64,000 bases of DNA. Source: Bacilli bacterium. GTDB taxonomy: Bacteria; Bacillota_I; Bacilli_A; RFN20; CAG-826. Both the position numbers and the translations under genes were made by a program. The notes beneath the pieces were generated by a model, which saw only the letters and a program-made list of their open reading frames with translations, was not told the DNA's origin and did not search any database. The stretch is from contig JAFSUM010000023.1 of assembly GCA_017445245.1 (NCBI GenBank), positions 6,115 through 70,114 on the forward strand, in the 5' to 3' direction. Positions 1 to 64,000 of the stretch are shown piece after piece (within the stretch, counting starts at the first letter, position 1; every line of letters begins with the position of its first letter).

Positions 1-8
1 CCATCGCC

Positions 9-194
9 ATGTTGGCCTTGACTGTCGGTGGATCGATTCTCGCTTTTGCCGGGCTATATTCAAAGATGCCTAGCCAAGCGGGAATTCTCTTGGTCGCCAT
101 TCCCTTAGGGGGCATCTCCATCTGCTCGTTATGCAATCGCCTTTTCCTTCGTTTATCCGCTAGACGCGGTCCTAAAAAGCCGCGATACGAATAG
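9..194 (+). CDS. C-terminal end of a membrane protein, probably 5'-truncated by the window edge
   Basis: The frame stays open back to base 3. Hydrophobic helices (LALTVGGSILAFAGL, ILLVAIPLGGISICSL) are followed by a basic tail and then hairpins with a T-run. Confidence 0.35.
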   Translation: MLALTVGGSILAFAGLYSKMPSQAGILLVAIPLGGISICSLCNRLFLRLSARRGPKKPRYE

Positions 195-233
195 GCAAAT
201 TGCCTATGGTTAATCGGGGGAATCCCCTTTTTT
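191..233 (+). terminator. Rho-independent terminator (two hairpins plus T-run)
   Basis: Palindrome ATAGGCA-AAT-TGCCTAT at 191-207, then GGGG-AAT-CCCC followed by TTTTTT at 217-233. Confidence 0.55.
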
Positions 234-256
234 CTTTTAATAAGAAAATTCCCGTC

Positions 257-285
257 TTGCGAAAGGCGGTTTCCCTCATTATAGT
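257..285 (+). promoter_or_regulatory. SigA-type promoter for mgtE
   Basis: TTGCGA at 257-262, a 17-nt spacer, then TATAGT at 280-285. The RBS AGGAGG lies at 295-300. Confidence 0.45.
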
Positions 286-307
286 TTGTCGCGAAAGGAG
301 GCCGATT

Positions 308-1768
308 ATGGACGAAGAAGAAAACACCCCGAAAGTAGCTTCGGTTACCTCAGAAAAGTTACTCGAATACATCAAGCGGAAAGACCGTAAAGCGATCCAG
401 ACCGTTTTCGATATCGTCCCGAACATCGATATCGCGGAAGCTAGCGATGACTTCGAACCGGCCGACCTCCTATTTATCTTCCGCTCGATCGACAGTGAAA
501 TCTCCGCCGACTTCTTCGACGAACTCTCCTCGGACACCAAGGAGAAACTGATTTCCGCCATGACCGACAAGCAGCTCGTCGAAATCATCAACGAGCAATA
601 TGCCGACGACGTCGCGGACACCATCAACGAATTGCCCGCCAATCTCGCTTCCCGCGTTTTACGCGCCGCGAGTAAGGACATGCGTAAGGACATCAACCAG
701 CTCCTCCAATACGAAGAAGGCACCGCCGGAGCCTTGATGACCACCGAGTACCTCGACTATATCGACACGGCCCTCGTAAAAGACGTCATCCAGGACATCC
801 GCAAAAAAGGTAAAGACGCCGAAACCGTCTATACCATCTTTGTCCGCAACAAGTATCGCCAGTTCGTCGGTACCGTCGGCCTCGACGATTTGATTTTCGC
901 CGAACCCGACCAAGCCCTAAGCGACATCATGGACCAAGACGTGGTCTCCTGCACCACTTCCACCGACCAAGAGGAAGTCGCCAATCTCTTCCGCCGTTAC
1001 GACCTTAACGCGATGGCCGTCCTCAACAAGGACTCCCGCCTCGTCGGTGTCATCACCGTCGACGACGCGGTCGACGTCATGGCCGAAGAAGCCAACGAAG
1101 ATATCGCCCACTTGACCAACATGTCCCGCGCGGACAAACCTTACCTCGAACTTTCCGCTTGGGAAAACGCACGTAACTGCTTCCCCTGGCTCATCGCCCT
1201 CCTAATCCTAGGAACCTTCACCACGATGGTTCTCGACCGCATCGAAAAGCAGCACGTCTTCACGATGTTACCGATGCTCATCGCCTTCGTCCCGACCCTT
1301 ATGGATACGGGCGGAAACGCGGGTGCCCAGACGACCGGTCTTATGATCCGCGGCCTCGCCGTCGATGCTTTCGGACCCAAAGACGTCTTGAAAGTCTTAT
1401 GGAAGGAAGTAAAGGCCGCCCTCATCATCGCGGGCATCGTCGCCGCCTTTGCCTTCCTTTGGGTTTTACTCGAACAATATATGGGTATCGTCTCCGTTTC
1501 CGGTTTCGAGAACATGAACATCTGGAACGGCCAGTGCTGGAGCCTCGATTTCTTTGGTCACACCCTTAAGAGCAGCGCCCTCATCGCCATCACGATGGGT
1601 ATCGCGATCCTCACCTCCAAGGCGATTGGCACCCTCCTTCCCTTGGGCGCGGCCGCGATCAAAAAAGACCCTGCCCTCCTATCTCAGCCGATGCTTACCA
1701 CCATCATGGACGTCACGGTACTTTGCATTTACCTCTTGATGGCCATGGCCTTCTTCCCCGGAATCTGA
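308..1768 (+). CDS. mgtE: Magnesium transporter MgtE
   Basis: ATG at 308 lies 7 nt after AGGAGG. MgtE N-domain, tandem CBS region (LVGVITVDDAVDVM) and the TM motif PMLIAFVPTLMDTGGNAGAQT are present. The track's 5' extension from 200 is probably not translated. Confidence 0.9.
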   Translation: MDEEENTPKVASVTSEKLLEYIKRKDRKAIQTVFDIVPNIDIAEASDDFEPADLLFIFRSIDSEISADFFDELSSDTKEKLISAMTDKQLVEIINEQYADDVADTINELPANLASRVLRAASKDMRKDINQLLQYEEGTAGALMTTEYLDYIDTALVKDVIQDIRKKGKDAETVYTIFVRNKYRQFVGTVGLDDLIFAEPDQALSDIMDQDVVSCTTSTDQEEVANLFRRYDLNAMAVLNKDSRLVGVITVDDAVDVMAEEANEDIAHLTNMSRADKPYLELSAWENARNCFPWLIALLILGTFTTMVLDRIEKQHVFTMLPMLIAFVPTLMDTGGNAGAQTTGLMIRGLAVDAFGPKDVLKVLWKEVKAALIIAGIVAAFAFLWVLLEQYMGIVSVSGFENMNIWNGQCWSLDFFGHTLKSSALIAITMGIAILTSKAIGTLLPLGAAAIKKDPALLSQPMLTTIMDVTVLCIYLLMAMAFFPGI

Positions 1769-1796
1769 TTTCAATTTAGTCATAAAGGAGAGACTT

Positions 1797-3923
1797 ATGA
1801 AAAAATCCGTCCTCGTCCTCGCCGCGGCAGCCCTCGCTTGTGCCGGCTGCGGTTTCACCGATGCCTCTAGCACCTGGGGGCAATCCTCCCAGTCCAGCAG
1901 GACCACTTCGCAATCCAACGGAACTTCCTCGCAGGGCGGAACCTCTTCCGCTTCTTCGCAAAAACCCACGGAATCCTCGCAAACGCCCGTTATTTCTTCG
2001 CAGCAAGATTCCGAGCAGGAATCGCAGGATCAATCCGCCGAGCCCGGGTCTGAACCCGCTTATGAATCCTCCGCGGAAGGCGAACCCTCCCAAGAATCCT
2101 CCGTGCCTTACGAAGAATCTTCGACCGCCCCTTCCGAACCCATCGTCTCAGACTGGACCGTCGAAGAGAAAGCAATCATCAAAGATATCCTTCGTGGCCT
2201 AGAATTGCCTTCCTTTGGCATCCATGACTACGAATTCGAGGCCGGAGAGGATTATTTCGAAGCCTATGGCATCGTTGACGAATATGATCTTGAAGGAATT
2301 GGTGCCACTCTCGAAGGCCTTGGCCTAGCGGTCGACCTCGATGAGGAATACGGCGAAATCGTCGCGACCGGTTTCTTTGAAGATTGGTCCTACGATTACA
2401 TCTATGTCGGTCTTGAAGAAGGCGAAGACGAAATCGTCATTGATATCTACGGCGCCTATTTCGAGTCCATGCCCGATTGGCCGTCCGAATACATCCTCGA
2501 AGACGCAGAATACACCGGTGTCACCGAAGAGATTCCCGCATTTGAAGGCGCGGAAGCCTATGTTTATTACCTCGGCAGCTACTATGGTCTCATCAACTAT
2601 TCTGCTATCGAATGCTATGGCGAAGGCATCAACGAACAAACTGCCCTCGATTATCTTGGAACCCTTGAAGGAGCCGGCTACACCTTCGACGAAGATTTCG
2701 GAGCTTACGTGAAGGGCGACACCTATGTCGGCATCGGTGTCACCGAGAATTGTCTTTCCATCATGGCCTTTGGCCTAAGCGGAGAGGAAGAATCCAGCGA
2801 AACTTCCAGCAGCGAGCATAACGTCGGCTGGAGCGAAGAGGAAGAAGCCTTCATCGCAAAGACCCTTCGTGGTATCGAACTCCCCTCTTTCGGCATCCAT
2901 GACTACGAATTCGAAGCGGGCGAAGATTACTTTGAGGCCATAGGTTACATCGATACCCTTGACGTCGAGGAGATGGCCGGCGCCCTCGAAGAACTCGGAT
3001 TCGCCGTAACAATCGACGAAACCTATGGAGACATCGAAGGCTATGCCTTTGGCGATGATTGGTCCTATGCCTATCTCTATATCAACTTCGAAGAAGCGGA
3101 CGAAGGATTCACCGTCGATATCTACGGCGCCTATTTCGAGTCCATGCCCGATTGGCCCTCCGCCAAGATCCTCGAAGATGCCGAATATACCGGCGTCAGC
3201 GAAGAAATCCCCGCCTACGAAGGCGCGGAAGCCTATGTTTATTACATCGGCAGCTACTTTGGTCTCATGTATTATTCCGCGGTCGAATGCTATGGCGATG
3301 ATATTACCGAGCAGACCGCCCTTGATTATGCTGGCATTCTCGAAGGGGCCGGTTTCATTTATGACGAAGAGTACTATTGCTACGTCAAAGGCACCACTTA
3401 CGTCGAAGTCTATGTCCAAGATAAATGCATGAGCGTCATGGCCTATGGCTATAGCGAAGAAGAGGAAGGCGAATGGGGCGACAAATGGGTCTTCCCCGAA
3501 GCAGGCGAAGGCATCTTCAGCTTCTTTGACGAATCTCTCCTCACCACCAAAGACGCCGCCGAATCCGTTTGGACTGCCGGAAACAGCACCTTTACCGTTT
3601 CCAAAGGCACTTCCACCGTTGATGTCGGTAACATCGGCTCGGGCAAGGAATTCTTCTCTAACCCCCTCCGTACCTACAAGAACCAAGTCATCACCATCCA
3701 AAGCGAGACCCCGATGTCTTATGTCGAGTTCTACGTGGTCGAGGACGAAAAATCGAGCGTCGAGAACTTGGGTTACACCGAGCCTAGCGTCGGCGAATGG
3801 TTTGTCGATGAGGAAGCCCAGACCGTCATCCTCACCTTCGAAGAACCGGTGACCGAAGTCTCCATCACCCTTACCGAAGGCCAGGTTCGCCTCTACTGCG
3901 CCGCCATCACCTTCGCGGAATAA
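1797..3923 (+). CDS. Highly acidic secreted lipoprotein with a Ser/Gln-rich linker and two tandem ~225-aa repeats
   Basis: Signal peptide MKKSVLVLAAAALACAGC with a lipobox-like Cys. A low-complexity S/Q/E linker is followed by a duplicated module and a C-terminal beta-rich domain. Confidence 0.75.
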   Translation: MKKSVLVLAAAALACAGCGFTDASSTWGQSSQSSRTTSQSNGTSSQGGTSSASSQKPTESSQTPVISSQQDSEQESQDQSAEPGSEPAYESSAEGEPSQESSVPYEESSTAPSEPIVSDWTVEEKAIIKDILRGLELPSFGIHDYEFEAGEDYFEAYGIVDEYDLEGIGATLEGLGLAVDLDEEYGEIVATGFFEDWSYDYIYVGLEEGEDEIVIDIYGAYFESMPDWPSEYILEDAEYTGVTEEIPAFEGAEAYVYYLGSYYGLINYSAIECYGEGINEQTALDYLGTLEGAGYTFDEDFGAYVKGDTYVGIGVTENCLSIMAFGLSGEEESSETSSSEHNVGWSEEEEAFIAKTLRGIELPSFGIHDYEFEAGEDYFEAIGYIDTLDVEEMAGALEELGFAVTIDETYGDIEGYAFGDDWSYAYLYINFEEADEGFTVDIYGAYFESMPDWPSAKILEDAEYTGVSEEIPAYEGAEAYVYYIGSYFGLMYYSAVECYGDDITEQTALDYAGILEGAGFIYDEEYYCYVKGTTYVEVYVQDKCMSVMAYGYSEEEEGEWGDKWVFPEAGEGIFSFFDESLLTTKDAAESVWTAGNSTFTVSKGTSTVDVGNIGSGKEFFSNPLRTYKNQVITIQSETPMSYVEFYVVEDEKSSVENLGYTEPSVGEWFVDEEAQTVILTFEEPVTEVSITLTEGQVRLYCAAITFAE
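2154..3503 (+). repeat. Intragenic tandem duplication, 2 x 675 bp
   Basis: The unit starting at the W codon 2154 recurs at 2829, exactly 225 codons later. It shares long near-identical stretches such as LPSFGIHDYEFEAGEDYFEA and DIYGAYFESMPDWPS. Confidence 0.85.
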
Positions 3924-3932
3924 TCCAAAACA

Positions 3933-3964
3933 AAGCCAAGTCTAAACCGCTTGGCTTCTTTTTA
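3933..3964 (+). terminator. Rho-independent terminator after the lipoprotein gene
   Basis: Stem AAGCCAAG (3933-3940) pairs with CTTGGCTT (3950-3957), followed by a T-rich run. Confidence 0.6.
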
Positions 3965-3993
3965 TTACACGCACGCGTTATTACACGCACGCG
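3962..3993. repeat. Perfect 16-bp tandem direct repeat x2 (TTATTACACGCACGCG)
   Basis: Read directly at 3962-3977 and 3978-3993, between the terminator and the tRNA promoter. Confidence 0.9.
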
Positions 3994-4010
3994 CGCATAT
4001 AAAAAAGTGG

Positions 4011-4039
4011 TTGCAAACTCTTTGGCACGTTCCTATAAT
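4011..4039 (+). promoter_or_regulatory. Near-consensus SigA promoter for tRNA-Leu
   Basis: TTGCAA at 4011-4016, a 17-nt spacer, then TATAAT at 4034-4039, about 10 nt before the tRNA 5' end. Confidence 0.65.
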
Positions 4040-4048
4040 CTTCTCGCT

Positions 4049-4133
<85 letters not shown>

Positions 4134-4144
4134 CTAGATGAATC

Positions 4145-4167
4145 GGAGTCCGAGAGGACTCCTTTTT
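4145..4167 (+). terminator. Rho-independent terminator after the tRNA
   Basis: GGAGTCC-GAGA-GGACTCC followed by TTTTT. Confidence 0.7.
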
Positions 4168-4232
4168 CGTTCTTTTTATGTCATTATATTCTCCTTCTAA
4201 TATAATTAGGCGATTCAGCAAAGGAGAACCCT

Positions 4233-6122
4233 ATGAGCAATATCCGAATCCAAGACGACCTCTACGAGTTCGTCAACCACGACTGGCTCGAACAAGCCGT
4301 CATTCCCGAAGACAAACCGACCGCCGGTGGGTTTGCCGATCTCGCCCTCGGCGTCGAAGAACTTCTTATCGGCGACCTCAACAAAATGTGCGAAGAAGGC
4401 AACTACCCCGATTCTTACCTCGAAAACGCCTGCAAGCTTTACAACGCTATCAAAGACGTCAAACGCCGCAAGAAGGATGGCATCCGTCCGGCCCTTAAGC
4501 GCCTCTCCAAAATCGAGAAGCTCAAGACCATTGCCGTCTTTAACCGCCGCCTTCCCGAACTTCTTCTCGAAGGCTATCCTCTTCCCTTCCGCCTCTCCGT
4601 CGAAACCGATATGAAGGATACCGACAAGCACTGCATCCTCATCACCGGCCCCTCCACCATCCTTCCCGATGTCACCTACTATAAAAACGAGCAGCAAAAA
4701 GCCGCGATGATCGGCCTTTGGTCCCAGATGGCCGCGGCGCTACTATCCAAAACCAAGCTCACCCCCGAACAGCAGGCCCTTTATCTAGCCGACTGCCTCA
4801 AGTTCGACGAACTCCTTGCGGGCCTTGTCAAATCGAGTCAGGAATGGTCCGAATACGCGAAGATGTACAACCCGATGAAGATCGGTCGTGTCAACGCTAT
4901 GGTCAAACCCGTCAAACTCAAGAAACTCTGCGAGACGTTACTAGGCGAAATCCCCGAGACCATCATCGTCGCCGAACCCCGTTACTTCAAAGGATTCAAA
5001 GACGTCTTCAACCTCGAGACCTTCGAACTCTATAAGCACTGGGCCTATGTCACCGAGCTCATCGATAATTCCCATTACCTTTCCGAAGAACTCCGCGAAC
5101 TCGGCGGCACCTATGGCCGCGCTTTGATGGGCATCGCCGCGATGGCTTCGCCCGAGAAGTTTGCCTATAACGCCGTGTCCGGTTTGTTCTCCGAGCCGAT
5201 CGGCCTCTATTATGGCCGTACGTATTTCGGCGAAGAGGCGAAGAAGGACATCACCTCCATGGCCAAAGATATCATCGGCCAATACAAAGTCCGCCTCCAA
5301 GGCAACGCCATCCTTTCCCCGGAGACCAAAGAAAAAGCCGTCATCAAGCTTTCCGCGATCCAAGTCAAGATGGGCTACCCCGACAAGGTCCAAGCCATCT
5401 ACGACAAGTTCATCGTCGACGATACCCTCCCCGTTCTCGACATCGTCTATGGGCTACGCAAAATCCGTACTCTCGATGCGATCGCCGAATACAAGGAACC
5501 CGTCGACCATAGCCGCTGGGCGATGCCGGGCCACATGGTAAACGCCTGCTATGACCCCTTCACCAACGACATCACCTTCCCGGCCGCGATCCTCCAGGCC
5601 CCCTTCTATTCGATCAAACAAAGCCGCAGTCAGAACCTCGGTGGCATCGGCGCCGTCATCGGCCACGAAATCAGCCACGCCTTTGACAATAACGGCGCTC
5701 TCTTTGACGAACACGGCAACCTCAAGGATTGGTGGACCAAGGAAGACTTCAAGCGCTTCAAGGCCTCGACGAAAGCCATGATCAAGGAATTCGAAGGTAT
5801 CGAACTCCCCTGGGGCAAAGTCAACAGCGAACTCATCGTCTCCGAGAACATCGCTGATAACGGCGGCATGGCCGTCACCATCGACCTCGTCGAAAAGGCC
5901 CATGGCAACTTCGAAGAGTACTTCATCAATTGGGCCAAGGTCTGGTGCCAGAAGGCCAAACCCGAATACCGTGCTCTTCTCCTTTCCGTCGACGTCCACG
6001 CCCCGACCGTGCTACGCGCGAACATGCAACCGCGTAACTTCCCGCAGTGGTACGAGACCTTCGGCGTCACCAAAAAAGATCAGATGTACCTCGCTCCCAA
6101 TAAGCGCGTCATCATCTGGTAA
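4233..6122 (+). CDS. pepO: M13 family zinc metallopeptidase (PepO / neprilysin-like endopeptidase)
   Basis: Carries HEISHAF (HExxH) and ENIADNGG (ExxxD) motifs. RBS AAGGAG lies upstream, and the ~630-aa length is typical. Confidence 0.9.
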   Translation: MSNIRIQDDLYEFVNHDWLEQAVIPEDKPTAGGFADLALGVEELLIGDLNKMCEEGNYPDSYLENACKLYNAIKDVKRRKKDGIRPALKRLSKIEKLKTIAVFNRRLPELLLEGYPLPFRLSVETDMKDTDKHCILITGPSTILPDVTYYKNEQQKAAMIGLWSQMAAALLSKTKLTPEQQALYLADCLKFDELLAGLVKSSQEWSEYAKMYNPMKIGRVNAMVKPVKLKKLCETLLGEIPETIIVAEPRYFKGFKDVFNLETFELYKHWAYVTELIDNSHYLSEELRELGGTYGRALMGIAAMASPEKFAYNAVSGLFSEPIGLYYGRTYFGEEAKKDITSMAKDIIGQYKVRLQGNAILSPETKEKAVIKLSAIQVKMGYPDKVQAIYDKFIVDDTLPVLDIVYGLRKIRTLDAIAEYKEPVDHSRWAMPGHMVNACYDPFTNDITFPAAILQAPFYSIKQSRSQNLGGIGAVIGHEISHAFDNNGALFDEHGNLKDWWTKEDFKRFKASTKAMIKEFEGIELPWGKVNSELIVSENIADNGGMAVTIDLVEKAHGNFEEYFINWAKVWCQKAKPEYRALLLSVDVHAPTVLRANMQPRNFPQWYETFGVTKKDQMYLAPNKRVIIW

Positions 6123-6132
6123 TTCGACACAA

Positions 6133-6175
6133 AAACGACTTGGAATCCTTGCAGAAACCAAGTCGTTTTCTTTTT
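6133..6175. terminator. Bidirectional hairpin terminator between convergent pepO and the sensor-kinase gene
   Basis: An 11-bp stem, AAACGACTTGG (6133-6143) pairing with CCAAGTCGTTT (6158-6168). It is flanked by an A-run on one side and a T-run on the other. Confidence 0.65.
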
Positions 6176-7433
6176 AACCTTCCGTGATTATCGGGGTTCT
6201 ATTGAAAGGATTCCCTTCGCTTCGTTCTGGTGCGAAACGAATCTCGATCATCGTTCCGCCTTCGTTGGAATCGATGCTCATATGCCCGTTTTCAAGAAGA
6301 GAAACGCGCTTCATGACGTTGCTTAAACCGATGCCACGGCTATTGGAAGGAAGAGGCTGTCCTTCACCGTTATCCGAGACTTGGATCAAAGCGATGCCAT
6401 ACTCCTCGCGTTCGCGGATGCGGATGGTTCCATCTTCCTGATGGACGATGCCAGAATGCTGCAACGAGTTCTCGACTAGGGGCTCTAGTAGCATCGGCGG
6501 AACGGGCAACGAGCCATCTTCCACGTCCAAGGAAAGTTTGATGTTATAGCCGCTGTCGACGTTATGAAGGGCGATTAAGGATTGGATGATTTGAATCTCT
6601 TCCGATAATGGAATAAACGGCGTATCGATGGTCTTGTAGATGCGTTTTTCTAGTTCGCGCAATTCGCCTAAAAGCTCCGTTCCTTTTTCGTTCGATTCGT
6701 GATAAGCCACGCGAACATTATTCAGCGCGTTCAAAAGGAAGTGTGGTTGAATCTCTTCCTTCAACGCTTTCTCTTCGATGCGGGAGAGCACCATTTCCTT
6801 CTGGGCCAATTCGACATTGGTCTTTTTGACCTCCCACAAGGAATGGATGAGGCTATAGCCTAAACCAACCAGCAAGGAAACAATCGAGTAGACGTTGGCA
6901 AACGAGATACCGCCTTTCCCAGGCAAGAAGCCACAGGCCGCGTTAAAGAAGGCTAATCCGATGGAAAGATAGATGGAGAAGGTCCTCGAATCTTTCGAGA
7001 TGAAAGCAAACACGAAACCTGTTAAAGCCAAAATGGCGTAGGCGACAAAGCGTACCGATGGAATAAAGGCCATGACGAAGGCAATCAAGAAGATGACCAA
7101 TGACGTGATGGTTTTGGGTTTATTGTCGCCATTAAATAAGGCCAAAGCACCCATCAAAATCCATAACGGACCGATGGCTTGTTCACTCCAAAGGGTGGGG
7201 TCAAAGAATAGAAACAAAGCCAAAATGATACCGATAACGCCATGATAAGCGTTCTTTAGAGGCGGAATACCAAAGGACAGGGCGCTAGAAAGAAGGCAGG
7301 TAAGGGCCCCAAGACCAATCAGGAAATAGAAGACGGTCGAAGCCCATAAGCGCGGAACGAAATAGAGTAAGAGGAAACATGCCGCGATGGAGATTAGAAG
7401 CGGAATAAGACGAGTAAGACGGCGCTTCATCAT
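6174..7433 (-). CDS. Membrane sensor histidine kinase, LytS/YesM type (PF06580-like His_kinase plus HATPase_c)
   Basis: About 6 N-terminal TM helices, H-box IQPHFLLNALNNV, N-box PMLLEPLVENSLQHSG and G-box SDNGEG/GIGLSNV. Its start ATG overlaps the upstream stop as ATGA. Confidence 0.85.
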   Translation of the reverse strand: MMKRRLTRLIPLLISIAACFLLLYFVPRLWASTVFYFLIGLGALTCLLSSALSFGIPPLKNAYHGVIGIILALFLFFDPTLWSEQAIGPLWILMGALALFNGDNKPKTITSLVIFLIAFVMAFIPSVRFVAYAILALTGFVFAFISKDSRTFSIYLSIGLAFFNAACGFLPGKGGISFANVYSIVSLLVGLGYSLIHSLWEVKKTNVELAQKEMVLSRIEEKALKEEIQPHFLLNALNNVRVAYHESNEKGTELLGELRELEKRIYKTIDTPFIPLSEEIQIIQSLIALHNVDSGYNIKLSLDVEDGSLPVPPMLLEPLVENSLQHSGIVHQEDGTIRIREREEYGIALIQVSDNGEGQPLPSNSRGIGLSNVMKRVSLLENGHMSIDSNEGGTMIEIRFAPERSEGNPFNRTPIITEG

Positions 7434-9232
7434 TGTCTTTCCCTCCTTCGAATCTCAATTCTGCCCGGCGTATGTTTCACATAAAGCGAGACCAACGAAA
7501 TACGTTCTTGCAAGGCCCGCATGACCTTTGGATTCACTTTCATTCGCTTAGGGAAGGAGAGAAGCACGCTATTGCGGGTCTCCCCGAGAATCAGAATCTC
7601 GCCTTCTCTTAATTGTTTCGAGAGGTCTTCAATAAGCGTTTCGAAAAGAAGAGGCGGGACCTTTTTCTCACTTTCTTCGACGTCGAGAACCAAGGCACCA
7701 TAGCCGCCTTGGACAGCTTGCCGCAAATCGAAGAGCTGGCCTTCGAGTTCGCATTCTTCTTCGAAACGGATCGCGTCTTCGCGTAAGGCTAAAAGGCGTC
7801 TTCTTGTAATGCGAGAATATGTCAATAGACGCTTATCGCCAATGCGAAGAGACTTGCCATATCCATCCTCGATATAGTCTAGCGTAGCGACTGCGTCCGA
7901 GGCATTAGATGCCCGGGATAAAGCGCGGCTAGAAACCTGATGGTAACGGCGGGTAAGAATGGCTTCGTCTTTTTGCCTTAAGGAATCAAAATAGATTTCG
8001 TGGAAGGCAGAGGCTAACGCGACAAGACAAGTGATAAGAGATAAGGCCGCAGGATAAGCAGAATAGGAAACGAAAGTATGGTTTGATAAGGCAAAACTTA
8101 GATTCATGGCGATGCTGCCTAAGCTCGCATATAAGACCGAAGGCTTAGCTCCACCGCTTCCCCTAGCGAAGTGAACCAAGTGACGGAACAATAGGTAGAT
8201 CGGCACCGACCCAAGCACCGTAAAGCAATAGACCGCGGCATCCGAACCTAACGTCGCGAAGCAAGCAATCGTGGAGATGGCCAAAAGGAATAACGTAATG
8301 ATACGTTCCGGGAAAAAGAGGACCTTTTTGCGAGTTAATCGCTCATAAAGCAATACAGACAGGATCATGATGACAAAGGACAATATCAGCAGCATCGTGA
8401 AGACTTTGCCACCGTAAAATAGCCCTGCCCCGACAAAGGGAGAGTCAATAGAGAATACGAGGAAGAGAAGACTTCCACCCGCAAGCATACCAAGCGCAAC
8501 CATGACGACTCTCTTTAAGGAGAGCCAGACACCCAAGACGGTAAAGATCAAAACACCAATAATCACGCCTAACGAAATCAGGGCGAATGGTAACGTTGAA
8601 ATACCGGTAATAAGTGACTCTTCAAAATAGATCGTGCCAATCTTCTTTGCACCCCCATCGCCCGTATTCCCGACTTCCATAACATACTCAACGATGCCAG
8701 AGGCAGGCACGACATAAGGGTTCGCAACTTCATGGGATAAATCGACGAACGTGGATTGGAATGCCTTGCTTGGATAACCGATTTCGGAACATAGAGTTCC
8801 ATTAAGATATACGCGGTTGGGAATCTCGATAACAGGATAGACATGGATGGTCTCTCCAGGTGTCAATCCATGAATGAGATAACGGTAGCTTGCATAGCCT
8901 GTAGAAGCATAGCCTTCGCCTTTTCCCGTCCAGTAGCCTGGGGTAGGCAAATAAACCGTTTCTTCCGGCACTTCTAGAGCAGGTTCAGAGTAAAGCCACT
9001 GATTGTAGTAAAACTCGACATCGCCATGGATATACTTGGCAACTTTCCCTAGATTATGTTTGTTGCTCGCGTCCACCGCCCCGTGGTCCACTTGGACGAC
9101 CTGGTCCTGCGAGACGAGGTTCTGGACGATGTAGACGGTAAAAGGAACGAGGAAAACAGCCAAGGCCAATATAATGCCGAAAACACGCCGGTTTCGGCGT
9201 GTTTGGGTCTTTTTCGGGGTTTCTAAGGCCAA
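7430..9232 (-). CDS. 7TMR-DISM-type membrane receptor with a degenerate LytS-like kinase domain (pseudo-kinase)
   Basis: TTG start at 9232 lies 8 nt after AGGAGG. Signal anchor, extracellular 7TMR-DISMED2-like domain (YWTGKGEGYASTGYASYRY, RVYLNGTL) and 7 TM helices. The C-terminal VPPLLFETLIEDLSKQL resembles an N-box but lacks the Asn. I could not find an H-box. Confidence 0.65.
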   Translation of the reverse strand: MALETPKKTQTRRNRRVFGIILALAVFLVPFTVYIVQNLVSQDQVVQVDHGAVDASNKHNLGKVAKYIHGDVEFYYNQWLYSEPALEVPEETVYLPTPGYWTGKGEGYASTGYASYRYLIHGLTPGETIHVYPVIEIPNRVYLNGTLCSEIGYPSKAFQSTFVDLSHEVANPYVVPASGIVEYVMEVGNTGDGGAKKIGTIYFEESLITGISTLPFALISLGVIIGVLIFTVLGVWLSLKRVVMVALGMLAGGSLLFLVFSIDSPFVGAGLFYGGKVFTMLLILSFVIMILSVLLYERLTRKKVLFFPERIITLFLLAISTIACFATLGSDAAVYCFTVLGSVPIYLLFRHLVHFARGSGGAKPSVLYASLGSIAMNLSFALSNHTFVSYSAYPAALSLITCLVALASAFHEIYFDSLRQKDEAILTRRYHQVSSRALSRASNASDAVATLDYIEDGYGKSLRIGDKRLLTYSRITRRRLLALREDAIRFEEECELEGQLFDLRQAVQGGYGALVLDVEESEKKVPPLLFETLIEDLSKQLREGEILILGETRNSVLLSFPKRMKVNPKVMRALQERISLVSLYVKHTPGRIEIRRRERQ

Positions 9233-9248
9233 GGCGAAAGCCTCCTAA

Positions 9249-12200
9249 TTAGGCCTTCTTCTTTTTGATGGAGAGCGATTTCATCGTATCGTCGATGAGA
9301 CGGAACGCCTGCTTATAGGATTTGTCGGAGATGACTTTGATATAAGCGGGAAGATCTTTGTATTTCTTCGAACCAGTGTCGTCGTTGACCATCATCTTCG
9401 TGCCAGCGTAGACCTTGGGGTCAATCGCGGTATTGAGACGGAGGTGGACGCCACCGATCGAGATGGCGGCAACGGTCTTCTTGCCAACGCGGTATGCATC
9501 ATAGCCGAAGGAGACGCGGTGCGCGCAGCCATAGGTATCGATGAGATATTTGGAGAGGCCGTCGTATTTTTCTTTGATATCCTTGCCGGAAGCTTCGACC
9601 TTTTCTTCGAAGGAAACGGTATGGATGGAATGGAGGGAGTCGTCGCTGGTGCCAGGACCGAAGGCAGCGAGTTCGCGGGTCGGATCAAGGCGTTCCGTGT
9701 TGCGCGGACGGGAGATGATCGGACGCTTTGGAGCAGGCGCGGGTTCTTCAACCTTCTTCGCCACGATTACTTCTTGCTTCGGCTCGGGTTTGGGTTCGGG
9801 CTTTGGTGCCGGTTTGGGAGCTGGCTTAGGCGCAGGTTTCGGGGCGACCTTCTTCACGGGTTTTGGCGCAGGCTGCGGAGCGGGTGCCTTACCCTCATAG
9901 AGGACGTGCTGCACGCCATCGATTTCCATGATGACGGTCTGGTCCTCGGTGATTTCAAGGTTAATCGGATCCGGTTTTGGCATATCTTCTTCCTCCTCTT
10001 CACAGGGTTCAGTAATGATTTCAGGCTCAGGGAGTCCTTTTTCAACGAGATGTTTGGCGGCAAGACGGGCAGAATCGACGCGGTTTTTGGCGTCTTGAAT
10101 CGCCGCTTCCTCTTCGAGGATTTTGCGCTTTTCCGCTTCGAGGCGTTCTTCCTCGGCTTTGCGAATAGCTTCTTGCTTGAGGCGTTCCTCATCGTGGAGG
10201 AGTTCCTGCTGATAGTCTTCTTCGGTAATGCCTTCGACGAGAACGTCATTATAGAGTTCGGGCACGCGGATAGGCGTAGGCGTATTCATGAAGCCGCCGC
10301 TGGAACCGAGCATCGTCGGGTTCGGGTTGAATTTGACGAAACGATGGAGTTCGCTGGCTTCGACGATGTCCTTGTCATAAGTGTCTTCGACCTTATCGAT
10401 AAAGGAGAAGCCCGCATTGTGAAGGACTTTGATCGCGGCGAGGTTAAAGTCGCCAGACTGGGCCCAGACGAGGTCGAGGTGGAGGGCGTTGAAGGCGTGA
10501 TCGACCATGCCGACCATCGCTTCGGTCGCATATCCCCTGCCCCAATAATCGGGTCCGATGAAGACTTCGATCTTGCGGTGGGAGAAACGGCGGTAGCCAT
10601 CTAGCATCTTTTCTTCTAGCCCAATGACACCGATAAGGGCGTTATCTTCCTGACGGATGATCGCGCGGTAATCGCGGTTCATGAAGCGGTCGAGAAGAAG
10701 CTGGCAGGCATCCAGATCAAGCGGATGGCGTTCGCCCATCATTTCAAGCGGGCCACTCTTCTTGGTGATTTCGAATAGAGCGTTCAAATCGTCGCCATCA
10801 AAGGTACGGAGCAACAGGCGTTCCGTCTCGACTTCTGCGGTCGTACGGAGGACGTTGAGGATGAGGGTTTCCTTTTTGGAGTCGGAACCCGTGGGCGAAT
10901 GTAGACGCTTCACCCAGATCATCTCGTTGCGGAACTCGTCGCTGCCAATTTCGACGAAAGCATAGACCGAGTCGCAGTTGGGGCAATAGAAGTTGCCGTC
11001 TTCGTTCTCGCCATCCATATACGCACCGCAAATGGGGCAGATACGGGAATACGTCCACGCGTCGCCACGCAGGAACGTAAGGCAAGAACGAACCATATTC
11101 TCGAGGTTTGCGTCGATTTTGGAGATATTCGGGTTCGCGATAACCGCGCCGCGTTCAGAAACGAGAGGTTCGGCGGTGAGGACGAACGCGTTTTCATAAT
11201 CCTGCTCGGGGGTCATGCGGTGGAAGACCAAATGATTGATTTCCGTGTCCAAATCATCGACCGTCGGAATCTGGTCGGTAAGGCCTGGCATGAAGTCGAG
11301 GCAAACGCGGCTACGGCGCTTTCTCGAACCGGTGGGCAGATGTACCAAACGAGTATCGGAAACGGTATAGATAATCGATACCTGGGTCGCCGAATCGCGT
11401 TTGAATTCAGCTTTAAGAGGTCCGCGCGTCGCCGTGATCGCATCGACGTTTATATAGCCGTTCGCGTTCAAAGGAATGAAATCGGAGCTAAGTTTGAATC
11501 CGAGTTTTTTATAGACCTCGAACAAACGCTCCAAAGCCCAGTTGCAATAGCCGGACTGGATGAGTTCGTCTTTCTTATGCTGCTCTGTCGAATAGTTAAG
11601 CAACTTCATGTAGAACTGGAAGCAAGCCGCATAGTTACGGTCGCCAATCAACATGTTGGTCGCGTGGATATCCGAATCGCTTAAGGCCTTCGCTTTCTTT
11701 ACTTCTTTATAGAAAGGAGTCGAAACCGAGTGGGAAAGGATACGCTGCGCATCGAGCAACTTACGGAGAGTTGCGATAATCGGGTCATCCTTGTCGGTCA
11801 ATAGTTCCGACGCGTTCATGATCGGATTGAGGGCATCGGGCGTTTCTTTCTGCAAGAAAGAGAGGTCGAGTGGGTCAATCTTAGCATCCGCGACGTAACG
11901 GGAAAGGAACTTCGGCTGGCTATAGAGTTCGGCAAGGCTATGCGAGATGAAGGAACGCATCTTGTCGATAAGCGCGACGACAAAGCGGTTCTCGTAAATG
12001 GCATAGTCCGTTTCCGAGGTATCGCTATAGATGTATTCGGGCAACATGCGGTTGTCCTTTTCTTTCCAGAATCTAGGAACCTTGAGGGTCATGATGACGT
12101 CATCGTTAGCGATACGGACCGCCTTTTCGGCCTGTTTGACTTCCTTATATACCTTAAGATGAGTACGGGGCTTCGAGACGATCGCCATGATGTTCTCGGT

Positions 12201-12389
12201 TACGGCGGTGAACTCGGGGATCCAAGGATAGGATTTGGATTCGTCGTAGGTCGAGGCCGTGGCAGCAGGCGCGGAGAAAGCACCGACGCGCTCGTCGATC
12301 GGCGTGTTCAAAGAGACAGTGCCTCTTTGCTCCAAGCCGCCTTGGTAGGCGTGGATGAACTCCGGTAATGTGATGGTATCTTTCGCCAT
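9249..12389 (-). CDS. Multidomain protein: McrC/DUF2357-like N-terminus, Zn-ribbon, GNAT (RimJ/RimL-like), coiled coil, PAPKP repeats and a conserved C-terminal domain
   Basis: DYAIYENRFVVALIDKM resembles the DUF2357/McrC N-region. Also present: CPICG..x..CPNCDS ribbon, GNAT core IEVFIGPDYWGRGYATEAMV, an EEERLEAEKRK coil and (PAPKP)n. It sits directly downstream of a McrB-like gene. Confidence 0.55.
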   Translation of the reverse strand: MAKDTITLPEFIHAYQGGLEQRGTVSLNTPIDERVGAFSAPAATASTYDESKSYPWIPEFTAVTENIMAIVSKPRTHLKVYKEVKQAEKAVRIANDDVIMTLKVPRFWKEKDNRMLPEYIYSDTSETDYAIYENRFVVALIDKMRSFISHSLAELYSQPKFLSRYVADAKIDPLDLSFLQKETPDALNPIMNASELLTDKDDPIIATLRKLLDAQRILSHSVSTPFYKEVKKAKALSDSDIHATNMLIGDRNYAACFQFYMKLLNYSTEQHKKDELIQSGYCNWALERLFEVYKKLGFKLSSDFIPLNANGYINVDAITATRGPLKAEFKRDSATQVSIIYTVSDTRLVHLPTGSRKRRSRVCLDFMPGLTDQIPTVDDLDTEINHLVFHRMTPEQDYENAFVLTAEPLVSERGAVIANPNISKIDANLENMVRSCLTFLRGDAWTYSRICPICGAYMDGENEDGNFYCPNCDSVYAFVEIGSDEFRNEMIWVKRLHSPTGSDSKKETLILNVLRTTAEVETERLLLRTFDGDDLNALFEITKKSGPLEMMGERHPLDLDACQLLLDRFMNRDYRAIIRQEDNALIGVIGLEEKMLDGYRRFSHRKIEVFIGPDYWGRGYATEAMVGMVDHAFNALHLDLVWAQSGDFNLAAIKVLHNAGFSFIDKVEDTYDKDIVEASELHRFVKFNPNPTMLGSSGGFMNTPTPIRVPELYNDVLVEGITEEDYQQELLHDEERLKQEAIRKAEEERLEAEKRKILEEEAAIQDAKNRVDSARLAAKHLVEKGLPEPEIITEPCEEEEEDMPKPDPINLEITEDQTVIMEIDGVQHVLYEGKAPAPQPAPKPVKKVAPKPAPKPAPKPAPKPEPKPEPKQEVIVAKKVEEPAPAPKRPIISRPRNTERLDPTRELAAFGPGTSDDSLHSIHTVSFEEKVEASGKDIKEKYDGLSKYLIDTYGCAHRVSFGYDAYRVGKKTVAAISIGGVHLRLNTAIDPKVYAGTKMMVNDDTGSKKYKDLPAYIKVISDKSYKQAFRLIDDTMKSLSIKKKKA

Positions 12390-12415
12390 GGCTACGATAA
12401 AGTTCCTTTACGAAA

Positions 12416-14812
12416 TTAGGAGAGTTTGCGGTTATATTTCTCGATGAGGGCCTCGGAGAGTTTGAGGGTGCCTTTGCCGTAATATTGCTGCAGATAACGG
12501 CTCAATTTGACGAGGCCGTTCTTGACGAAGGACTCAAAGTGGCCGTCTAACTTACGGAGAATCTTACGGGCGAGCATGAGGTCGAGAGCCGCCTCTTTGG
12601 TACCGCCCAAAGCGACGAAGACCGGCACGAAGCGATCGATCTGGTTCATGATACGGTTACCAAACGCGAGGTCGAAGGTCTCGCCGATGAACATGGTGAG
12701 TTTCATGAACTTGGTACGCTCGGCTTCGGTGAGTTGGTTTTCCTTGTGGGCCATGGCCTCGTTGATGCAGGTGGTGAGTTCCTCCATCGTCAAAGGATAG
12801 GGGCTGTAATCCCAGTCGGAAGTGAACGGAAGGTTCAAGTCGTTGAACTCGATGACGATCGCACGGTCATAAACCTTATCGGTAATGGTGAAGGTCGAGT
12901 CGTCAGTGTTCGCGGTACCGATGAACCAGGTGTTGGTCGGAATACGGACTTTGCCGTTTTCGATGAATCTCGGAACGGGGGTGCCGAGTTTGACCTGCAT
13001 CAAAGGAATGAGCCAGTCCTCGGGTGGATATTCGAAGATGGAGAGGAAGTCGGCGAAATAGTACTCGATACGGGAGATGTTCATTTCGTCGAGGACCATG
13101 ATGTTCATCTGATCGGGGAAGTAGGCCGCTTCATAGAGGTGCTTAAGGAGTTCGGTTTCCTTGAACTCGCCGGTGAAGTCGGAATAGTAACCGACGATAT
13201 CGGAACGGTCACGCCAAGTGGCTTGAACCGGGAAGAAGAAGGCTTTTCCGCCGATGTATTCGAGGAAGACACGCGGCAAGGTCGATTTACCGGTACCGGA
13301 AAGGCCTTGGAGGATGAGTAGACGCGAGGAGCTGAAACCAGCGATCCAAGCGCGGATGGTATCGATGGGGAAGTAATACTTCTGGTGGCAGAGATAGGAC
13401 TGGAAGCGATAGGCCAACGTCTTGAAGTCCTTGTAGGTCATGGTGACGTGGTTCTTCTTGGCTTCCTCGAAGCGCTTACGGTCTTCTTCACCCAAAGCGT
13501 TCTGAACGGCGGTGCCGATGACCGCGGTGTTCTTCTTGGGCTCTTCGGGATTCTCTTCGAGGTTGGCTTCTTCTTCAGCCTTACGGGCAGCTTCTTCTTC
13601 AGCGAGGCGCTTTTCTTCTTCAATGCGCGCCTCCTCGTCGAGAAGGATCTGAGGCTTTTCAGGCGTCGGGGCACCTTCACGAAGAGCTTTGCCACAGGCT
13701 TCTTCGTATTCAGCCTTGGCCTTAGCTAGTTCTTCTTCATGAGCCTTACGGTCGGCTTCTTCCTGTTTCTTACGCTCTTCTTCGGCGTAGATCTCGTCCC
13801 ATTTATGGTCGATGACGGTCAAAGCGGGGAAGAGATCGCCGGAACGATCTTCGTCTTTACGGCGCTGACCACCGACCAATTGATTCATGCCCTGAATCTT
13901 ATTGGGGTCGACGTTGACTTGGAGATTGGAGAAGTCAACGCGACTAAGGGCGTCTTGGCCAAGGAGAGCATAGTCACCAGGCAGGGAGAGACCTGCGTCG
14001 CGGCGACGTTCGGCCGCAGCGGCTTCAGCAGCGGCTTTGAAGTCCTGATAGTCGCCCGTGGTCATCATGGTCTTGGCAACGGACTGGGCAAAGCCAGCGA
14101 GCAAACGTACCAAGGCACGCAGGATGAGTATGATCAAGATGAGGGCGAGCAAGACGCCGACGAGCATCGCGAGAACGATGCCGGTGGCCATCAAGACGTT
14201 GAGGAAGACCGGACCTTGAGTCTTGGCGAGGTCTTCGCTGGTGAGCTGTTTGATTAAGTTGGTCCACGGGAAGAGAACCGCTGAGACGGTCATACCAATA
14301 AGGATGATGACAATCCAGGTGATCCACCACTTAACGTTGAAGCGAATCTTCCAGTCGGAATCGACGGGTTTGCCTTTCGCAAGGCGCTTATTGTAACGGC
14401 GGATATAAACCGGTTTGCGCGTCGAGATGGCAAATAACAAGGGGACGCCGATAAGGGTCGCGATGCCAAACAAGGCCCACGATGTCATGTAGACGTCGAA
14501 TTGCTTGATGCCGAAGAACTCGAAGAAGGAGCGAACGGCGGGCAAATCCAGCCACTGCGGACGGATCGAGTTACTGACGTCGATGAAAAGCATCGCCAGC
14601 AAGATGACGAGCCAAATAATGGTGATCGTAAGGCTAATGGTAAAAGGTGAATTGTACCAAGCCTTTTTCTTAACTTTGTTCTTGCGAGATTTTTGGGCTT
14701 CCTTATCCAGGTCGCCCTTTCCTTCAATGGTCTCGCTCTCAGCGGGTGCTTGTTCCTCTGCAGGTTGTTCCAAAGCCAGCGTCTCTTCGTTCGACGGGTT
14801 TTCACTAGCCAT
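12416..14812 (-). CDS. Membrane-anchored McrB-like AAA+ (AAA_5) NTPase with a long charged coiled-coil linker
   Basis: About 4 TM helices lie in the first 250 aa, followed by an E/K/A-rich linker. Walker A GLSGTGKS, VLDEMNISRIEYYFADFLS (compare McrB DEINRA) and FIGTANTDDST..DRAIVIEF (compare McrB MNTADRS) are present. Confidence 0.7.
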   Translation of the reverse strand: MASENPSNEETLALEQPAEEQAPAESETIEGKGDLDKEAQKSRKNKVKKKAWYNSPFTISLTITIIWLVILLAMLFIDVSNSIRPQWLDLPAVRSFFEFFGIKQFDVYMTSWALFGIATLIGVPLLFAISTRKPVYIRRYNKRLAKGKPVDSDWKIRFNVKWWITWIVIILIGMTVSAVLFPWTNLIKQLTSEDLAKTQGPVFLNVLMATGIVLAMLVGVLLALILIILILRALVRLLAGFAQSVAKTMMTTGDYQDFKAAAEAAAAERRRDAGLSLPGDYALLGQDALSRVDFSNLQVNVDPNKIQGMNQLVGGQRRKDEDRSGDLFPALTVIDHKWDEIYAEEERKKQEEADRKAHEEELAKAKAEYEEACGKALREGAPTPEKPQILLDEEARIEEEKRLAEEEAARKAEEEANLEENPEEPKKNTAVIGTAVQNALGEEDRKRFEEAKKNHVTMTYKDFKTLAYRFQSYLCHQKYYFPIDTIRAWIAGFSSSRLLILQGLSGTGKSTLPRVFLEYIGGKAFFFPVQATWRDRSDIVGYYSDFTGEFKETELLKHLYEAAYFPDQMNIMVLDEMNISRIEYYFADFLSIFEYPPEDWLIPLMQVKLGTPVPRFIENGKVRIPTNTWFIGTANTDDSTFTITDKVYDRAIVIEFNDLNLPFTSDWDYSPYPLTMEELTTCINEAMAHKENQLTEAERTKFMKLTMFIGETFDLAFGNRIMNQIDRFVPVFVALGGTKEAALDLMLARKILRKLDGHFESFVKNGLVKLSRYLQQYYGKGTLKLSEALIEKYNRKLS

Positions 14813-14860
14813 AACAACTCCTCCTCAAAAATAAAGGTATCCGTATAGGTGCTTTGTTAA

Positions 14861-14889
14861 ATTTTAGGTTTCATCGGCATTTTATGCAA
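14861..14889 (-). promoter_or_regulatory. SigA-type promoter of the four-gene operon
   Basis: On the minus strand: TTGCAT (14889-14884), a 17-nt spacer, then TAAAAT (14866-14861). RBS GAGGAGGAG precedes the ATG at 14812. Confidence 0.5.
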
Positions 14890-15032
14890 CTGCATAAATG
14901 CAACGCACGTATACGCGCGAGGACTTGGCCGACTCGAGAAAACCAAAAATAACCGAGATTTGCCGATAAAACTCTGCAGAAAAAACCATAAAACGAGTTT
15001 GATAAAACGTTCCGGTAAATAAGCCAGACATG

Positions 15033-15057
15033 AAAAAGCCTCGGGATTGCCGAGGCT
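15033..15057 (-). terminator. Rho-independent terminator of the surface-protein gene
   Basis: AGCCTCGG-GATTG-CCGAGGCT, with a T-run on the minus strand (A-run at 15033-15037). Confidence 0.7.
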
Positions 15058-15073
15058 TATGAAGGTTTATCGA

Positions 15074-16768
15074 TTAGGCCTTTTTGCGTTTCTTGGCAAG
15101 AAGGATCATGCCTCCCACGGAGACAAGGCCAACGGTCGCAAGGGCGGCTAGGAGGAAGACGTTGGAATCTTTGTTCGCACCGAAGTTCACGGCCATGGCT
15201 TTGTGGAAGCCAGAAGTGTTATCGAATTCCTGACCATTCGCAGTTGCATAGGCGACGCAACGAGCATAGGCATCAGCATAGTTCTCGGCAGTAAACTCAG
15301 ACTTGTCGGTAACGTTACCCCAAACTTTGGTCACCTCGCTATAGAAGTCTTTGCAATCATAGCTGGAGGAAGATTCGAAATCATTAAGGAACCCGGCAAA
15401 TGATGCAGCTGTTTCTTGTTCCCAAACAATCGAGATGCTTGTCAGGTACATGGCACCGCTATTCGAACAAAGGCCAAGGTAATGATAGTTGCCGGTAAGT
15501 GTCAGCGATGTTGACGTTCCGTTCACAATAGAACCTAATTTCGTTCCCTGTGTAGAAGAATCGTAAAGCCCGGTGGCGGCAGTATAAGGGGTGTTTTTAC
15601 CATAGATGTTCAAAGTCCTTCCCGCGGCGGTCGAAGAATTCCAAACAACGGAAACCGATTTGGCAACTTTTCCAGCCGAAGTGATGACAATACCAGAATT
15701 ACTGTTGCTGCTTCTCAATTGAATACTGGAATTACCGCCGGCGCATTGTCCGCCATACTTAGCCGTAGAGCCAGATTTTGTGAATTCCGTGATATCGGCA
15801 TATGAAGTTCCAGACACTCCAGTGTCACTCAATGTAATTACATCGGTAACAGTCGTAGGCTCAGTGAGACCGGTAACGGTGAAGGTATGAGATGCACTGA
15901 TGCTGTTATCTTCTTTAGAAGTGCAAGTGATCGTCACGCCTTCCGGAGCGTTATCAAGGAAACGGACGGTCGCGACTTTATTCGTGGTGTCAACGCTGTC
16001 AATGACGGCAACGCTTTCTTTACTGGAAGTAAACGTAACCGCCTGAGTGCCTTCAACATCTTCATATCCGACTTCATATACGATTTCGGTCGTAACGGAA
16101 CCTTTGACGCCGGAAGTGATCTCGTCATCTGCCGCTAAGGTAATCTCAGTAGGAACGGGTGTTGGTTCAGAGATCGCTGAAGAAGATTCAGATGAAACTA
16201 CTTCAGAGGAGGTCGGTGTAGATTGCTTTTTATAAAATTCGAATGACTGATCTTTTATATTGTTATTGATAGAAGTGTAACAACGCCAATCTTGCGAATT
16301 GTAAATGCCGATATAACGTCTAGTAGCGTTGTTATAGAGATAATTATTACTAATGGAGAAAACATTATTAGAATTGTCGCCGACTCTGACACCATTGTTG
16401 GCATTCGTGCAATAAAGGTAAGAGTCTCCTGTGCCAAATTGGTAATTGGAGCCATCGACGGTGACCGTCCAAAGCACGGTCTCCGCAGGATCGGTAATCT
16501 TATCTGCACTCACCGTCACAGAGATCGCGGACGGTGCGGTGGAAGTTCCGTTATTGTTAGCGAGAGCGTATGATCCACTGCTGTTGACACCAACGACAAC
16601 AACCTCGTCGCCAGTCGCCAAATCGGTAATGGCGACCTTCCCGTACGCATCTGCGGCTTTCGTTTCGACGGCATTATTCCCGAAAGCGCTGACTCCAACG
16701 GCAGTAGCCCCGCCAACCATGGCGAAGGCCGCTAAGGCAAGAATGGTGTTTTTGAGATTGATCTTCAT
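15074..16768 (-). CDS. Cell-surface protein with signal peptide, Ig-like (Big_2-type) domain and C-terminal TM anchor
   Basis: ATG at 16768 (MKINLKNTILALAAF) lies 7 nt after GGGAGG. A Ser-rich linker and a Big_2-like segment (AVTFTSSKESVAVIDS..ATVRF) follow. The C-terminus is hydrophobic plus KKRKKA, with no LPXTG motif. Confidence 0.7.
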   Translation of the reverse strand: MKINLKNTILALAAFAMVGGATAVGVSAFGNNAVETKAADAYGKVAITDLATGDEVVVVGVNSSGSYALANNNGTSTAPSAISVTVSADKITDPAETVLWTVTVDGSNYQFGTGDSYLYCTNANNGVRVGDNSNNVFSISNNYLYNNATRRYIGIYNSQDWRCYTSINNNIKDQSFEFYKKQSTPTSSEVVSSESSSAISEPTPVPTEITLAADDEITSGVKGSVTTEIVYEVGYEDVEGTQAVTFTSSKESVAVIDSVDTTNKVATVRFLDNAPEGVTITCTSKEDNSISASHTFTVTGLTEPTTVTDVITLSDTGVSGTSYADITEFTKSGSTAKYGGQCAGGNSSIQLRSSNSNSGIVITSAGKVAKSVSVVWNSSTAAGRTLNIYGKNTPYTAATGLYDSSTQGTKLGSIVNGTSTSLTLTGNYHYLGLCSNSGAMYLTSISIVWEQETAASFAGFLNDFESSSSYDCKDFYSEVTKVWGNVTDKSEFTAENYADAYARCVAYATANGQEFDNTSGFHKAMAVNFGANKDSNVFLLAALATVGLVSVGGMILLAKKRKKA

Positions 16769-17004
16769 ATTCAATCCTCCCATGAACGAAGCCATTCTCA
16801 TTAGGAGGCGCCTTCACTTACGGATAGGAGGCCTCACAACAAACAAAATAAGCGGCTTCGCTTTTGGCTATATTATACATATAAAACGCATGCACGCGGG
16901 TGTAAGCGCTTCCAAATAGGGGCCTAATCCGGATAATCTCGATGACATCGAAACTATATTTTGCCTACTTCTTCTAGAGCAACCCTCTATAGAGGGGTAT
17001 TATC

Positions 17005-17769
17005 ATGCTGAAGATGAACGCGAATCCCCTTATTTCCATTGTTACGCCCCTCTATAACGCCGAGGCTGTTTTTGAAGGCACATTTGGTTCCGTAATCGCC
17101 CAAACGTTCAAAGACTTCGAATGGGTCATCGTCGACGATTGTTCCACCGATGAATCTTTTGCTTTGGCAGCCAAACTCATTGAAGGACATCCAAACATTC
17201 GTCTATTCCAAATGCCCCATAACGGCGGTTCCGCCAAGGCCAGAAATAAAGGCCTAGATGAAGCCAAAGGCAAATATGTCACGTTCCTGGATGCCGATGA
17301 CGTGCTCGACCCCGATTATCTTGAGAAGCAACTCGCTTTCATCAAAGACCATGGCCCCATTATCTCCAGCGCCTACCGCCGGAAGACCGAGCAAACCTGC
17401 ACCACCTTCACGCCCCCTGCCGAGACGACATACAAATCCATCCTTAAAGGCAACCCCTTGTCCTGCCTTTCCACCATGTATAACCGCGAAGTCTTCCCTG
17501 AGGATCGCTTTCCCGAAGACCTAACCCGTCATGAAGATTTCGTCTTCTGGGCCCGCCTTTTGAAGAAGGGTTATAAAGCAATTAGTAACCCCGAAGTCTT
17601 GGCCACCTACCGCCTTCAATCCAACTCCAAAAACAGCGACAAAAAGAAGCTCATCAAACCCATGGTTCAGGCCTATCACAAAGGCTTAGGAATCAATATC
17701 ATTACAAGCTGGTTTTTCACCGCTAGATACGTGTTTTATAGCCTAAAGAAATATAAAGGTGTCCATTAA
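17005..17769 (+). CDS. Glycosyltransferase family 2
   Basis: ISIVTPLYNAE...VIVDDCSTDES...FLDADD motifs are present. Confidence 0.85.
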   Translation: MLKMNANPLISIVTPLYNAEAVFEGTFGSVIAQTFKDFEWVIVDDCSTDESFALAAKLIEGHPNIRLFQMPHNGGSAKARNKGLDEAKGKYVTFLDADDVLDPDYLEKQLAFIKDHGPIISSAYRRKTEQTCTTFTPPAETTYKSILKGNPLSCLSTMYNREVFPEDRFPEDLTRHEDFVFWARLLKKGYKAISNPEVLATYRLQSNSKNSDKKKLIKPMVQAYHKGLGINIITSWFFTARYVFYSLKKYKGVH

Positions 17770-17819
17770 AAAGACGTGGTTTTTGCATGAAAAACTCGCC
17801 ATTTCGGCGAGATTTTCAT

Positions 17820-18821
17820 TTATTCTTCCTTGAGTTCCCTGGTCATTAATTCCAAGACGGCTTCGGATGGTTTTTTGTTCTCGTACAGGACCTCGTAAAC
17901 CGCATCGGTAATCGGGGTTTCGATGCCTGCTTTCTTAGCTTCGAAATGGATGGTTTTCGCGGCTAGAACGCCTTCGACAGTTTTGGTGTTCCGAGCTAAG
18001 ACCGGGGCAGCTTCATCTTCCTTGCCGATATCAAGGCCCAGCGTGTAGTTACGGGAACGATGGCTAGAACAAGTAAGCGTAAGGTCCCCTACGCCGGTAA
18101 GCCCAAGGAAGGTCGGAGCCTTCGCGCCTTTGGCTAAGCCGAAACGGGTGATCTCTGCAAGGCCGCGGGTGATAAGAGCGCTTCTAGTGTTATCGTGATA
18201 ACCAAGGCCCTCCATGATGCCCGAAGCGATGGCGATGATATTTTTCATGCCCGCGCCGATTTCAGCACCGACGACATCGGTCTGAACATAAACGCGGAAC
18301 GAAGCGGAAGAGAAGAGCTTCTGAACGAACTTAGCAGCTTCCTTGTTTTCGGAGACGGCGCAGATGGCGGTAAGGTCATCGTGGATAACGTCATGGGCAA
18401 AGCTAGGGCCAACAAGAGATACAACTCCGCCATTCTTGTTCTTCTCGTTGAGACGTTTCTCGATGAGGAAGGCAATGCCTTCGCCCGTCACCGGGTCAAA
18501 GCCCTTGATAACGTTGATGATAAGCGGCGTGGTGTCGCAGTGCTCGACAATAAGATCGACAATGTTGTTAATTTGACTAGAAGGAACGGCGAGAAGGAGA
18601 ACGCTTGCGCCTTTAAGCGCTTCGGCAGCGTCAAGCGTTGCCGAGATAGATAATGGAAGCGTTACGTCGTCAAAGTAACGGCTATTTTGGTGATGCTCTA
18701 CGATGTCCGTCACTTCGACGGGATCTTTGCCATACATCAAAATGCGGTTATTCGGATCTTTGCTAAGGGCATAAGCAAGGGCGGTGCCCCATGCGCCCGT
18801 TCCTAAAACAGTGATATTCAT
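17820..18821 (-). CDS. gpsA: NAD(P)H-dependent glycerol-3-phosphate dehydrogenase
   Basis: MNITVLGTGAWGTALA Rossmann start at 18821. The family is conserved throughout. The track's 46-aa 5' extension is unlikely to be real. Confidence 0.9.
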   Translation of the reverse strand: MNITVLGTGAWGTALAYALSKDPNNRILMYGKDPVEVTDIVEHHQNSRYFDDVTLPLSISATLDAAEALKGASVLLLAVPSSQINNIVDLIVEHCDTTPLIINVIKGFDPVTGEGIAFLIEKRLNEKNKNGGVVSLVGPSFAHDVIHDDLTAICAVSENKEAAKFVQKLFSSASFRVYVQTDVVGAEIGAGMKNIIAIASGIMEGLGYHDNTRSALITRGLAEITRFGLAKGAKAPTFLGLTGVGDLTLTCSSHRSRNYTLGLDIGKEDEAAPVLARNTKTVEGVLAAKTIHFEAKKAGIETPITDAVYEVLYENKKPSEAVLELMTRELKEE

Positions 18822-18983
18822 GTCAAATATTATCTTTTCGTACTCCTTCTTTGTAAAGAAAGGGCCGCAGCAATCACTTTCCACGAGAATGGCCGGGGGA
18901 TTCTTTCTTATTTTCCAGGAAGGGTTCATGATAACCTTTGACTGCATTAATGCTATCATAATAGACGCGGCAAGGAGACTGCT

Positions 18984-19259
18984 ATGAGAACCTGGGAAGA
19001 TTTCAAGAACAAAGCCAAGAACGGCAGCGAACTCGTTAAAGCCGATATCGAAGAAGCAGAAACGCTCACAAAACTAATCGGGGCGATTATTCAACGCCGA
19101 AACGAACTCGGCATTTCACAACGAGAGTTGGCCGCATTATGCGGATTGCCCCAATCTTCCGTTGCCCGAATCGAGGCGTGCTGCGTCAAACCCAACGTTG
19201 GAACCATGTTACGAATCATGAAACCGTTGGGCTTAACCCTATCGGTAGTTCCGGCCTAA
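18984..19259 (+). CDS. XRE-family HTH protein (antitoxin-like size)
   Basis: HTH_3 core LGISQRELAALCGLPQSSVARIE. RBS AAGGAG lies 7 nt upstream. Confidence 0.8.
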   Translation: MRTWEDFKNKAKNGSELVKADIEEAETLTKLIGAIIQRRNELGISQRELAALCGLPQSSVARIEACCVKPNVGTMLRIMKPLGLTLSVVPA

Positions 19260-19264
19260 AGGAA

Positions 19265-19297
19265 AGGCGCGTGTTCGTCACACGTGCCTCTTTATTT
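19265..19297. terminator. Hairpin between the convergent HTH gene and glf
   Basis: AGGCGCGTG (19265-19273) pairs with CACGTGCCT (19281-19289) with one mismatch, followed by a T-rich tail. Confidence 0.45.
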
Positions 19298-19300
19298 CGG

Positions 19301-20404
19301 TTACAGGGTTTCCGCTAAATCAAGGGCCGCGAGAATCGCATCGTCCATATCGAGGTAACGATATGTTGCTAGACGACCTGCTAAGATCAGGCGCGGTTCC
19401 TTTTTGGCTAGTTCGGCATATGCTTCGGCCAATTTGGAGTTTTTCTCGTCGTTAATCGTGTAATAGGGAATCTTGCCCTCTTCAAACGAATCGGGATATT
19501 CATACGTGATAATGGTCGATTCGTGGTTTTTGCAGTGGCAATCAAACATCTTATGTTCTGCGATACGGGTGTATGCGGGTTCCCTATCGGTATAGTTGAC
19601 GACTGCGACGGGCTGGAAGGAATCCATTTCGAGTTTTTTGGTCTCGAAGCGAAGCGACCGCCACTCAAGATGACCTAAGCAGAAGCCAAAGTATTCATCA
19701 AGACGACCCGTATAGATGGTCTTCTCCGCCATGGCATCCCATTTCTTTTTATCCTGAAGGTAATCCACGTTCAAACGAACTTCGATACCCTCAAGGAGGT
19801 TTTCAATCCACTGGGAATAACCGCCTTTGGGTTGTCCTTGGTAAGTATCGTTAAAATAATTGTTGTTGTATTCGAAACGGAGCGGCAAGCGCTTGATAAT
19901 GGAGGAAGGAAGTTCGGTCGCCTTCCTACCCCACTGTTTTTCGGTGTAACCCCGGATCAAGGTTTCGTAGATGGTGCGGCCAACTAGAGACAAGGCCTGC
20001 TCTTCAAGGTTCTTGGGTTCTTTGATGCCTTCTTTGGCAACTTCCTCCCCGATAACCTTCTTTGCTTCTTCGGCCGTATTGACGCCGAAGAGCTGATGAA
20101 AGGTATTCATGTTGAAGGGCATGTTGTAATAGTTGCCCTTGTAATAAGCCATCGGGGTATTGATATACGGATCAACCTCGGTATGGGCAGTTAAGAAATC
20201 CCAGGCCCGTTTATCCGAGCAATGGAAGATATGGGGGCCATAGAGATGAACGTGGATACCGTCAATCTCCTTCGTGGCCACGTTGCCACCGACTTGTTCC
20301 CTTTTTTCAAGAACGAGAACTTTCTTCCCTTTCTGTTTTAGACAATAGGCAAGCGTCGCCCCGGTGACGCCGCTGCCGACAATCAGATAATCGTATTCCA
20401 TCAT
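19301..20404 (-). CDS. glf: UDP-galactopyranose mutase
   Basis: FAD motif YDYLIVGSGVTGA. Glf-typical blocks appear throughout (HIFH, YTEKQWG, NYTD) and the length is 367 aa. Confidence 0.92.
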   Translation of the reverse strand: MMEYDYLIVGSGVTGATLAYCLKQKGKKVLVLEKREQVGGNVATKEIDGIHVHLYGPHIFHCSDKRAWDFLTAHTEVDPYINTPMAYYKGNYYNMPFNMNTFHQLFGVNTAEEAKKVIGEEVAKEGIKEPKNLEEQALSLVGRTIYETLIRGYTEKQWGRKATELPSSIIKRLPLRFEYNNNYFNDTYQGQPKGGYSQWIENLLEGIEVRLNVDYLQDKKKWDAMAEKTIYTGRLDEYFGFCLGHLEWRSLRFETKKLEMDSFQPVAVVNYTDREPAYTRIAEHKMFDCHCKNHESTIITYEYPDSFEEGKIPYYTINDEKNSKLAEAYAELAKKEPRLILAGRLATYRYLDMDDAILAALDLAETL

Positions 20405-20424
20405 GATTCCTCCTATTGGATATA

Positions 20425-21288
20425 TTACGAAATTCGAGTTCGGTTACGAAGCCGCTGCTCCAAAAAGCGCGGTAATAAGGTAAGCCAAAGCGGCTTGGTC
20501 TTAAATAGGAACCCGTGTTCGGGATGTTCCTTAAAATTCTTTTTGGTTTCCCTAAAAGCCTCTTTAAGGCTACGTGAACGAATAAATAGAAGCGGGCACA
20601 AGAGCATGTGCTCGCGCTTGTCTAATAAATAACGGATAAAGATGCCCGTAAGGCGTTCAGAGACGAACAGGCGATCATTTTTATATGTCCGCTTTTCATA
20701 AAACTCTTTTAAGACGGGGAAGACGAAATCACCATAGGCAATGAAATCCTCACGCTTGAAGATGAACATGTTGTAGAGATATTCCTCATCCCCTTCTAGG
20801 TAAGTTTTCGCCGCATCGGCATATTCGGGGAAGCGTTCCTCGATGATGCCTAATAGCAAGGGCAAGTCGTCTTTGTTATGCGCCTTCTCGTAATGATGAG
20901 AGACGCTTTTGACGTAATTCGGATATGGGATGCCCCCATCGAATTCTTTCCAGTATCCATCGAGATTTTTCTGCGTTATCCCCGTCCATTCGGGCTTATT
21001 CTTTTTTCGAATAAATAGCGGTTTTGCAAAGTTTTGGAAGCAAAAAAGCCTGCGATAATGGCAAAAACCAATATGGTCTAAGTCCGGGAATTCATCGATA
21101 TGTTTATAGACCCAATAAAGGGCCGTCATCTCGTTATAGACGGGGTTCAGGGCCGAGATGTTCTCGCCTACATCATCGCGAAGGAAACCTTCTCCAAGAT
21201 CTGCCCCACCTACCGCGATCGGCGCGAAAACCTCGCCCTGAGGCACGTCAATGCTTTCATGGGTTATGACAAAGATCTTAGAGGCCAT
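20425..21288 (-). CDS. DUF4422-family putative glycosyltransferase
   Basis: The N-terminal IFVITHESIDVPQGEVFAPIAVG pattern is typical of DUF4422. The gene sits directly downstream of glf. Confidence 0.65.
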   Translation of the reverse strand: MASKIFVITHESIDVPQGEVFAPIAVGGADLGEGFLRDDVGENISALNPVYNEMTALYWVYKHIDEFPDLDHIGFCHYRRLFCFQNFAKPLFIRKKNKPEWTGITQKNLDGYWKEFDGGIPYPNYVKSVSHHYEKAHNKDDLPLLLGIIEERFPEYADAAKTYLEGDEEYLYNMFIFKREDFIAYGDFVFPVLKEFYEKRTYKNDRLFVSERLTGIFIRYLLDKREHMLLCPLLFIRSRSLKEAFRETKKNFKEHPEHGFLFKTKPLWLTLLPRFLEQRLRNRTRIS

Positions 21289-21299
21289 AACAAAGGTCC

Positions 21300-22082
21300 T
21301 TATTTCTTTTTCTTGCCCGCGATGGATTCGCAGTATTCGAGGTATTGGTTACAGACGGTCTCGGTGTCGCCATACGCCATGACCTTGGAGTTTTCGATCC
21401 AGATGGTGTTCTTGCAGAAAGAACGGACCTGAGGAATCGAATGGGATACAAATAGGAGGGACGTGCCTTCATCTTGCATCTGGCGGATGCGTTCCAGACA
21501 CTTCTTTTGGAAGTTCGCATCACCGACGGAAAGGACCTCGTCCACAAGCAATACATCGGGATGGATATCCATCGCGATGGCAAAGCCAAGGCGCGAAATC
21601 ATACCCGAGGAATAATTCTTTAACGGCAGCTTTAAGAAGTCTTCGATCTCCGCGAATTCGACAATCGAGTCAAAGCGCTTCTTCATCTGGGCACGGGAGA
21701 AGCCAAGGATGGCGCCATTCAAATAAATGTTTTCCACCGCGTCCGCTTCCATATCGAAGCCGGCACCGAGGTTAAGCAAAACAACCTTGCCCCTGGTTTT
21801 GACGGTGCCCGCCTTGGGAGCATAGATGCCAGAAACGATTTTAAGTAACGTCGATTTACCCGCGCCGTTATGACCGATGACACCGAGAGACTCGCCACGG
21901 TTAATCTGGAAGCTGACGTCTTCGAGGACTTGGATGCGTCTAGTGCGGTTCCGTTTTCCCTTGAGGAAATTGACCACGCGTTCCTTCAACGTGTCATAAC
22001 GATACTGAGGAACGTCAAAATACATGGACACATGAGAGACATCCACAACGATCGGATTTACTTTCTTCGCGTTCTCGTCCAT
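21300..22082 (-). CDS. Polysaccharide/teichoic-acid export ABC transporter, ATP-binding subunit (TagH-like)
   Basis: Walker A GHNGAGKST, signature YSSGMISRLGF and Walker B LLVDEVLSVGD are present. Confidence 0.85.
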   Translation of the reverse strand: MDENAKKVNPIVVDVSHVSMYFDVPQYRYDTLKERVVNFLKGKRNRTRRIQVLEDVSFQINRGESLGVIGHNGAGKSTLLKIVSGIYAPKAGTVKTRGKVVLLNLGAGFDMEADAVENIYLNGAILGFSRAQMKKRFDSIVEFAEIEDFLKLPLKNYSSGMISRLGFAIAMDIHPDVLLVDEVLSVGDANFQKKCLERIRQMQDEGTSLLFVSHSIPQVRSFCKNTIWIENSKVMAYGDTETVCNQYLEYCESIAGKKKK

Positions 22083-22083
22083 A

Positions 22084-22932
22084 TCAAATCCTAATGATGA
22101 TCTTCCTCTTTAATGCCATGAAGAAGGCGATACCAAGAATAAGTCCGCCGACGCCACAGAGATAGCAGATACCAAGCGTCGTCCAAGAAGGCAACGTCGG
22201 AGCCAGAAGACCTTCTGCATTTTTGGCAGTCGCTCCCATATAAACGCATTCGCGGAAATAAGTTACGAAATGGTACATGGGATTGCAGTTAATGACGGTG
22301 CGCCCAAAGTCATCGAGGTTGAGGTTTTCGACCTTGTAGAAAATCGGGGTGAGGTACATCCATAGAGTAAGAATGACCGCGTAAATATGCCGTAAATCGC
22401 GGAAGAAAACATAGAGGGCCGAAAGGAATAATCCCATGCCCAGTTCAAATAGCCAAAAGGCCGGTAAAACCAGCAAAACGAACGCCAATTGGTAAGAGAA
22501 GAGGTTCACGCCCTGAGTCACCGAGAGGTAAATCATGAAGGGCAACAAGGCCAAAAGGGAGTAGGCAAAATTAATCATGCCCGTGACCGTTTTGGCCGCA
22601 GGAAAGATATAGGGAGAGATCTTGGTGCGAAGCAACAAACCGCGGTTACCGACGATGGAACGAAGCGATTGATCCGTCGAGGCGCGGAAGGCTGCGAAAA
22701 GGATATTGCCGCAGAGAAGATAGAGCACATAGTAGGGATCCGATTTGCCAAACAAATTACGGAAAATGATCCATAGCACCAGCATGTTTAAAAGCGGGTG
22801 CAGAATCGTCCATAAAAACCCGAGAACGGAACCCCGGTACTGGGTTTTCACGTCCTTGCGAGCGATCTCGTAAATGGCGTTTCTATCGCGGTAAACTGCT
22901 GAAATGACGGGGATGCGTTTCATGAAGCGCAC
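22084..22932 (-). CDS. ABC-2 type polysaccharide/teichoic-acid export permease (TagG-like)
   Basis: Six TM helices and the KDVKTQYRGSVLGFLWTILHPLL motif. It abuts the ATPase gene with a 1-nt gap. Confidence 0.85.
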   Translation of the reverse strand: MRFMKRIPVISAVYRDRNAIYEIARKDVKTQYRGSVLGFLWTILHPLLNMLVLWIIFRNLFGKSDPYYVLYLLCGNILFAAFRASTDQSLRSIVGNRGLLLRTKISPYIFPAAKTVTGMINFAYSLLALLPFMIYLSVTQGVNLFSYQLAFVLLVLPAFWLFELGMGLFLSALYVFFRDLRHIYAVILTLWMYLTPIFYKVENLNLDDFGRTVINCNPMYHFVTYFRECVYMGATAKNAEGLLAPTLPSWTTLGICYLCGVGGLILGIAFFMALKRKIIIRI

Positions 22933-23075
22933 CCATTATAGACGTAACGGGGAGGAATGTAAAAACTCCCACGCACGACATGAGCCTACGCGCCTAACCA
23001 TAATGCGCACTTTGCGCGACCCGTGTCATGACGCTATAATCAACATACTCTCCACGTTGAGGAGGGAGGTGTTTT

Positions 23076-26000
23076 ATGCGCTTACAAACCATCTTGTTCC
23101 CCAAAGAAGGGATCTGCTCCAAAAAAGAACTCTACTTCCGTTGCAACGGCAAGACCGCGTTCTTCGATCCCAAAAAGAGAAGAATCCTCTTCAAACAGTC
23201 GGGCGAATGCCGCTTCGACACCTATTACGGAATGATTTCCGCGAACAAGTGGGAAAATTATTGCTTCATCTCCAATTTGACCCTCAATCTCACCCTCGAA
23301 GGTGATTTCGCGTTGACCGTCTACCGCAAGATCTTTACCGGCAAATCGAAGAAAGACAAAAACCTCGATAAGCTCATCGTGACCCAGAAGGTCTCTTACC
23401 ACCTCATCCAAAACCCGACCCGTAAGACGGTTAAGATCCCCCTGCCCGCCAAATGCAAGGGTTCCTATTGGTTCAAACTCGAATGCTTCTCCGCAGAAGG
23501 CGTCATGTATGGTGGTTTCTATTCCTGCGATAAGCCAAAAGAGATCAACGACGTCCAGATGGCTGGCGTGGTTTGCACGTTCCGCCGCGAGGAATACGTG
23601 GCCCGTAACATGAAGATGCTCCGCAAGGACATCCTCGAGAACAAAAAATCACAAGCCTATGGCCATATCAAGGTCTTCATCTCGGATAACTCGGTCTCTT
23701 TGCCCGAGGAAGTCGCAGGGCCCGATATCTTCGTCTATCCAAACCTCAACGCCGGCGGAGCGGGCGGCTTTACCCGCGGCCTCATCGAGGTCATGAACTA
23801 TAAGAAAGAGCATTACGTCAGCCACATCGTCATGATGGACGACGACATCCTCTTCGATACCGAAATCTTCGAACGCGTCTATGCGATGCTCGCTTTGCTA
23901 AGACCCGCCCACAAAAACGCCTTCATTTCCGGCGCCATGTTCCGCATGGACAACATGCACATCCAGCAGGAAATGGCCGACCGCTGGGAATGGAAGGCTG
24001 GCAAGAACACGCCCATCATGTTCCGCAAAGACATGACGGTCGCGAACAACTTGATCATCAACGACCTCCCCGACCCCATCAACTATTCCTCGTGGTGGTT
24101 CTGTGTCATGCCAGGCGATATCCCAACCGAATATAACTTGCCGTTGCCCATCTTCATCAAGCGTGATGACATCGAATATGGTCTCCGTAACGGGCACGAA
24201 TTCATCACCCTAAACGGCATCAACGTCTGGCACGAACCCTTCGAGCAGAAGCGCCCCGCATATCTAGAGTATTACTACATCCGTAACCAGCTGATCATGG
24301 AGGCCATGTATCAGAACTATTCCGCCAAACGCCTTAAAGACAAGCTGAAAGCGGCCCTCTATAAAGACATCTTCACCTTCCGTTACATCGAAGCTAATCT
24401 GCGCGCGAAAGGTGTTGAAGATTACCTTAAGGGCATCGATTGGCTAAAGGAACAAAACCCGGTCGAGATCAACGATATGGCCCGTGCGATGGACCGCAAG
24501 AGCGCGCCTCTTGTGGACCTCAAATACAAATTCAACGCGAAGAAGTACGCCGCCGCGGCCGCTTACAAAGAGCCGAAGCAGATGTCCTTCAAGCGCAAGA
24601 TCACCTTCAATGGCTGGCTACTACGCCCCAATAAGCACTGTGGCGTCTCTACCGCGGCTTTCCCCAAGCCTGGCAACTTCTACCGCCGCCGCGTCATGAT
24701 CAACATCGAACCCGTCTCGCAGACCGGCTTCTATACCTTCCGTACCTGGCGCAAAGCCCTGAAGCTCATCTGGCGTTATCATAAGCTTAACAAAGAAATT
24801 GACCGCACGTTTGCGGCCGTAAACAAGGAATACAAGAATCGTTACCACGAGCTAATCCGCCTCGATTATTGGAAGGATTACCTAAATCTCGACTCTAACG
24901 GCGTCTTCCATCCTGAGAACGAATACGTACCCGCGAAGAGCTTCCCAAACGAAGCCCCCGCCTCCTCGACGAGCCTATTCAAGAAGGCCAAACTTCAGCT
25001 TAACGTCGATTACTATTACGACGCCCGCTTAAAGGAACCAATCGACGAAAAAGCCGTCTATATCGAATCGCGTAAATGCACCGATTTGGCCTCCAACATG
25101 CTTCACATCCTCATCGAGATGCGTAAGCCCGAATACGCAGACTTCAAGGTCTATGTTGGCTACGAACCTTCCGCCAAGGCCGCAATCGTCTCGAAGATCG
25201 AGCAATATAACATCAAAAACACCATCCTCGTCCTTAAGGATAGCCATGACTACTATAAGGCCCTCGCCACTGCGAAGTATTTCTATACCGACTTCCATTT
25301 GTCCCACCGCTTCGCCAAGCGCGAAGGCCAAATCGTCGTTTCGACATGGCATGGCACCCCGTTAAAGACTCTTGGCAAAGACTGCAAGACCGAGACCCAA
25401 GCCTCCGTCCAACGCATTTGCCTCCTTTCCGACTATCAGGTGTATCCTGGCGAATTCATGCTAGAGAAGATGGTCGATGTCTATTGGCAACGGAACATCT
25501 CCAAGGGCAAGATGCTTTGCACCGGTTACCCGCGTAACGAGGCCTTCTTCGATGACGTCCGCCGTAACGAAATCCGCAAGGAACTCGGCATCGAGAATAA
25601 GCAGGTCATCATGTATATGCCCACGTTCCGCGGCATCGCCGGCGATAACCATAACGCCTCGCAAAACGAAGACCTCCTCTCCTATTTCCGTATCATCGAC
25701 AAGGAACTCCGCGACGACCAGCTCTTCTATTTGAAGTTACATAACTACAACTCCGCAGCCATCGATTGTTCCGAATTCAAACACATCCAGAAAGCCCCCG
25801 TGCAATATGACGTCTACGAGCTCATGAACGCCTGCGACATGCTCATCACGGACTATTCGAGCTGCTTCTTTGACTATGCATGCTGCCGCAGGAAGATCAT
25901 CCTCTTCCAATACGATTACGAAGAGTATCTACGCGAACGCGGCGTCTGCATCGATAACGACGCCCTTCCCTTCCCGAAAATTTTCAAAGCCGAAGACCTC

Positions 26001-26768
26001 GTCGCCGAAATCAACCGTCCGAAGGATTATGACGATACCGCCTTCCTCGCCAAATACGCGACGTACGACAATGGCCGTGCAAGCGAGCTATTGCTTCGTT
26101 ATGTCATGCTAGGTGACAAGGACTGCGTCGATCCTAGCCTCATCAAGGACATCCCCGATAACGGCAAGCCCAACATCCTCATCTATAACGGCCCCCTCAA
26201 TACCCCGCATCACGATTCCCTCTTCTGGCACCGCATGCAACGCCTCGATTACGAGAAAGCCAACTACTTCCTCGTCTATTACGAGCCCATCATGTGGAAA
26301 CACGCCGACCGCCTCTATGAGGCCCCCGATGCCCTTAATATGCTTGGCATCTGGTCCTACACGGCCTATACGACCAAGGAAATGCGGGCTAGGGACAAAT
26401 TCTTCGGCAAGGAACATGACCGCAGCGAAGAGACCATCTCGATCCTAAAGAACCTCTATCAGAGAGAATTGCTTAAGCTCTTTGGCAATAACATTCGCAT
26501 TGACGGTGTCGTCTTGGCGTGGCCCCACGAAGACCGCGTGGACGCGATGTTTGCCTGCGCCCCTGGCAAGAAGATCATCCTCTTCCCCGGTGGCAAACCC
26601 GGCAATAACCCCAACATCAATTACATGATCAAACAGGGCGATTTCAAAGTCGTCACGGAAGGTGCGATGGTCGGTTATCTCAATAATGCCGACTGGGGTA
26701 CCGCACCTAAAGTTGAAGAATCTACCGAAGAAACCATTCGAGAATCCACCGAAGAACAAGGAGAATAA
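23076..26768 (+). CDS. Bifunctional wall-polymer synthase: GlfT2-like galactofuranosyltransferase fused to a TagF-like CDP-glycerol glycerophosphotransferase
   Basis: The N-half carries IVMMDDDILF and LPIFIKRDDIEYGLRN (GlfT2-like). The C-half carries CTGYPRNEAFF, MYMPTFRG and MLITDYSSCFFDY (Glyphos_transf). Confidence 0.8.
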   Translation: MRLQTILFPKEGICSKKELYFRCNGKTAFFDPKKRRILFKQSGECRFDTYYGMISANKWENYCFISNLTLNLTLEGDFALTVYRKIFTGKSKKDKNLDKLIVTQKVSYHLIQNPTRKTVKIPLPAKCKGSYWFKLECFSAEGVMYGGFYSCDKPKEINDVQMAGVVCTFRREEYVARNMKMLRKDILENKKSQAYGHIKVFISDNSVSLPEEVAGPDIFVYPNLNAGGAGGFTRGLIEVMNYKKEHYVSHIVMMDDDILFDTEIFERVYAMLALLRPAHKNAFISGAMFRMDNMHIQQEMADRWEWKAGKNTPIMFRKDMTVANNLIINDLPDPINYSSWWFCVMPGDIPTEYNLPLPIFIKRDDIEYGLRNGHEFITLNGINVWHEPFEQKRPAYLEYYYIRNQLIMEAMYQNYSAKRLKDKLKAALYKDIFTFRYIEANLRAKGVEDYLKGIDWLKEQNPVEINDMARAMDRKSAPLVDLKYKFNAKKYAAAAAYKEPKQMSFKRKITFNGWLLRPNKHCGVSTAAFPKPGNFYRRRVMINIEPVSQTGFYTFRTWRKALKLIWRYHKLNKEIDRTFAAVNKEYKNRYHELIRLDYWKDYLNLDSNGVFHPENEYVPAKSFPNEAPASSTSLFKKAKLQLNVDYYYDARLKEPIDEKAVYIESRKCTDLASNMLHILIEMRKPEYADFKVYVGYEPSAKAAIVSKIEQYNIKNTILVLKDSHDYYKALATAKYFYTDFHLSHRFAKREGQIVVSTWHGTPLKTLGKDCKTETQASVQRICLLSDYQVYPGEFMLEKMVDVYWQRNISKGKMLCTGYPRNEAFFDDVRRNEIRKELGIENKQVIMYMPTFRGIAGDNHNASQNEDLLSYFRIIDKELRDDQLFYLKLHNYNSAAIDCSEFKHIQKAPVQYDVYELMNACDMLITDYSSCFFDYACCRRKIILFQYDYEEYLRERGVCIDNDALPFPKIFKAEDLVAEINRPKDYDDTAFLAKYATYDNGRASELLLRYVMLGDKDCVDPSLIKDIPDNGKPNILIYNGPLNTPHHDSLFWHRMQRLDYEKANYFLVYYEPIMWKHADRLYEAPDALNMLGIWSYTAYTTKEMRARDKFFGKEHDRSEETISILKNLYQRELLKLFGNNIRIDGVVLAWPHEDRVDAMFACAPGKKIILFPGGKPGNNPNINYMIKQGDFKVVTEGAMVGYLNNADWGTAPKVEESTEETIRESTEEQGE

Positions 26769-26772
26769 ACCC

Positions 26773-27177
26773 ATGAAAAAAGTCATCACCTACGGCACCT
26801 TCGATTTGCTCCATTACGGGCACATCAACTTGCTCCAACGCGCGAAAGCCCAAGGCGACTATCTCGTCGTCGCCCTTTCCACCGACGAATTCAATTCGCT
26901 TAAGGGCAAGAAATGCTACTTCACCTTCGAGCAGCGTAAAAAGATGCTCGAAGCCTTACGCGCCGTCGACCTCGTCATCCCCGAAACCTGTTGGGAACAA
27001 AAAGTCGCCGACGTAAAAGAATTCCACATCGACACCTTCGTCATGGGCGACGACTGGAAGGGCAAGTTCGACTTCCTTAAGGACTATTGCGAAGTCGTCT
27101 ATCTCCCCCGCACCCCCGAGATTTCCACCACCCAAATCAAGGAAGAACTCAAGAAGAATGGCGCTGCCTCCCATTAA
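26773..27177 (+). CDS. tagD: Glycerol-3-phosphate cytidylyltransferase
   Basis: MKKVITYGTFDLLHYGHINLL (HxGH) and the RTPEISTT motif. ATG at 26773 lies just after the upstream stop. Confidence 0.92.
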   Translation: MKKVITYGTFDLLHYGHINLLQRAKAQGDYLVVALSTDEFNSLKGKKCYFTFEQRKKMLEALRAVDLVIPETCWEQKVADVKEFHIDTFVMGDDWKGKFDFLKDYCEVVYLPRTPEISTTQIKEELKKNGAASH

Positions 27178-27976
27178 GCAGATCCAAGAAAAAGAACTCG
27201 ACATCCTTAAGGACGTCACAGCCTACCTCGATGGGCACGGCTACCATTACGTCATCATGGGCGGAACGCTTTTAGGCGCGGTTCGTCACCAGGGTTTTAT
27301 CCCTTGGGATGACGATATCGATATCGCGCTTCCCCGAAGCGAATACGACCGTTTCTGCCGCGAAGCCAAAGACGTCTATAACGAGGGCCACCTTCGCTTT
27401 TGCCATCATTCGATTGACCCAAATTACCTTTATTATTTCGCCAGGGTTATCGATACGCGTTACACCTTCAAAAACACCTCCGCTACCCTCGAAGCCGAGG
27501 CGCATCCGTGGATCGATATCTTCCCTTTAGACGGCATTCCCGGAGGCCGTAAAGGCAAACGCCACCTCCGCCGTATCCTAAAAAGACGGCTCTTCTTCCA
27601 ATACGCGAGAATGAAGGAACTCGTAAACGTCCACACCAAAGGAAGGCCATGGTACGAGAAGATCGCGATTGCTTTGGGAAAGTTACCTTTTTTGCGCGCT
27701 CTTTTCAAAAAAGAGAGGACTTATGCGAGATTAGACGAGCTTTTGCATCGTTATGATTATGAGTCTTGCCCCCTTGCTATCAACGCGATGGGTGCGGGCA
27801 AACTAAAGGAATGCCAGCCAACGAGTCTCTATTCAAAACGCGCCTTATACCGCTTCGAAGACATCGAAGTCTATGGCGTGGAGGACGCGGATGCCTGGCT
27901 TAGTAAAATGTACGGGGACTATAAAACCCTTCCACCTCTAGACGAAAGGAACAAACACTGCAGTGAGCTCGAATAA
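27158..27976 (+). CDS. licD: LicD-family phosphotransferase
   Basis: LGAVRHQGFIPWDDDIDIALPR (DxD) motif. Confidence 0.85.
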   Translation: MALPPIKQIQEKELDILKDVTAYLDGHGYHYVIMGGTLLGAVRHQGFIPWDDDIDIALPRSEYDRFCREAKDVYNEGHLRFCHHSIDPNYLYYFARVIDTRYTFKNTSATLEAEAHPWIDIFPLDGIPGGRKGKRHLRRILKRRLFFQYARMKELVNVHTKGRPWYEKIAIALGKLPFLRALFKKERTYARLDELLHRYDYESCPLAINAMGAGKLKECQPTSLYSKRALYRFEDIEVYGVEDADAWLSKMYGDYKTLPPLDERNKHCSELE

Positions 27977-28871
27977 GATCCTCGCGATCGTCGTAACCTA
28001 TGACCGCCTCGCTTTGCTCAAGCAGTGTCTTGAAGCACTTTTTGCTATCGAAGAACCGCCCTTTGATATCCTCGTCGTCGATAACGCTTCTAGCGATGGA
28101 ACGAAGGAATACCTTTCTTCGCTACCCAACATCCAAACCCTAACCCTAGAAACGAACCTTGGCGGCGCGGGCGGCTTCCATATGGGTTTCAAATACGCCT
28201 ATGAGCATGGCTATGACTACCTATGGGCCATGGATGATGACACCTTACCCAATAGCGATTCCCTACGAGAACTTTGTAGGGCAGCCCTAGAAGATAACGA
28301 AGAGCATTCCTTTTATGCCTCGCTCGTCTATGCCCCAGATGGCAAGCTCGCCCAGATGAACAATTGTCTCCTCGTAGAAGGCGGCATTTCGACCCAAAAG
28401 AAAGATATCGAATCCAAGGATTCTTATCCCATCCTAACCGCGACCTTCGTTTCTTTCTTTATGAAAGTGTCCTACCTAAAGGAATATGGCCTTCCCATCA
28501 AGGAGATGTTCCTTTGGTCCGACGATACCGAATTCACCTCACGTATGTGCAAGCGCGCGCCTGGGCTATTAATAACTAAGAGTAAGGCCCTTCATCAGGT
28601 GAAAGAAAACGTAGGTACCGATCTACGTTTCATCCCCTTAGAACGGTTGGACCGCATGCGGATGAATATCCGAAACCGTTATTACATCGCTCGTCGCGAC
28701 GGCTTCAAAAAGAAATGCCGCTTCTACGCCCGTCACTTCGTCTTGTTCTGGAAGGTTTTATTCCAAACGAAAGACCACCGCTTCAAGCGGGTTGGAATCA
28801 TCTTTAAAGGAATTAAAGACGGCTATCGGTTTAAGCCGGTAATCGAATATCCAAACGAGGCAATCCGCTAG
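27963..28871 (+). CDS. Glycosyltransferase family 2 (GlfT1/rhamnosyltransferase-like)
   Basis: AIVVTYDR...VVDNASSDGT...WAMDDD motifs. Confidence 0.8.
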   Translation: MSSNKILAIVVTYDRLALLKQCLEALFAIEEPPFDILVVDNASSDGTKEYLSSLPNIQTLTLETNLGGAGGFHMGFKYAYEHGYDYLWAMDDDTLPNSDSLRELCRAALEDNEEHSFYASLVYAPDGKLAQMNNCLLVEGGISTQKKDIESKDSYPILTATFVSFFMKVSYLKEYGLPIKEMFLWSDDTEFTSRMCKRAPGLLITKSKALHQVKENVGTDLRFIPLERLDRMRMNIRNRYYIARRDGFKKKCRFYARHFVLFWKVLFQTKDHRFKRVGIIFKGIKDGYRFKPVIEYPNEAIR

Positions 28872-29926
28872 AAATCAAAGGAGGCGAAAGCCTTTTTTCT
28901 TTGGACGAATTGGAATAGACGGGGCAAGGCGAAAGAAAGGTAACCATAGGAATCCGAGGTCACGATACCAAGTTTTAGGAGGCGATCGCGATACGTGGAG
29001 TAAGAATTCTTCGAGATCGTCGAACGCTCGATGATGTCTTTGGCCTTGTTTTCTTTGGAGGAGGCGAAACCGAAGAGGAACTCTTTCTCCTTTTTCGTTA
29101 AATCGTCCCAAAGTTTGCCGTAATTGATTTCTTCGAGAATCTTATCGAATTCGAAAAGAACGTCATCGTCGATATCTTTCTTCCCCATACGGAAAAGAAT
29201 CGAGCCGAGGATTTGATACGCGCTGGCATACCCTTCCGTTAAAGCCGCGCATTTGTTAGCAACTTCTTCCGATAGTCCTAGCGTTTCTTTATAAGAACGC
29301 GCGATCGCATAAAGATTTAAAGAGCCTACATCGATTTTCGGAGCGCGATAGATAAAGGTCAGGGTCTGGTTGTTCTCTAGGTTGCTCACGTTCTCGTTTA
29401 TGCCCGTCGCTAGAAGATAAATCGGATGGCCATCGCCAACCATGTTCTTAAAGGTATGGGCAAAGATCTTCATGTTTTGCCCATTCGCGATTTCATCGAT
29501 GGTCACGAGAACTCTTTTCCCGTGTTTTTCCAAGATGGTCATCATCTTTTCAAGCAGCGTTTCGATGTTCTTTACGGGATTCTCGCCTTCAATCGAGAAA
29601 CCGAAACCATGGAAAGAGAAATCGAAAGCCGGCTTCAGGAAGTATTTCTTTAACGAACCTTTCTCATAAAGCTTCGACGCGATACCTTCCAGTATATCCA
29701 TTTCAGGATTGACGTTGACGGTAATCCATTCCTCCAACTGCTCAAATTGCTTCCGCAGATAATTGAGCATAACGGTTTTCCCAGAACCTCTAACGCCCTT
29801 CAAAATAAAGACATTAGAACCATTTTTCGCGCGGAAAAACTCGGAAAATACCTGATTTACGATATCGTCTCGAGCGATGAATTGTTCGGGAACGACACCA
29901 AACGTTAAAGTGAATGGATTATCCAT
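28868..29926 (-). CDS. P-loop ATPase of the archaeal-ATPase/ORC-like type with a C-terminal wHTH
   Basis: FIARDD..ILKGVRGSGKTVMLNYL Walker A, VLVTIDEI Walker B and a C-terminal LTKKEKEFL..wHTH. The second ATG (29926) is 7 nt from GGAGG. Confidence 0.65.
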   Translation of the reverse strand: MDNPFTLTFGVVPEQFIARDDIVNQVFSEFFRAKNGSNVFILKGVRGSGKTVMLNYLRKQFEQLEEWITVNVNPEMDILEGIASKLYEKGSLKKYFLKPAFDFSFHGFGFSIEGENPVKNIETLLEKMMTILEKHGKRVLVTIDEIANGQNMKIFAHTFKNMVGDGHPIYLLATGINENVSNLENNQTLTFIYRAPKIDVGSLNLYAIARSYKETLGLSEEVANKCAALTEGYASAYQILGSILFRMGKKDIDDDVLFEFDKILEEINYGKLWDDLTKKEKEFLFGFASSKENKAKDIIERSTISKNSYSTYRDRLLKLGIVTSDSYGYLSFALPRLFQFVQRKKAFASFDF

Positions 29927-29949
29927 AAGCATACCTCCGAGTGTATTTT

Positions 29950-30016
29950 TTCATAACTCTTCATAACTTTCAATTTCTTTCATAACTTCGAAAATCTTTC
30001 ATAACTCTTCATAACT
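29950..30016. repeat. Five copies of the 9-mer TTCATAACT in the leader/promoter of the ATPase gene
   Basis: Copies start at 29950, 29960, 29979, 29998 and 30008, giving symmetric spacings of 10, 19, 19 and 10. A 20-bp block, TTCATAACTCTTCATAACTT, occurs twice. Confidence 0.85.
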
Positions 30017-30019
30017 TTT

Positions 30020-30056
30020 TTAGTGAACTAAAGTTCAGTGAAGATAGGTTCACTAA
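30020..30056. promoter_or_regulatory. Operator-like inverted repeat TTAGTGAAC-N19-GTTCACTAA
   Basis: The 9-bp arms at 30020-30028 and 30048-30056 are perfectly complementary. An inner imperfect copy, GTTCAGT, lies at 30033-30039. Confidence 0.5.
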
Positions 30057-30077
30057 ATATTCCTGCCGCTAGAACGC

Positions 30078-30106
30078 AAAAGAAAGGCCCGCGGTTTTCG
30101 CGGGCC
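30078..30106 (-). terminator. Rho-independent terminator of the sugar-transferase gene
   Basis: GGCCCGCG-GTTTT-CGCGGGCC, followed on the minus strand by TTTCTTTT. Confidence 0.7.
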
Positions 30107-30117
30107 CATCGTATTGC

Positions 30118-30855
30118 TTAGGAGTTCTTGGAGGCCTGGTTGACGGCTTTCGAATAGCCAACGCAGGAAGGAATCGTCATCATGAGCAACTTGGCGTCAT
30201 ACCAGAGGGAACGACGGGAGAAGTAATCCATGACGAGCCTCTTGCGGGAACCAGAGCTCCAAGTGTCGTCATTACGGCCGTACACCTGCCAGGAACCAGT
30301 GATACCCGGACGGACAGAGAGTACGAGCGACCTCTCGTCCACCGAGAAGTTGGAGTAGACCTCCTTCTTGGTGACGGGGCGAGGCCCGACGAGAGACATA
30401 TCGCCAAGGAGGACGTTGAGGAACTGCGGGATCTCATCGATGGAGGTCTTGCGCAGTAACGAGCCGAAGCGCGTAACGCGCGGGTCGTTAGTCACTTTCC
30501 TCTCGTGACGGTACTGACGCATCTGGGAACGGTTCAGGTACTTGCCAGGGTTGCTTTCGGCGTCCTTGACCATCGTGCGGAACTTGAAGACCCAGATGGA
30601 TTTGCCGTCCTTGCCAAGACGTTCGTCGCGGTAGATCGGCATAGCTTTGCTCGAGATGGCCGCCCCGATGGCTACAAAGATGCCGATGGGTAGGAACAAC
30701 GCGAGCACGAGCAAGGAGAAAAGGATGTCCGCCGCCCGCTTGAAGAAACGATAGCCAAAACGGCCTTCGCCCTCCTTCTTCGCGGAAGGAGCTACGAAGC
30801 TATGGTTCAGCGCATAACCGCCGACGTAACCGAGTTCCTTTTCCATGGGTGTCAT
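30118..30855 (-). CDS. Undecaprenyl-phosphate sugar phosphotransferase (bacterial sugar transferase, WbaP/EpsL-like)
   Basis: [15 protein letters not shown] helix, FKFRTM, and [24 protein letters not shown] at 30855 is preferred over the long track extension. Confidence 0.85.
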
Positions 30856-31185
30856 TTTCTTGCTCTTTTCCAGCCCACCCTTCGGTGGACTTCGCAAAAC
30901 TATAGGCTTCCCTATATGCGCGAGCAAGGAAATGGCGGTATGTCGGCATTTGGCGGAATCGTAGTTCGGCCAAAACACCGTCATTTAATATGGTTAAGTT
31001 TGTCAATTTAATGGCTTGAAAGTAACAAATGTAAAGGCTTACATTTTGTTTTTTCTAACATTTTCTTTCGATAGTATCTAACTTTTTACGAAAACAGGAC
31101 TTTGAGCGTCGATTATTTGTCAGTCGCGTTTCTTTAGCGGTTTTCCAGCGTCAGCCGCAGTTTTTTGGCGTTCTACCCAAATCGC

Positions 31186-33015
31186 CTACTTTTCGTCGGA
31201 TTCGGGAAGATGGCTTCGCGCATCCACGTTCGCGAGCGTGCACGCGTAGAAATATTCGACTGCCCCACCGGTTAAGATGTTAGGTTCCCGCAAATCCAAA
31301 AGAAGCAAGCGAAGGATTAACGAGAGCAAGAAGGGCAGGAAGATAACCGCAAGGACCGAAAGAGCGTCCAAAGGCAAAGCGACGATAGCAATGCAGGCAA
31401 TAAGGCCTAGATACAAGCAGCAAGTATCTTCGAGAAGCTCATAGAACTTTTCTTTCTTTGCAAAGAAGATGATCAGTAGCGTAGTCAAACCGACGATCGC
31501 AATGCTCGAAGCGACGATCCACGCGTAGGGGCGCGGGATGAAGCCAACGCATAAGGCAAGCACCCCAACCAAAATGGGCGCCCAATAACGTTTTAGAACC
31601 TCTAAAAGATACGCACTTCCAAACGTCTTCTCAGGAGGTTCAGAAACACTGACGAGGTTATTCTCCGAAAGAACCGGCATGAGGATGAGATACAAGTAGG
31701 CCAATACGGGGAAGGTGATATCGAAGATAAAGGCACTTTCGACGATGCCACGCCCTAACATCATGATGGCAAATAGTAACGGCACGAAATAGTCGCGGAA
31801 GGATTTCTTCGCGCGTAATACATAGATGCGAGCAACGTAGACAAATAGGGCGATAAAGCAGCCTAGGCGTAAAACGCCGCCCCTGCCTAGCATTTCTAAT
31901 ACAAAGTTATGCGCGCTTCCAATACGCGGAATATCCATGGCAGCGGAAAGAAGATATGGAAAGAAGAGATCCCCTTGTCCGAAAACCCAATAGATAGGCG
32001 ATTGGTTGGTTAAGGAAACCGCGCTACTCCAGATTGCCTCGCGGCTAAAAACATTCGAACCACCTTCGTCTTTAAAGAAGGAAACAAAGGCATTCCATAA
32101 CGAAGGGAAGAAGTTCGGTTTTATGATGCCAATAACGACAAAACCCACGATAAATACGAGAATTGTCCCTAGGGGTATTACGGCGTTTTTCCATGCAAAA
32201 CGCTTTTCTTTTGTTAAACGTATCGCCCGATAAACCAAGTAAGTGATATAGGTGACAACCGTCATTAGGATCGCGGCTTTTGAACCCGTAAATAGAATCG
32301 CGACCATGAATAAGGCAATAAGCAGGTAACGCCACCTTCGTTCCGTAAGTTCTAATAAGAAGATCTCGCCAAACATACCGATAAGAAGGTAATAGGCATA
32401 GACGTTCTTTTGTCCTAGATAAGAAACAATGGAGGCAAAGAAGAGACCTTTGTTTAATGCCTTGCCATATTCAGCCCATTCAAAGATAAGACTATAGATT
32501 AAGGTAGATAAGGCGATGAGGACGAAGACACGGACAATAAGGTGACCCGATGCCCTGCATTTACGGGAAGAGGGGAAGAAATTGAAGAAGATAAATAACG
32601 TTAAGGCCGTTAGTAACGCGAAACAAATCGACTCAGCCCGGATAAGAAAGGAAGAATCATCGACGATTACAACACCTTGTCTACCCGCATGAGAAGATAA
32701 CGCCCCATGGCATAACGTGCCGATAATCGCGCCTATGGCATAAATACTAAAAAGGATAAGGTAGAACTTATTGATCTTGACCTTAAATACCCCTATTCCA
32801 AATAGCATTGAAATAACCCCTAAGCAGAAGGAAAGGGCCGCCAGGGTAAAGAATAAGGTTGGCTGGTTTCTTGCCGCATTCGTGCCAAATGCGAAAAGAG
32901 GAATCTGCAACGCGCAGACAGATGAAGCAAAGAAGCAAAACAAAATGAACCCAAAGGCAAAATAAGGTAAGCCAAAGCCCTTATTCTCTTTGCTTTCCAT
33001 TTTTTCTTCCCTCAT
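31186..33015 (-). CDS. O-antigen ligase/polymerase-like (Wzy_C) polytopic membrane protein
   Basis: At least 12 TM helices, with a Wzy_C-like segment FTGSKAAILMTVV. The glycopolymer context supports the call. Confidence 0.65.
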   Translation of the reverse strand: MREEKMESKENKGFGLPYFAFGFILFCFFASSVCALQIPLFAFGTNAARNQPTLFFTLAALSFCLGVISMLFGIGVFKVKINKFYLILFSIYAIGAIIGTLCHGALSSHAGRQGVVIVDDSSFLIRAESICFALLTALTLFIFFNFFPSSRKCRASGHLIVRVFVLIALSTLIYSLIFEWAEYGKALNKGLFFASIVSYLGQKNVYAYYLLIGMFGEIFLLELTERRWRYLLIALFMVAILFTGSKAAILMTVVTYITYLVYRAIRLTKEKRFAWKNAVIPLGTILVFIVGFVVIGIIKPNFFPSLWNAFVSFFKDEGGSNVFSREAIWSSAVSLTNQSPIYWVFGQGDLFFPYLLSAAMDIPRIGSAHNFVLEMLGRGGVLRLGCFIALFVYVARIYVLRAKKSFRDYFVPLLFAIMMLGRGIVESAFIFDITFPVLAYLYLILMPVLSENNLVSVSEPPEKTFGSAYLLEVLKRYWAPILVGVLALCVGFIPRPYAWIVASSIAIVGLTTLLIIFFAKKEKFYELLEDTCCLYLGLIACIAIVALPLDALSVLAVIFLPFLLSLILRLLLLDLREPNILTGGAVEYFYACTLANVDARSHLPESDEK

Positions 33016-33074
33016 GGTGTTAAGTATAGTCGATTATCGTTCTTGTGCGTTTTGGATAATCGCGAATGGGGCGT

Positions 33075-33461
33075 CTATTGAATTAGAGCTTTTAGAACCG
33101 TTCCAAGCGGAATCGCATATGTTCTCTTTTCAGAATCTATTTCGACGAAGCCAAAACGTTCATAAAAGCCTCTGGCCGAATCCTTCACGTCGACAAGGAT
33201 AAAAGCGGTTCCAGCATGGGGGGAGATGGAAAGAATGCGGCGAAAAGCATATTTAAGAGCAAGGGCTCCATAGCCTTTTCGTTGCCACTTTTTCGAGACG
33301 GCCAAACGAGCGATTCGAATGGCCGAAATCTGATATCGTGGCAAGCCTTTCGCGATGGAGGTGGGTAGCTCCTCAAATCCAATTTGTGCGGAGGAAAGAG
33401 TATAAAAGGCAACAATGTGTCCTTCTTCTAAAAGGACGAAAGTCTTCCCGACACCTTTTTG
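33075..33461 (-). pseudogene. GNAT acetyltransferase remnant (toxin-like small GNAT), N-terminally disrupted
   Basis: The GNAT core IARLAVSKKWQRKGYGALAL is intact. The frame is open only from 33461, with a stop at 33462-33464 and no ATG before 33344. Upstream sequence continues in another frame (..LAGQMTK) across an A-run. Confidence 0.45.
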
Positions 33462-33563
33462 TCATCTGGCCCGCAAGAGGAGGAGAAAAGGCTTTCCTTG
33501 ATCTCAAATCGTTTGATTGCTTTGCAATAACATGAATTATCCAATCAGAATTTTGCTTTTTTT

Positions 33564-33627
33564 GAAATCGTTTTGTGTTGTTTTTTACATTTTGCGAAAT
33601 CGTTTTGTGTTGTTTTTTACATTTTGC
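33564..33627. repeat. Perfect 32-bp tandem duplication (GAAATCGTTTTGTGTTGTTTTTTACATTTTGC x2)
   Basis: Read directly at 33564-33595 and 33596-33627, immediately upstream of the next ATPase gene. Confidence 0.95.
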
Positions 33628-33661
33628 GAAGATGTGGTATGATTGGTTTGAGGCACGGAAC

Positions 33662-35089
33662 ATGGAGCAAACAATCGATTTAAAACGCAAGGCTTACAAG
33701 ATGCTCGAACATTGGAACGCCAATCCCGATAAAGTTCCTTTGATCGTGGATGGTCTTCGCCAAGTTGGAAAGAGTTATATCGTTGATAAGTTCGCCCGTG
33801 AGCATTATGAGAATGTCATCACTTATGACTTCCGCCACAACAAGGTATTGCGAAAGATCTTCGACGGTAACTTGGATGTTAACTCAATCATCATTAATTC
33901 CGCCCCCTACTTTCCCGACAAAGAGTTCGTACCGTTTAAGACGGTGCTGATCTTTGAAGAGATCGGCGACTGTCCGCTAGCAAGAACTTCTTTTAAAAGC
34001 TTTGCGTTAGACAAAAGGTTTTCTATCATCGCCACGGGCAGTTTGCTTGGTACCTTGAATTATCGTCGGAAGCAAAAAGCCGACATTCCCACCGGCTTCG
34101 AAGATACGCTAGAAATGTCCTCCCTCGACTTTGAAGAATTCCTTTGGGCAAATGGCGTCGAAGAGAAAAACATCGACGTTTTAAAGGGTTATACGGCACG
34201 AAAAGAAGAATTGCCACCCGCGCTTGCAGAATTTTATAAGGAAATGTTAAAGCGCTACGTCGTCGTCGGTGGAATGCCCGACGCCGTTAAGGATTTCCTA
34301 AAGACAAACAATTACGTGAAATCACGGCAAACACTGGAAGGCCTCATTCGGGACTACCGCGGTGATTTCGCCCGCTTTATTAACGACAAAGGCGAAGAGG
34401 AAATCGACTATCGTCTCCAAGCTCAACTAAACCAGATTCTAGACTCGATCCCCTCCCAGTTAGCCAGAGAAAGCGATACCCATAAATTCAAGTATTCAGA
34501 AGTCAAAAAGGGTGGAAGGTCTTCCGAGTTCCAAGAACCCTTCGATTGGTTGGAAAAAGCTGGTTTGGTTTTAAAATGTTCCAACCTGACCGCTATCGAA
34601 AAACCATTAGAAGCCAACGCGGATAAAACATCGTTCAAGGCTTTTATTTCCGATATCGGTTTATTGATGGCGATGTATCCTCTTTCAACATCGCAAGATT
34701 TTTTAAGAGACGAGCTCGATAGCCGAAAAGGGGCCATCTTTGAAAACCTCGCCGCGACGATGCTACATAAAGCCGGTTTCCCGCTTTACTATTTCTCAAA
34801 CGGAAACCAGCATTTGGAAATCGATTTTGTTTTTGAAGGCGATAAGGGCATCGTTTTATTAGAGGAGAAATCCGTAAACGGAAAGATGGCGGCCTCAAGA
34901 GCCGTCATGCAGGGCAAAACCCCTTATAAGGCAGAAGTATGCTACAAAGTCATCCGCAACAACTTCGGTCAAGGCGACTTCTATACCAGCGTCCCTCACT
35001 ATGCGGTGCCTTTCCTTTTGGAAGGCGTCGTCAAAGAACTCCAAAAAGGCATCGAACTAAAGCCCTTAGAATATCCAGGCGTGAATTAA
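33662..35089 (+). CDS. AAA_14 / DUF4143-type ATP-binding protein
   Basis: LIVDGLRQVGKSYIV Walker A, VLIFEEI Walker B and a C-terminal DUF4143-like HLEIDFVFE..LLEEKS block. ATG at 33662 (MEQTIDL) is preferred. Confidence 0.8.
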   Translation: MEQTIDLKRKAYKMLEHWNANPDKVPLIVDGLRQVGKSYIVDKFAREHYENVITYDFRHNKVLRKIFDGNLDVNSIIINSAPYFPDKEFVPFKTVLIFEEIGDCPLARTSFKSFALDKRFSIIATGSLLGTLNYRRKQKADIPTGFEDTLEMSSLDFEEFLWANGVEEKNIDVLKGYTARKEELPPALAEFYKEMLKRYVVVGGMPDAVKDFLKTNNYVKSRQTLEGLIRDYRGDFARFINDKGEEEIDYRLQAQLNQILDSIPSQLARESDTHKFKYSEVKKGGRSSEFQEPFDWLEKAGLVLKCSNLTAIEKPLEANADKTSFKAFISDIGLLMAMYPLSTSQDFLRDELDSRKGAIFENLAATMLHKAGFPLYYFSNGNQHLEIDFVFEGDKGIVLLEEKSVNGKMAASRAVMQGKTPYKAEVCYKVIRNNFGQGDFYTSVPHYAVPFLLEGVVKELQKGIELKPLEYPGVN

Positions 35090-35283
35090 TATTGGCACCC
35101 GTTTTCCGTCCAAATGCCATCGTTACAAAACACCGGCATATGGCGGTCGCTGATAGGAATCGCCGATGCGCGCGAAACGAGTTCGATAACGTACCCCTGA
35201 AGATGTATTTGTTTGCGGTGGGCAGGCTATATACGTCTTTAAGGTTTTTCCAAAAACGATAGTGAGCCCGAGAGAAAGAACGC

Positions 35284-37977
35284 TCATTCAGCGACTATTT
35301 TGGCCAAGACGGAAACCAAATCGGAAGCAATGGCCGGATCCTCTACGCGCAAAATCGTTTCCTCCTTCTGCCCGTACATAAAAGGATTCACGCCTCCGTA
35401 GTAGACGATTCGTTTATCGATTATCACCATGTTTGGAAGCTCGACAGAAACCCGTTTCGCCTCTAACGAATCAAGCGCAGGCGATTTCGCGCCGACATAA
35501 CAGGAATATGGACAGGCAAGTTTGTTCATCATAGAACGCAAGCGTGCCTCATGAAAATAGGAACAAGTGAGGAGGACGCTTTCTTTCGCGCCTTCCAAAT
35601 CGGAAAACAGGCGATCGCCGTAATCCTTTCCGGAAAGGATTTCGCTTCGATATTTCGCATCGGGGGCAACGACTTGGTACCCGAGTTGGAAATAGCCTTT
35701 CTCGCGTTCGCGGTACATCCTGGAGAACGCCGGCACCAAAGAGTCGACGTAATCGTAGACATCTACGTGCTTAATCGCGCCTTTCTTGCGTTGCAGACGC
35801 CCGCAATACTGGGCGAGTATTCCTTTCCAGCGGAACGGATAGGTAACGAAAAGGGCATTGAAGCGATGGTCATCGAAACCTTCGCCAATGTACTTACCGA
35901 TGGAAACGACAACGAAAGGATGCTCCCCGAACGCGGCGATTCTGTCTTCGTTCTCCTTTCGTTCCGCCTTCTCCTGTGCGCCATAAACAAGGGCGATTGA
36001 GGAAATTGACGGAGAAAGCAAATCATAGAGGATCCTGGCGTGCTTTATCTGTTCGGTTAGCAAAAGAACCGTCGAGCCCGCCTCAAAGGCTTCTTTGACA
36101 TCCGCGACGATGAGGCGATTCCTTTCTTTGTCGAGGATGGCTTCTTGGAAGAGGCCGGAAATATCCGTGCTACCCCGCGGGGAGGAGAATTTTGTAAAAC
36201 GCGGATGATAACGTTTGATGAAATCGCCCGTTTCTTTATCGACGTTGGCCTCGATGAGAGGTCCCACGGCATGAAAGACAAAGTCTTCGCGCTCGTCCGA
36301 TCTCTCCGGCGTAGCCGTTAGGCCATATAGGTATTTCGGCGCGATACTCCGCAACGCTTCTTCGAATTTAACCGCCCCCAGATGATGGACTTCGTCGACG
36401 ATGACCATGCCGTATTTCCGCGCGTTTTGACGGAAATCCTCGTTTCGGACCAGCGATTGGATAGTCGCGATATCTACGATACCCGTTCGTTTGTCGCCTT
36501 TTCCGGAAAGATAACCGATGCATTTTGTCGCATCCCCATCCTCGTATCGAAGATGTTCTATCAATTTGCTCTTCCATTGTTCCAACAACGTTATCGAAGG
36601 AACGAGAATCAGCGTATTGACTCTCTTTTTGGCCATCAAGGCGATCCCAAGGACGGTTTTGCCAAACCCAGTCGGGGCGGAAATGACGGCCGAATCGTGC
36701 TCTAACGCACGTTCGAGCAAGGTGGCCTGGTCTTCCCGTAACGAAGCGCCCAAAGAGAAATCGGCATATTCCCCACGGGTGAGAGAAGTGTTCACCACAT
36801 ATTGGATCCCCTTGGCTTTGAATAGCGTAAGCAAGGGTTCCTTATAGCCACGGGGCAAACGGAAGAAACGTTCGTCTTTCTTATAGCTGCATAGGAACCT
36901 TGGCACGTTGTGGAGGTTTCCCCGAATGGCCGATATCTTGTAATACTCCTTGTTCGGCATGCTCGTCAGTCGAATAAGAAACCGTTCGGAACGCGATGTC
37001 AGTTCGAGGTTCGGTATGAAGATATCGCCTGCGATATCAACGTGCACGACGGGGGCGAAATCATCTTTCGATAGAGGCATTTGCAACGCCTTCATCCCCA
37101 ATAGTCCGTGTTCCTCCATCCGAGCGGCAAAGCCGAGCAGTTCTTCGACTTTGCCTTTGGACACTTTCCGTATGGTGGAAAGGTACTTAATTTGTTCTTT
37201 GGCCACCGAGAAATCAGGCTTTAGGAAAACGGTGTTCCCCTCTTTGGCGAAATCGACGTTCAATGGAAGGGCGACGCAATTGCCAAAGCCGCCTTTTTCC
37301 ACTTTGTCTTGGTTTGGGAAGACGCGGTCGTAGGAATCGAGCCCAACTCCGCCAAACGTATCCATGGTCTTTGTCAAAACGTAATTGGCGATCTTCCACA
37401 CATCCGCGGCTTTGATTTTTTCTTCGAAGAAAACCCATACATGTATGCCATGCCCCGATTGCGAGCGTTCCATCAAGGGCATAATCGACAAGGAGCGCAA
37501 GGTCGCGCACAACTTCTTCGTATCCTCGAGATAAGAAGATTTATCCATATCGAAGACGAGCAACTTCACGTAATTGCCTTCCATGATGGGGTATAGACCC
37601 TTCATCTTGCGCTTGTCGAACATGTGCTCCAGGATGGCTTCGGCATCGAGGGTCTTGGGCGCGTAAGCCAGGCAATGCTTGCAATGGCTATTGCGGATGT
37701 CGCAGCCTCTTTCCTGCTTCCATTTGTTCTTGCAGGCGAGCGAATAGCCTTTCTTTCCGTTTGCGTTTTCGTAACGCTCGGCATAGGCATCTTCGCGGCC
37801 GACGAAATAATCCATGTAGATGGCGGTTTTGTCTTTCGCGCTATATTCGATATCCAGAAGCGGCAAGGTGTCCGTTTCTTCCATCGCTCCGTATTTCTCT
37901 TCGTATTTGGTTAATTGTTCGCGCAGACGATAAAGCTCCATGAGGAGTTCTTCTTTCGTCATCGCTTCATAAACCAT
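35284..37977 (-). CDS. Archaeo-eukaryotic primase (AEP)-like domain fused to an SF2 DEAD/DEAH helicase and a degenerate PLD-like C-terminus (TOTE-conflict-system-like)
   Basis: AEP motifs LLVFDMDK, SQSGHGIHVWVFF and GNCVALPL. Helicase motifs APTGFGKT, VIVDEVHHL, GLTATPER and QYCGRLQR. The C-terminus NMVIIDKRIVYYGGVNPF is PLD-like without HxK. Confidence 0.75.
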   Translation of the reverse strand: MVYEAMTKEELLMELYRLREQLTKYEEKYGAMEETDTLPLLDIEYSAKDKTAIYMDYFVGREDAYAERYENANGKKGYSLACKNKWKQERGCDIRNSHCKHCLAYAPKTLDAEAILEHMFDKRKMKGLYPIMEGNYVKLLVFDMDKSSYLEDTKKLCATLRSLSIMPLMERSQSGHGIHVWVFFEEKIKAADVWKIANYVLTKTMDTFGGVGLDSYDRVFPNQDKVEKGGFGNCVALPLNVDFAKEGNTVFLKPDFSVAKEQIKYLSTIRKVSKGKVEELLGFAARMEEHGLLGMKALQMPLSKDDFAPVVHVDIAGDIFIPNLELTSRSERFLIRLTSMPNKEYYKISAIRGNLHNVPRFLCSYKKDERFFRLPRGYKEPLLTLFKAKGIQYVVNTSLTRGEYADFSLGASLREDQATLLERALEHDSAVISAPTGFGKTVLGIALMAKKRVNTLILVPSITLLEQWKSKLIEHLRYEDGDATKCIGYLSGKGDKRTGIVDIATIQSLVRNEDFRQNARKYGMVIVDEVHHLGAVKFEEALRSIAPKYLYGLTATPERSDEREDFVFHAVGPLIEANVDKETGDFIKRYHPRFTKFSSPRGSTDISGLFQEAILDKERNRLIVADVKEAFEAGSTVLLLTEQIKHARILYDLLSPSISSIALVYGAQEKAERKENEDRIAAFGEHPFVVVSIGKYIGEGFDDHRFNALFVTYPFRWKGILAQYCGRLQRKKGAIKHVDVYDYVDSLVPAFSRMYREREKGYFQLGYQVVAPDAKYRSEILSGKDYGDRLFSDLEGAKESVLLTCSYFHEARLRSMMNKLACPYSCYVGAKSPALDSLEAKRVSVELPNMVIIDKRIVYYGGVNPFMYGQKEETILRVEDPAIASDLVSVLAKIVAE

Positions 37978-38268
37978 GGAGTGATTTAATCTTTATGTTC
38001 ATCATGATAAAACGATGGATGGTTGTCGAGAAGAACATATAGAGGAAACAGACTGCTGAGTCATACCCTGGTCTTTACAATGCCCATGAATGAGGCCCCC
38101 TTTGCAGGGTTGCGGTTTGTCAGCACAATGCAGGCGCAATGGAAACGAGGTCACTTCAGCAATAGCTTAGGCAACTTCAACAAAACCGAAATGTCCGCGT
38201 CTTCAATTCCGACAACGCAGGAAAAGAGCCGGCAGATCTACCGCGACCGAGTCAACAAAATCGCTTGT

Positions 38269-39423
38269 TCAATACAAATGCAGGAATTCTTCCGCGATAT
38301 GGGCTGTAGAGAACTTGTCCATGGCCTTATTCGCGATACTTGAACGGTCAACGTCCATAGACCGCTTTATTTCGAGAATCAGTTGATCGATATCCCCGTT
38401 ATCTACCGCCCCATAATCTTCGGGCGCGATAGATTCCGGCCCCCCTGCCTTGAATCCGCATACTGGGGTGCCGCAGCACAAGGATTCGGCGGTTGGCATC
38501 GAAAAGGATTCGAACTTGCTTAAGACGATCGTGACCTTCGCCTGTCGATAATACGAGGCGAGAAGCTTTTGGTCTGAGATATGGCCGACATCAATAATAC
38601 TGGAAGAGTCGAATCGTTCGTTACCAGAACCAGTCACCAGAAGGTCTAGACCCAATTCCTTTAGCCTTGCCCCTACCGCTTCGATCCATTGCCAGCCTTT
38701 GACTTCATTATGAACGGAGGTCGGAAAGAAAACATAAGGCCTATCGCGTAACGGTTTATCTAGACGACCGTCGGGATTGAATATCGCGATATCGACGGGA
38801 TTACAAACCGCATGGTTGTCCGCGTTTTCTAGTATCGAGGAACGCTCCGCCAAAAAAAGCAGCCAAGGGGAAACATACGAATGGCGAATCCAAGTTTTAT
38901 CTAGCCCTAACGAAGCAAGCTTTCTGTTCGTATGTCTAGAACAGTCCGGAGCAAACCCGAAGACTTCTTTCTTAAGAGGGCAGTCCCCGCATCCGCTTTG
39001 ATATTTATCGCAGAGGTTGATTCCGCATCCACCCGTAAACATAAGTTTCGCATGGTGCGTCAAAACAACCTTATACCCCTGCTTCCTTAACCATTTCATC
39101 AGCGAGAATACGTTGCACATGTTGCCATTAATCAAATGGACATGAACGACATCGGGGTTCAGTTTCTTTATATGCCTTTTTAGGTTCCACGTGCTTAAAG
39201 GCGAGCCACCCAAGTGGTTGCCGGTAAATAACTGGATGAACCTCCATAACTTGGCCTCCCATAGGAAACCGATACGCACGATACGCTTATCATCGCCTTT
39301 AGGCCCGCGCCCAAAGAAGACATGGCTATCATGCCCTTGGCGCATATATTCCTCGTGCAAGGCCTGGACGATCTTGCCGGTAGAACCGTGGCCGTAGATG
39401 ACGTTGATCTGAAGGATCTTCAT
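38269..39423 (-). CDS. Glycosyltransferase family 4 (GT-B)
   Basis: MKILQINVIYGHGSTGKIV start at 39423 and a C-terminal ESFSMPTAESLCCGTPV (EX7E-like) motif. Confidence 0.8.
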   Translation of the reverse strand: MKILQINVIYGHGSTGKIVQALHEEYMRQGHDSHVFFGRGPKGDDKRIVRIGFLWEAKLWRFIQLFTGNHLGGSPLSTWNLKRHIKKLNPDVVHVHLINGNMCNVFSLMKWLRKQGYKVVLTHHAKLMFTGGCGINLCDKYQSGCGDCPLKKEVFGFAPDCSRHTNRKLASLGLDKTWIRHSYVSPWLLFLAERSSILENADNHAVCNPVDIAIFNPDGRLDKPLRDRPYVFFPTSVHNEVKGWQWIEAVGARLKELGLDLLVTGSGNERFDSSSIIDVGHISDQKLLASYYRQAKVTIVLSKFESFSMPTAESLCCGTPVCGFKAGGPESIAPEDYGAVDNGDIDQLILEIKRSMDVDRSSIANKAMDKFSTAHIAEEFLHLY

Positions 39424-39679
39424 GATAGGGTCTATTGTACGGGTTTGGAGAAAAGGAAAGAAGACGCGAGAAAAAAGTCCAACGAAAAGCCACCGAAGTG
39501 GCGTTTTGCCAACTAGGAGAGCTGCCCTAGATCGCTTGACTCCGTCATGGACGAATCCATGGTGCCGTGGTCGAACGCTCATTTTCCTCCTTTGGCAATT
39601 AATTTCTAACGCAAACTGATCTACCAGTAAAGACCGTTAATAAATAGGCTCAGAAACCAACTATGTGTCAGATAAATCA

Positions 39680-40777
39680 CTAAACTAACACGGTATCGTC
39701 AATCCAAATGCTAAGATCGGAATCAATACTCGTTAGTCTCTTGGCGCATACCCCGCCCAATACTATCCCCACCGATGTAAGTTCGAAACTAGAAAAACCG
39801 TTTTTGTCGTAGAAATCCTCAAATTCTTTCCAGAAAGGGAAAACTTTGCACAAATCTGCACGCAGCGCGTCCACACTCATGACCTCTCGGTCATACTCTG
39901 CCAACAGGGCGGTAATCGTCTCGGCGCTGGCCTTTACTCTCTCAGCTTCCGCTTTAACCACTTCCTTTGTACACGGGACAATTCCTATTTGATCCCCATA
40001 TCGGCGAAAGCATCCCGGAACCTTTTCATATGTTGTGAGTCCCGATGCGTCCTTAGAAAATGAGTCAATCTTTTGAGGAACTAGGAGCGCCTCCGGATAA
40101 TCGGCCCTAACCCTATCGCAAATACCCCCGCCGCTGAATGCCGACCTGATGCCACATCCGGCATAAATTAGATGTTCAATATCTCCTCTGGACAACGTCT
40201 TGCAGGCTTCGTAGAGTGAACCCAATATTGAACCAAAAACAGCATATAATACCGTCTTATTTGGAATGTTCAAAAGCTTTGCCTTTGTGGTAATGAAAAC
40301 GAGGGCAAGAAAAGCAAAATGTTTTTTCCCGAGCAAGGGGCAAACCCTAATTGCTTCGCTGAGGGTAATTTGGAGGAGCGACCGACTTGGTTGGTTCATC
40401 CTTTTATCAAGCAAATCAGCTAGATTGTTTAGCAAATCATCACCGCCATATTTGATATAGCCCTCGTATGCCGTGTTAAAATCCGCCTGCATCGACGGGT
40501 CAGAAAGAACACGTCTAAACTCATCTCGCTCCCACTTTGCGGGATCACGCAATAAAAGGCCAACCAAACGTGAAGTAAGACTTTCTTCCCTTAGCTTGGC
40601 GACCTCTAGGGCTTCAAGCCTGTATTTGGAGATCTTTTCTTCCAATACGGTTTCAATAAGATTGCGAACTTGCTCTTCGGTTAATCCCTGGTGAATGTTG
40701 AGTGTCACGGGACCGTTAATGGTGCCTGCCTGCATTCCGGCGTTTTGCTCTGCTTCGTTTATGCTTTTATTTTTCAT
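39680..40777 (-). CDS. Uncharacterised protein, resembling from memory the family NCBI labels LPO_1073/Vpar_1526
   Basis: The N-terminus EQNAGMQAGTINGPVTLNIHQGLTEEQVRNLIETVL pattern matches my recollection of that family. ATG at 40777 is about 6 nt from AAGGTG and overlaps the end of the upstream small ORF. Confidence 0.45.
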   Translation of the reverse strand: MKNKSINEAEQNAGMQAGTINGPVTLNIHQGLTEEQVRNLIETVLEEKISKYRLEALEVAKLREESLTSRLVGLLLRDPAKWERDEFRRVLSDPSMQADFNTAYEGYIKYGGDDLLNNLADLLDKRMNQPSRSLLQITLSEAIRVCPLLGKKHFAFLALVFITTKAKLLNIPNKTVLYAVFGSILGSLYEACKTLSRGDIEHLIYAGCGIRSAFSGGGICDRVRADYPEALLVPQKIDSFSKDASGLTTYEKVPGCFRRYGDQIGIVPCTKEVVKAEAERVKASAETITALLAEYDREVMSVDALRADLCKVFPFWKEFEDFYDKNGFSSFELTSVGIVLGGVCAKRLTSIDSDLSIWIDDTVLV

Positions 40778-40964
40778 AGACATCACCTTGAACGAGACCC
40801 GCCATAAAGCCTGAGTTTGTTTTGGCGCGTAGATTAACATCTCTGAGCTCAGTTTTCAGTTTTTTAACTTCTGCTTTCGCTAAAAAAGCACCGATAGCAG
40901 ACACACATGCGGCTATCGCGCTAATGCCCGCAATAACTAAGGAGATGATTTCATAAAACGTCAT
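40767..40964 (-). CDS. Small single-pass membrane protein (65 aa)
   Basis: N-terminal TM helix IISLVIAGISAIAACVSAIGAFL followed by a charged helix. It starts 29 nt after the protease gene and overlaps the next gene. Confidence 0.5.
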   Translation of the reverse strand: MTFYEIISLVIAGISAIAACVSAIGAFLAKAEVKKLKTELRDVNLRAKTNSGFMAGLVQGDVYEK

Positions 40965-40993
40965 AGTTGCTCCTCCTAATCGAATCGGCCATC

Positions 40994-43261
40994 CTAGTCA
41001 TCGATACTTACATCGCCCTGCATTTGCAGATAGGTCCTGATCCTCGCATCGATATCGATGGTTGTAACCACCCAATTGTTCATGATGCATTCGTCGATGA
41101 AGCTTTGCAACCTATCCTTCCCTTTCAACTCACGCAACGTAATAACAATCCCGAAGGCCAGATCGTCAGACTCGGCATCGTCGACGAGTTGGCGTTCGTT
41201 GTGTTGCACCTCGATCCCCCATTTCTTCCCTTCGTAGCTCTTAAGTTCTTCCTTGTTCGAAGAGAACAGCAACTTTACCGTATCCCATTTACGGAAAAAC
41301 TTGCGCAGTTCACGCTCTCTTTTGCCGGATCCATCCGTCTCCTGAGAAAGTTTTCCGCTCTTAAGAGCGTCGATTTTCTCTTTGTCGGTAATACGGCCAA
41401 ATCGTAGGGCGAGCTCCGTGTCGGTATAGTCGATACCAGCGTTCCTATTTCCGCAAGAAAAGTAACACATCGTCGCCCGAGCGACGTATGGATATTTGGA
41501 AGACGAATCCTTTGGGACGGGAAGGCTATAGTTATACGTCTTGTACTCCTTTATCTTTCCATACACATAAAAACGGATTTCGTGGTTCTGGCACTGCAAG
41601 ATTTCCTCGATCGTCTTCGGAACGACCCCATAACCTAAATATGGATCTGGGGAGGCGGCGATTTCGCTATTCCAACCCGCCGCAGAGTCAATGATGAGCG
41701 CTTTGGCTATCTCCCTTGGAAACTTAAGGACGTCGATAAGATAACATGCCTTCCGGGCGATCCAAGGGGCAGCGGCGGATGTCCCGACAAAGAAATCTTC
41801 CTGATTGTTCCATCCGCAGGCAGTGCAAGATTCCACGCCATCCTCGCCGCCATAATAGCAAACGTCAGGCTTGGTGAAATTCGAAAGAACCGGACCATGC
41901 CTAGAATAAGATGTGCGCTGCTTTTTCCCATTCACCGAGCCCACAACTAGAGAGTTCAGAGAATCCGCAGGAGGCGCGATTGCTTGCGTTGATGGGCCAT
42001 GTTTGGTATCGCCATTGGTGCCAGCAACTATAAATAGACAGCTATTTTCCCTTTGAATTGCGTCCAGCGCAGCACCTTCATAGGAAATGAAACTTCGATT
42101 GATCTCCATGATGCCGCCTAACGATAGATTCCATACGTGAATGTCCTTGTTTTGCCTAACGATGGTTCTAATACGGTCGACTATTTTCGCAGAGTATGTT
42201 TTGCCCGAGGGCATGACGCCGAAATGCCGTACCCGAAATCTACCGCAGTGATCGTCAATTCCTGGGTTCAGGTTAGGCCCATCGACTATGATGGAGTCAA
42301 CCATAGTTCCATGATCGAAATCCTCGTCCTTAATAATATGTCCAACTGGATATTCATTGGTTGCCTCGACCCAACTAGCGAAATATGCTTTCTCGTCAAA
42401 AAATGTATCGATGACACCGATGGTTGGTTCGTCTCGAGGGCCGGGAATGGTACGCAAGGTTTTTGCGGGTTTGTCCATGCGGTCTAGCTTGCTTTCAAAA
42501 GAACCGGCAATTGACATTGCCACCAAATACGGGGCCAGCTCGACTAAGCGCTCATACTCCGCCGTCGGAAGGACGCAGCTCAATCCGCTGTCGTCCTCCA
42601 ACATGCTGCGGTCAAACCGAATGCGGAGGTAATCGAAAATGTCATCAAGAGTACGCTCGGTCTTATACATCGTCACCAAGCGATAAGGGTCATCGCAGAC
42701 TACGGGATGCGCTTGGGGCAGATCAAAGTGTCCTACATAATGTGCGTCTACGATTAATGCGCGAATATTCGTGCGAGCGAGGCCATATTTGGTTAGTACG
42801 TTCCCCTCGGCTGTCCCGTTGTTTGTATTGAAAACGTTCCTTGAGATAGAACCCTCGTGCTCCTGGTCTAAATAGTCCGCGCAAATGCGCAATTCCATGG
42901 CGGAATTCCGAATAACATCCATCGGGACGTAATAGGTAATAATGTGGCAGTCGTCCTCGGAAAAACGAGCGCCAACAATCAGACTGCTCGGCTTAATTTT
43001 GGATTGCCAAAACACGCGGCCGACCCTGTTACTTTTCGCTACCAAAGTCGTGTAATGGACGTCGATGAGTACATTCGCCAATAGAGGTGATCCTTTCCAG
43101 GAAACGCAAATCCGATCCAATTCATCCGCAAGGCGACGCACTTTATCTGACGTAACAAGCGCGCCAACCGGTAGAGTAAGTCCGCCGCCCTTTTGCTCGT
43201 TCGACTTGGGGTAGAACTCTCCTTTCAACTCGAGGAGGTTATGCATCTTTGTTGCCTCCAT
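40994..43261 (-). CDS. S8 (subtilisin-like) serine peptidase, IetS-like
   Basis: Catalytic triad blocks GVIDTFFD (Asp), DHGTMVDS (His) and GTSAAAPWIA (Ser). It overlaps the upstream AAA ATPase gene. Confidence 0.8.
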   Translation of the reverse strand: MEATKMHNLLELKGEFYPKSNEQKGGGLTLPVGALVTSDKVRRLADELDRICVSWKGSPLLANVLIDVHYTTLVAKSNRVGRVFWQSKIKPSSLIVGARFSEDDCHIITYYVPMDVIRNSAMELRICADYLDQEHEGSISRNVFNTNNGTAEGNVLTKYGLARTNIRALIVDAHYVGHFDLPQAHPVVCDDPYRLVTMYKTERTLDDIFDYLRIRFDRSMLEDDSGLSCVLPTAEYERLVELAPYLVAMSIAGSFESKLDRMDKPAKTLRTIPGPRDEPTIGVIDTFFDEKAYFASWVEATNEYPVGHIIKDEDFDHGTMVDSIIVDGPNLNPGIDDHCGRFRVRHFGVMPSGKTYSAKIVDRIRTIVRQNKDIHVWNLSLGGIMEINRSFISYEGAALDAIQRENSCLFIVAGTNGDTKHGPSTQAIAPPADSLNSLVVGSVNGKKQRTSYSRHGPVLSNFTKPDVCYYGGEDGVESCTACGWNNQEDFFVGTSAAAPWIARKACYLIDVLKFPREIAKALIIDSAAGWNSEIAASPDPYLGYGVVPKTIEEILQCQNHEIRFYVYGKIKEYKTYNYSLPVPKDSSSKYPYVARATMCYFSCGNRNAGIDYTDTELALRFGRITDKEKIDALKSGKLSQETDGSGKRERELRKFFRKWDTVKLLFSSNKEELKSYEGKKWGIEVQHNERQLVDDAESDDLAFGIVITLRELKGKDRLQSFIDECIMNNWVVTTIDIDARIRTYLQMQGDVSIDD

Positions 43262-44288
43262 TTAGCAATCTAGAAGCGCTGCTTTTAGAGATGCCGGTCA
43301 GCACTGTGACCTCGCGATTGGTAAAACCCATTCGAGCTAGCTTTGCAACATCGGATAAGGCCTCTTTGCCTAGCAATGCAACGAAAAGACGGCGAAGATG
43401 CTCGCTCCCGTTGCTTTCAGCGGAAAAAGCGATGGATCTTCGAATGATCTGCTTGATTTCGCCCGGATAGGGCAAAGAGGGCGCCGAGTCGAAGATTTTT
43501 GAGAGTATCTTGAGGTCGGATTTTGTATATGGGTAATCCTTAAGGACATCCTTATAGACTTCCTTAGCAATAGTGATCAAATCTTCACGCGAGTAACAGT
43601 CAAAATCCACCACCGCATCAAATCGGCGAAGGAGAGCTCTGTCAAAGGCAGTTTTCAAATTGCTAGTAGCGAAGAGCAAGATACCCGTACCTAATGAATC
43701 TAGTTCTTTTAAGAACGCAGTCGTCACACGCCCCATCTCGCGGAGATCATTGCTGTTAATCCTGTCTAAAACAATGGCGTCTATCTCGTCAAAAAGAACG
43801 ACGTATCTCGAAGCGGGAACCATCTTTATCTCGCGGAATAAGAGTTCGATGTTTTTCGCGGATTCGCCCAACTTGGAATCGATCAGCATAGAAAGATTAA
43901 CGGAGAGCACTTTCCTATCTAAAAACCTAGCGATTTGGATAATCGACTCTGTCTTCCCACTTCCAGGAGCACCAAGGAAAAGAAACTTATTTAAGTTCCT
44001 ATCCTTGCTGGCCGCATTAACTACGCCGGCGATTTCATCTTCTAACGCACTCGGAAAATATAGGGGTGACGTCGCCTGAGATAACTGAGTTAGATAATGT
44101 AGTTTCAACTCGGCCTCTTGCGGAACGAAAACACCACCTTCGGCAATAAGACTTGCGACGTAGACAGCAAGGTCCCTAAAACCTTCGCGATCGAATTCGG
44201 AGGCGATTTCATTTGCGGTTCTCTTAAAAGAGCGCTCGTCTTTTTCCGAGTGGTATTTAATTAAATCGACGATGAGCTGTTTCTTCAT
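43239..44288 (-). CDS. AAA+ ATPase, IetA-like
   Basis: Walker A GAPGSGKT, Walker B VVLFDEIDA and the arginine-finger region LLRRFD. A C-terminal HTH-like tail is present. Confidence 0.8.
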   Translation of the reverse strand: MKKQLIVDLIKYHSEKDERSFKRTANEIASEFDREGFRDLAVYVASLIAEGGVFVPQEAELKLHYLTQLSQATSPLYFPSALEDEIAGVVNAASKDRNLNKFLFLGAPGSGKTESIIQIARFLDRKVLSVNLSMLIDSKLGESAKNIELLFREIKMVPASRYVVLFDEIDAIVLDRINSNDLREMGRVTTAFLKELDSLGTGILLFATSNLKTAFDRALLRRFDAVVDFDCYSREDLITIAKEVYKDVLKDYPYTKSDLKILSKIFDSAPSLPYPGEIKQIIRRSIAFSAESNGSEHLRRLFVALLGKEALSDVAKLARMGFTNREVTVLTGISKSSASRLLNGGNKDA

Positions 44289-44383
44289 AACGCTTCCTCG
44301 TCATTATTATCAATCTTTTGGGACGCTTTTGTAAATAATGAAACACAATTAAAAATGATTCGTTGCATCCATTTCCAACGATT

Positions 44384-44680
44384 CTAATCGTTAAGTTCCA
44401 TGGTTTTTGAGCCTCCACCGGACGGACAGCGCTCCAGATTTGGAAAATTCCGATGGAATCTGAACGCCCCTTCATGGAAAACGTCGCCCGGTACGATTTC
44501 CGAAAAAGGAGTCGTCAAACCAGAATGTCGCATGAAACCAACGTGCTCCAGCACCACATAAGATTCGTCAGGGACGGATCCTCTAACAGGAAGGACGACC
44601 TCGGAAACGACTATATTGCCGCCTCGATCGTAGGCCCAACGGCAAAGGACTTGTTTACCATTTCTATGCCAGGGCAGCAT
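44384..44680 (-). CDS. Hypothetical 98-aa ORF in the AbiH-IetA spacer
   Basis: It is the only sizeable same-strand ORF in a 437-bp gap. I recognise no motif and it may be non-coding. Confidence 0.2.
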   Translation of the reverse strand: MLPWHRNGKQVLCRWAYDRGGNIVVSEVVLPVRGSVPDESYVVLEHVGFMRHSGLTTPFSEIVPGDVFHEGAFRFHRNFPNLERCPSGGGSKTMELND

Positions 44681-44725
44681 AGGGCTAAGCTATCTTATGA
44701 TAGTTACAGGCTAGTTTCAGGAGCG

Positions 44726-45670
44726 TTAGCGTGGCAACTCAGGCAAACAACGGGATATGGCGCCTTTAAAGCCAACCGCCCTCAAACGAGCAATTTTCTT
44801 CACACACTCGCCGCGCTTCTCTTCGAATTCGGAAAAATGAATCCGGACCATCTTCGTATTAATAGCGCTAAACAAGAATTGAAAATAAGGGAGGTCGGCA
44901 GAACCGATACCGCAGCCCAAACAATATATATCCGTAATTTTCCGGCTAAAAAGATCGCCGAAGAAAGCACCATGCCGCTCGATGGCTTTCTTTGTGTTTT
45001 TTCTTAAGGAGTCGTGGATGGCTTGCGCAGAATCACCATATATAAAATTGTGACATATTTCTTGTCCATAAGGACAGCCGTGCCCTATAATCAAATCTCC
45101 TTCCTCAATAGACCCGTGAATATGACAAACTCTGTTGGAACTGATGCCATAAATTTTCTCAAGTAGCATCGTGTAGTTGAATGTTAAGTAAAAACCAAAG
45201 GGGTCAAGCTGGTACTTCTTTTTGACATTTTGCGTATCAACGCTCTGAATCCACTCCAATAGCCGATCGGTAATAACCCAAGAGACACTCGTTCTGATGG
45301 AATCAGCCAAATCTTCAGCATCATAAATCCCATTAAAAGGGTGATCATCATCGAGTTCTTGAGAAATGTCGGAAAAAACACTGTCATAATCCAGTTCGCC
45401 TAATGCATCTTCTAGATCTGACCAAGTCTCACCCGAGTTCCAATCGAGCCACTCGATGAACAAACAAGCAGAACCCATTTCATCCACGATCACATCGCCA
45501 TGATGTCCGATAGCAACGTCCGGCACAGATAAATAGCCTCTAGGAAAATAATGGGTCGTTTTAACTAGATACTCTCTAAAATCAGAATATTTGGTGGGTA
45601 GGTTATGGCTTAGATCGAAGCCATTGCCGATGATATACAGATTGACTTGGTTATTTGATTGCTTTTTCAT
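44726..45670 (-). CDS. abiH: AbiH-family abortive-infection protein
   Basis: The N-terminal LYIIGNGFDLSHNLPTKYSDFREYL signature is typical of Pfam AbiH. ATG at 45670. Confidence 0.78.
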   Translation of the reverse strand: MKKQSNNQVNLYIIGNGFDLSHNLPTKYSDFREYLVKTTHYFPRGYLSVPDVAIGHHGDVIVDEMGSACLFIEWLDWNSGETWSDLEDALGELDYDSVFSDISQELDDDHPFNGIYDAEDLADSIRTSVSWVITDRLLEWIQSVDTQNVKKKYQLDPFGFYLTFNYTMLLEKIYGISSNRVCHIHGSIEEGDLIIGHGCPYGQEICHNFIYGDSAQAIHDSLRKNTKKAIERHGAFFGDLFSRKITDIYCLGCGIGSADLPYFQFLFSAINTKMVRIHFSEFEEKRGECVKKIARLRAVGFKGAISRCLPELPR

Positions 45671-45946
45671 GCAAATAATTATCAAGCGGTTTCCCAAAAA
45701 AGACGATGAGCAGGTGATACTTCCTTAAGAAAACTTGATGGACCGTGAACCGACAAACTAGAAGCATCGTGGCGTTGGCAATTCAGCCGGCATTAGTGAT
45801 CTAGGGGGAATGGGCCACCACCATTCCGTGTCATGAAAGCCTGAAACTAAGACAATAGGCATCACAAGTAATCGCCTAGGCAGGACAGTTGCGGCGAAAC
45901 TCCAGGATTGCGGGGTGCCAGCCCGTGCGAAAAGCACGGATTTCCA

Positions 45947-47242
45947 TTAAGCATTTTGGACGGTTTCCAGGAATAGTTGTCTGAAGAAATCCAGCTTGCT
46001 TTCTTGCCCAAAGTTTTTGAATGCGCCAATGACATCATCCACGTATGACTCAAATTGAAAGCCACTAAAATATTTCTCTTTGTTAAGTGATTTGATAAAT
46101 GACGCAATATTCTTGTACGTTACAAACTGGTATATACCCTTCATTTCCGTTTCTATCTCGGCCTCTATTTCTTCTTTTCGGAAATCAGGGCAGACGATGA
46201 TGCACAAGCATCTTGATGCGCCTCCTTGGGAGGCCCAACCATAATAAACGGATAGCTGCGTTGACTTTTTTGTGCCATCCCCTCCATGCAAGCCACTCCA
46301 AATCTTGTTTTCAATTACGACCCTAAGATCCTCGTTATAGGCGCAGAGATCCGTCCGACCGCCCTTGTTGTTGTCACGCCCTGCAATAGGCAATTCTCTG
46401 CGAACCGCGAATTCAGTTTCGGTAGCCTGCCCTTGTCCGCCGAACTTTTCGACAAAGCGATTCATCGTCTTTTTCCATTCCAAAATTTTGTAGAGCATGT
46501 TCGTATAGCAGGTTTCACTATCTCTCTTCAAAATCAAGTCTAAAAAAGTTCTCTTAAGTGGGGGTGACGCGTATTTTTTGTTCTCCACTCGCTTAATTTT
46601 GGTCGTGATATCGGTCCAATAAATTAAACTGGTATATTTTCCCAATTCAGTAAAAGCTTCGTGATTAGCGTCAGAAAACACATATCCCTTGTTTCTTTGG
46701 TATCGGTATCCCGGTGTGGAAACAATAATTTTCTTCTTCGCTTTATATATTTCGCTGGCCTCGAACGTCACATATAGCGATCTGTCATTGTTCCCGTAGA
46801 TTCGATAAAGACGTTTGCCGGCATAATCGATTTCCTCGTTATCTATTATTTGTTTAATCTTGTCTTGCGATGCCTTTAATTTGTCATCCTCCCGATGCGC
46901 GGATTCGTGGTGAAGGCATCTGCAAATCTTGATTAGGTGGGTAAGTTCAAAAGATGATACTGTCTCCCCGTTCCTTTTCCGGATAGTCGCCTTTTTGGTC
47001 AAGAACATATACTCCAAATTGTATTTGTTGTTCCCATCCGTTCCGATGTTAGTAGGACAATGACCAAATGAGTTGTTGTAAACATAGATTTTGTCATTAT
47101 CTGCTCGAAAAAAATCGATGATTTCATGAGCGATACGATCGCCTTTATCCGCGTAGCCTCCTTCAAAGGGCTTATTCAAAATAAAAACTTTCTCGTTTTT
47201 TCCCATAGCTTTACTCGCAAAGAAGTATATCATTCGCGCCAA
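45947..47242 (-). CDS. Protein with a C-terminal PD-(D/E)xK nuclease domain (PDDEXK_4-like) and an unrecognised ~280-aa N-terminal region
   Basis: GGRTDLCAYNEDLRVVIENKIWSG (D...ExK) followed by TQLSVYYGW. The start is uncertain: TTG at 47242, or ATG at 47233 or 47206. Confidence 0.55.
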   Translation of the reverse strand: MARMIYFFASKAMGKNEKVFILNKPFEGGYADKGDRIAHEIIDFFRADNDKIYVYNNSFGHCPTNIGTDGNNKYNLEYMFLTKKATIRKRNGETVSSFELTHLIKICRCLHHESAHREDDKLKASQDKIKQIIDNEEIDYAGKRLYRIYGNNDRSLYVTFEASEIYKAKKKIIVSTPGYRYQRNKGYVFSDANHEAFTELGKYTSLIYWTDITTKIKRVENKKYASPPLKRTFLDLILKRDSETCYTNMLYKILEWKKTMNRFVEKFGGQGQATETEFAVRRELPIAGRDNNKGGRTDLCAYNEDLRVVIENKIWSGLHGGDGTKKSTQLSVYYGWASQGGASRCLCIIVCPDFRKEEIEAEIETEMKGIYQFVTYKNIASFIKSLNKEKYFSGFQFESYVDDVIGAFKNFGQESKLDFFRQLFLETVQNA

Positions 47243-47392
47243 TGCGTGTTCCCCAAATATTTGGTTTTTGGTTATGGAATGTTCCCTTCGCCAAAAACGC
47301 TCAAAGTCACTGGTCGTGTGGTTCTTTATCCAACACCTATTTTTCAGGGTCTGCTAATAGAACCATAGGAGTATTTACAAAACGGATGATGA

Positions 47393-47842
47393 TTAGCCCA
47401 CGCGGTATCGGTCCTTTACCTTGAAACTGGCCTTCGTCTGGAAGCAATACGATTCCAGAAGGTCGATCCTTTCCTCGATTCCGTCATCCCTCGCGGAGGA
47501 TTTGAAAGCTATCCACGCCGCGTAGATCCCGAGATATTCGGTCCTGACGCCGACGTGGCACCTGAGGAAGCGCTTCAGCTCGGAGATGAAGGAATTGACG
47601 GGCCGGAGGCTCGCCATCTTCCTGAACCGTTCCCGGTCCGGCTTCATCGACGACATCGCCGTCGACATGGACGCCCCGAACGAACGGCGCGGGAGTTGCG
47701 CAGGCGCCTGCCCTCGACCCCCTTGACGGTTTCGCCCGATCCGCAGAATGGGCATTCGCTTCCGCGCATAAAGAAAACCTCTCGGGCAAGAGGATCCGGG
47801 CGGCATGGCCCAAGAGGTCATCGCCAAACGATCCCCACCCAT
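47393..47842 (-). pseudogene. Degraded IS1595-family-like transposase remnant
   Basis: The C-terminal block VNSFISELKRFLRCHVGVRTEYLGIYAAWIAF and the GGRGQA segment resemble IS1595 transposases. The catalytic core is missing and the reading frames are broken. The segment is visibly more GC-rich than its flanks. Confidence 0.4.
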
Positions 47843-47951
47843 GCCACGCAGATCCCGGATTGCTTGGCTCGGTTATTCCAGCACACGGGCGAAAAGGGCT
47901 TAATTTCTATCACCCTTTTGTAAGTACTCCTATTAGGCTTTGTTAATTACT

Positions 47952-47979
47952 TTGCAACCCACGTTTCCTTGATTAGAAT
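47952..47979 (+). promoter_or_regulatory. SigA-type promoter upstream of the retron module
   Basis: TTGCAA at 47952-47957, a 16-nt spacer, then TAGAAT at 47974-47979. Confidence 0.5.
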
Positions 47980-47985
47980 AGAAAT

Positions 47986-48147
47986 GCCCTATTTTTTGGT
48001 GAAAACCACCAAGGTTTGTGCAAGCAAACCTCGAAACCCATCTTGGGTATTGTGGCGACCGAACTCGTCCTTTCACGCTCGGGCGACCAGGAGAGCCTCC
48101 TGCCCGTCCGAGCGCTCACGCCGACTTCAGTCGCCATCTCGTAGGGC
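47986..48147 (+). ncRNA. Candidate retron msr-msd non-coding RNA
   Basis: Three short hairpins at 47996-48012, 48013-48030 and 48036-48048. An 84-nt GC-rich imperfect hairpin at 48053-48136 has outer stem TGGCGAC/GTCGCCA and tip AGGAG-AGC-CTCCT. It is bracketed by the complementary hexamers GCCCTA (47986-91) and TAGGGC (48142-47). Confidence 0.45.
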
Positions 48148-48152
48148 TTCAA

Positions 48153-49163
48153 ATGAAATACGCTAGCGAGTTTTTGACAAGAGGTCTCCTTCTTGAGACG
48201 AAATACCGCAAAAAAGATTTTTCTTATGGAAAAGGAAAATATTTGGAATTCGTCTTTTTGTGTGGAAAAGCGAGTCAACCGAATGACAACCGCGATCAAC
48301 TAACAAGAAAAATCATTGAGAAACAAACCTTCCGTTATTCCCTTTATTCTGAAAAAACGTTCCACGCTTTTACTTCTTCTGGTTTGGACTTGCTAACAGT
48401 TGAAGAGGTGCTCGCCGACATCAGTTCTAAGATTGTAATAATCGTTGAGAGTTATGGATCAGCGTGTGAATTGGGGGCGTTCTCCCTGCTGGATGACGGC
48501 CTATCAAAGTTGCTGGTCATTAACGATATTAAGCACAAAGGTGAAAATTCATTTATTGAACTGGGGCCGTTAACGAAAATACGGAGGAAGACCTTGGACA
48601 AAGGGGTGCTGTATGAGTCTTTTACAGGGGAGGATATTTGTTTTTCGCCTGGATTGGTTAATTCCATAGATGAGATTCGAAGGAGTGGATTCAAAAGGAA
48701 AATTTTCACTGAGGAACCAGAGGTCGAGCCAAGACAAATGGCAATAAATGATTTAGCTTGTCTAACTTGTCTTGTTTTTGAGTATGTGGTTCGGTTTGGT
48801 TATTTGCGAAAGAGCAATGTTCTAAATGCGGTAAACTGGCTGGCCCAAAACGTAAATGAGCTCCCTCTTGTTGCGCGCCTCTCCTCGAATAATATGCTAG
48901 ACGAATCCGAAACGCGGGAAGCAGTTTACGCAATACCTGTGATCTTGACTGAATTAGGCCTTTTTGCTACGGCTGATCATCGGGGAGAATCTTATTACCG
49001 CTTGGGCACGAGAATAAGCAATGATCATCCCGTTGATCTAAACAGGCTATCCGGTCTAATTTTTCATGGGATCTTTTCTCGTTCTACAGAGATTCGCAAA
49101 CTGACGAGCAAAATCCGAAATTGCGCTTGCAAAGAAGGTTTCCAGTTATGGGAAGAAGCTTGA
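48153..49163 (+). CDS. Retron effector, nucleoside 2-deoxyribosyltransferase-like (Ec73 / St85-RcaT-type)
   Basis: FVFLCGKA and IIVESYGSACELGAFS resemble the NDT-like Rossmann core. It lies between the ncRNA candidate and the RT and overlaps the RT start. The track's extension from 48018 runs through the structured RNA region. Confidence 0.55.
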   Translation: MKYASEFLTRGLLLETKYRKKDFSYGKGKYLEFVFLCGKASQPNDNRDQLTRKIIEKQTFRYSLYSEKTFHAFTSSGLDLLTVEEVLADISSKIVIIVESYGSACELGAFSLLDDGLSKLLVINDIKHKGENSFIELGPLTKIRRKTLDKGVLYESFTGEDICFSPGLVNSIDEIRRSGFKRKIFTEEPEVEPRQMAINDLACLTCLVFEYVVRFGYLRKSNVLNAVNWLAQNVNELPLVARLSSNNMLDESETREAVYAIPVILTELGLFATADHRGESYYRLGTRISNDHPVDLNRLSGLIFHGIFSRSTEIRKLTSKIRNCACKEGFQLWEEA

Positions 49164-50158
49164 TTGAAGTCGTCGCCTATTCGCTGTCTTTTTCGCCTCA
49201 ATTTGTGGCGGAATGTGCAGGCAGCTCCCCTTGGTCCCGCAGTTTTTATCGGCGCGTCTCGATCCCGAAAAAGAACAAACCAAATGAGAGACGAATCATC
49301 TATTTGCCATCGCCGGAAATTAAACTCATGCAGCATTTTCTCGTTGAAAGGTATATTTCTAAGTTGCCCGTCCACGGTTCCGCGACCGCTTATCGACGCG
49401 GGAGCAGTGTAGTGAAAAATGCTAAAGCGCATACTGGAAATAGTCATTTTCTCTTAATGGATATTGAGTCCTTTTTCGATTCAATTCAGCGGGGCAGGGT
49501 TAAACGCATGTTGTTGAACAATGGGGTTTTCGTTAATCCGGCGGATGCGGAAATGTTGATTTCGCTTTGCACATATGATGGCCATTTTGTCCAAGGCTGT
49601 GTTTCTTCACCCTCTGTTGCGAACGCTTATCTTTATGAATTCGACAATAAAATGGATATGCTAGCCCGCGGGCTTCCCAATGGGGTTTATACAAGATATT
49701 CAGACGATATTGTGCTTTCTTCGTCTGAACGAATCCCCGGGCAAATAGCCGCGGAAGTCGCGGCGGCCTTAGCAGAATTTGGGTTGCGAATAAATCACAA
49801 GAAAACGCATTTTATTAGCAACAGACAAAGAATTCATATTACCGGTATTCGACTCAAAGATAACAAAAAGCTTGGTCTCAACACTTTGTTTAAAAAAGAA
49901 CTAAAGAACGATGTTTATCAATTTTGGAAAAAGTGTTCTTTGAGCGGGGCCGACCTTAAAGATAAAAACCGTCTCTACGGCAAACTGGCTTACCTTAAAA
50001 TGGCGGATCCCTCCTACTATAACACCATAATAACAAAATACCGATTTGGATGTCGGACGCTGTTGGATTTCCTACATTGCTTGGTTTTAGAAAACGATCA
50101 CTTGATGCTTCCTCCAGACAAAAGGTTTACCGACTGTTCTTCAAACCGAATTGAATGA
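49148..50158 (+). CDS. Retron-type reverse transcriptase
   Basis: YRRVSIPKKNKPNERRIIYLPSPEIKLMQ, NAKAH (NAxxH), LLMDIESFFDSI, RYSDDIVLSS (YxDD) and RQRIHITGIRL (VTG-like) motifs. About 336 aa with no extra domain. Confidence 0.85.
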   Translation: MGRSLIEVVAYSLSFSPQFVAECAGSSPWSRSFYRRVSIPKKNKPNERRIIYLPSPEIKLMQHFLVERYISKLPVHGSATAYRRGSSVVKNAKAHTGNSHFLLMDIESFFDSIQRGRVKRMLLNNGVFVNPADAEMLISLCTYDGHFVQGCVSSPSVANAYLYEFDNKMDMLARGLPNGVYTRYSDDIVLSSSERIPGQIAAEVAAALAEFGLRINHKKTHFISNRQRIHITGIRLKDNKKLGLNTLFKKELKNDVYQFWKKCSLSGADLKDKNRLYGKLAYLKMADPSYYNTIITKYRFGCRTLLDFLHCLVLENDHLMLPPDKRFTDCSSNRIE

Positions 50159-50369
50159 GATACGCTCGATACACCATAGTCACCTATTGGCAGTGACAAA
50201 TGCTTGAAGGCCGTTTTTGATGCTCATTCCGTCGAAGAAAAGTGAGCATATGTTTTGTTTGGGAGGATTTTACAGTTCTATTTACGTTTCCATGCGTTAT
50301 TGCGCCCCATTTTCTAGCGGGTTTTCGAGTTCAAAAAGCGAAGATGGATTATAATGTTTATGGAAAAGT

Positions 50370-51212
50370 ATGTGGAAAAAGAAAAACGCCATCAAGGCAT
50401 TGAATTGGGCACTCGCAATCTCTTCGTTTGTTGGGGCGCTTTTGTCTTTTATCTTGCTCCCGCACGATTATTGGTGGGTTGGGTTAATAGTTTTTATCAC
50501 CGCCTTTATTGCCGCGTTTTTGTTGATTTACTTAGTACTGAGGTTTAAGAAGCGCCATAGGATTTCTGGTAGGGGATCGCTTCTTATCGAGTCCAGATAC
50601 GGTAACATTCTGAACATAAAAAGAGAAAGACGAAAAAAGTCGAAGCCGGTGATCGTGATCCCCGTTAACTCCTCTTTTGATACTATCGTCGAAGACAGTC
50701 CAAGTGTTGTGGATAGGATTGTTGAAGGGACATCAATTCATGGACAATGGCTCAAAAAATACGCATCGACACCTGAATTGCTAAAAAGAGTTGATTGCGA
50801 AATCAATCAGTTCCTGGTTGACAAGCACTGTTCTCCGATAAGCGTTTTAACGCATAAGAGGGGGAAACAAAACGTATATCCACTGGGGAGCCACGTCTTT
50901 ATCGAGAGGGATGATTATACGTTTTTACTATTCGCGTTAACCGAGTTCGATGAACACAACAAAGTAATCAAAAAGGACGCGGAAGAATTCACGCTTTTAA
51001 TGAAGAAGCTTATGGACATTACCGATGAATGTGCCGGTAAACACGTCTATATCCCTGTTATGGGTACAAAGATAGCCCTCTTCGGAATCGATGAGCTCTC
51101 ATCTTTCGAATATATCAAGAATGCCGCCTTGAATAAGAAATGCACTTTGAGAGCGTCCCTATCCATCGTTATTTACGAAGACTCAAGGGACAAAGTTTCA
51201 ATCTATGATTAG
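50370..51212 (+). CDS. thsA: Thoeris type II ThsA-like effector: two TM helices plus a Macro (ThsA_Macro) domain
   Basis: Two N-terminal TM helices, then VIVIPVNSSFDT..SIHGQW..YIPVMGTKIALFG, which matches the ThsA Macro pattern. Confidence 0.68.
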   Translation: MWKKKNAIKALNWALAISSFVGALLSFILLPHDYWWVGLIVFITAFIAAFLLIYLVLRFKKRHRISGRGSLLIESRYGNILNIKRERRKKSKPVIVIPVNSSFDTIVEDSPSVVDRIVEGTSIHGQWLKKYASTPELLKRVDCEINQFLVDKHCSPISVLTHKRGKQNVYPLGSHVFIERDDYTFLLFALTEFDEHNKVIKKDAEEFTLLMKKLMDITDECAGKHVYIPVMGTKIALFGIDELSSFEYIKNAALNKKCTLRASLSIVIYEDSRDKVSIYD

Positions 51213-51223
51213 AGGGTGCAACA

Positions 51224-51850
51224 ATGAGCCATAGAGTATTCATTAGTTTCAAAAAGGAAGACCTTTCTTACAAGAATAAGATAGTTGCGAAGTTAGAAGA
51301 AAAAGGCATACAAGTTAACCATCTCGACGAAGAAATTCGTTCGGAGGATATTGATTACGTGATGCAGCAAATCCGTGATAAATGGCAAGGGTCAACGACA
51401 GTCACCATATTTTTGATTGGCACGCATTCATCGGAAAACGAGGGCCTCGATTATTATGGCAGGAATCATCAGAGCTTTATCATACGTGAACTCAGGTCTG
51501 CTCTTTCTGATAGAGAGGGGAATCCTCGCGATGGAATTCTTGGAGTTATCTTACCGGAAATGGAACAGAAAGTTTTTGGTGGTTCGTATATATGTAAGCA
51601 CTGCCAACAAACTATCAGCATCGTCAGGATAGATGATTCAACAGTAATCCGAGAATTCTCCAAAAATTACTATCTAAGATCAGACGACTGCGGGCACTTT
51701 GAGGAGGATGGACGGTTTTGTGTCTTGTGCAGATATAATGAATTCATGCAAGATCCTGAAAAGTTTATCAACCAAGCATACGAAAAGCTTGGTAAACCAA
51801 TTGCTAAATACGTGACTTATAAGGGAATCAAGCACGAAGGCGATTATTGA
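51224..51850 (+). CDS. thsB: TIR-like (DUF1863/ThsB-type) protein
   Basis: HRVFISFKKEDLSYKNKIV start and a conserved Glu region FIIRELRSAL. It lies 11 nt downstream of the ThsA-like gene. Confidence 0.72.
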   Translation: MSHRVFISFKKEDLSYKNKIVAKLEEKGIQVNHLDEEIRSEDIDYVMQQIRDKWQGSTTVTIFLIGTHSSENEGLDYYGRNHQSFIIRELRSALSDREGNPRDGILGVILPEMEQKVFGGSYICKHCQQTISIVRIDDSTVIREFSKNYYLRSDDCGHFEEDGRFCVLCRYNEFMQDPEKFINQAYEKLGKPIAKYVTYKGIKHEGDY

Positions 51851-52183
51851 TTTGCAGTTGATTCGGGTTCAAAACAAAGACCAAGCCGTTTAGTGGCTAA
51901 TCGGTCTTCTTCAATTGTCTGGCGCGTATTTGGCGCCCTCTTAAACGAACTGATTGATTAAGTTTTGTAAGTCCTAGAGAGTATTCAACAGAAAACCCTT
52001 AGGATGGCGTTTGTGCGTCGGCGGGAGGTGGTGGTTATGATGTGGGCTTGGTGCTCTGGTAGCCTAATTGCGCTCTTCGCTCAGAAACAATGAAGAAATC
52101 CATCAGGGATGCCTTAGTTAAATTCCAACTCCAATTCGCACGGGACTGTCCAAAAGATTGTGTAAACCCTCAGTTGTTAGGGA

Positions 52184-52813
52184 TTAGAAAAACCTTTTGG
52201 CGAAAACTATCTTGCACTTAGCAACCCCCATACGCACGCCAACGAATACGAAATGGTATACAAGCGCCACAGGGATGCACATCGCCAGCGCAAGCAACAC
52301 GATAACCACCCCTACCCTTGCGCTTGAGGCAATGTCGAACAAGGGGACTATCGCATTCACGTATCCCGCAAAGAACGCATAATGGATAAACCATAGGGGC
52401 ATGGAAAGCCTGCCAAGCCAGATCAAAACGAAATCCAGCCAACGCGGCATGGCGCGTTCGTCGAACAAAGAAACGGTCAGGAATAGTAACGGCAGCAACG
52501 CAAACGGGCAAACAAGGCCTTTCCTAACGATCCCTAGCACCGCCAAACCGACGATGGAAAGAACGAGATAGAACCACCACTTGTCCAATTTCGCCTTGCT
52601 TAGCAGGGAACGCGCCTTCTCGAAGATGCCATATCTATAGAAAGCGACGCCACCCAATACGGAAATGAAATGGATGAGGAGCCCCCGTAACGAATCGTAT
52701 GCATCGTTTTTGTCTAGAACAGTCCAGACGACAACCGCAATCGTCAACGGCACGTACGCGATGAGCAGGCCGACGGACCAATGCGCCTTCCGCGAGAGTC
52801 TTTTGGGCGCCTC
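52184..52813 (-). pseudogene. N-terminally truncated acyltransferase_3-family (O-acyltransferase) membrane protein
   Basis: Only the C-terminal ~200 aa (5-6 TM helices, LGRLSMPLWFIHY) are in frame. An in-frame TAG lies at 52814-52816 and there is no ATG. The track's start at 52753 is GTG. Confidence 0.55.
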
Positions 52814-52940
52814 CTACGGGAAAAAGGCCGGATCTCGCCGGGAATCCGCCCGGTTCGATTCGGCTCATGCGGGTTTTCGTGATAATGACCTACACGTCAA
52901 TTCCTTTACATGACAATCGGGCAACTCGATAATTATCGAG

Positions 52941-54701
52941 ATGAAACTCGTAGAATTTTCCATTACAAACTATCGATCCATCTCGGGCAAGGTCACGTTA
53001 AAACTCAGCGACTATACAGTTTTAATTGGAAAGAACAATCAAGGGAAAACTAACATTCTCAAGGCCATACATCTGTACTTTTCCCTGTTGAGGAGCAGAA
53101 CATATCTAATCCCCTTTGGCCATCTTGCGGAATCCATGTTTTCCTGCGGTTTTTCTTTTGAACGTGATTACCCTAGAGCTGCAACACACAAGGATAAACA
53201 GGTCACACTATGCGCTTCCTTTTCGTTCAACGAAGATGACATCCGGGCGATTAAAACTAAAACAGGCATCAAAAGTGATGGCCGCCTCGTCCTAAAAGTA
53301 GACTTGCGCGAGGCCGATGGCAAAAAATCTGAGTTTGTTTGGGCCATTCTGCATCGGCGGCAAAAAAGCGCAGAAAGATACAGGAATAATATCATTCAAA
53401 TTTGCGATTACATTAATAGCGCTTTTTCCTTTGCATATGTCCCTGCTGTTAGAACGGAAAAAGACGTCGAAAACACCGTTCATAGTCTTATTTACGGCAA
53501 CATAAAAGAGAAGACAAACTCTGACGAGTACCTTTCTCTGCGTGATAAATTGCATCAATTGGAAGAAACGGCAGCAAATGAATATAACAAAGAATTGCTC
53601 GAAACCATGTGCGCTTATGCGCCTTCGTTGAAAGGCGTGCATATTAATATCAGCAGCCAAGAACTTCAATCCAACTTCGACCCTATTGTGACCATAGATG
53701 ACGGCGTCAATACAGAGCTTAGCCATAAAGGCAGCGGCCTTTCTTCGCTTTTGGTTATGGCGCTAACTAATTTCGGAAGAAGGAGCAGTTCACTAACAAT
53801 ATTCGAAGAACCCGAGTGTCATTTACACGCAGATGCCATTCATAAACTCAACATGAACCTGCGCGAGGCAAGCCGTTTTTCTCCTCTCATCATCTCCACT
53901 CATAATCCTAGTTTCGTTTGCTCAACGAATTTGGATGCCACTTACATCGTTAATAAGGGGATTCCAAGAACTCCCAAAAGCATAGATGAAGTTAGAAGGG
54001 AGCTTGGCTTAATCGGGGCTGATTCATTATTCTTCTGCGAGCAGGTTTTATTGGTTGAAGGTCCTACCGATGTGCGAATTCTTACGAAGGCGTTCTCTTT
54101 GTTCGCGCCAGCAATACATCAAAAACTATTAGAACGAAGTCTAGAGATTTTCGCATCCCACGGATCATCAAAGATCCCTTTTTATGCACAAGTATGCAAT
54201 CAATGGATTCGCGATTGCTATGTTTTGCTGGATCATGACGAGGCTGGGGTGGACGCTTACGAAGAGATCAAGAGAACTTTTGGCCCGAAGAAAGTAATGA
54301 TGCTGCCCGAGATACGGGCAGTCAAGGGGCCTGAAATTGAAAACTGTATTCCGCCTCGGATCGTCGTAAAGGTCCTCCAAGATTATGGATTGCCTGTTGG
54401 TGTCTCTGACGTTCTTTCCTCCAAATTGCGTTTTGCTCTTTTCCTGAAAGACCGGGCAAACAGGGCCGGCAAACCACTAAACGATGAAGACATTGACAAC
54501 ATCAAAGCGGCCATCGCTAAGGAATTTGAGGGCTGCACCATGGCCGATCTCGACCAAAACATACAGAAATACTGGCAAAACGTAATTGAAACAATCTCAT
54601 TAGGGTTTGGTTTGAGCAACCGTGACGAAAGCGATGATGACGACAGCTCTCCCAATGACTTGTTTGAACAAATTGCCATTTTTGATTTGGACGATTTTTA
54701 A
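52941..54701 (+). CDS. OLD-family ATP-dependent nuclease (ABC-type ATPase plus TOPRIM), solitary
   Basis: KLVEFSITNYRSI..IGKNNQGKTN Walker A, LTIFEEPECHLH Walker B, and TOPRIM motifs VLLVEGPTDVRIL and LLDHDEAG. Confidence 0.8.
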   Translation: MKLVEFSITNYRSISGKVTLKLSDYTVLIGKNNQGKTNILKAIHLYFSLLRSRTYLIPFGHLAESMFSCGFSFERDYPRAATHKDKQVTLCASFSFNEDDIRAIKTKTGIKSDGRLVLKVDLREADGKKSEFVWAILHRRQKSAERYRNNIIQICDYINSAFSFAYVPAVRTEKDVENTVHSLIYGNIKEKTNSDEYLSLRDKLHQLEETAANEYNKELLETMCAYAPSLKGVHINISSQELQSNFDPIVTIDDGVNTELSHKGSGLSSLLVMALTNFGRRSSSLTIFEEPECHLHADAIHKLNMNLREASRFSPLIISTHNPSFVCSTNLDATYIVNKGIPRTPKSIDEVRRELGLIGADSLFFCEQVLLVEGPTDVRILTKAFSLFAPAIHQKLLERSLEIFASHGSSKIPFYAQVCNQWIRDCYVLLDHDEAGVDAYEEIKRTFGPKKVMMLPEIRAVKGPEIENCIPPRIVVKVLQDYGLPVGVSDVLSSKLRFALFLKDRANRAGKPLNDEDIDNIKAAIAKEFEGCTMADLDQNIQKYWQNVIETISLGFGLSNRDESDDDDSSPNDLFEQIAIFDLDDF

Positions 54702-55064
54702 TTGCCGATCAAAGAGTGAAGAATCACCCAAACTTAATCCTGCCTAGAGCAGCTCTACAGGAAGCATCAAATATGTGCTTCAAAGCAAAAAGAGATAGCC
54801 CCAGTGAATATGACACGGCAGAAGAAATATAGATACCCGTTCACGAAGCTACGTCAGCGGATCTAGAGAAAAGACCTGATATTAAAGCACCTGGCAAGGA
54901 ACATATAGCAAAAAGGCAACGGTAGCCCCCTGCCCGTGAGAGGATATAGTCTAGTCGCTTAAGGACGTATACCCCGGTGTCGCATTCTGATGAAATCTTG
55001 TTCAAAACAAGAGCACTAAGCCCCTCGCGCCCAAATGTATGCGTGTGCTAATATCTTGAATAAT

Positions 55065-55970
55065 ATGAAAGGCATAATCCTCGCAGGCGGCTCAGGTTCC
55101 CGCCTCTATCCGATAACCTACGTAACCAGCAAACAGCTTTTGCCTATATACGACAAGCCGATGATCTACTATCCCCTCAGCACCCTGATGCTCGCGGGGA
55201 TTCGTGACATCCTGATCATCTCCACCCCGGAGGATACTCCGCGGTTCAAACAGTTATTAGGCGATGGTAGCGCGTTCGGCATCCATCTTTCCTACGCGGT
55301 CCAGCAGGTTCCCAACGGTTTGGCCCAGGCTTTCGTCGTCGGGGCCGAGTTCGCGAAGGGTGAGCCCTGTGCGTTGATACTAGGCGACAACATCTTCCAC
55401 GGCGCGGGTCTCACCGAACATCTGAAGCAGGCGGTACGCCGCGCGGAGAAAGAAGATACTGCCTCTATCTTTGGCTACTACGTTAAGGATCCCGAGCGCT
55501 TCGGCGTGGTCGAGCTGGACGAAAACGGCAAACCCGTCTCCATCGTCGAGAAATCGCCCTCCCCGAAATCGAATTATGCTGTTACGGGTCTTTACTTCTA
55601 TCCCAAGGACGTCATCGGGAAGGCGAAGGAAATAAGGCCCAGCGCCAGGGGGGAATACGAGATCACCGACCTCAACTGCGTGTACTTAAAGGAAGGCAGG
55701 CTAAACGTTACCACCCTTGGTCGCGGTTACTCCTGGCTCGATACCGGTACCCAGGAATCCCTCATCGACGCCTCAATGTACATCCGCATGCTGGAAGAGC
55801 ACCAGGGCATCAAAGTGTGCTGCCCCGAGGAAATCGCCTTCCTCAACGGCTGGATAAGTAAGGAGCGGCTGATCGAAGCCGGGCAGTCCATGGCCAAGAA
55901 CGAATACGGCCAGCACCTGCTTAACGTCGCAAGGGGCAAGATCCTCTATTCGAAGGAAGAGGGGGAATAG
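55065..55970 (+). CDS. rmlA: Glucose-1-phosphate thymidylyltransferase
   Basis: [18 protein letters not shown] start. The RmlA family is conserved throughout. Confidence 0.93.
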
Positions 55971-55974
55971 AAAG

Positions 55975-56520
55975 ATGCTTACCATGACCAAGACCGAAAT
56001 AGACGGCCTCGTCATCCTCGAACCCAAGGTATTCGGGGACGACCGTGGCTATTTCATGGAAACGTACAACAAGGGCGACTTCGAGAAGCTCGGCCTCCAT
56101 TATGATTTCGTCCAGGACAACCAGTCCAAATCAAGGAAAGGCGTCCTCAGGGGATTGCACTTCCAGGTCAATTATGCCCAGGCCAAGCTCGTCCGCGTAT
56201 TAGGGGGCGAGGTATATGACGTCGCCGTAGACCTCCGAAAAGGAAGCCCCACCCATGGCAAATGGGTTGGCGTCCGCCTTTCTGGCGAGAACAAGAAGAT
56301 GTTCATGATTCCGCGCGGCTTCGCACACGGTTTCCTCGTGCTAAGCGAAACCGCCGTGTTCGCCTATAAATGCGACAACCTATACCACCCCGAGGACGAA
56401 GGGGGCATCCGTTACGACGACCCCTCCATCGGCGTGCGATGGCCGGACGTAGGAGAAGTCCTTTTGTCCGACAAGGACAAGAACCGCCCGTTATTGGGGA
56501 ATGCGAGGATCGAACTCTGA
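55975..56520 (+). CDS. rmlC: dTDP-4-dehydrorhamnose 3,5-epimerase
   Basis: FGDDRGYFMETY, VLRGLHFQ and RGFAHGF motifs. Confidence 0.93.
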   Translation: MLTMTKTEIDGLVILEPKVFGDDRGYFMETYNKGDFEKLGLHYDFVQDNQSKSRKGVLRGLHFQVNYAQAKLVRVLGGEVYDVAVDLRKGSPTHGKWVGVRLSGENKKMFMIPRGFAHGFLVLSETAVFAYKCDNLYHPEDEGGIRYDDPSIGVRWPDVGEVLLSDKDKNRPLLGNARIEL

Positions 56521-56521
56521 T

Positions 56522-57397
56522 ATGCGCTTCCTCGTCACCGGCGTAAAAGGGCAATTAGGCTACGACGTGGTACGCGAACTGCGTAGCCGCGGCTTTAACG
56601 ACGTCATCGGCATCGACATCGAGGAACTCGACATCACCGACGAAAAGGCGGTGCATGCCTACGTTAATTCTTCTAAACCCGACGTCATCTTCCATAATGC
56701 CGCCTGGACGGCGGTCGACAAGGCCGAGGATAACAAGGAACTTGTCTATAAGGTAAACGCCTTGGGACCTAAATGCCTTTCCGAGGCCGCGAAGGAAGTC
56801 GGGGCGAAGATCGTCTACATCTCCACCGACTACGTCTTCCCCGGGGACGGGGAGAGGTTTTATGAACCAAACGACCCCGTAGGCCCCAAATCCACCTATG
56901 GCCTTACTAAATGGCAGGGAGAGGAATTCGTACGTGCCTATGAGAGGCACTTCATCGTACGCATCAGCTGGGTGTTCGGCATCAACGGGAACAACTTCGT
57001 GAAGACGATGCTCCGCCTTTCAAAAACCCATAAGGAACTAAACGTGGTTGACGACCAGATCGGTTCGCCTACCTATACCTTCGATTTGGCTAGGCTACTG
57101 GTCGACATGGCCCTTACCGACGAATTCGGCACCTACCACGCGACCAACGAGGGGATCTGCTCCTGGGCCGAATTCGCGAAGGAGATCTTCGCCATGTCGA
57201 AGAAGGACGTCATCGTCCATCCCGTAACCACCGAGGAATACAGGAAACTGAACCCCAACCAGACGGAGCGTCCCCTGAATTCGCGGATGAGCAAGGCCAA
57301 GTTGGACCAGCATGGTTTCAAGCGCCTCCCCGATTGGAAGGACGCACTTCGACGTTACCTAAGGGAACTGGAAGCAAAAGAGGAGGAACGTGCATGA
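56522..57397 (+). CDS. rmlD: dTDP-4-dehydrorhamnose reductase
   Basis: MRFLVTGVKGQLG start, STDYVF and the YGLTKWQGE (YxxxK) motif. Confidence 0.9.
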   Translation: MRFLVTGVKGQLGYDVVRELRSRGFNDVIGIDIEELDITDEKAVHAYVNSSKPDVIFHNAAWTAVDKAEDNKELVYKVNALGPKCLSEAAKEVGAKIVYISTDYVFPGDGERFYEPNDPVGPKSTYGLTKWQGEEFVRAYERHFIVRISWVFGINGNNFVKTMLRLSKTHKELNVVDDQIGSPTYTFDLARLLVDMALTDEFGTYHATNEGICSWAEFAKEIFAMSKKDVIVHPVTTEEYRKLNPNQTERPLNSRMSKAKLDQHGFKRLPDWKDALRRYLRELEAKEEERA

Positions 57398-58419
57398 ACT
57401 TTCTAATCACCGGCGGCGCCGGCTTCATCGGCGGGAACTTCCTCCACATCATGACCAGGAAGCATCCGGAGGACCGTTACGTCTGCTTGGACGCTTTGAC
57501 CTATGCGGGTAACCTCGAAACCCTTCAGCCCATCATGGACCTGCCGAACTTCCGCTTCATCAAAGGCGACATCCGTGACCGCGAACTCGTCGAAAGGCTA
57601 TTCGAAGAAGAACGTTTTGATATCGTCATCAACTTCGCGGCCGAATCCCACGTGGACCGTTCCATCGAGAACCCGCAGGTGTTCTTGGAGACCAACATCG
57701 TCGGCACCTCGGTATTGATGGACGCCTGCCGTAAATACGGGATCAAACGCTTCCACCAGGTATCCACGGACGAAGTATACGGGGATTTGCCTTTGGACCG
57801 CCCGGATCTTTTATTCCGTGAGGATACCCCCTTGCATACCTCCAGCCCCTATTCCTCCTCCAAGGCCGCGGCAGACCTACTCGTGTTGGCATACCACAGG
57901 ACATACGGCCTTCCCTGCACGATTTCCCGTTGTTCGAACAACTACGGGCCGTACCAGTTCCCGGAGAAACTTATCCCGTTGATGATCCAGAAGGCCACCC
58001 GCGACGAGAAACTGCCCGTATATGGGGACGGCAAAAACGTAAGGGATTGGCTGCACGTGGCGGACCACTGCGAGGCGATAGACCTGATCGTCCGCAAAGG
58101 ACGTGACGGCGAAATCTATAACGTCGGTGGCCATAACGAGCGCAGCAACCTGGAAGTTGTTAAAACTATCCTCAAGGCCCTGAGCAAGGATGAAAGCCTC
58201 ATCGGCTACGTGAAGGACCGCCTGGGCCACGACCGCAGGTACGCGATTGACCCGCACAAGTTAGAAACCGAGCTAGGATGGAAGCCCCAGTACAACTTCG
58301 ATACGGGCATCGCCCAAACCATCCGTTGGAATCAAGAGAACCAAAGCTGGCTTCGTAACGTCGAATCCGGTGAATACCTTAGATGGATGAGGCGATATAA
58401 TTATTTACATGGGAAATAA
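57394..58419 (+). CDS. rmlB: dTDP-glucose 4,6-dehydratase
   Basis: MNFLITGGAGFIGGNF start, STDEVYG and YSSSKAAAD motifs. The start overlaps the rmlD stop as ATGA. Confidence 0.93.
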   Translation: MNFLITGGAGFIGGNFLHIMTRKHPEDRYVCLDALTYAGNLETLQPIMDLPNFRFIKGDIRDRELVERLFEEERFDIVINFAAESHVDRSIENPQVFLETNIVGTSVLMDACRKYGIKRFHQVSTDEVYGDLPLDRPDLLFREDTPLHTSSPYSSSKAAADLLVLAYHRTYGLPCTISRCSNNYGPYQFPEKLIPLMIQKATRDEKLPVYGDGKNVRDWLHVADHCEAIDLIVRKGRDGEIYNVGGHNERSNLEVVKTILKALSKDESLIGYVKDRLGHDRRYAIDPHKLETELGWKPQYNFDTGIAQTIRWNQENQSWLRNVESGEYLRWMRRYNYLHGK

Positions 58420-58819
58420 CAAAAACACTTATTTACTCCTTCTATCCCAACGCCAAAATCGGGACGCCTATGCTTCAATCGTGTGTTTACTCAGCTGCAC
58501 ATTAGTTTGTTCGGCGCTAATCATCGCGTATGGCCTCACTGGAAACGCATGGTTTTTCATTGGGTCTTCTGCTCCGATTACTGTGTTTTGGTTATTAGGC
58601 GCCGCTTTTGACGCTGAAGTCATCGCATTCGAACGTTTATCATTAGAAAAATCAAAAGTCCCGGAAGAGGATGCCACGTTCTCGGATTTGAGAATTCTCC
58701 CGCGGAATCGCAAACAGGATTATCCCGTAGCCTTGGTGAGCAACCTCAAAACGGTGTTCTATTCCCTATCGCTTATCAGCCTAATGTCGGCGGGCATCGC
58801 TTTATTAGTTAGCCAATGA
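58409..58819 (+). CDS. Small polytopic membrane protein (3 TM helices), overlapping both neighbours
   Basis: Three hydrophobic helices. The ATG overlaps the rmlB 3' end by 11 nt, and the stop overlaps the next start as ATGA. Confidence 0.5.
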   Translation: MGNNKNTYLLLLSQRQNRDAYASIVCLLSCTLVCSALIIAYGLTGNAWFFIGSSAPITVFWLLGAAFDAEVIAFERLSLEKSKVPEEDATFSDLRILPRNRKQDYPVALVSNLKTVFYSLSLISLMSAGIALLVSQ

Positions 58820-60501
58820 GCACGCCTTCTATTTTTTCGCGCCTAAACGCGTTCCTAGCATCTGACCACCATTGCCTTCTTCTCAGCGGACCATGGGGCT
58901 GCGGCAAAACCTATCTCATCGACCATTGGGTGGAACAAAGACAAAAGGATCAATTGGCAGAGAATCTTTTGCGCCCAGATAAATACATCCGCATAAGTTT
59001 ATTTGGCAAACCGGACATTAATTCTATCTATTGTGATGCCCTCTCACAGATTTTCACCTCCAGAAAACTGTTCAAGAGAATGCACAACTTTGGCGAGTCG
59101 TCGTTTGGAATTGGACTCGGGCCAGTTTCGTTAAATGCGCCCTTGTCATTAATCGCCGCGGGCATGGAAAACGATTTTCCGCCCATCCTGAAACATCATC
59201 GGAGCATCATCATAATAATTGACGACATAGAACGCGCCTCGCCAAATGTTTCTTTTGAAGATTTTTTAGGTTTTGTCGAAGTCCTACCGAGTTACATAAA
59301 AGTCATTTTGATTGCGAATAAAGAGGAACTAGGAGAAAGGGGAACTGTTTTCTCACGATATTCTGAACGCGTCATTGATGAAGTTATTGCGATTTCTGAA
59401 CCAACAAAAGAGGTGCTTTCTTTGTTGCTAGGGGATCGTCTTTACCAAATAGCGAAAAACCATTCGAGAGTATTACGAAACCTGAGAACGGTAGTGCACT
59501 TTAAAGCTTTTGCGGCGTTTTTAAAACCTTCACTTCCTGACGAAGCGTTCCTCTACGCTTTTTACGTAATAACGCTTTATTACGAAGGCGAGCTTGGCAA
59601 TGACCATTATTTGAATTTCCTTCAGAATGAATTATCGAGACCAGCCAATAAATATGCCGAAGAATCCCTAAAGAAACTAATTGATGAGGCCCGAAAAACC
59701 CAATTCGATAACTATTCAATAGCGAATAAAATCATCCTCCGGTTACATTCTTTTCACGAAATCGAAGAATGGACTCTTGAATTCGCCAAGCAAATCATTC
59801 ATGCACTAGACACGGAAGACTACACCCGCATAAAAGAATTTAACATACCCGCAAGAAACATGGGCAAAGCGTTTGATTACGATTTTGTCGAAGTTGTGTT
59901 GTCGGCGCCAAATCTTCTGGTGGGATATCTGGATGCCTTTCAGCAGTTTTCCGAAGCGTTATCCAGTGCTTCTTTCAATATCTTTTCGATATGCAAATCG
60001 TATTCCTTGTTTAGGACATACTTCTTTAAAATGCTTCCTGTCAAGAAGCAGGCGGAAGTTCAAAATTTGACAGAGTCATTTGAAACCGCGCTCGTTACTA
60101 AGGCTGCGGAAACGGTGTTGGTTTTCAATTACCTTCCCATGTTCCTGCAGTTCGGACAAGACTCTTTGACCCAAAACATTTTTCGGAAAATAGATTGCTT
60201 AGGAAAGGAAAAAATCAAAGAGAGTTTGGCGAAAACTGAAATGGATATCGCCAGTATCCTCAATGTCGTTAAATTAATCAAACAATGCCCCGGTAAACCG
60301 GGCGATGATATCGACGAACTCTATTTATTGATTGGTCAAGAATTAGTAAAACGGTACTCATCTGATCCCAGGAAATACTTGGATTCCGTTAGATTATTAG
60401 CAAATAACATGGACGGTGACTCTCGATACCAAAAAAGCTATAAATTCATAAACAATCTGGAGGATAAGAGAATTGCTTTCATTTTCGATTTAACGCCCTG
60501 A
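58816..60501 (+). CDS. KAP-family P-loop NTPase (soluble, no TM insert)
   Basis: LLLSGPWGCGKTYLIDHW Walker A, IIIIIDDIERAS Walker B (KAP DDLDR-like), then VILIANKEEL. Confidence 0.68.
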   Translation: MSTPSIFSRLNAFLASDHHCLLLSGPWGCGKTYLIDHWVEQRQKDQLAENLLRPDKYIRISLFGKPDINSIYCDALSQIFTSRKLFKRMHNFGESSFGIGLGPVSLNAPLSLIAAGMENDFPPILKHHRSIIIIIDDIERASPNVSFEDFLGFVEVLPSYIKVILIANKEELGERGTVFSRYSERVIDEVIAISEPTKEVLSLLLGDRLYQIAKNHSRVLRNLRTVVHFKAFAAFLKPSLPDEAFLYAFYVITLYYEGELGNDHYLNFLQNELSRPANKYAEESLKKLIDEARKTQFDNYSIANKIILRLHSFHEIEEWTLEFAKQIIHALDTEDYTRIKEFNIPARNMGKAFDYDFVEVVLSAPNLLVGYLDAFQQFSEALSSASFNIFSICKSYSLFRTYFFKMLPVKKQAEVQNLTESFETALVTKAAETVLVFNYLPMFLQFGQDSLTQNIFRKIDCLGKEKIKESLAKTEMDIASILNVVKLIKQCPGKPGDDIDELYLLIGQELVKRYSSDPRKYLDSVRLLANNMDGDSRYQKSYKFINNLEDKRIAFIFDLTP

Positions 60502-60697
60502 AGGAATTAACGGCTACTATACTAAAGTTCATCTTGAACAGGGCCTCGATCAATAACGGATAGTCAGCGTGATTTGTGGCCCAAATGGGGATGACCCCGA
60601 TTCTAAAACACGAATTGCATCCATTCCCATGTAGATGCTCTCTCGAACGGATGTTCCAGATATTTCTTCACCTTGCAAATGTGCTTGAAGGCCTCCA

Positions 60698-61030
60698 TCA
60701 ACCAGCATCAGAAGGGAAACCACAGGGGGAGAGTTCGCCACCGATTGCAATCTTGTCTTTCCCATGAAGAACATTCATAACGCCGTATTCTTTTGACAAC
60801 AGCATCGTTTGAAGGCACCGCCTCAGAATTTTGTCATTCGAGACGTCGTTCTTTTTGGCCACCAGTCGAATTTCAAAAAGGATGGCGCGATCATCTTGCG
60901 CAAGGATGGCAAATAGCAGCGCGAACAAGGCACAAGTGATGTTAATAACCCAAGTCAAGATAACGTCTTTGCCGAAATACGCAAAATCAAAAGCCAAGAT
61001 GATTAGAATTGTGAAGGCCAGCATTGACAT
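60698..61030 (-). CDS. Small membrane protein (2 TM helices), possibly frameshifted with ORF 60550-60774
   Basis: Two N-terminal TM helices. Its 3' end overlaps a same-strand ORF in another frame by 77 nt. Confidence 0.35.
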   Translation of the reverse strand: MSMLAFTILIILAFDFAYFGKDVILTWVINITCALFALLFAILAQDDRAILFEIRLVAKKNDVSNDKILRRCLQTMLLSKEYGVMNVLHGKDKIAIGGELSPCGFPSDAG

Positions 61031-61047
61031 AAACGGGAAAAGACGTA

Positions 61048-61269
61048 CTACCGATTATTCATGAGCACTTTCTTAGGAATATCGAACATGCAGCGATGGT
61101 CTATTTGCAAACCAATGGCAATCGTGGTTAACACCAATCCTAAAATGGTGGAAACGGCGACAAAGGTTGCGAGAGCAGGCTCCGCCGAAGAGGGTCGCGC
61201 ACAATCAAAACAAGAAGGCGCGTTTCGAATGGTGGTAGCAACTAAAAGAGCGCCAGAAACGGCCATCAA
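61048..61269 (-). CDS. Small membrane protein, start uncertain
   Basis: Two hydrophobic segments. The frame stays open upstream of the track's TTG start (..LFANHRALGWLIL), so the protein may be longer. Confidence 0.3.
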   Translation of the reverse strand: MMAVSGALLVATTIRNAPSCFDCARPSSAEPALATFVAVSTILGLVLTTIAIGLQIDHRCMFDIPKKVLMNNR

Positions 61270-61327
61270 AATAAGCCATCCAAGTGCTCTGTGATTTGCG
61301 AAAAGTCGCTTTAGCAGGTTAAAGAAA

Positions 61328-61963
61328 CTACTTCCAGGGCCAGGGTATTTTGACCAAGAACCAAAAAGGGCAAACAGATTGGATTAAGCAAAACACGGCG
61401 CCTTTAGTCACTCGATATTTGTTGAGGATGATGCTGGATACGGCGATGTTCTGCCCCGCCATATCCTCTATGGATCCACGGTAACCGCGCTGCTGGACTT
61501 CGTTTATGTATTTTCCCCGTTTTGAAGCGACAGTCTCATTTGCGTCGTTTCCTTCGGCTTCGATATTGTATTTTGCTATATCGCCGTAAAAGTACTGGTT
61601 GCGAGAAACTTTGCCTTCTTTCACATCTACTTTACGTTTGGTTCCGTGAGTTCTTGTGTTCGGATTAAGCGCAAGCCCGACACAAAAAACGGAAATCATA
61701 TTGAGGAGGGCCACATAGGCAAGCACGCCAACGAAGATAAACCATGCCCAATCAGGCAAACGCGACTTCGATTCAGAGTAAACCTGCACCAAGCACCCAA
61801 CGATTCCGGATGTGGCACCCGCAATAAGAGCGGTGCTGGCCGCCAAAACAAACGATAGTTTAACGTCGGCATAACCTAGTTGACCGTAGATGATGTCATT
61901 CGCCTTTTGCAGGTTATTGTGCAAATCATTGTCGTCCAACTTCTTGTCGTCCAGATCGTCCAT
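61328..61963 (-). CDS. Pycsar-type transmembrane effector-like protein (PycTM / DUF5706-like)
   Basis: YADVKLSFVLAAS (aDxK) precedes TM1. TM2, a loop with YFYGDIAKY, and a terminal segment IAVSSIILNKYRVTKGAVFCL follow. This layout matches my recollection of Pfam PycTM. Confidence 0.5.
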   Translation of the reverse strand: MDDLDDKKLDDNDLHNNLQKANDIIYGQLGYADVKLSFVLAASTALIAGATSGIVGCLVQVYSESKSRLPDWAWFIFVGVLAYVALLNMISVFCVGLALNPNTRTHGTKRKVDVKEGKVSRNQYFYGDIAKYNIEAEGNDANETVASKRGKYINEVQQRGYRGSIEDMAGQNIAVSSIILNKYRVTKGAVFCLIQSVCPFWFLVKIPWPWK

Positions 61964-62056
61964 GCTATCTGCCTCCCCTTGCGTTTGAGCGCGCCTCTAT
62001 TGCCCAATATTATATATCCCAAATCTTTATGCAAAACACTTTGCCAAAGAGCGGTG

Positions 62057-62638
62057 TCAACCGTTTGTTTTTCCTCGGATAGAAGCGGGTGGCTGAAGGG
62101 GGTCGCTAGACTCCCTAGCTTTCTCGGCCTGATACTCCATTCTGCCTTTGTCACCATGCGAATACTCTCGAAGCACGACGGAATTATTCACCCCTTCAAG
62201 ATACAGTTGATAGGCTCGAATGATTGCTTGCGTGGTTCTCGCATTGAACAATAGCACGTTCGGCATATGCTCAACTTCCTCTTCCATATAAGCACAAACC
62301 AAATGGCCTTCATCTGGTTTTTGAGTGTCGTAGAAGTGGCGATTCTCTTTAGGTATTTGCCTTAGATCGCCCTCACTCCACTTTGAAAAAGCGTAGATTT
62401 TAGTTCCTTCCTTTTGATAATTGGGGCCCACGTGCATATACGCCAGTTTTGAAAACCGCTCTTCTTTCAATTGACTTTTGTCCAACCCCAAAGCAACCAC
62501 AGTTTCGGCATCCACTGCATAAAATCGAATAATAGCATCCTCACTCAAGACGCTGCTTGGGTAATAAATAACTTCGCTAAGCGGGAACTCTTCGTGAAAT
62601 TCATCATAGTCCGTCTGAAACGAACGATCTGTAGGCAC
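62057..62638 (-). CDS. Hypothetical soluble protein (193 aa) between the cyclase and the TM effector
   Basis: GTG start at 62638 lies 7 nt after GAAGGAG and overlaps the cyclase 3' end by 35 nt. No motif was recognised. Confidence 0.5.
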   Translation of the reverse strand: MPTDRSFQTDYDEFHEEFPLSEVIYYPSSVLSEDAIIRFYAVDAETVVALGLDKSQLKEERFSKLAYMHVGPNYQKEGTKIYAFSKWSEGDLRQIPKENRHFYDTQKPDEGHLVCAYMEEEVEHMPNVLLFNARTTQAIIRAYQLYLEGVNNSVVLREYSHGDKGRMEYQAEKARESSDPLQPPASIRGKTNG

Positions 62639-63878
62639 CTGGATACTCCTTCTTCGCTATGGCCTCGTTATTCTTGTTGTTCTGGAACCGCTGCGTATAT
62701 TCAGTGAGACCGACATCCGTTTTCCAATACAGGCCATAATCGATAGGTTTGAATTGGTTGGCTAGAAATTTTAAGTAAGGCTCTTTCAGCAATTCATTAT
62801 GCATTTGGTCGGTAATGACCAGGTCTCCTTCCTCGGCTCTTGTTTCTTGGAGCCAATCGCCCAAGGAAACGGTTCTGCCAAAAATAACAACATCGGTATT
62901 GTTTCTTATTCCAACCTTCGCCACGTAAATCGGCCCTGAAGCCATTCCAATCCCTACGCTGAACTTTTCCCCCGCGAAGAAATCCAATATGTTCATTCCA
63001 GAACGAACGGCTTCTCCGACGGAGACAACTTTCCCGGCATAAGCCCCGGCAAAAACCCCCACCTCCTTATCGCCTTGGATTTGAATGTGCTTGCCTGATT
63101 TGTCCACAATGGCACGCATTTTCTGCAAGGTGTGGGCTATTTGTCCAACCAATACGTTTAAATTCGAATCGTCAGGCTCAAAAAGAAGGGTAAACCCGCG
63201 AATATCCGCGAAGATGGCAGATCCGGAGATTTTCACCGGGCGATTCTCGGATAGCCGGTCTAAATCGGACAAGGAATTAGCCGATTCCATTAGAATTTGC
63301 CTAGAAGAATGGCGCGAGAAGGACTCCAGCACCTGTCTTCTGCTGTCATCGTCAAACGCGGCGTTTAAGGCATCCATGTTTGCAAACAAAAGATGAAGAC
63401 CTGCAGCGTAGTAAACGCCGCTTCCATCATCGGTATATTTCTTAATTCTTGGGCTAACCGTCATAGCGAATAATCTTCGCGCGCCAACGTTCAATGCCTG
63501 ATAATCGTCTTTGGCGATGGCAATCGTAGAGACTTGAGTTACGGACAAGAGTTTGCAAGCGAAATTCGCGGCATACCCGATAGACGTTTCTTCTTCTTCG
63601 AGAGAAAACACACGGAACTCCCCGTAATTAGCACCGATTCGGATATTCATAGGTTGGGACAAAGCTATTGCCGAATTCTCATTCGCAGTTTTCAAAGCTC
63701 CGTATGCATAAACGGCAATGTTGAGCATGACCAAGATGCAATGACCAACGCCTTGGTTTCTTTTGTCTTCTATATACAAATGAAGCCGGCTGCCAGTTAC
63801 TTTCTCAATCACCGCATCGGGATAACGTCCAACGGCGAAACGTTGGATGCTGGAGAATAGACCATTCAAGAAAGCCAA
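62604..63878 (-). CDS. Class III nucleotidyl cyclase with tandem cyclase-homology domains (N-terminal degenerate, C-terminal apparently active), PycC-like
   Basis: The C-domain carries AIFADIRGFTLLF (metal Asp), IQGDKEVGVF, GIGMASGPIYVAKVG and FGRTVSLG. The N-domain repeats the fold (CILVMLNIAVYAYG, IRIGANYGEF, GYAANFACKL) without the Asp residues. The start at 63878 is TTG, and the frame stays open to base 64000, so the gene may be 5'-partial. Confidence 0.65.
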   Translation of the reverse strand: MAFLNGLFSSIQRFAVGRYPDAVIEKVTGSRLHLYIEDKRNQGVGHCILVMLNIAVYAYGALKTANENSAIALSQPMNIRIGANYGEFRVFSLEEEETSIGYAANFACKLLSVTQVSTIAIAKDDYQALNVGARRLFAMTVSPRIKKYTDDGSGVYYAAGLHLLFANMDALNAAFDDDSRRQVLESFSRHSSRQILMESANSLSDLDRLSENRPVKISGSAIFADIRGFTLLFEPDDSNLNVLVGQIAHTLQKMRAIVDKSGKHIQIQGDKEVGVFAGAYAGKVVSVGEAVRSGMNILDFFAGEKFSVGIGMASGPIYVAKVGIRNNTDVVIFGRTVSLGDWLQETRAEEGDLVITDQMHNELLKEPYLKFLANQFKPIDYGLYWKTDVGLTEYTQRFQNNKNNEAIAKKEYPGAYRSFVSDGL

Positions 63879-64000
63879 GGATTTCCTTATATTATGAGTC
63901 CGTTTTTCTTCTTGTTCGAGTTCGTCGTCGAAATTAAGGATCTCGACATAGATGTGAAGCCCCTTCTTCCTTGAGGAAATGCTGGGTTGATGCTGCGATT

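Follow-up and report, generated by a model that had tools for sequence, protein, structure and literature searches.

In McrBC systems, represented by McrB and McrC of E. coli (PDB 6hz4, 6ut6), the gene for an AAA+ NTPase is followed by that of its DUF2357 partner, and the DUF2357 domain plugs into the McrB ring and stimulates McrB. Relatives of these systems have been described (Bell et al., 2024, eLife 13:RP94800, PMC11090510), and the portions of that paper considered here report McrB-like GTPases fused to transmembrane (TM) and coiled-coil segments (CoCoPALM), McrC homologs with zinc ribbons and without an active nuclease, frequent two-component genes in the operons of McrBC relatives, and the N-x-D signature pattern. 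In these portions, both membrane/coiled-coil McrB fusions and kinase-associated McrBC relatives are already known. Therefore, the preliminary description of the present locus, which knew of no account of a membrane-bound McrBC-like system wired to envelope sensors and an acetyltransferase, was too strong; in addition, PADLOC includes a candidate-system model, PDC-M26A.

The locus lies in a 64-kb window (the whole stretch of Bacilli DNA that was analyzed), in which the open reading frame (ORF) list confirmed the four genes and spacings first described, in a tight array between a promoter and a strong hairpin terminator; all coordinates below refer to the minus strand of this window. Genes 1 and 2 are separated by 26 nt and genes 2 and 3 by 16 nt, and genes 3 and 4 overlap by 4 nt (ATGA); the AGGAGG of gene 3 begins 2 nt past the TAA of gene 2 and does not overlap it, as had been stated. 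The putative sigma-70-type promoter (14861..14889, TTGCAT-17-TAAAAT), recognized by reading the sequence and by its conservation in relatives, had been called a good one, but it matches only 8 of 12 consensus positions and is absent from the output of the consensus scan. Nevertheless, both hexamers are kept in L013, L015, and L007, though the upstream regions have otherwise diverged, and L014, L016, L026, L028, and L029 have a conserved counterpart, TTGAww-17-TAAAAT. A short conserved element lies immediately 5' of the -35 hexamer and partly overlaps it. The 5' boundary of the unit is the terminator of an upstream surface-protein gene (15036..15058; nine pairs, six of them GC, and then a T run in the scan), and an intrinsic terminator 3' of gene 4 (6125..6170), common to a convergent M13 peptidase gene, has a 13-bp stem followed by UUUUUGUGU; this hairpin, already noticed in the preliminary description, is real (-21.4 kcal/mol, z = -5.35) and precedes a U tract. 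The same gene order, with gene 2–gene 3 gaps of 11–17 nt and the 4-nt overlap of genes 3 and 4, recurs in L013–L016 and L026/L027, which argues that the packing is not due to chance. Judged from spacing, ribosome-binding sites, terminator, and conserved promoter, genes 1–4 are one transcription unit, in agreement with the earlier claim.

Gene 1 (12416..14812, 798 aa; ORF, PDB, and PADLOC matches) encodes a membrane-anchored McrB-like AAA+ NTPase. Its four-TM region (aa 59–230; 14123..14638) shows hydropathy peaks at aa 59–77, 113–131, 163–181, and 212–230; a multi-pass anchor (three to five peaks, mostly four) occurs in all gut-Bacilli homologs, and none was found in the plasmid relatives by hydropathy comparison. 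The following spacer (aa 233–457, 225 aa; 13442..14116), defined by composition, had been described as a charged coil of about 200 aa; a strongly charged, Ala-rich stretch is indeed present but covers only about 120 aa (aa 336–457; 49% D/E/K/R, 16% Ala), and its composition alone leads us to presume a coiled coil. The AAA+ domain (aa 458–798; 12419..13441), delimited by alignments, contains Walker A (GLSGTGKS), Walker B (VLDEMN), and a McrB-type Asn/Asp signature (GTANTDDS; N-x-D-[D/E]), in which the Asn and the third-position Asp are invariant across the family alignment and the fourth position is Asp or Glu. Among PDB sequences, E. coli McrB (6hz4) scores best, with a marginal E of 0.034 and an alignment that spans Walker A to the signature motif, and homologs at 28–40% identity exceed the AAA_5 cut-off and are paired with DUF2357 proteins, one of which carries PDDEXK_7. 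PDC-M26A (protein A of the PADLOC candidate PDC-M26) matches gene 1 (E 4.5e-43) and all of its relatives (E 1e-32 to 1e-44). AAA_5, which had been suggested as a check, does match gene 1, but like AAA_16 only below the Pfam cut-off; this and the marginal PDB match speak against kinship with McrB. Taken together, hydropathy and alignments uphold the initial assignment and show a McrB-type AAA+ protein, in which four TM helices together with the charged spacer have replaced the usual DNA-reader domain.

Gene 2 (9249..12389, 1046 aa; ORF and Pfam) encodes a McrC-like/GNAT/Cdom fusion. Its McrC-like region (g2N, aa 1–445; 11055..12389) contains a DUF2357 domain (31.3 bits against a Pfam cut-off of 23.3) that bears an invariant IYENRF motif and is followed by an alpha/beta region in the alignment. 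McrC chains 6hz4_M, 6ut6_G, and 6ut5_G were among the top Foldseek matches of its AF2 model (pLDDT 77), which bears out the McrC-like N-terminus proposed at the outset. No PDDEXK Pfam match was obtained for gene 2, and neither an invariant D/E-x-K nor a conserved D...(D/E)xK was found in the alpha/beta region across 24 homologs; at the level of alignment, gene 2 is shown to keep the McrC N-terminal domain without conserved PD-(D/E)xK catalytic residues. A Zn ribbon (aa 447–475; 10965..11051) follows, with C451, C454, C469, and C472 invariant in the alignment and a CPxC...CxxC pattern that matches eL43/L37Ae-type ribbons, and after it an apparently intact GNAT acetyltransferase (aa 524–661; 10407..10820; Acetyltransf_3, 72.8 bits, E 6e-20), whose closest relatives of known structure are SpeG spermidine N-acetyltransferases (E 1.5e-8; the alignment includes the GxGYA acetyl-CoA loop). 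A linker (aa 690–905; 9675..10322), which combines a charged helical part with a conserved PINLEITE...VLYEGK segment and with APKP/EPKP repeats, leads to Cdom (aa 915–1046; 9252..9647), which has a YdhG/YjbR (DUF1801)-like fold according to AF2 (core pLDDT 76–91) and Foldseek (YjbR 2fki, YdhG 2oc6, and 9t2w, prob 0.89–0.95). The ribbon, acetyltransferase, PAPKP repeats, and extra C-terminal domain listed earlier are all confirmed. Neither a signal peptide nor a TM helix was found in gene 2, and no PADLOC model, any PDC-M26 partner included, matched it.

Gene 3 (7430..9232, 600 aa) has a TTG start that agrees with the N-termini of its homologs. Hydropathy, hhalign, and homologue alignment indicate a single TM helix followed by an ectodomain (aa 36–215, about 180 aa), a bundle of about seven TM helices (aa 217–413), and a degenerate His_kinase/HATPase core (aa 427–600) homologous to the kinase core of gene 4 (hhalign 96.7%, E 3e-10). 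As had been noticed, the kinase is degenerate, with the phospho-acceptor His and the N-box Asn replaced and the G boxes missing, and we regard gene 3 as shown by its alignment to be a sensor pseudokinase. The 7TMR-DISM identity given to it was not borne out: gene 3 has no Pfam match at all, and none of 15 family members matches a 7TMR-DISM model even at E<=5. Gene 4 (6174..7433, 419 aa; Pfam and alignment) combines about six to seven TM helices with His_kinase (aa 220–293, H231; PF06580, 45.4 bits) and HATPase_c (aa 316–401; PF02518, 32.2 bits), and the H, N, and G boxes do not vary in the homolog alignment, which shows a predicted catalytically intact LytS-type kinase, as originally proposed. 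Gene 4 thus resembles LytS/YehU/BtsS-type kinases with a multi-TM input domain, and gene 3, as a paralogous dead partner, is analogous to the pseudokinase co-sensors of such kinases. Unlike these systems, the pair has a large ectodomain of an unclassified family in gene 3 and no 5TMR-LYT or 7TMR-DISM Pfam match, and the regulator in relatives is not of the LytTR type. The window contains no response regulator near the operon, as reported before, but a convergent regulator with REC and OmpR-like winged-helix domains lies directly 3' of gene 4 in L014, L016, and L028.

Compared with McrBC, genes 1 and 2 retain the gene order, the NTPase motifs, and the structural proximity of g2N to McrC chains. 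They differ in the missing DNA-reader domain and catalytic site, in the TM anchor and charged spacer of gene 1, in the Zn ribbon, GNAT, and YdhG-like domain of gene 2, and in co-transcription with sensor kinases. By motif and architecture, they also resemble the N-x-D-branch systems as covered in the portions of PMC11090510 considered here (CoCoNuT, CoCoPALM, and a two-component-associated group), which likewise have N-x-D-[D/E], an extended charged stretch, probably coiled, on the N-terminal side of the NTPase domain, and a nuclease-inactive McrC homolog with a Zn ribbon; CoCoPALM also shares the TM and presumed coiled-coil anchor. In the same portions, CoCoNuT is defined by a HEPN or other nuclease partner, which this operon lacks, and CoCoPALM has signal-peptidase/pilus genes, also missing here, and a single FtsB-like helix in place of four TM helices; furthermore, the operon has no methyltransferase. 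These portions make no mention of a GNAT plus YdhG-like fusion or of a pseudokinase/LytS-type kinase pair. Copies of Cdom align with the last ~120 residues of the PADLOC PDC-S18 models; the PDC-M26 and PDC-S18 matches are partial, gene 2 as a whole matches neither, both are candidate systems, and no description of either was found in the literature searched.

Co-occurrence of genes 1–4 in other genomes had been set beforehand as a test, and the four-gene order was found in at least six other lineages (L013–L016, L026/L027), at 34–62% gene 3 identity and in two different chromosomal contexts; the operon is, on this comparison, conserved in a small group of uncultured gut bacteria. The coupling of the McrBC-like pair to sensors recurs but is not obligatory. 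Some loci have only the ATPase–DUF2357 pair, and others have it with Sel1 or together with a separate GNAT-Cdom gene; conversely, the set of Cdom, gene 3, gene 4, and response regulator is found behind the same promoter where genes 1 and 2 are missing. In L028 and L029, a homologous promoter precedes a stand-alone Cdom, gene 3, and gene 4 (with the regulator in L028; the L029 contig ends within gene 3). Gene comparison thus shows a mosaic of separable modules, namely gene 1 with g2N, GNAT, Cdom, and genes 3 and 4 with or without the regulator. Only Cdom, present in 1532 representative proteins, was seen in connection with both halves: as a stand-alone gene, it stands directly upstream of gene 3, gene 4, and the regulator in genomes without gene 1, g2N, and GNAT, and elsewhere it is joined to DUF2357 proteins in several independent architectures. 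The stand-alone Cdom proteins of L028, L029, and P0070–P0078 begin at the PINxEI segment. Cdom therefore links the two halves.

We propose, giving this reading about half of our confidence, that the block is one unit encoding a clade-specific, membrane-embedded, N-x-D-branch McrBC-like derivative, joined by fusion and co-transcription to a dedicated two-component module for envelope sensing, although the window's lineage has no nearby response regulator. Gene 1 would assemble into a ring tethered to the membrane, with the DUF2357 domain of gene 2 turning on its NTPase, and the acetyltransferase may have replaced the lost nuclease as output; the nearest solved relatives of this GNAT acetylate polyamines. 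Cdom might dock gene 2 onto the gene 3/gene 4 sensor complex, so that an envelope signal would gate the machine; candidate signals are an adsorbing or injecting phage, damage to wall or polysaccharide, and a glycan ligand of the gene 3 ectodomain. Where relatives retain the regulator, this signal would steer operon transcription as well. The most likely role would be a conflict/defence-type, possibly abortive, response rather than DNA restriction. Hints of defence are the PADLOC matches of gene 1 and Cdom, the content of the epimerase...hydrolase chromosomal spot (which differs among L002, L014/L016, and L028/L029, being present, absent, or a variant), and the Abi and toxin-antitoxin genes adjoining some two-gene loci; against defence stand the candidate status of these PADLOC systems and the unmatched PDC-M26 partner, together with slow evolution, native base composition, mostly teichoic-acid and polysaccharide neighbors, and no homolog in IMG/VR.

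A rather unlikely reading, which still carries weight, is that two units with independent functions lie on a common transcript through historical accident, a nuclease-less McrBC-like pair and an ordinary two-component system (Cdom accessory, gene 3 co-sensor, gene 4 kinase, and regulator) controlling nearby envelope/polysaccharide genes; insertion of ATPase, DUF2357, and GNAT between the two-component promoter and its first gene would have created the gene 2–Cdom fusion. This is consistent with the finding of each module without the other, with the 5-kb gene 1–g2N–GNAT segment being a clean indel between the shared promoter and Cdom, with the much faster evolution of genes 3 and 4 than of genes 1 and 2, and with the flanking glycosyltransferases, epimerases, and hydrolase. 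However, fusions of Cdom to DUF2357 proteins take several forms without kinase context in the protein (the DUF2357 plus Cdom-repeat proteins P0029, P0030, P0081, and P0090, and the L002 neighbor, where a separate GNAT-Cdom-Cdom gene is present), indicating that the Cdom–McrC-like link is not a one-off accident, and the fused four-gene form has persisted across the gene 3 divergence given above and, in the lineage of the window, was relocated as one block to another place in the chromosome.

We consider it still less probable, and doubtful overall, that a housekeeping envelope machine is encoded, with a membrane AAA+ motor and acetyltransferase that remodel or regulate surface-polymer synthesis or export under a glycan-sensing kinase pair. 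The locus lies repeatedly in teichoic-acid/polysaccharide neighborhoods, the ATPase domain is under strong purifying selection (65–70% identity to two-gene relatives, family-wide, and 94–98% inside the four-gene group), and the conserved beta-rich signature of the gene 3 ectodomain would be compatible with a carbohydrate-binding module. Identities to relatives (gene 1, 84–85%; gene 2, 77–80%; neighbors, 70–86%) place genes 1 and 2 among slowly evolving housekeeping neighbors, which, with native composition, looks like vertical inheritance and not like a mobile defence island. On the other hand, occurrences are very few (8 among 185,579 species representatives, in a search with strict patterns), the close relatives L028 and L029 lack gene 1–g2N–GNAT at the same locus, which is unexpected if the machine were essential, among wider relatives the nearest are McrBC-like systems that lie on plasmids and have nucleases, and gene 2 has no membrane or export signal. 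A classical Type IV (McrBC) enzyme cutting modified DNA appears extremely improbable: the core homology of genes 1 and 2 to McrB and McrC is outweighed by the TM helices in place of a DNA-binding N-terminal domain, the missing nuclease residues, and the N-x-D-[D/E] signature.

The reading of one signal-controlled unit is thus the one we prefer. The operon, which is probably a signal-controlled defence or stress system, unites a McrBC-like motor without a recognizable DNA-cutting site, a gained acetyltransferase and adaptor domain, and two membrane sensor kinases.

The locus is a compact block of four minus-strand open reading frames (6174-14812 by ORF calling) in an uncultured gut "Bacilli bacterium" metagenome-assembled genome. 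In order of transcription, it encodes a McrB-like AAA+ ATPase (g1; 12416-14812 (-), 798 aa; MBQ7250417.1), a fusion of a McrC-like part, a GNAT acetyltransferase and a C-terminal domain (g2; 9249-12389 (-), 1046 aa), a sensor pseudokinase (g3; 7430-9232 (-), 600 aa, TTG start) and a LytS-type kinase (g4; 6174-7433 (-), 419 aa). Between g1 and g2 lie 26 nt and between g2 and g3 16 nt, and g3 and g4 overlap in ATGA. The Shine-Dalgarno sequence of g3, AGGAGG, lies 2 nt past the g2 stop and 8 nt ahead of the TTG, a start consistent with the N-termini of 14 homologues. The upstream gene has its own terminator (15058-15036), and a putative promoter for the block, TTGCAT-17-TAAAAT, is positioned at 14889-14861; it matches the consensus at 8 of 12 positions, was unlisted by a consensus scan, and has both hexamers kept in relatives whose upstream regions have otherwise diverged. 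The unit ends downstream in a hairpin with a 13-bp stem (-21.4 kcal/mol, z = -5.35) and a U tract behind it, and the G+C content of the block (0.475-0.54) is like that of its flanks. The promoter-to-terminator unit proposed in the preliminary description was borne out, with minor corrections to the position of the AGGAGG, the quality of the promoter match and the length of the charged stretch in g1.

In relatives that carry the C-terminal domain of g2 (hereafter Cdom) as a stand-alone gene, the promoter and an adjoining conserved element 5' of that gene are homologous to those 5' of g1 in L014, L016 and L026, which speaks for transcription of the whole block, through g4, from one promoter. This short, partly palindromic element overlaps the -35 hexamer and extends just upstream (~14884-14905 (-) in the window; ~4330-4350 in L014), and is also found 5' of the Cdom gene in L028 and L029. 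The L014/L016/L028/L029 group has it as CAyATGCGyAAyGyG, the window group as GCATTTATGCAGTTGCA; it is a candidate operator for a response regulator. In addition, a 386-aa ORF at 9444-10604 (+) runs antisense to g2 over its GNAT and linker region; it is probably not a gene, and looks conserved in relatives only because it mirrors the conserved g2.

The g1 protein begins with four hydropathy-predicted transmembrane helices (aa 59-230), followed by a spacer of 225 aa whose last ~120 residues are 49% charged and Ala-rich, a composition that suggests a coiled coil. These occupy the place of the modified-DNA-binding N-terminal domain, which is absent. The AAA+ motifs GLSGTGKS, VLDEMN and GTANTDDS follow. 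The Pfam AAA_5 score of g1 (17.4 bits) is below the cut-off of 22, and AAA_16 is likewise sub-threshold; the best PDB sequence match of the family profile is E. coli McrB (6hz4), in an alignment that spans the Walker and signature motifs (E 0.034). Searches with tblastn revealed plasmid ATPases 28-40% identical to g1 that exceed the AAA_5 cut-off, each followed by a DUF2357 protein, and in Lactococcus p275A (L032) this partner carries PDDEXK_7. Within the signature, N178 and D180 are invariant in the window, L003, L021 and L030-L032, with D or E at the position that follows, giving N-x-D-[D/E]. The NTDD of g1 also aligns gap-free to the NTAD of McrB in HMMER, which makes the single-sequence alignment ambiguous; the D/E variation at the fourth position in relatives, a conservation pattern rather than a tree, indicates N-x-D rather than the canonical N-x-x-D. 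A multi-pass membrane anchor occurs in all members of the gut-Bacilli clade, with four helices in most, and plasmid relatives have none. The PADLOC candidate-system model PDC-M26A matches g1 with an E-value of 4.5e-43, covering only part of its 724 positions, and no paper describing PDC-M26 was found in the literature searched.

Two homologues deviate from this layout. The one in L002 (5468-7994) is split into a transmembrane/spacer ORF of 441 aa and an overlapping ATPase ORF of 421-470 aa, and the one in L026 (1589-3226) misses the spacer region, which the same species has in L027; either case may reflect a real disruption or an error of assembly. The closest relatives of the g1 ATPase outside Bacilli lie in another conserved four-gene set, found on plasmids and one unverified faecal phage scaffold: L030 (Deinococcus plasmid p96k, 1-9122), L031 (Rhodoferax plasmid, 1-8876) and L033 (MT835511, 470-11190). 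This set encodes an AAA protein of ~1050-1100 aa, a hypothetical protein of ~490-535 aa, a McrB-like ATPase of ~790-824 aa with N-x-D-E and no transmembrane helix, and a DUF2357 protein of ~610-705 aa.

The proposed McrC likeness of the g2 N-terminus was confirmed: DUF2357 (PF09823) matches aa 65-157 at 31.3 bits, above its cut-off of 23.3, and the motif IYENRF is invariant. When aa 1-510 were modelled with AlphaFold (pLDDT 77), McrC structures came out among the top Foldseek matches (6hz4_M, prob 0.80; 6ut6_G; 6ut5_G). DUF2357 is followed by an alpha/beta region. No PDDEXK family of Pfam matches g2, and the 24 aligned homologues share no invariant D...(D/E)xK; the sole candidate catalytic aspartate, D365, is lost in eight of the 24, including P0024-P0027, and an active McrC nuclease was rejected on this alignment. 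With regard to the fold of aa 300-445, comparison of the profile of the McrC-like part with the PDDEXK_7-bearing Lactococcus partner was non-significant (hhalign, prob 1.3%). A Zn ribbon, CPxC...CxxC, is invariant among the homologues. The GNAT domain (aa 524-661) matches Acetyltransf_3 at 72.8 bits; among solved structures, the SpeG polyamine acetyltransferases are closest to it, and WGRGYA, its pyrophosphate-binding loop for acetyl-CoA, aligns to QGYGYA of SpeG 6vfm. The domain is an apparently intact, putative acetyltransferase. A charged stretch and APKP repeats then lead to the Cdom of ~130 aa. No PADLOC model was matched by g2 or its homologues.

Although the Cdom (9252-9647) has no Pfam match, its model, of moderate confidence (core pLDDT 76-91), retrieved 2fki, 2oc6 and 9t2w in Foldseek (prob 0.89-0.95), with target-normalised TM-scores of 0.49-0.53 to YjbR/YdhG (DUF1801) structures; the Cdom is thus predicted to have a YdhG/YjbR (DUF1801-like) fold. 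A word-indexed search returned short proteins on short contigs only, these being stand-alone Cdom proteins; an exhaustive search brought out the family, which includes P0081-P0228 and numbers 1532 representative proteins at E<=1e-3. As a rule, its members have 2-7 copies in tandem, and they are up to ~2800 aa long. In a scan of 65 carriers, a uL15-like Ribosomal_L27A domain forms the end of 13, and five carry DUF2357. The C-terminus of the PADLOC candidate PDC-S18 is also matched by the Cdom. Stand-alone linker-Cdom proteins of 223-292 aa form nine clusters at 90% identity (P0070-P0078), and independent fusions of one to seven copies to other DUF2357 proteins were observed in P0029, P0030, P0081, P0088 and P0090.

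The third gene encodes one transmembrane helix, a conserved ectodomain of ~180 aa, ~7 further helices and a cytoplasmic tail, which is homologous to the kinase core of g4 (hhalign 96.7%, E 3e-10) and lacks the phospho-acceptor His, the N-box Asn and the G boxes. It had been taken for a 7TMR-DISM receptor. This identification was rejected, since Pfam matches nothing in g3 or its 14 homologues, 7TMR-DISM_7TM and 7TMR-DISMED2 being unmatched even at E<=5, and only the layout of an ectodomain with ~7 helices is similar; g3 had no PDB sequence match either. A metagenome scan with the g3 profile re-found only L014 and one fragment. The multi-pass g4 product matches His_kinase (PF06580, 45.4 bits) and HATPase_c (32.2 bits), and its H231, E321-N322, D354xGxG and G367xG are invariant among five orthologues. 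The earlier statement that no regulator lies nearby holds for the window, where the L014 regulator had no tblastn match, and does not extend to the relatives L014, L016 and L028, in which a convergent gene 3' of g4 encodes a 264-aa regulator. Whereas LytS/LytTR two-component systems use a LytTR-type regulator, this one combines REC with an OmpR/KdpE-like domain.

The four genes co-occur in other genomes, which passes a test set in the preliminary description; they stand in the same order in L013-L016, L026 and L027, with order and spacing unchanged both in conspecific contigs and in distinct lineages. The g3 product is 57-62% identical to that of the window in L013 and L015, 38% in L014, 34% in L016 and 35% in L026 and L027. 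The block occupies two chromosomal contexts (surface protein...M13 peptidase and GatCAB-epimerase...hydrolase), which shows that it moved as a unit. With strict peptide patterns, g1 relatives were detected in only 8 of 185,579 species-representative genomes, all of them from uncultured gut Bacilli, "Mollicutes" or Erysipelotrichaceae. Between the window and L013/L015, housekeeping neighbours are 70-86% identical, g1 84-85%, g2 77-80%, g3 57-62% and g4 60-62%; evolution is slow in the core pair and fast in the sensors. Recent horizontal acquisition was rejected, as there is no compositional signal and g1 and g2 diverge like their neighbours. A phage origin was likewise rejected: no relative was found in IMG/VR, and a distant relative free of transmembrane helices occurs only in two unverified faecal "Bacteriophage sp." scaffolds.

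The operon adjoins a large wall-polymer cluster (17000-33000) encoding GT2, UDP-galactopyranose mutase, DUF4422, an ABC-2 exporter, a 1230-aa CDP-glycerol glycerophosphotransferase and a Wzy_C-like protein, and the loci of relatives are likewise flanked by polysaccharide genes. No Pfam family matches either of two flanking surface proteins. The one at 1797-3923 (+) is a Ser-rich lipoprotein of 708 aa that contains two repeats of ~200 aa; the other, at 15074-16801 (-), is 575 aa long, has a signal peptide and a transmembrane anchor at its C-terminus, and is only 54% identical to its L013 homologue. Strains also vary a few kb away from the operon: the conspecific contig L007 (287-930) carries an HTH_3 and Gp49 (HigBA-like) pair by a glycerol-3-phosphate dehydrogenase gene, and in the window strain the HTH_3 gene stands there alone (~18960-19300).

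Few prokaryotic defence modules are as common as McrBC-like NTPase pairs, of which, to our knowledge, nearly all the studied examples are soluble DNA cutters. By its sequence, the present locus is a McrBC-derived NTPase/activator pair that is membrane-tethered, has no recognisable nuclease site and has acquired an acetyltransferase; the Cdom fusion and the shared promoter indicate its coupling to a kinase pair that would sense the envelope. The preliminary interpretation was borne out in part, and its view that such a system was undescribed proved overstated, although the system is unusual. According to the accessible parts of Bell et al. 2024 (PMC11090510), the N-x-D pattern defines a branch of McrB-like GTPases with coiled-coil fusions to the GTPase and McrC homologues in which the nuclease is missing or inactivated and Zn ribbons occur; its operons often include two-component regulatory genes, details of which are deferred to a later paper. 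In its CoCoNuT group, the N-x-D signature is common to g1, whereas the defining HEPN or other nuclease partner has no counterpart here: the Pfam matches of the operon and its neighbours include no such gene or domain. In its CoCoPALM clade, the GTPase bears an FtsB-like transmembrane and coiled-coil anchor, both partners have coils, and signal-peptidase/pilus genes lie close by. By comparison with this description, g1 has a transmembrane anchor, of four helices rather than one, and a charged spacer, and g2 has a charged helical stretch; the Pfam lists of the neighbours contain no signal-peptidase family. The same accessible text makes no mention of a four-helix anchor, a GNAT, a YdhG-like adaptor or a pseudokinase paired with a LytS-type kinase, and the g1 accession and the terms CoCoPALM, GNAT and kinase were not found in the supplements as available.

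From McrBC structures and the logic of gene fusion, we propose that g1 would form a ring, which g2 would plug, stimulating NTP hydrolysis, that the GNAT would be the output activity, that the Cdom would dock g2 onto g3/g4, and that an envelope signal would be the trigger. We give roughly even chances to an integrated, signal-gated conflict or stress system of this kind. A rather unlikely alternative is that two independent modules share one transcript. The ATPase-DUF2357/Zn-ribbon pair (McrC-like part ~440-520 aa) is kinase-free in all loci other than the four-gene ones: it stands alone in L018, L021 and L022, beside a probable toxin-antitoxin pair in L006, L019 and partly L020, with a Sel1-repeat gene in L003, L017 and L023, and before a separate 593-aa GNAT-Cdom-Cdom gene in L002. 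Conversely, L028 runs from epimerase through stand-alone linker-Cdom, g3, g4 and regulator to hydrolase, with no g1, McrC-like part or GNAT; L029 reads epimerase, stand-alone Cdom and g3, within which the contig ends; and this form differs from L016 by a clean ~5-kb indel. By its fusions to DUF2357 proteins and its stand-alone gene before g3-g4, the Cdom is the one element tied to both halves of the locus.

A housekeeping role at the envelope appears improbable. The slow, vertical-looking evolution, the native base composition and the persistent polysaccharide/teichoic-acid neighbourhoods all speak against defence or conflict. In favour of a role in defence or conflict are the McrBC ancestry, the PADLOC candidate matches of g1 (PDC-M26A) and the Cdom (PDC-S18), the variable content at one chromosomal spot, and the Abi and toxin-antitoxin neighbours at some loci. 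Classical restriction is the least credible explanation and very improbable indeed: the locus shares with McrBC a McrB-type AAA+ protein with Walker A/B and signature motifs and a DUF2357 partner directly downstream (gap 26 nt), but g2 has no recognisable PD-(D/E)xK nuclease site like that of McrC, and g1 lacks the DNA-reader of McrB. The boldest version of the integrated system, a new signal-gated immune or stress machine in which a McrB-like membrane ring and a McrC-like activator delivering an acetyltransferase are docked through the Cdom on a pseudokinase/kinase envelope sensor, is put forward tentatively and must be considered doubtful.

If it is true, an extracellular or envelope event, e.g., phage attachment or glycan damage, would directly switch on an AAA+ effector, and the locus would be the first McrBC-derived system gated post-translationally by a two-component sensor and the first with acetylation as a McrBC-type output. 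The motor/activator pair has been changed in three ways, being membrane-anchored, carrying an acetyltransferase with no recognisable nuclease site, and joined to an envelope sensor by fusion and promoter. The forms that occur naturally at one chromosomal site, namely the pair by itself, the pair with GNAT-Cdom, the full fusion with kinases, and the Cdom with kinases only, provide a ready-made dissection of how the parts depend on each other, and allow the proposed coupling to be tested directly. Should the link prove functional, it would offer a testable account of the way in which an external signal reaches an AAA+ effector, and would suggest a role for the widespread YdhG-like repeat domain, which occurs in >1500 representative proteins.

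Follow-up and report, generated by a model that had tools for sequence, protein, structure and literature searches.

An McrBC-like gene pair from Bacilli with a predicted membrane GTPase, an apparently inactivated nuclease fold and a fused GNAT domain

Two adjacent genes in a 64,000-nucleotide window (the whole stretch of DNA analysed) encode the proteins P0002 and P0001, and the reading that best explains them, to which we give about an even chance, is a non-cutting machine derived from McrBC, with a GTPase ring at the membrane and a GNAT domain that acetylates a cytoplasmic target. McrBC is a textbook GTP-driven restriction machine in which McrC inserts its N-terminal domain into the ring formed by McrB and thereby stimulates it. 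To our knowledge, no member of the McrBC branch that lacks the nuclease has been studied experimentally. This branch is large and, having lost the nuclease, presumably acts through other effectors (Bell et al. 2024, PMC11090510). The pair described here is an unusually clean case: a predicted membrane-anchored motor, a dead nuclease fold and a conserved GNAT domain fused to an McrC homologue. If the GNAT domain is the output, acetylation under GTPase control would be a new addition to the effector chemistries of McrBC-type systems and would open an unstudied family to direct biochemical work.

A compact unit of four genes

P0001 is a 1046-aa open reading frame, and it starts 26 nt downstream of P0002 on the same strand. 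Its domains run from a DUF2357/McrC-type domain through a restriction-endonuclease-like fold, a zinc ribbon, the GNAT domain, a coiled coil and a Pro/Lys linker to a C-terminal domain of about 115 aa, three of which are matched by Pfam (DUF2357, Acetyltransf_3 and, weakly, the zinc ribbon). The features of the unit, with the evidence for each, are as follows.

12416..14812, minus strand: P0002, the 798-aa partner of P0001 (McrB match, motifs, transmembrane helices, PADLOC)
9249..12389, minus strand: P0001, the McrC-like/GNAT fusion (open reading frame; 17 homologue clusters, every one with GNAT)
11559..12389 (residues 1-277), minus strand: DUF2357-type McrC N-terminal domain (Pfam, AF2 model, fold matches, invariant columns)
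11067..11558 (residues 278-441), minus strand: predicted restriction-endonuclease-like fold without catalytic residues (AF2 model, conservation, no PF04411)
10890..11054 (residues 446-500), minus strand: zinc ribbon, C451-P-I-C454 and C469-P-N-C472 (invariant cysteines, weak Pfam match)
10320..10832 (residues 520-690), minus strand: GNAT, Acetyltransf_3, RimJ/RimL/SpeG-like (Pfam PF13302, Foldseek, SpeG alignment)
10041..10223 (residues 723-783), minus strand: long single helix, probable coiled coil (AF2 secondary structure; rich in Glu, Lys and Ala)
9723..9893 (residues 833-889), minus strand: flexible Pro/Lys-rich linker of (PAPKP)n type (sequence, pLDDT <50)
9270..9617 (residues 925-1040), minus strand: recurrent C-terminal domain of about 115 aa (alpha-alpha-beta4-beta-alpha, pLDDT 80-90)
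7430-9232, minus strand: 600-aa polytopic membrane protein (downstream of P0001, tight packing)
6174-7433, minus strand: LytS-type histidine kinase (Pfam His_kinase and HATPase_c)

From P0002 to the kinase, the four genes are separated by 26 nt, then 16 nt, and then overlap by 4 nt; an AGGAGG ribosome-binding site is present in the tightly packed unit downstream of P0002/P0001, and a terminator-like hairpin (15036-15058) lies upstream of P0002 and downstream of the preceding surface-protein gene. By this arrangement, P0002, P0001 and the two downstream LytS-type sensor genes look like a single tightly packed operon. The block of four genes is retained in L001 and L006, and in the genome studied here it is located away from the gatCAB locus. 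Pfam searches found no nuclease domain in the two genes downstream of P0001, and besides the sensor kinase the GNAT domain is the only recognisable enzyme of the unit.

P0002, a predicted membrane-anchored McrB-type GTPase

Motifs and predicted helices identify P0002 as an McrB-type GTPase in which the usual N-terminal DNA reader is replaced by four transmembrane helices (nt 14123-14638) and a charged, Glu/Lys/Ala-rich segment (nt 13403-13810), whose composition suggests that it is probably a coiled coil. The GTPase domain (nt 12419-13381) carries GLSGTGKST, VLDEMN and N-T-D-D. Its best PDB match is E. coli McrB (1.2e-5), an alignment in which both Walker motifs (A and B) and the Asn-Asp motif coincide. 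Ten diverse homologues retain the two Walker motifs and N-x-D-D, the last strictly as N-[TIKN]-D-D, which is readable as NxD plus Asp, or as NxxD if aligned to E. coli. Four transmembrane helices are found in P0002 and nine homologues, and a single one in two paralogues in this genome. The PADLOC model PDC-M26A matches P0002 (4.5e-43) and also the genome's two McrB-like paralogues, but a search of the genome for PDC-M26B returned nothing at E <= 1, and neither P0001 nor ten of its relatives gave a significant match to any PADLOC model.

An McrC-like protein with an inactivated nuclease fold

Being conserved in 17 clusters at 39-99% identity, P0001 is neither a chance open reading frame nor an assembly chimera. 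An earlier note, made from the letters of the DNA, had described P0001 as an McrC-like protein with a seemingly degenerate nuclease core, and every string it quoted is present in the translation (RVCLDFMPGL, residues 361-370; ENAFVLTAEPL, 399-409; CPIC, 451; CPNC, 469; WGRGYATEA, 616-624). The McrC-like character of the N-terminal part is supported by a match to DUF2357, by fold searches and by its position directly 3' of an McrB homologue. The DUF2357 match (PF09823, 31.3 bits against a cut-off of 23.3) covers only HMM positions 94-188 of 251, and relatives of P0001 give the same partial match. In the AF2 model (m60ad0ee25125) the domain forms a helical bundle with a long beta-hairpin, and W108, Y132-E133-N134 and T244-N245 are invariant throughout the wide family (alignment A3). 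A fold search with the N-terminal module placed the B. subtilis YdjA-YdiS model 9a5m_A first and McrC structures second (6hz4_M, E 4e-3, probability 0.89), fourth (6ut7_G) and fifth (6ut6_G); the McrC matches span 433-463 alignment columns with TM-scores of 0.16-0.25, and by the overall values (E 3e-4 to 0.1, TM-scores 0.11-0.25) the structural link to McrC is numerically weak. When the whole protein was searched against the PDB with Foldseek, all 50 listed matches were GNATs, which is uninformative for the other domains. The wide-family profile matched only zinc ribbons among PDB sequences, and hhalign gave no meaningful alignment between it and E. coli McrC; catalytic residues could therefore not be mapped by sequence, and predicted topology and family conservation were used instead.

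Residues 278-441 are modelled with the topology alpha-beta3-alpha-beta2-alpha (pLDDT about 90 over most of the region), and model and conservation together identify them as a predicted PD-(D/E)xK domain that has been inactivated by loss of D...(D/E)xK. Across 23 sequences of the wide family, the strands of the fold keep no charged column, acidic residues and lysine included, Pfam finds no PDDEXK_7/DUF524 (PF04411) match in P0001, and no nuclease family in Pfam or NCBIfam scores against it, so that the description of the core as degenerate is borne out. Canonical PDDEXK_7 (PF04411) was likewise not found in 121 genomes of the order, a search that is uninformative because control genomes were also blank. 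The fold is the least conserved folded part of the protein (35% in the far group, vs 55% for DUF2357). The four cysteines of the adjacent ribbon are invariant in the alignments of close homologues (A1) and of the wide family (A3), and the A3 profile aligns with L37Ae/eL43-type ribbons in the PDB. The output of P0001 is thus probably not DNA cleavage.

A complete GNAT domain

The GNAT domain is matched over its full length by PF13302 (72.8 bits vs a cut-off of 25.4, 6e-20; residues 524-661 on HMM 1-137 of 138). The top Foldseek matches of the whole protein are all GNATs, and the domain's best matches by both sequence and fold, SpeG and PA3944, align with it end to end; the SpeG alignment extends from beta1 to the N-x-x-A...GF motif. 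Residues W616, G617, G619, Y620, A624 and N649 are invariant among homologues, and in 14 of them W616-G-R-G-Y-A621 and N649...G660-F661, aligned to the same motifs of SpeG, do not vary. The acetyl-CoA loop (WGxGY..EA) does not vary either, and some 40 columns are invariant among homologues of 39-84% identity. Like RimJ, RimL, SpeG and PA3944, the domain has a full-length core and the acetyl-CoA-binding loop; unlike them, it is built into an McrC-like protein of 1046 aa. The proposal of a complete RimJ/RimL-type GNAT thus stood, and the domain is apparently an intact, working acetyltransferase by its motifs, through which P0001 may act.

Relation to known McrBC systems

The closest described relatives are found in the coiled-coil, nuclease-inactivated NxD branch of McrBC, namely CoCoNuT type II and CoCoPALM. 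Bell, Sahakyan, Makarova, Wolf and Koonin (eLife 2024, PMC11090510) report McrC proteins that have CPxC ribbons and an inactivated nuclease, McrB proteins of the coiled-coil NxD type, and two-component genes linked to them. As in CnuB/CnuC of CoCoNuT type II, an McrB-type GTPase carries a long segment that is charged or coiled-coil, and the signature of P0002 can be read as N-x-D followed by a second Asp, or alternatively as NxxD; P0001 shares with CnuC the DUF2357 domain, the inactivated PD-(D/E)xK fold and the two-CPxC ribbon, and two-component genes lie nearby, as in the NxD branch. Unlike CoCoNuT type II, P0002 has four transmembrane helices, P0001 bears a GNAT and the recurrent C-terminal domain, and the locus has no adjacent HEPN, CnuH helicase or other nuclease (CnuH/CnuE), whereas nuclease-less CnuC is always accompanied by a nuclease (Bell et al. 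2024, PMC11090510). The terms "GNAT" and "acetyltransferase" are absent from that paper and from two of its supplement files.

With CoCoPALM the pair shares a GTPase that is predicted to be membrane-anchored and fused to a coiled coil, and probable coiled coils in both partners. However, CoCoPALM GTPases carry an FtsB-like single transmembrane helix with a coiled coil in place of four helices, and their genes are linked to those for signal peptidase and pilus assembly. The only Peptidase_S26 match in this genome, the one signal peptidase gene found in it, is on contig C34, which carries none of the three McrBC-like loci, and Peptidase_S24 has no match; a surface operon of the CoCoPALM type is therefore absent here, and membership in CoCoPALM was ruled out.

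Canonical McrBC (E. coli EcoKMcrBC and T. gammatolerans; 6HZ4, 6UT6, 6UT7) has the same McrB-then-McrC gene order, the same GTPase core with Walker A, Walker B and Asn-Asp signature, and an McrC N-domain and overall two-domain fold that Foldseek recovers weakly from P0001. Unlike it, P0002 lacks a DNA-reader domain, and P0001 lacks the catalytic D...(D/E)xK and adds the ribbon, GNAT, coiled coil, linker and C-terminal domain.

Late acquisition of the GNAT in a small clade

The GNAT fusion belongs to a small clade of Bacilli, uncultured and from gut or rumen. Searching one genome per GTDB species returned only 4 loci, and in 36 other species of the same genus no orthologue was found, only distant paralogues (E 1e-10 to 1e-21). 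By contrast, DUF2357, the dead fold and the ribbon are common to a GNAT-less family of about 450-520 aa (552 representative clusters). When ten longer relatives were run against Pfam together with seven long McrC-like proteins of related genomes, the outcome was DUF2357 and a single weak zinc-ribbon match, with no enzymatic domain. Since the loss of the nuclease is shared by this far larger family, it came first, and GNAT and coiled coil are a later insertion between the ribbon and the tethered C-terminal domain. The earlier note had the GNAT standing in for the nuclease; this does not hold, as the comparison points to an addition and not a swap. Moreover, because most relatives lack it, the GNAT cannot be the general effector of the family, which is worth following in its own right.

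Proposed mechanism and competing readings

In the mechanism we propose, the GTPase ring would be located at the membrane and would bind P0001 there, the C-terminal domain, tethered by the flexible Pro/Lys linker, would recruit a ligand or partner, and the GNAT would use acetyl-CoA to acetylate a target in the cytoplasm, possibly one that takes part in translation. Two things prompt the guess at translation: the chemistry known for the RimJ/RimL/MccE family, and the interpretation of the related CoCoNuT branch as RNA-directed. The role would most likely be in conflict or defence or in a stress response, wired to the two LytS-type sensors downstream. While acetylation is a plausible output of the P0002/P0001 motor given its domains, the specific form in which an envelope signal, or one sensed by the C-terminal domain, leads the ring to control acetylation of, for example, an aminoacyl-tRNA, a ribosomal protein or a phage protein is put forward only tentatively.

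A different reading, possible though we doubt it, is that the pair is a vertically inherited membrane GTPase machine with an envelope or signalling role and no immune one, its GNAT modifying an endogenous protein or precursor under the LytS-type sensors. The pair diverges about as core genes do: identity to the L001 genome is 78% for the McrB-like and 63% for the McrC-GNAT protein vs 77-81% for GatA/GatB, and to the L004 genome 57% and 45% vs 69-71%. Recent horizontal transfer of the pair was ruled out on these values. The pair has the same location in L001 and L004, flanked by gatCAB/epimerase on one side and by capsule-type sugar genes on the other; its surroundings in this window are genes for surface proteins and glycosyltransferases, with the polytopic membrane protein, the LytS-type kinase and a surface protein as neighbours. 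Orthologues share 94-100% identity in the GTPase domain, and integrase, transposase and other mobile-element genes were not found near the pair. Divergence that tracks housekeeping genes, together with this lack of mobile genes, is as compatible with a cellular function passed on vertically as with defence. Against an envelope role stand the sparse distribution of the fusion, with no orthologue found in the 36 other species of the genus, and the distance of the signal peptidase gene from the McrBC-like loci; furthermore, there are 1-4 divergent paralogues per genome whose C-terminal modules are shuffled, as is typical of conflict systems.

We consider it unlikely that the GNAT is a pseudo-enzyme or a module for binding acetyl-CoA/CoA or a peptide, with the output lying in membrane perturbation by the four transmembrane helices of P0002 or in other proteins. 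Relatives without a GNAT are the great majority, so the core machine must have a different output, transmembrane helices are kept in all P0002 homologues tested, and what the nearest loci without a GNAT add is a Sel1-repeat protein, not an enzyme. In addition, the tyrosine that we take to be the general acid of SpeG aligns with an invariant leucine (Leu656), so that catalysis must rely on other residues; the enzymes of Acetyltransf_3 are not all known to use this tyrosine. The invariance of the acetyl-CoA-binding loop and of the N-x-x-A...GF motif, and a GNAT identity of 43-70% across the clade, above that of the dead nuclease fold, instead favour the acetyltransferase reading. Finally, a nuclease with a non-canonical site, formed by D365 with D397/E399 or by the ribbon, is highly improbable: D365 never varies among the close homologues, 12 of 14 of which also retain D397 and E399, but D365 is followed by F-M and E399 by N-A, leaving no lysine or other basic residue at either candidate (D/E)xK position, the three acidic residues are not conserved in the wider family with the same fold, the ribbon has no histidine, and no nuclease family of Pfam or NCBIfam scores in P0001.

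The linker and the recurrent C-terminal domain

The PAPKP-type linker and the C-terminal domain pointed out in the earlier note are both confirmed in the translation. The linker is coded by a tandem array with a 24-bp period (9776-9846), and its length differs among homologues. Searches with 14 members of the C-terminal domain, and then with 10 stand-alone homologues, gave no match in Pfam or among PDB sequences; one member matched EAD9 at E 0.17, which was treated as noise. A BFVD fold search with the whole of P0001 ranked a phage DUF5655 protein second (E 6e-5), and the modelled domain is possibly DUF5655-like in fold; DUF5655 (PF18899) has no sequence match in this genome. The transmembrane domain of P0002 showed no homology to those of two membrane proteins of the same genome that bear the C-terminal domain. 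This domain, which has no Pfam model and is tethered to McrC-like and membrane proteins alike, is also worth following: it recurs in 1-4 copies in GNAT-less McrC-like relatives, in those two membrane proteins and as stand-alone proteins.

Architecture of the fusion and its gene unit

P0001, an McrC-like protein fused to a GNAT domain, is encoded together with P0002, a 798-aa McrB-type GTPase with transmembrane (TM) helices, in a block of four genes:

12416-14812, minus strand, McrB-like partner P0002
9249-12389, minus strand, 1046-aa open reading frame of P0001
6174-9232, minus strand, 600-aa polytopic membrane protein and LytS-type histidine kinase

Upstream of P0002 lie a GAGGAGG ribosome-binding site and a 220-bp intergenic region, and a terminator-like hairpin lies directly downstream of the gene preceding it. 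The P0001 gene follows after 26 nt and the membrane protein gene, with an AGGAGG site, after a further 16 nt; the kinase gene overlaps the latter by 4 nt. A perfect hairpin with a 10-bp stem (AAACACGCCG-GTTT-CGGCGTGTTT; 9181-9204, plus strand), with a plus-strand T-run after it, sits within the first 50 nt of the membrane protein gene and antisense to it.

The strings quoted in the earlier note were all recovered from the P0001 translation, namely RVCLDFMPGL (residues 361-370), ENAFVLTAEPL (399-409) and WGRGYATEA (616-624); the two CxxC motifs of the ribbon are CPIC (451) and CPNC (469), the Pro/Lys linker occupies residues 833-889 and the C-terminal domain residues ~925-1040. Pfam returned a partial match to DUF2357 (31.3 bits against a cut-off of 23.3), a full-length match to Acetyltransf_3 (6e-20) and weak zinc-ribbon matches, PDDEXK_7 being absent; NCBIfam added nothing specific, and PADLOC had no match to P0001. 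All 17 homologue clusters (39-99% identity) share the architecture, GNAT included, so that the fusion is real and under selection. Part of the linker is encoded by a tandem array (window 9776-9846; period 24 bp, 3 copies, 72% matches), and the length of this PAPKP-type segment varies between homologues, which suggests slippage-driven variation.

P0002 combines four hydrophobic helices within residues 59-230 and a Glu/Lys/Ala-rich segment (E/K/A/R/Q/L ~65%) with a GTPase core that, among PDB entries, matches E. coli McrB best (1.2e-5) and whose motifs read GLSGTGKST, VLDEMN and N-T-D-D. Ten homologues at 37-76% identity keep both the motifs and the TM helices. A single TM helix is present in each of two paralogues from the same genome. 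The PADLOC candidate PDC-M26A matches P0002 (4.5e-43), and PDC-M26B was not found in the genome.

The McrC-like module and its nuclease fold

Among 1.84 billion representative proteins, a profile of P0001 residues 1-512 recovered 552 relatives, most of them 450-520 aa long and comprising the whole module through the zinc ribbon without a GNAT. Across an alignment of 23 members of this wide family, W108, Y132-E133-N134, T244, Y253, W492 and three of the four ribbon Cys are invariant, and N245, C469 and the remainder of the CPxCG motif nearly so. The AlphaFold2 model built on this alignment (mean pLDDT 76.9) has three parts:

Residues 1-270, helical bundle with a long beta-hairpin
Residues 278-441, alpha-beta-beta-beta-alpha-beta-beta-alpha domain, pLDDT ~90 over most of its length
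Following the 278-441 domain, zinc ribbon

In a Foldseek search of the PDB, the top match (E 3e-4) was a B. subtilis YdjA-YdiS model; McrC of E. coli and of T. gammatolerans took ranks 2, 4 and 5. The McrC alignments span 433-463 columns, and their TM-scores are only 0.16-0.25, low values that may reflect differing domain orientations. Among further weak matches were Cdn1, Cap4 and an R2 retrotransposon protein, likewise proteins with PD-(D/E)xK nuclease domains. Each single line of evidence is modest; because fold matches, DUF2357 match and position behind an McrB homologue combine, the earlier assignment of this module to McrC is sound.

The restriction-endonuclease fold carries its catalytic Asp where the second core strand begins, and its (D/E)xK motif in the third strand. 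Two sites in P0001 come into question: strand 359-367 (RSRVCLDFM), in which D365 is invariant among the close, GNAT-bearing homologues and is followed by Phe-Met, and E399-N-A, proposed in the earlier note. Neither has the Lys, and the 23-sequence alignment has no conserved acidic or basic column in these strands, position 365, for instance, being K5/D3/T3/I2, which argues that inactivation of the nuclease core extends to a large family. No other folded part of P0001 is so poorly conserved as this domain, with 35% identity in the far group versus 55% for DUF2357 and ribbon. The description of a degenerate core thus stands as regards the missing (D/E)xK Lys, and does not stand as a peculiarity of P0001.

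The GNAT domain

That P0001 carries a complete RimJ/RimL-type GNAT is borne out by the full-length Pfam match, by end-to-end alignment of residues 520-690 with SpeG and PA3944, and by invariance within the P0001 clade of the acetyl-CoA loop (W-G-x-G-Y-A..E-A), the N-x-x-A...GF motif and ~40 GNAT-domain columns in all. With whole P0001 as Foldseek query against the PDB, only GNATs were among the matches listed. An invariant Leu occupies the column of the SpeG Tyr that we take to be the general acid of that enzyme, so catalysis, if any, would rely on other residues. Enzymes of the RimJ/RimL-type subfamily commonly do without this Tyr. Within the genome, the fused GNAT has its nearest paralogue (E 3e-17) in a stand-alone RimJ/RimL-type GNAT with a 225-aa open frame (C35:70880-71554, minus strand).

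A recurrent C-terminal domain

The ~115-aa C-terminal domain, traced with a profile of residues 920-1046, has no match in Pfam or among PDB sequences. It occurs in one to three copies in many GNAT-less McrC-like relatives and in four copies in one; a 1085-aa paralogue in the genome of the window has three copies, and the four tandem copies belong to a 1320-aa McrC-like protein of a same-genus genome (L029 1702-5664, minus strand; G011:C60). In Clostridia it forms stand-alone proteins of 120-230 aa. It also ends two polytopic membrane proteins in the genome of the window, behind long acidic (EP)n-type or Pro-rich linkers:

C31:37807-40101, minus strand, 765-aa open frame
C17:83152-84309, plus strand, 386-aa open frame

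The domain is thus a tethered module used beyond McrC-like proteins, and from its being tethered and repeated we infer a binding or recruitment role. A BFVD fold search with whole P0001 placed a phage 'DUF5655 domain-containing protein' at rank 2 amid GNATs (E 6e-5; aligned query part unspecified) and PF18899 was not found by sequence, so that a DUF5655-like fold is a lead only.

Evolution and distribution

Orthologous P0002/P0001 pairs in two metagenomic contigs (loci L001 and L004) are flanked by gatCAB/DUF1836/epimerase and capsule-type sugar genes. The four-gene block of L001 and of a further locus, L006, is intact in the genome of the window despite gatAB lying on a separate contig, C29, which argues for a functional link among the four genes.

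Identity of gene products to those of two genomes with orthologous pairs
L001 genome: McrB-like 78%, McrC-GNAT 63%, GatA 77%, GatB 81%, membrane protein 36%, kinase 40%
L004 genome: McrB-like 57%, McrC-GNAT 45%, GatA 71%, GatB 69%, membrane protein/kinase block not present

Recent transfer of the pair was rejected, since its identities are near those of GatA and GatB and its divergence is therefore about that of core genes. In L001 and L006 the pair still has the membrane protein and kinase genes beside it, but at 35-45% identity, against 63-78% for the pair, these two evolve much faster.

The GNAT fusion is rare: only four loci were found when searching one genome per GTDB species, and 36 other same-genus species yielded distant paralogues and no orthologue. 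As a class, nuclease-less McrC-like genes are common in the group: 42 of 61 related genomes have them, with one to four matches each. The nearest GNAT-less loci, L007 and L008, come from an Erysipelotrichaceae and a Bacilli metagenome-assembled genome; there the McrC-like gene is directly followed by a gene for a Sel1-repeat protein (~485 aa, 7-8 repeats; L007 5955-7424 and L008 6930-8387), in the place of the fused GNAT and C-terminal domain.

Proposed function and relation to known systems

As in McrBC, the McrC N-domain would couple P0001 to the GTPase ring, here presumably anchored in the membrane. The GNAT, the only enzyme in the four-gene unit apart from the kinase, is the best candidate for the output in the P0001 clade. 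The main rival reading, a non-immune, envelope-linked cellular function of the locus, is supported by the vertical pattern of divergence and by the housekeeping genes around orthologous pairs; patchy distribution and module shuffling speak against it, and we hold it possible though rather unlikely. That the GNAT is non-catalytic, the output lying in the TM domain or other partners, seems improbable, and that P0001 is a cryptic nuclease very improbable indeed.

Several traits of the locus recur in the NxD branch, in which McrB bears long coiled coils, the nuclease of McrC homologues has been lost or inactivated, CPxC ribbons are present in these homologues, and two-component genes are frequent (Bell et al. 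2024, PMC11090510); a probably coiled-coil McrB, inactivated McrC nuclease, CPxC ribbon and two-component genes are common to both. As the same authors propose for CnuC, the dead nuclease fold and ribbon may retain a nucleic-acid-binding or structural role. The locus is not a CoCoNuT, as no HEPN or other nuclease is adjacent, nor does it belong to CoCoPALM, the membrane-linked NxD subgroup that Bell et al. deferred to later work, having neither a linked signal peptidase nor a single FtsB-like helix. The words 'GNAT' and 'acetyltransferase' are absent from the text of that paper and from two of its supplement files, and literature searches for an McrBC-GNAT link gave nothing relevant.

Two more McrBC-like loci occur in the genome, at C28:13060-14481 (L016 6058-7479) and C35:39871-43125 (L017 4869-8120). 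Their gene order is the same, with products of ~300/388 aa and 350/356 aa, an McrB-like protein with one TM helix (503/510 aa), an McrC-like protein (473/1083 aa), a product of 269/392 aa and, as last gene of both operons, an EAL-domain protein (474/514 aa) of the c-di-GMP phosphodiesterase type.

What the first reader, a model, noticed from the sequence alone, without database searches (positions are those of the whole stretch)
39680..44288. IetAS-like ATPase/subtilase pair extended by a small TM protein and an uncharacterised 365-aa protein
An AAA+ ATPase (GAPGSGKT, DEID) overlaps an S8 protease with an intact Asp/His/Ser triad. This is the two-gene IetAS architecture reported in the Gao et al. 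2020 defence screen. Here, 29 nt after the protease, a 65-aa single-pass membrane protein follows. It overlaps a 365-aa protein whose N-terminus (NAGMQAGTINGPVTLNIHQGLTEEQV...) recalls the uncharacterised LPO_1073/Vpar_1526 family. Either this is a four-gene IetAS variant, in which the TM protein could be a protease-released effector, or it is a separate two-gene module that has not been characterised.
Basis: partly seen in the sequence, partly recalled or inferred. Interest (0 to 1): 0.62.

Follow-up and report, generated by a model that had tools for sequence, protein, structure and literature searches.

The report
IetAS operon carrying a separate two-gene module
The four genes are real and probably one transcript, but they are two independent modules: an ordinary IetAS-like ATPase/protease pair, and a widespread uncharacterised "small membrane protein + Vpar_1526" cassette that looks like an unnamed anti-phage system.

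Summary
All four minus-strand genes exist as described. They are IetA-like AAA+ (43239-44288), IetS-like S8 protease with an intact triad (40994-43261), a 65-aa single-pass membrane protein (40767-40964) and a 365-aa LPO_1073/Vpar_1526 protein (39680-40777). PADLOC IetA/IetS models hit (2.8e-33, 3.1e-63). NCBIfam NF045477 hits the last gene at 149.5 bits (cut-off 45).

Comparative genomics separates the block into two modules.
- The small-TM + Vpar_1526 pair recurs without IetAS in every relative that is not a near-identical copy: 79 of 80 genome loci, about 32 of 35 metagenome loci, an E. coli P2-like defence hotspot and a phage lysis region.
- Its neighbours are unrelated from locus to locus.
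- Six IetS relatives at 42-56% identity carry only AAA+S8.

In this lineage the two modules share one promoter-to-terminator block, which is kept in an 81%-identical relative.

Natural fusions (1-TM::Vpar, 2-TM::Vpar, Cap5-type HNH::Vpar) suggest Vpar_1526 is a sensor or regulator driving a swappable effector. Its AlphaFold model is confident (pLDDT 90) and matches nothing in PDB or BFVD. No paper or PADLOC model covers it.

The IetAS part is ordinary. The downstream cassette is the interesting part, a candidate new abortive-infection system.

The parts
44306..44335 (-). Sigma-70-like promoter candidate (TTTACA-18 nt-GATAAT) about 20 nt upstream of the IetA start codon. It is the only promoter-like site found for the four-gene block.
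   Evidence: scan; the hexamers are conserved in L001, and homology with L001 begins just upstream of this site. No transcript data exist.
43239..44288 (-). IetA-like AAA+ ATPase, 349 aa. Walker A starts at residue 106 and Walker B at residue 165. The C-terminus looks like a helix-turn-helix.
   Evidence: PADLOC IetA 2.8e-33, residues 15-342; PF00004 1e-20; IteA 98 bits, below the equivalog cut-off of 510.
40994..43261 (-). IetS-like S8 serine protease, 755 aa (750 aa from the alternative start at 43246). Triad D285/H317/S495. The N-terminal ~265 aa are not covered by the IetS profiles.
   Evidence: PADLOC IetS 3.1e-63, residues 267-742; PF00082 3.7e-29; 4800 relatives at E<=1e-20.
40767..40964 (-). 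65-aa single-pass membrane protein, the presumed membrane effector or anchor of the cassette. Its C-terminal tail (..KTNSGFMAGLVQGDVYEK) is a divergent form of the family tail motif.
   Evidence: Homologous small TM ORFs stand in front of Vpar_1526 genes in L089-L097. Analogous ones occur in 79 of 80 genome loci.
39680..40777 (-). LPO_1073/Vpar_1526 family protein, 365 aa. The first ~33 residues are disordered and carry a motif like the TM tail. The rest is an all-alpha domain of unknown fold. Presumed sensor or regulator.
   Evidence: NF045477 149.5 bits; PF28206; 940 clusters; pLDDT 90.1, pTM 0.83; no structural match.
39486..39619 (-). Conserved 3' untranslated element ending in an intrinsic terminator. 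The hairpin GCCACTTCGGTGGC plus T-run lies at 39489-39502. This marks the end of the block shared with L001.
   Evidence: 90.6% identity against 79.5% for the whole block; no Rfam match; found only in copies of this block.

Best explanation
The locus is a composite operon made of two autonomous modules that have been joined head to tail inside a defence island.

Module 1 is a divergent IetAS-like pair. By analogy with published IetAS, the AAA+ ATPase restrains a toxic S8 protease until infection. This is inferred, and the IetAS mechanism itself is unsolved.

Module 2 is a self-contained two-gene cassette. It consists of a small membrane protein translationally coupled to a cytosolic Vpar_1526 protein. 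I propose that Vpar_1526 is the sensor or regulator. I propose that the small membrane protein is the effector, which damages the membrane on activation and so aborts infection.

The two proteins probably associate through a short motif (QKSG-D/N-NSTNIQ..G) that appears both in the tail of the membrane protein and at the disordered N-terminus of Vpar_1526.

What is shown:
- gene anatomy and family membership;
- the cassette's independence from IetAS across genomes;
- conserved coupling of the two cassette genes;
- natural fusions;
- a confident fold with no match.

What is inferred:
- anti-phage function;
- which partner is sensor and which is effector;
- membrane damage as the effector action;
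- co-transcription of the four genes.
For: Autonomy of module 2:
- In the genome scan, 79 of 80 loci from many phyla carry a 1- or 2-TM ORF in front of the Vpar_1526 gene. In 78 of them it ends within 30 nt of the Vpar_1526 start. In 72 the tail motif is present.
- None of the 80 has IetA or IetS.
- The 143 nearest neighbouring ORFs are almost all unrelated to one another.
- Window-clade relatives at ~30% identity (L089-L097) have a small TM protein homologous to the window's and no IetAS.

Autonomy of module 1:
- Six of six IetS relatives at 42-56% identity are AAA+S8 only.
- L130 shows no remnant of the pair.

Defence context:
- The window island holds PDC-S01, a TOTE AEP-helicase, AbiH and a retron II-A.
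- The E. coli copy sits between the replication gene and the portal gene of a P2-like element, next to genes matching PADLOC Hp1/Hp2.
- L006 sits among GmrSD, an NgoFVII-type enzyme and OLD+UvrD genes.
- Neighbours elsewhere include PIN, HEPN, Fic, AbiLi, AriA, Old, GajA and restriction-modification genes.

Sensor/effector logic:
- Fusions exist as 1-TM::Vpar, 2-TM::Vpar and HNH::Vpar.
- The HNH part matches the N-terminal nuclease of Cap5-type HNH-SAVED effectors (5.8e-17 to 3e-10).
- The single genome locus lacking a TM ORF (L084) is itself an HNH-like fusion.

Single transcription unit:
- The gap before the small gene is 29 nt, with no promoter or terminator hit.
- The block shared with L001 runs from the promoter-like site to the terminator.

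Other:
- The family namesake protein was detected in membrane-enriched fractions of V. parvula (PMC5491611, Table 1).
Against: - No experiment shows anti-phage activity for any Vpar_1526 family member.
- Many neighbours in other genomes are housekeeping genes, so enrichment in defence islands is qualitative and not quantified.
- The four genes are co-inherited as one promoter-to-terminator block in the only moderately diverged relative available (L001). Functional cross-talk with IetAS in this lineage therefore cannot be excluded.
- The sensor/effector assignment rests on domain-swap logic alone.
- The window's own small protein has only a weak version of the tail motif.
- No RNA-seq data exist to confirm co-transcription.
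Confidence: 0.6

Rival explanations
1. Integrated four-gene IetAS variant. The small membrane protein, or the disordered N-terminus of Vpar_1526, is a substrate of the IetS protease. It is released or activated on infection, so all four genes are needed for one function.
For: - The four genes lie between one promoter-like site and one terminator, with a 29-nt gap and overlapping genes.
- The whole block is conserved as a unit in L001 while both flanks differ.
- IetAS is known to recruit extra essential components, such as ietHAS with a helicase (PMC13069673).
Against: - The pair occurs without any S8 protease or IetA in more than 110 loci, including the window's own clade.
- IetS relatives at 42-56% identity lack the pair.
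- The association is seen only in near-identical copies and one 81%-identical relative.
Confidence: 0.1
2. The TM + Vpar_1526 pair is a toxin-antitoxin or addiction module, or a prophage membrane module for superinfection exclusion or lysis timing. It is not an infection-sensing defence system. Vpar_1526 simply neutralises a small hydrophobic toxin.
For: - The architecture, a small hydrophobic protein translationally coupled to a larger soluble partner, resembles membrane-toxin TA pairs.
- One copy sits beside a phage holin and amidase (L008).
- Copies lie near integrases, resolvase/Tn3 genes and at the ends of viral contigs.
- PIN, HEPN and Fic neighbours are TA-rich surroundings.
Against: - HNH::Vpar fusions, with a Cap5-type nuclease in place of the TM module, fit a regulated effector better than a simple antitoxin.
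- Covalent TM::Vpar fusions are hard to reconcile with a labile-antitoxin mechanism.
- Placement in the P2 hotspot and in defence islands points to defence.
Confidence: 0.15
3. The roles are reversed. Vpar_1526 is the effector, for example a conditionally membrane-active helical protein. The N-terminal partner (TM helix or HNH-like domain) only localises it to the membrane or to DNA.
For: - Vpar_1526 has two moderately hydrophobic helices (Kyte-Doolittle ~1.5 at residues 145-172 and 327-350).
- The L084 HNH-like domain lacks the usual HH pair.
- The V. parvula protein co-fractionates with membranes.
Against: - Three HNH fusions keep the CHI...N...HH catalytic pattern and match active Cap5 nucleases.
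- The Vpar_1526 domain has no conserved catalytic-looking residue set, and its hydrophobic helices are part of a confidently folded globular model.
Confidence: 0.12

Closest known systems
IetAS (Gao_Iet; AAA+ ATPase IetA + S8 protease IetS; first described as a plasmid-stabilising toxin-antitoxin pair)
   Same: Genes 1 and 2 have the same two-gene architecture with overlapping ORFs. PADLOC IetA and IetS models hit. The Walker motifs and the Asp/His/Ser triad are intact.
   Different: NCBIfam equivalog cut-offs are far from met. The N-terminal ~265 aa of the protease lie outside the IetS profiles. Two further genes follow in the same transcription unit.
ietHAS (IetAS with an essential SNF2 helicase; PMC13069673)
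   Same: It is a precedent for IetAS operons that carry extra genes in a non-canonical configuration.
   Different: There the extra gene is a helicase shown to be required. Here the extra genes are an autonomous cassette found elsewhere without IetAS.
CBASS effectors Cap5 (HNH-SAVED) and Cap14 (2TM-SAVED). The names and architectures come from my own knowledge; the PDB depositors call the matched chains 'HNH endonuclease' or 'SAVED domain-containing protein'.
   Same: The effector repertoire is the same: a Cap5-type HNH nuclease or 1-2 TM helices, placed N-terminal to a regulatory domain. The HNH of the Vpar fusions matches Cap5-type chains at 5.8e-17 to 3e-10.
   Different: The regulatory domain is Vpar_1526, not SAVED, and has no detectable fold similarity to any solved structure. 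No cyclase or any other conserved partner gene is nearby. In most loci the TM part is a separate gene.
Rst_3HP and other P2-hotspot defence cargo (Rousset et al. 2022; the system name is from my own knowledge)
   Same: The E. coli copy of the cassette sits in the same P2-like variable region, directly beside genes matching PADLOC Hp1/Hp2.
   Different: The cassette itself matches no PADLOC v2.0 model. It has not, to my knowledge, been tested.

Membership tests
IetAS (Gao_Iet) | An AAA+ ATPase matching IetA models | tested here: met
   PADLOC PDLC02196 IetA 2.8e-33, covering residues 15-342 of 349. NCBIfam IteA scores 98 bits, below the equivalog cut-off of 510, so it is a divergent member.
IetAS (Gao_Iet) | An S8 serine protease matching IetS models, with an intact catalytic triad | tested here: met
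   PADLOC PDLC02197 IetS 3.1e-63. D285/H317/S495 and the oxyanion Asn motif are present. NCBIfam IteS scores 158 bits against a cut-off of 900. The N-terminal 265 aa are not covered.
IetAS (Gao_Iet) | The two genes are adjacent, co-oriented, and in the order ATPase then protease | tested here: met
   They overlap by 23 nt, or 8 nt from the alternative start. The same arrangement is seen in 6 of 6 relatives examined.
IetAS (Gao_Iet) | Protease-dependent anti-phage activity, or toxin-antitoxin behaviour | not testable with these tools
   This needs expression and phage challenge.
LPO_1073/Vpar_1526 family (NCBIfam NF045477, Pfam PF28206) | Score above the curated family cut-off over the whole domain | tested here: met
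   149.5 bits against a cut-off of 45, residues 52-380 of the 386-aa ORF against profile positions 1-257 of 257. PF28206 is precomputed for the identical protein.
Small-TM + Vpar_1526 cassette (defined here, not a named family) | A 60-110 aa ORF with 1-2 TM helices that ends within about 30 nt of, or overlaps, the Vpar_1526 start | tested here: met
   In the window the overlap is 11 nt and there is one TM helix. The feature holds in 78-79 of 80 genome loci.
Small-TM + Vpar_1526 cassette (defined here, not a named family) | The tail motif QKSG(D/N)NSTN(I/Y)Q.GGD(I/V) in the TM protein, echoed at the Vpar_1526 N-terminus | tested here: inconclusive
   The window tail ..KTNSGFMAGLVQGDVYEK and the Vpar N-terminus ..EQNAGMQAGTINGPVTLNIHQGL are only loosely similar to the consensus. 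The consensus is present in 72 of 79 tails, and in 47 of 80 N-termini by a strict pattern.
CBASS (Cap5/Cap14-type effector systems) | A CD-NTase cyclase together with an effector that has a signal-binding domain (SAVED or similar) | tested here: not met
   No conserved partner gene of any kind lies next to the cassette. The Vpar_1526 model has no SAVED-like or other structural match. The cassette works like such an effector but is not a member.

The most novel reading that the evidence does not exclude
The small-TM + Vpar_1526 cassette is a new, widespread, stand-alone family of anti-phage abortive-infection systems. The family has about 940 clusters at 50% identity across many bacterial phyla, and it is also carried by P2-like and other prophages. 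In this reading Vpar_1526 is a sensor domain of a previously unseen fold. It detects infection directly and drives interchangeable effectors: a membrane helix encoded as a separate or fused gene, or a Cap5-type HNH nuclease. Here it has been wired into an IetAS operon, possibly giving layered or synergistic protection.
Probability: 0.45. Interest if true: 0.75.

Novelty: new variant of a known kind. Interest (0 to 1): 0.6.

Why it matters
The IetAS half adds nothing new. The downstream half points to a large protein family that is catalogued only by name in NCBIfam and Pfam.

The family nevertheless shows hallmarks of a defence system. Its two genes are tightly coupled, its genomic neighbourhoods vary, and copies sit in prophage hotspots and defence islands. 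Its partner effector also swaps with a nuclease domain that matches those of solved Cap5-type (HNH-SAVED) proteins.

If confirmed, it would add a new sensor fold to bacterial immunity. It would also give a compact two-gene system, with an E. coli-native copy, in which to study how a soluble sensor controls a minimal membrane effector.

Finally, the locus is a natural example of two defence modules fused into one transcription unit, which bears on how composite systems such as ietHAS arise.

Tried and rejected
- **Word-indexed homologue search.** Searching with the Vpar_1526 protein and then with its alignment found only 2 and 7 proteins. The exhaustive HMMER search was needed.
- **Locus search with broad alignments.** Narrower sub-alignments A3 and A5 worked.
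- **Literature.** Searches for LPO_1073, Vpar_1526, PF28206, NF045477, the E. coli protein accessions and the PHROG ids found only a V. parvula proteome table.
- **Sequence search of solved structures.** The Vpar_1526 profile gave only chance-level hits.
- **Structure search.** Foldseek of the confident model against PDB and BFVD gave nothing below E = 0.04, with TM-scores of 0.2 or less.
- **Defence and phage family libraries.** PADLOC does not match Vpar_1526. PHROGs matches only families of unknown function. The N-terminus of some small TM proteins matches PDC-M43A weakly.
- **RNA-seq for operon structure.** Only gut-metagenome DNA runs hold the locus. No RNA run was listed.
- **Remnant search.** No trace of the pair lies downstream of the 56%-identical IetS in L130.
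- **Taxonomy of the window.** Cluster look-up returned no names. The organism remains unidentified, apart from coming from a gut metagenome.
- **Rfam on the conserved 3' element.** No match.
- **Phage collection.** tblastn of a phage-borne relative against INPHARED gave no match.
- **Considered and not run.** A concatenated TM+Vpar AlphaFold model was not run, because a single-chain hairpin between adjacent motifs would not test an inter-chain contact.
Full report
**1. Observation**

The region holds four co-oriented minus-strand ORFs exactly as described.
- The first (43239-44288, 349 aa) has Walker A GAPGSGKT and Walker B LFDEID. It matches Pfam AAA (1e-20) and PADLOC IetA (2.8e-33 over residues 15-342).
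- The second (40994-43261, 755 aa) overlaps the first by 23 nt, or by 8 nt from the start that gene callers use. It matches Peptidase_S8 (3.7e-29) and PADLOC IetS (3.1e-63, residues 267-742). It keeps D285, H317, S495 and the oxyanion Asn motif.
- The third starts 29 nt after the IetS stop, behind an AGGAGGA ribosome-binding site. It encodes a 65-aa protein with one strongly hydrophobic helix.
- The fourth starts at an ATG that overlaps the last 11 nt of the third. It encodes 365 aa (39680-40777) and scores 149.5 bits on NCBIfam NF045477 'LPO_1073/Vpar_1526 family', whose cut-off is 45. The collection's precomputed Pfam label is PF28206 Vpar_1526.

**2. Surroundings**

The block lies in a dense defence island:

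| Coordinates | Strand | Gene |
|---|---|---|
| 33575-35089 | + | PDC-S01-type ATPase |
| 35284-37977 | - | TOTE-type AEP primase-helicase |
| 38269-39582 | - | Glycosyltransferase |
| 44726-45697 | - | AbiH |
| 45947-47242 | - | Unknown, 431 aa |
| 48018-50158 | + | Retron type II-A pair (NDT + RT) |

The sequence comes from a gut metagenome organism that I could not name.

**3. Is the downstream pair part of IetAS?**

I tested co-occurrence in both directions.

*Forward, starting from Vpar_1526.*
- An exhaustive HMMER search found 940 clusters (at 50% identity) of Vpar_1526 relatives, mostly 345-360 aa.
- A genome scan with a sub-alignment returned 80 loci from many phyla.
- In 79 of the 80, a small ORF with one or two hydrophobic helices precedes the Vpar_1526 gene. 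In 78 it ends within 30 nt of the Vpar_1526 start. In 72 it carries the C-terminal motif QKSG(D/N)NSTN(I/Y)Q.GGD(I/V).
- None of the 80 loci encodes anything resembling the window's IetA or IetS.
- The 143 nearest flanking ORFs are almost all unrelated to one another; only three two-member clusters appeared. They range from housekeeping genes to PIN, HEPN, Fic, AbiLi, AriA, Old, GajA, restriction-modification genes and integrases.
- A metagenome scan with the window's own clade gave 41 loci.
- The ~30%-identical relatives L089-L097 have a small protein clearly homologous to the window's (..SAIAAIGAKNEVKKLK..). Again there is no IetAS. Their neighbours are a methylase-like pair, or an HTH regulator plus an integrase.
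- Three individually inspected loci show the same pair without IetAS:
  - In a P2-like E. coli element it lies between the replication gene and the portal gene, next to genes matching PADLOC Hp1/Hp2.
  - In a second locus it lies in an island with GmrSD, an NgoFVII-type enzyme and OLD+UvrD genes.
  - In a third it lies beside a phage holin and amidase.

*Reverse, starting from IetS.*
- The window's IetS has about 4800 relatives at E <= 1e-20.
- Six relatives at 42-56% identity all have the AAA gene upstream and unrelated genes downstream.
- The closest of these (56%, L130) shares island genes with the window's relative L001, yet has no trace of the pair.

The pair is therefore an autonomous cassette, and IetAS is an autonomous pair. 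The association is confined to near-identical copies (L002-L004) and one 81%-identical relative (L001).

**4. How the two modules are joined here**

- Nucleotide comparison with L001 shows one 4.9-kb homologous block, window 44358 to 39485, at 79.5% identity.
- The block begins just upstream of a conserved sigma-70-like site, TTTACA-18-GATAAT at 44335-44306.
- It ends exactly at a conserved GC hairpin plus T-run at 39502-39489.
- No promoter-like or terminator-like site separates IetS from the small gene.
- Both flanks differ between the two genomes. AbiH is absent upstream in L001. The glycosyltransferase is absent between the block and the TOTE gene.

The four genes thus look like one transcription unit that is inherited as a unit. 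This is inferred from sequence signals only, because no RNA data exist. It is compatible with two independent systems sharing a promoter. It leaves a small possibility of functional cross-talk.

**5. What the cassette probably does**

- The AlphaFold model of Vpar_1526, built with a 60-sequence alignment, is confident (mean pLDDT 90.1, pTM 0.83). The first ~33 residues are disordered, a 43-residue helix follows, and the rest is a compact, mostly helical domain.
- Foldseek finds nothing comparable in PDB or BFVD (best E 0.6 and 0.04, TM-scores 0.2 or less). A profile search of PDB sequences is also empty.
- The alignment shows no obvious catalytic residue set.
- The disordered N-terminus carries the same motif as the tail of the small membrane protein.
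- Several family members are natural fusions:
  - a 1-TM module joined to Vpar_1526 (P0011, P0050, P0065, P0075, P0104);
  - a 2-TM module joined to Vpar_1526 (P0045, P0059);
  - an HNH domain joined to Vpar_1526 (P0095, P0110, P0122).
- The HNH domain matches the N-terminal nuclease of Cap5-type HNH-SAVED proteins at 5.8e-17 to 3e-10. Pfam HNH_2 hits it only below threshold.
- The one genome locus without a small TM ORF (L084) turns out to be an HNH-like::Vpar_1526 fusion.

A membrane module and a defence nuclease therefore occupy the same position, and in these data they are mutually exclusive. This is the pattern of a constant sensor or regulator with swappable effectors. From my own knowledge, it parallels SAVED with Cap5 (HNH) and Cap14 (2TM). 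Because no other gene is conserved nearby, the sensor would have to detect infection directly.

I therefore propose an abortive-infection mechanism. Vpar_1526 is held at the membrane by the small protein through the shared motif. On sensing infection it changes state. The TM helices then assemble and compromise the membrane, or, in the fusion variants, the HNH cuts DNA. All of this is inference.

One piece of weak independent support exists. The V. parvula protein with the locus tag that names the family was detected in whole-cell, outer-membrane-enriched and surface fractions (PMC5491611, Table 1).

**6. Comparison with known systems**

- Genes 1-2 meet the PADLOC definition of IetAS but not the NCBIfam equivalog cut-offs. 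I file them as a divergent IetAS-like member.
- The published record states that the IetAS anti-phage mechanism is unknown. It also states that a helicase-extended variant, ietHAS, exists (PMC13069673).
- Genes 3-4 belong to the catalogued but uncharacterised Vpar_1526 family.
- No PADLOC v2.0 model covers that family. PHROGs lists it as phrog_19542, and the small protein as phrog_27656, both of unknown function.
- No paper in the searchable library mentions it beyond the proteome table.
- It works like a Cap5/Cap14-type effector but is not a CBASS member. There is no cyclase, no SAVED domain and no structural similarity.

**7. Verdict**

Of its two interpretations, the separate uncharacterised two-gene module is supported. 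The protease-released effector idea is not.

The IetAS part is ordinary. The cassette is a credible candidate for a new defence family with a new sensor fold, and here it is wired into an IetAS operon.

Noticed in passing
window 39486-39619 (minus strand): A 134-nt stretch after the Vpar_1526 stop is 90.6% identical to L001, against 79.5% for the coding block and ~60% for the 60 nt just before it. It contains two short hairpins whose indels fall in the loops, plus the terminator hairpin, both with UUCG-type loops. It also contains an RBS-like AAAGGAGGAAAATG. It has no Rfam match and occurs only in copies of this block.
   Followed up: partly
window 38269-39582 (minus strand): The GT4-family glycosyltransferase lies between the four-gene block and the TOTE gene, and it is absent at that position in L001. 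The listed ORF start (39582) runs through the upstream terminator. The real start is probably the MKILQINV... Met near 39423.
   Followed up: partly
window 35284-37977 (minus strand): An 897-aa TOTE-type archaeo-eukaryotic primase fused to a DEAD/ResIII helicase, with a C-terminal region. It is conserved next to the block in L001 at 74% nucleotide identity.
   Followed up: no
window 48018-50158 (plus strand), upstream region ~47250-48017: A retron type II-A pair: an NDT-like effector (PADLOC NDT_II-A 1.4e-32) and a reverse transcriptase (RT_II-A 2.5e-62). The expected msr/msd non-coding RNA was not picked up by Rfam at gathering threshold.
   Followed up: no
window 44726-45697 and 45947-47242 (minus strand): An AbiH-family gene (Pfam 2.2e-52) is followed upstream by a 431-aa protein with no match in Pfam, PADLOC, PHROGs or NCBIfam. 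This may be another uncharacterised island gene.
   Followed up: partly
window 33575-35089 (plus) and 28868-29932 (minus): A PDC-S01-type AAA_14/DUF4143 ATPase (PADLOC 2.8e-119), and a 354-aa KAP/STAND-like P-loop protein. These are further defence-candidate genes flanking polysaccharide genes (Wzy_C, Bac_transf).
   Followed up: no
window 50370-51212 (plus strand): In the identical contig L002, the gene at the equivalent position is labelled PF20016 ThsA_Macro by the collection's precomputed hits. This suggests a Thoeris-like or Macro-domain gene beside the retron.
   Followed up: no
L084:359-1792; proteins P0095, P0110, P0122: These are fusions of a Cap5-type HNH nuclease domain to the Vpar_1526 domain. 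L084 has a variant HNH lacking the usual HH pair and has no small TM gene upstream.
   Followed up: partly
L006:7804-8001 and L010:9823-10008: The N-terminal 'NKEWxFSGxG' TM module of many small cassette proteins weakly matches the N-terminus of the PADLOC candidate PDC-M43A (about 1e-6). This hints at a TM module shared between defence candidates.
   Followed up: no
window 43239-43400 (IetA C-terminus, residues ~320-345): The IetA-like ATPase ends in a helix-turn-helix-like segment (REVTVLTGISKSSASRLLNGG). It lies within the region covered by the PADLOC IetA profile, so it is probably a family feature.
   Followed up: no
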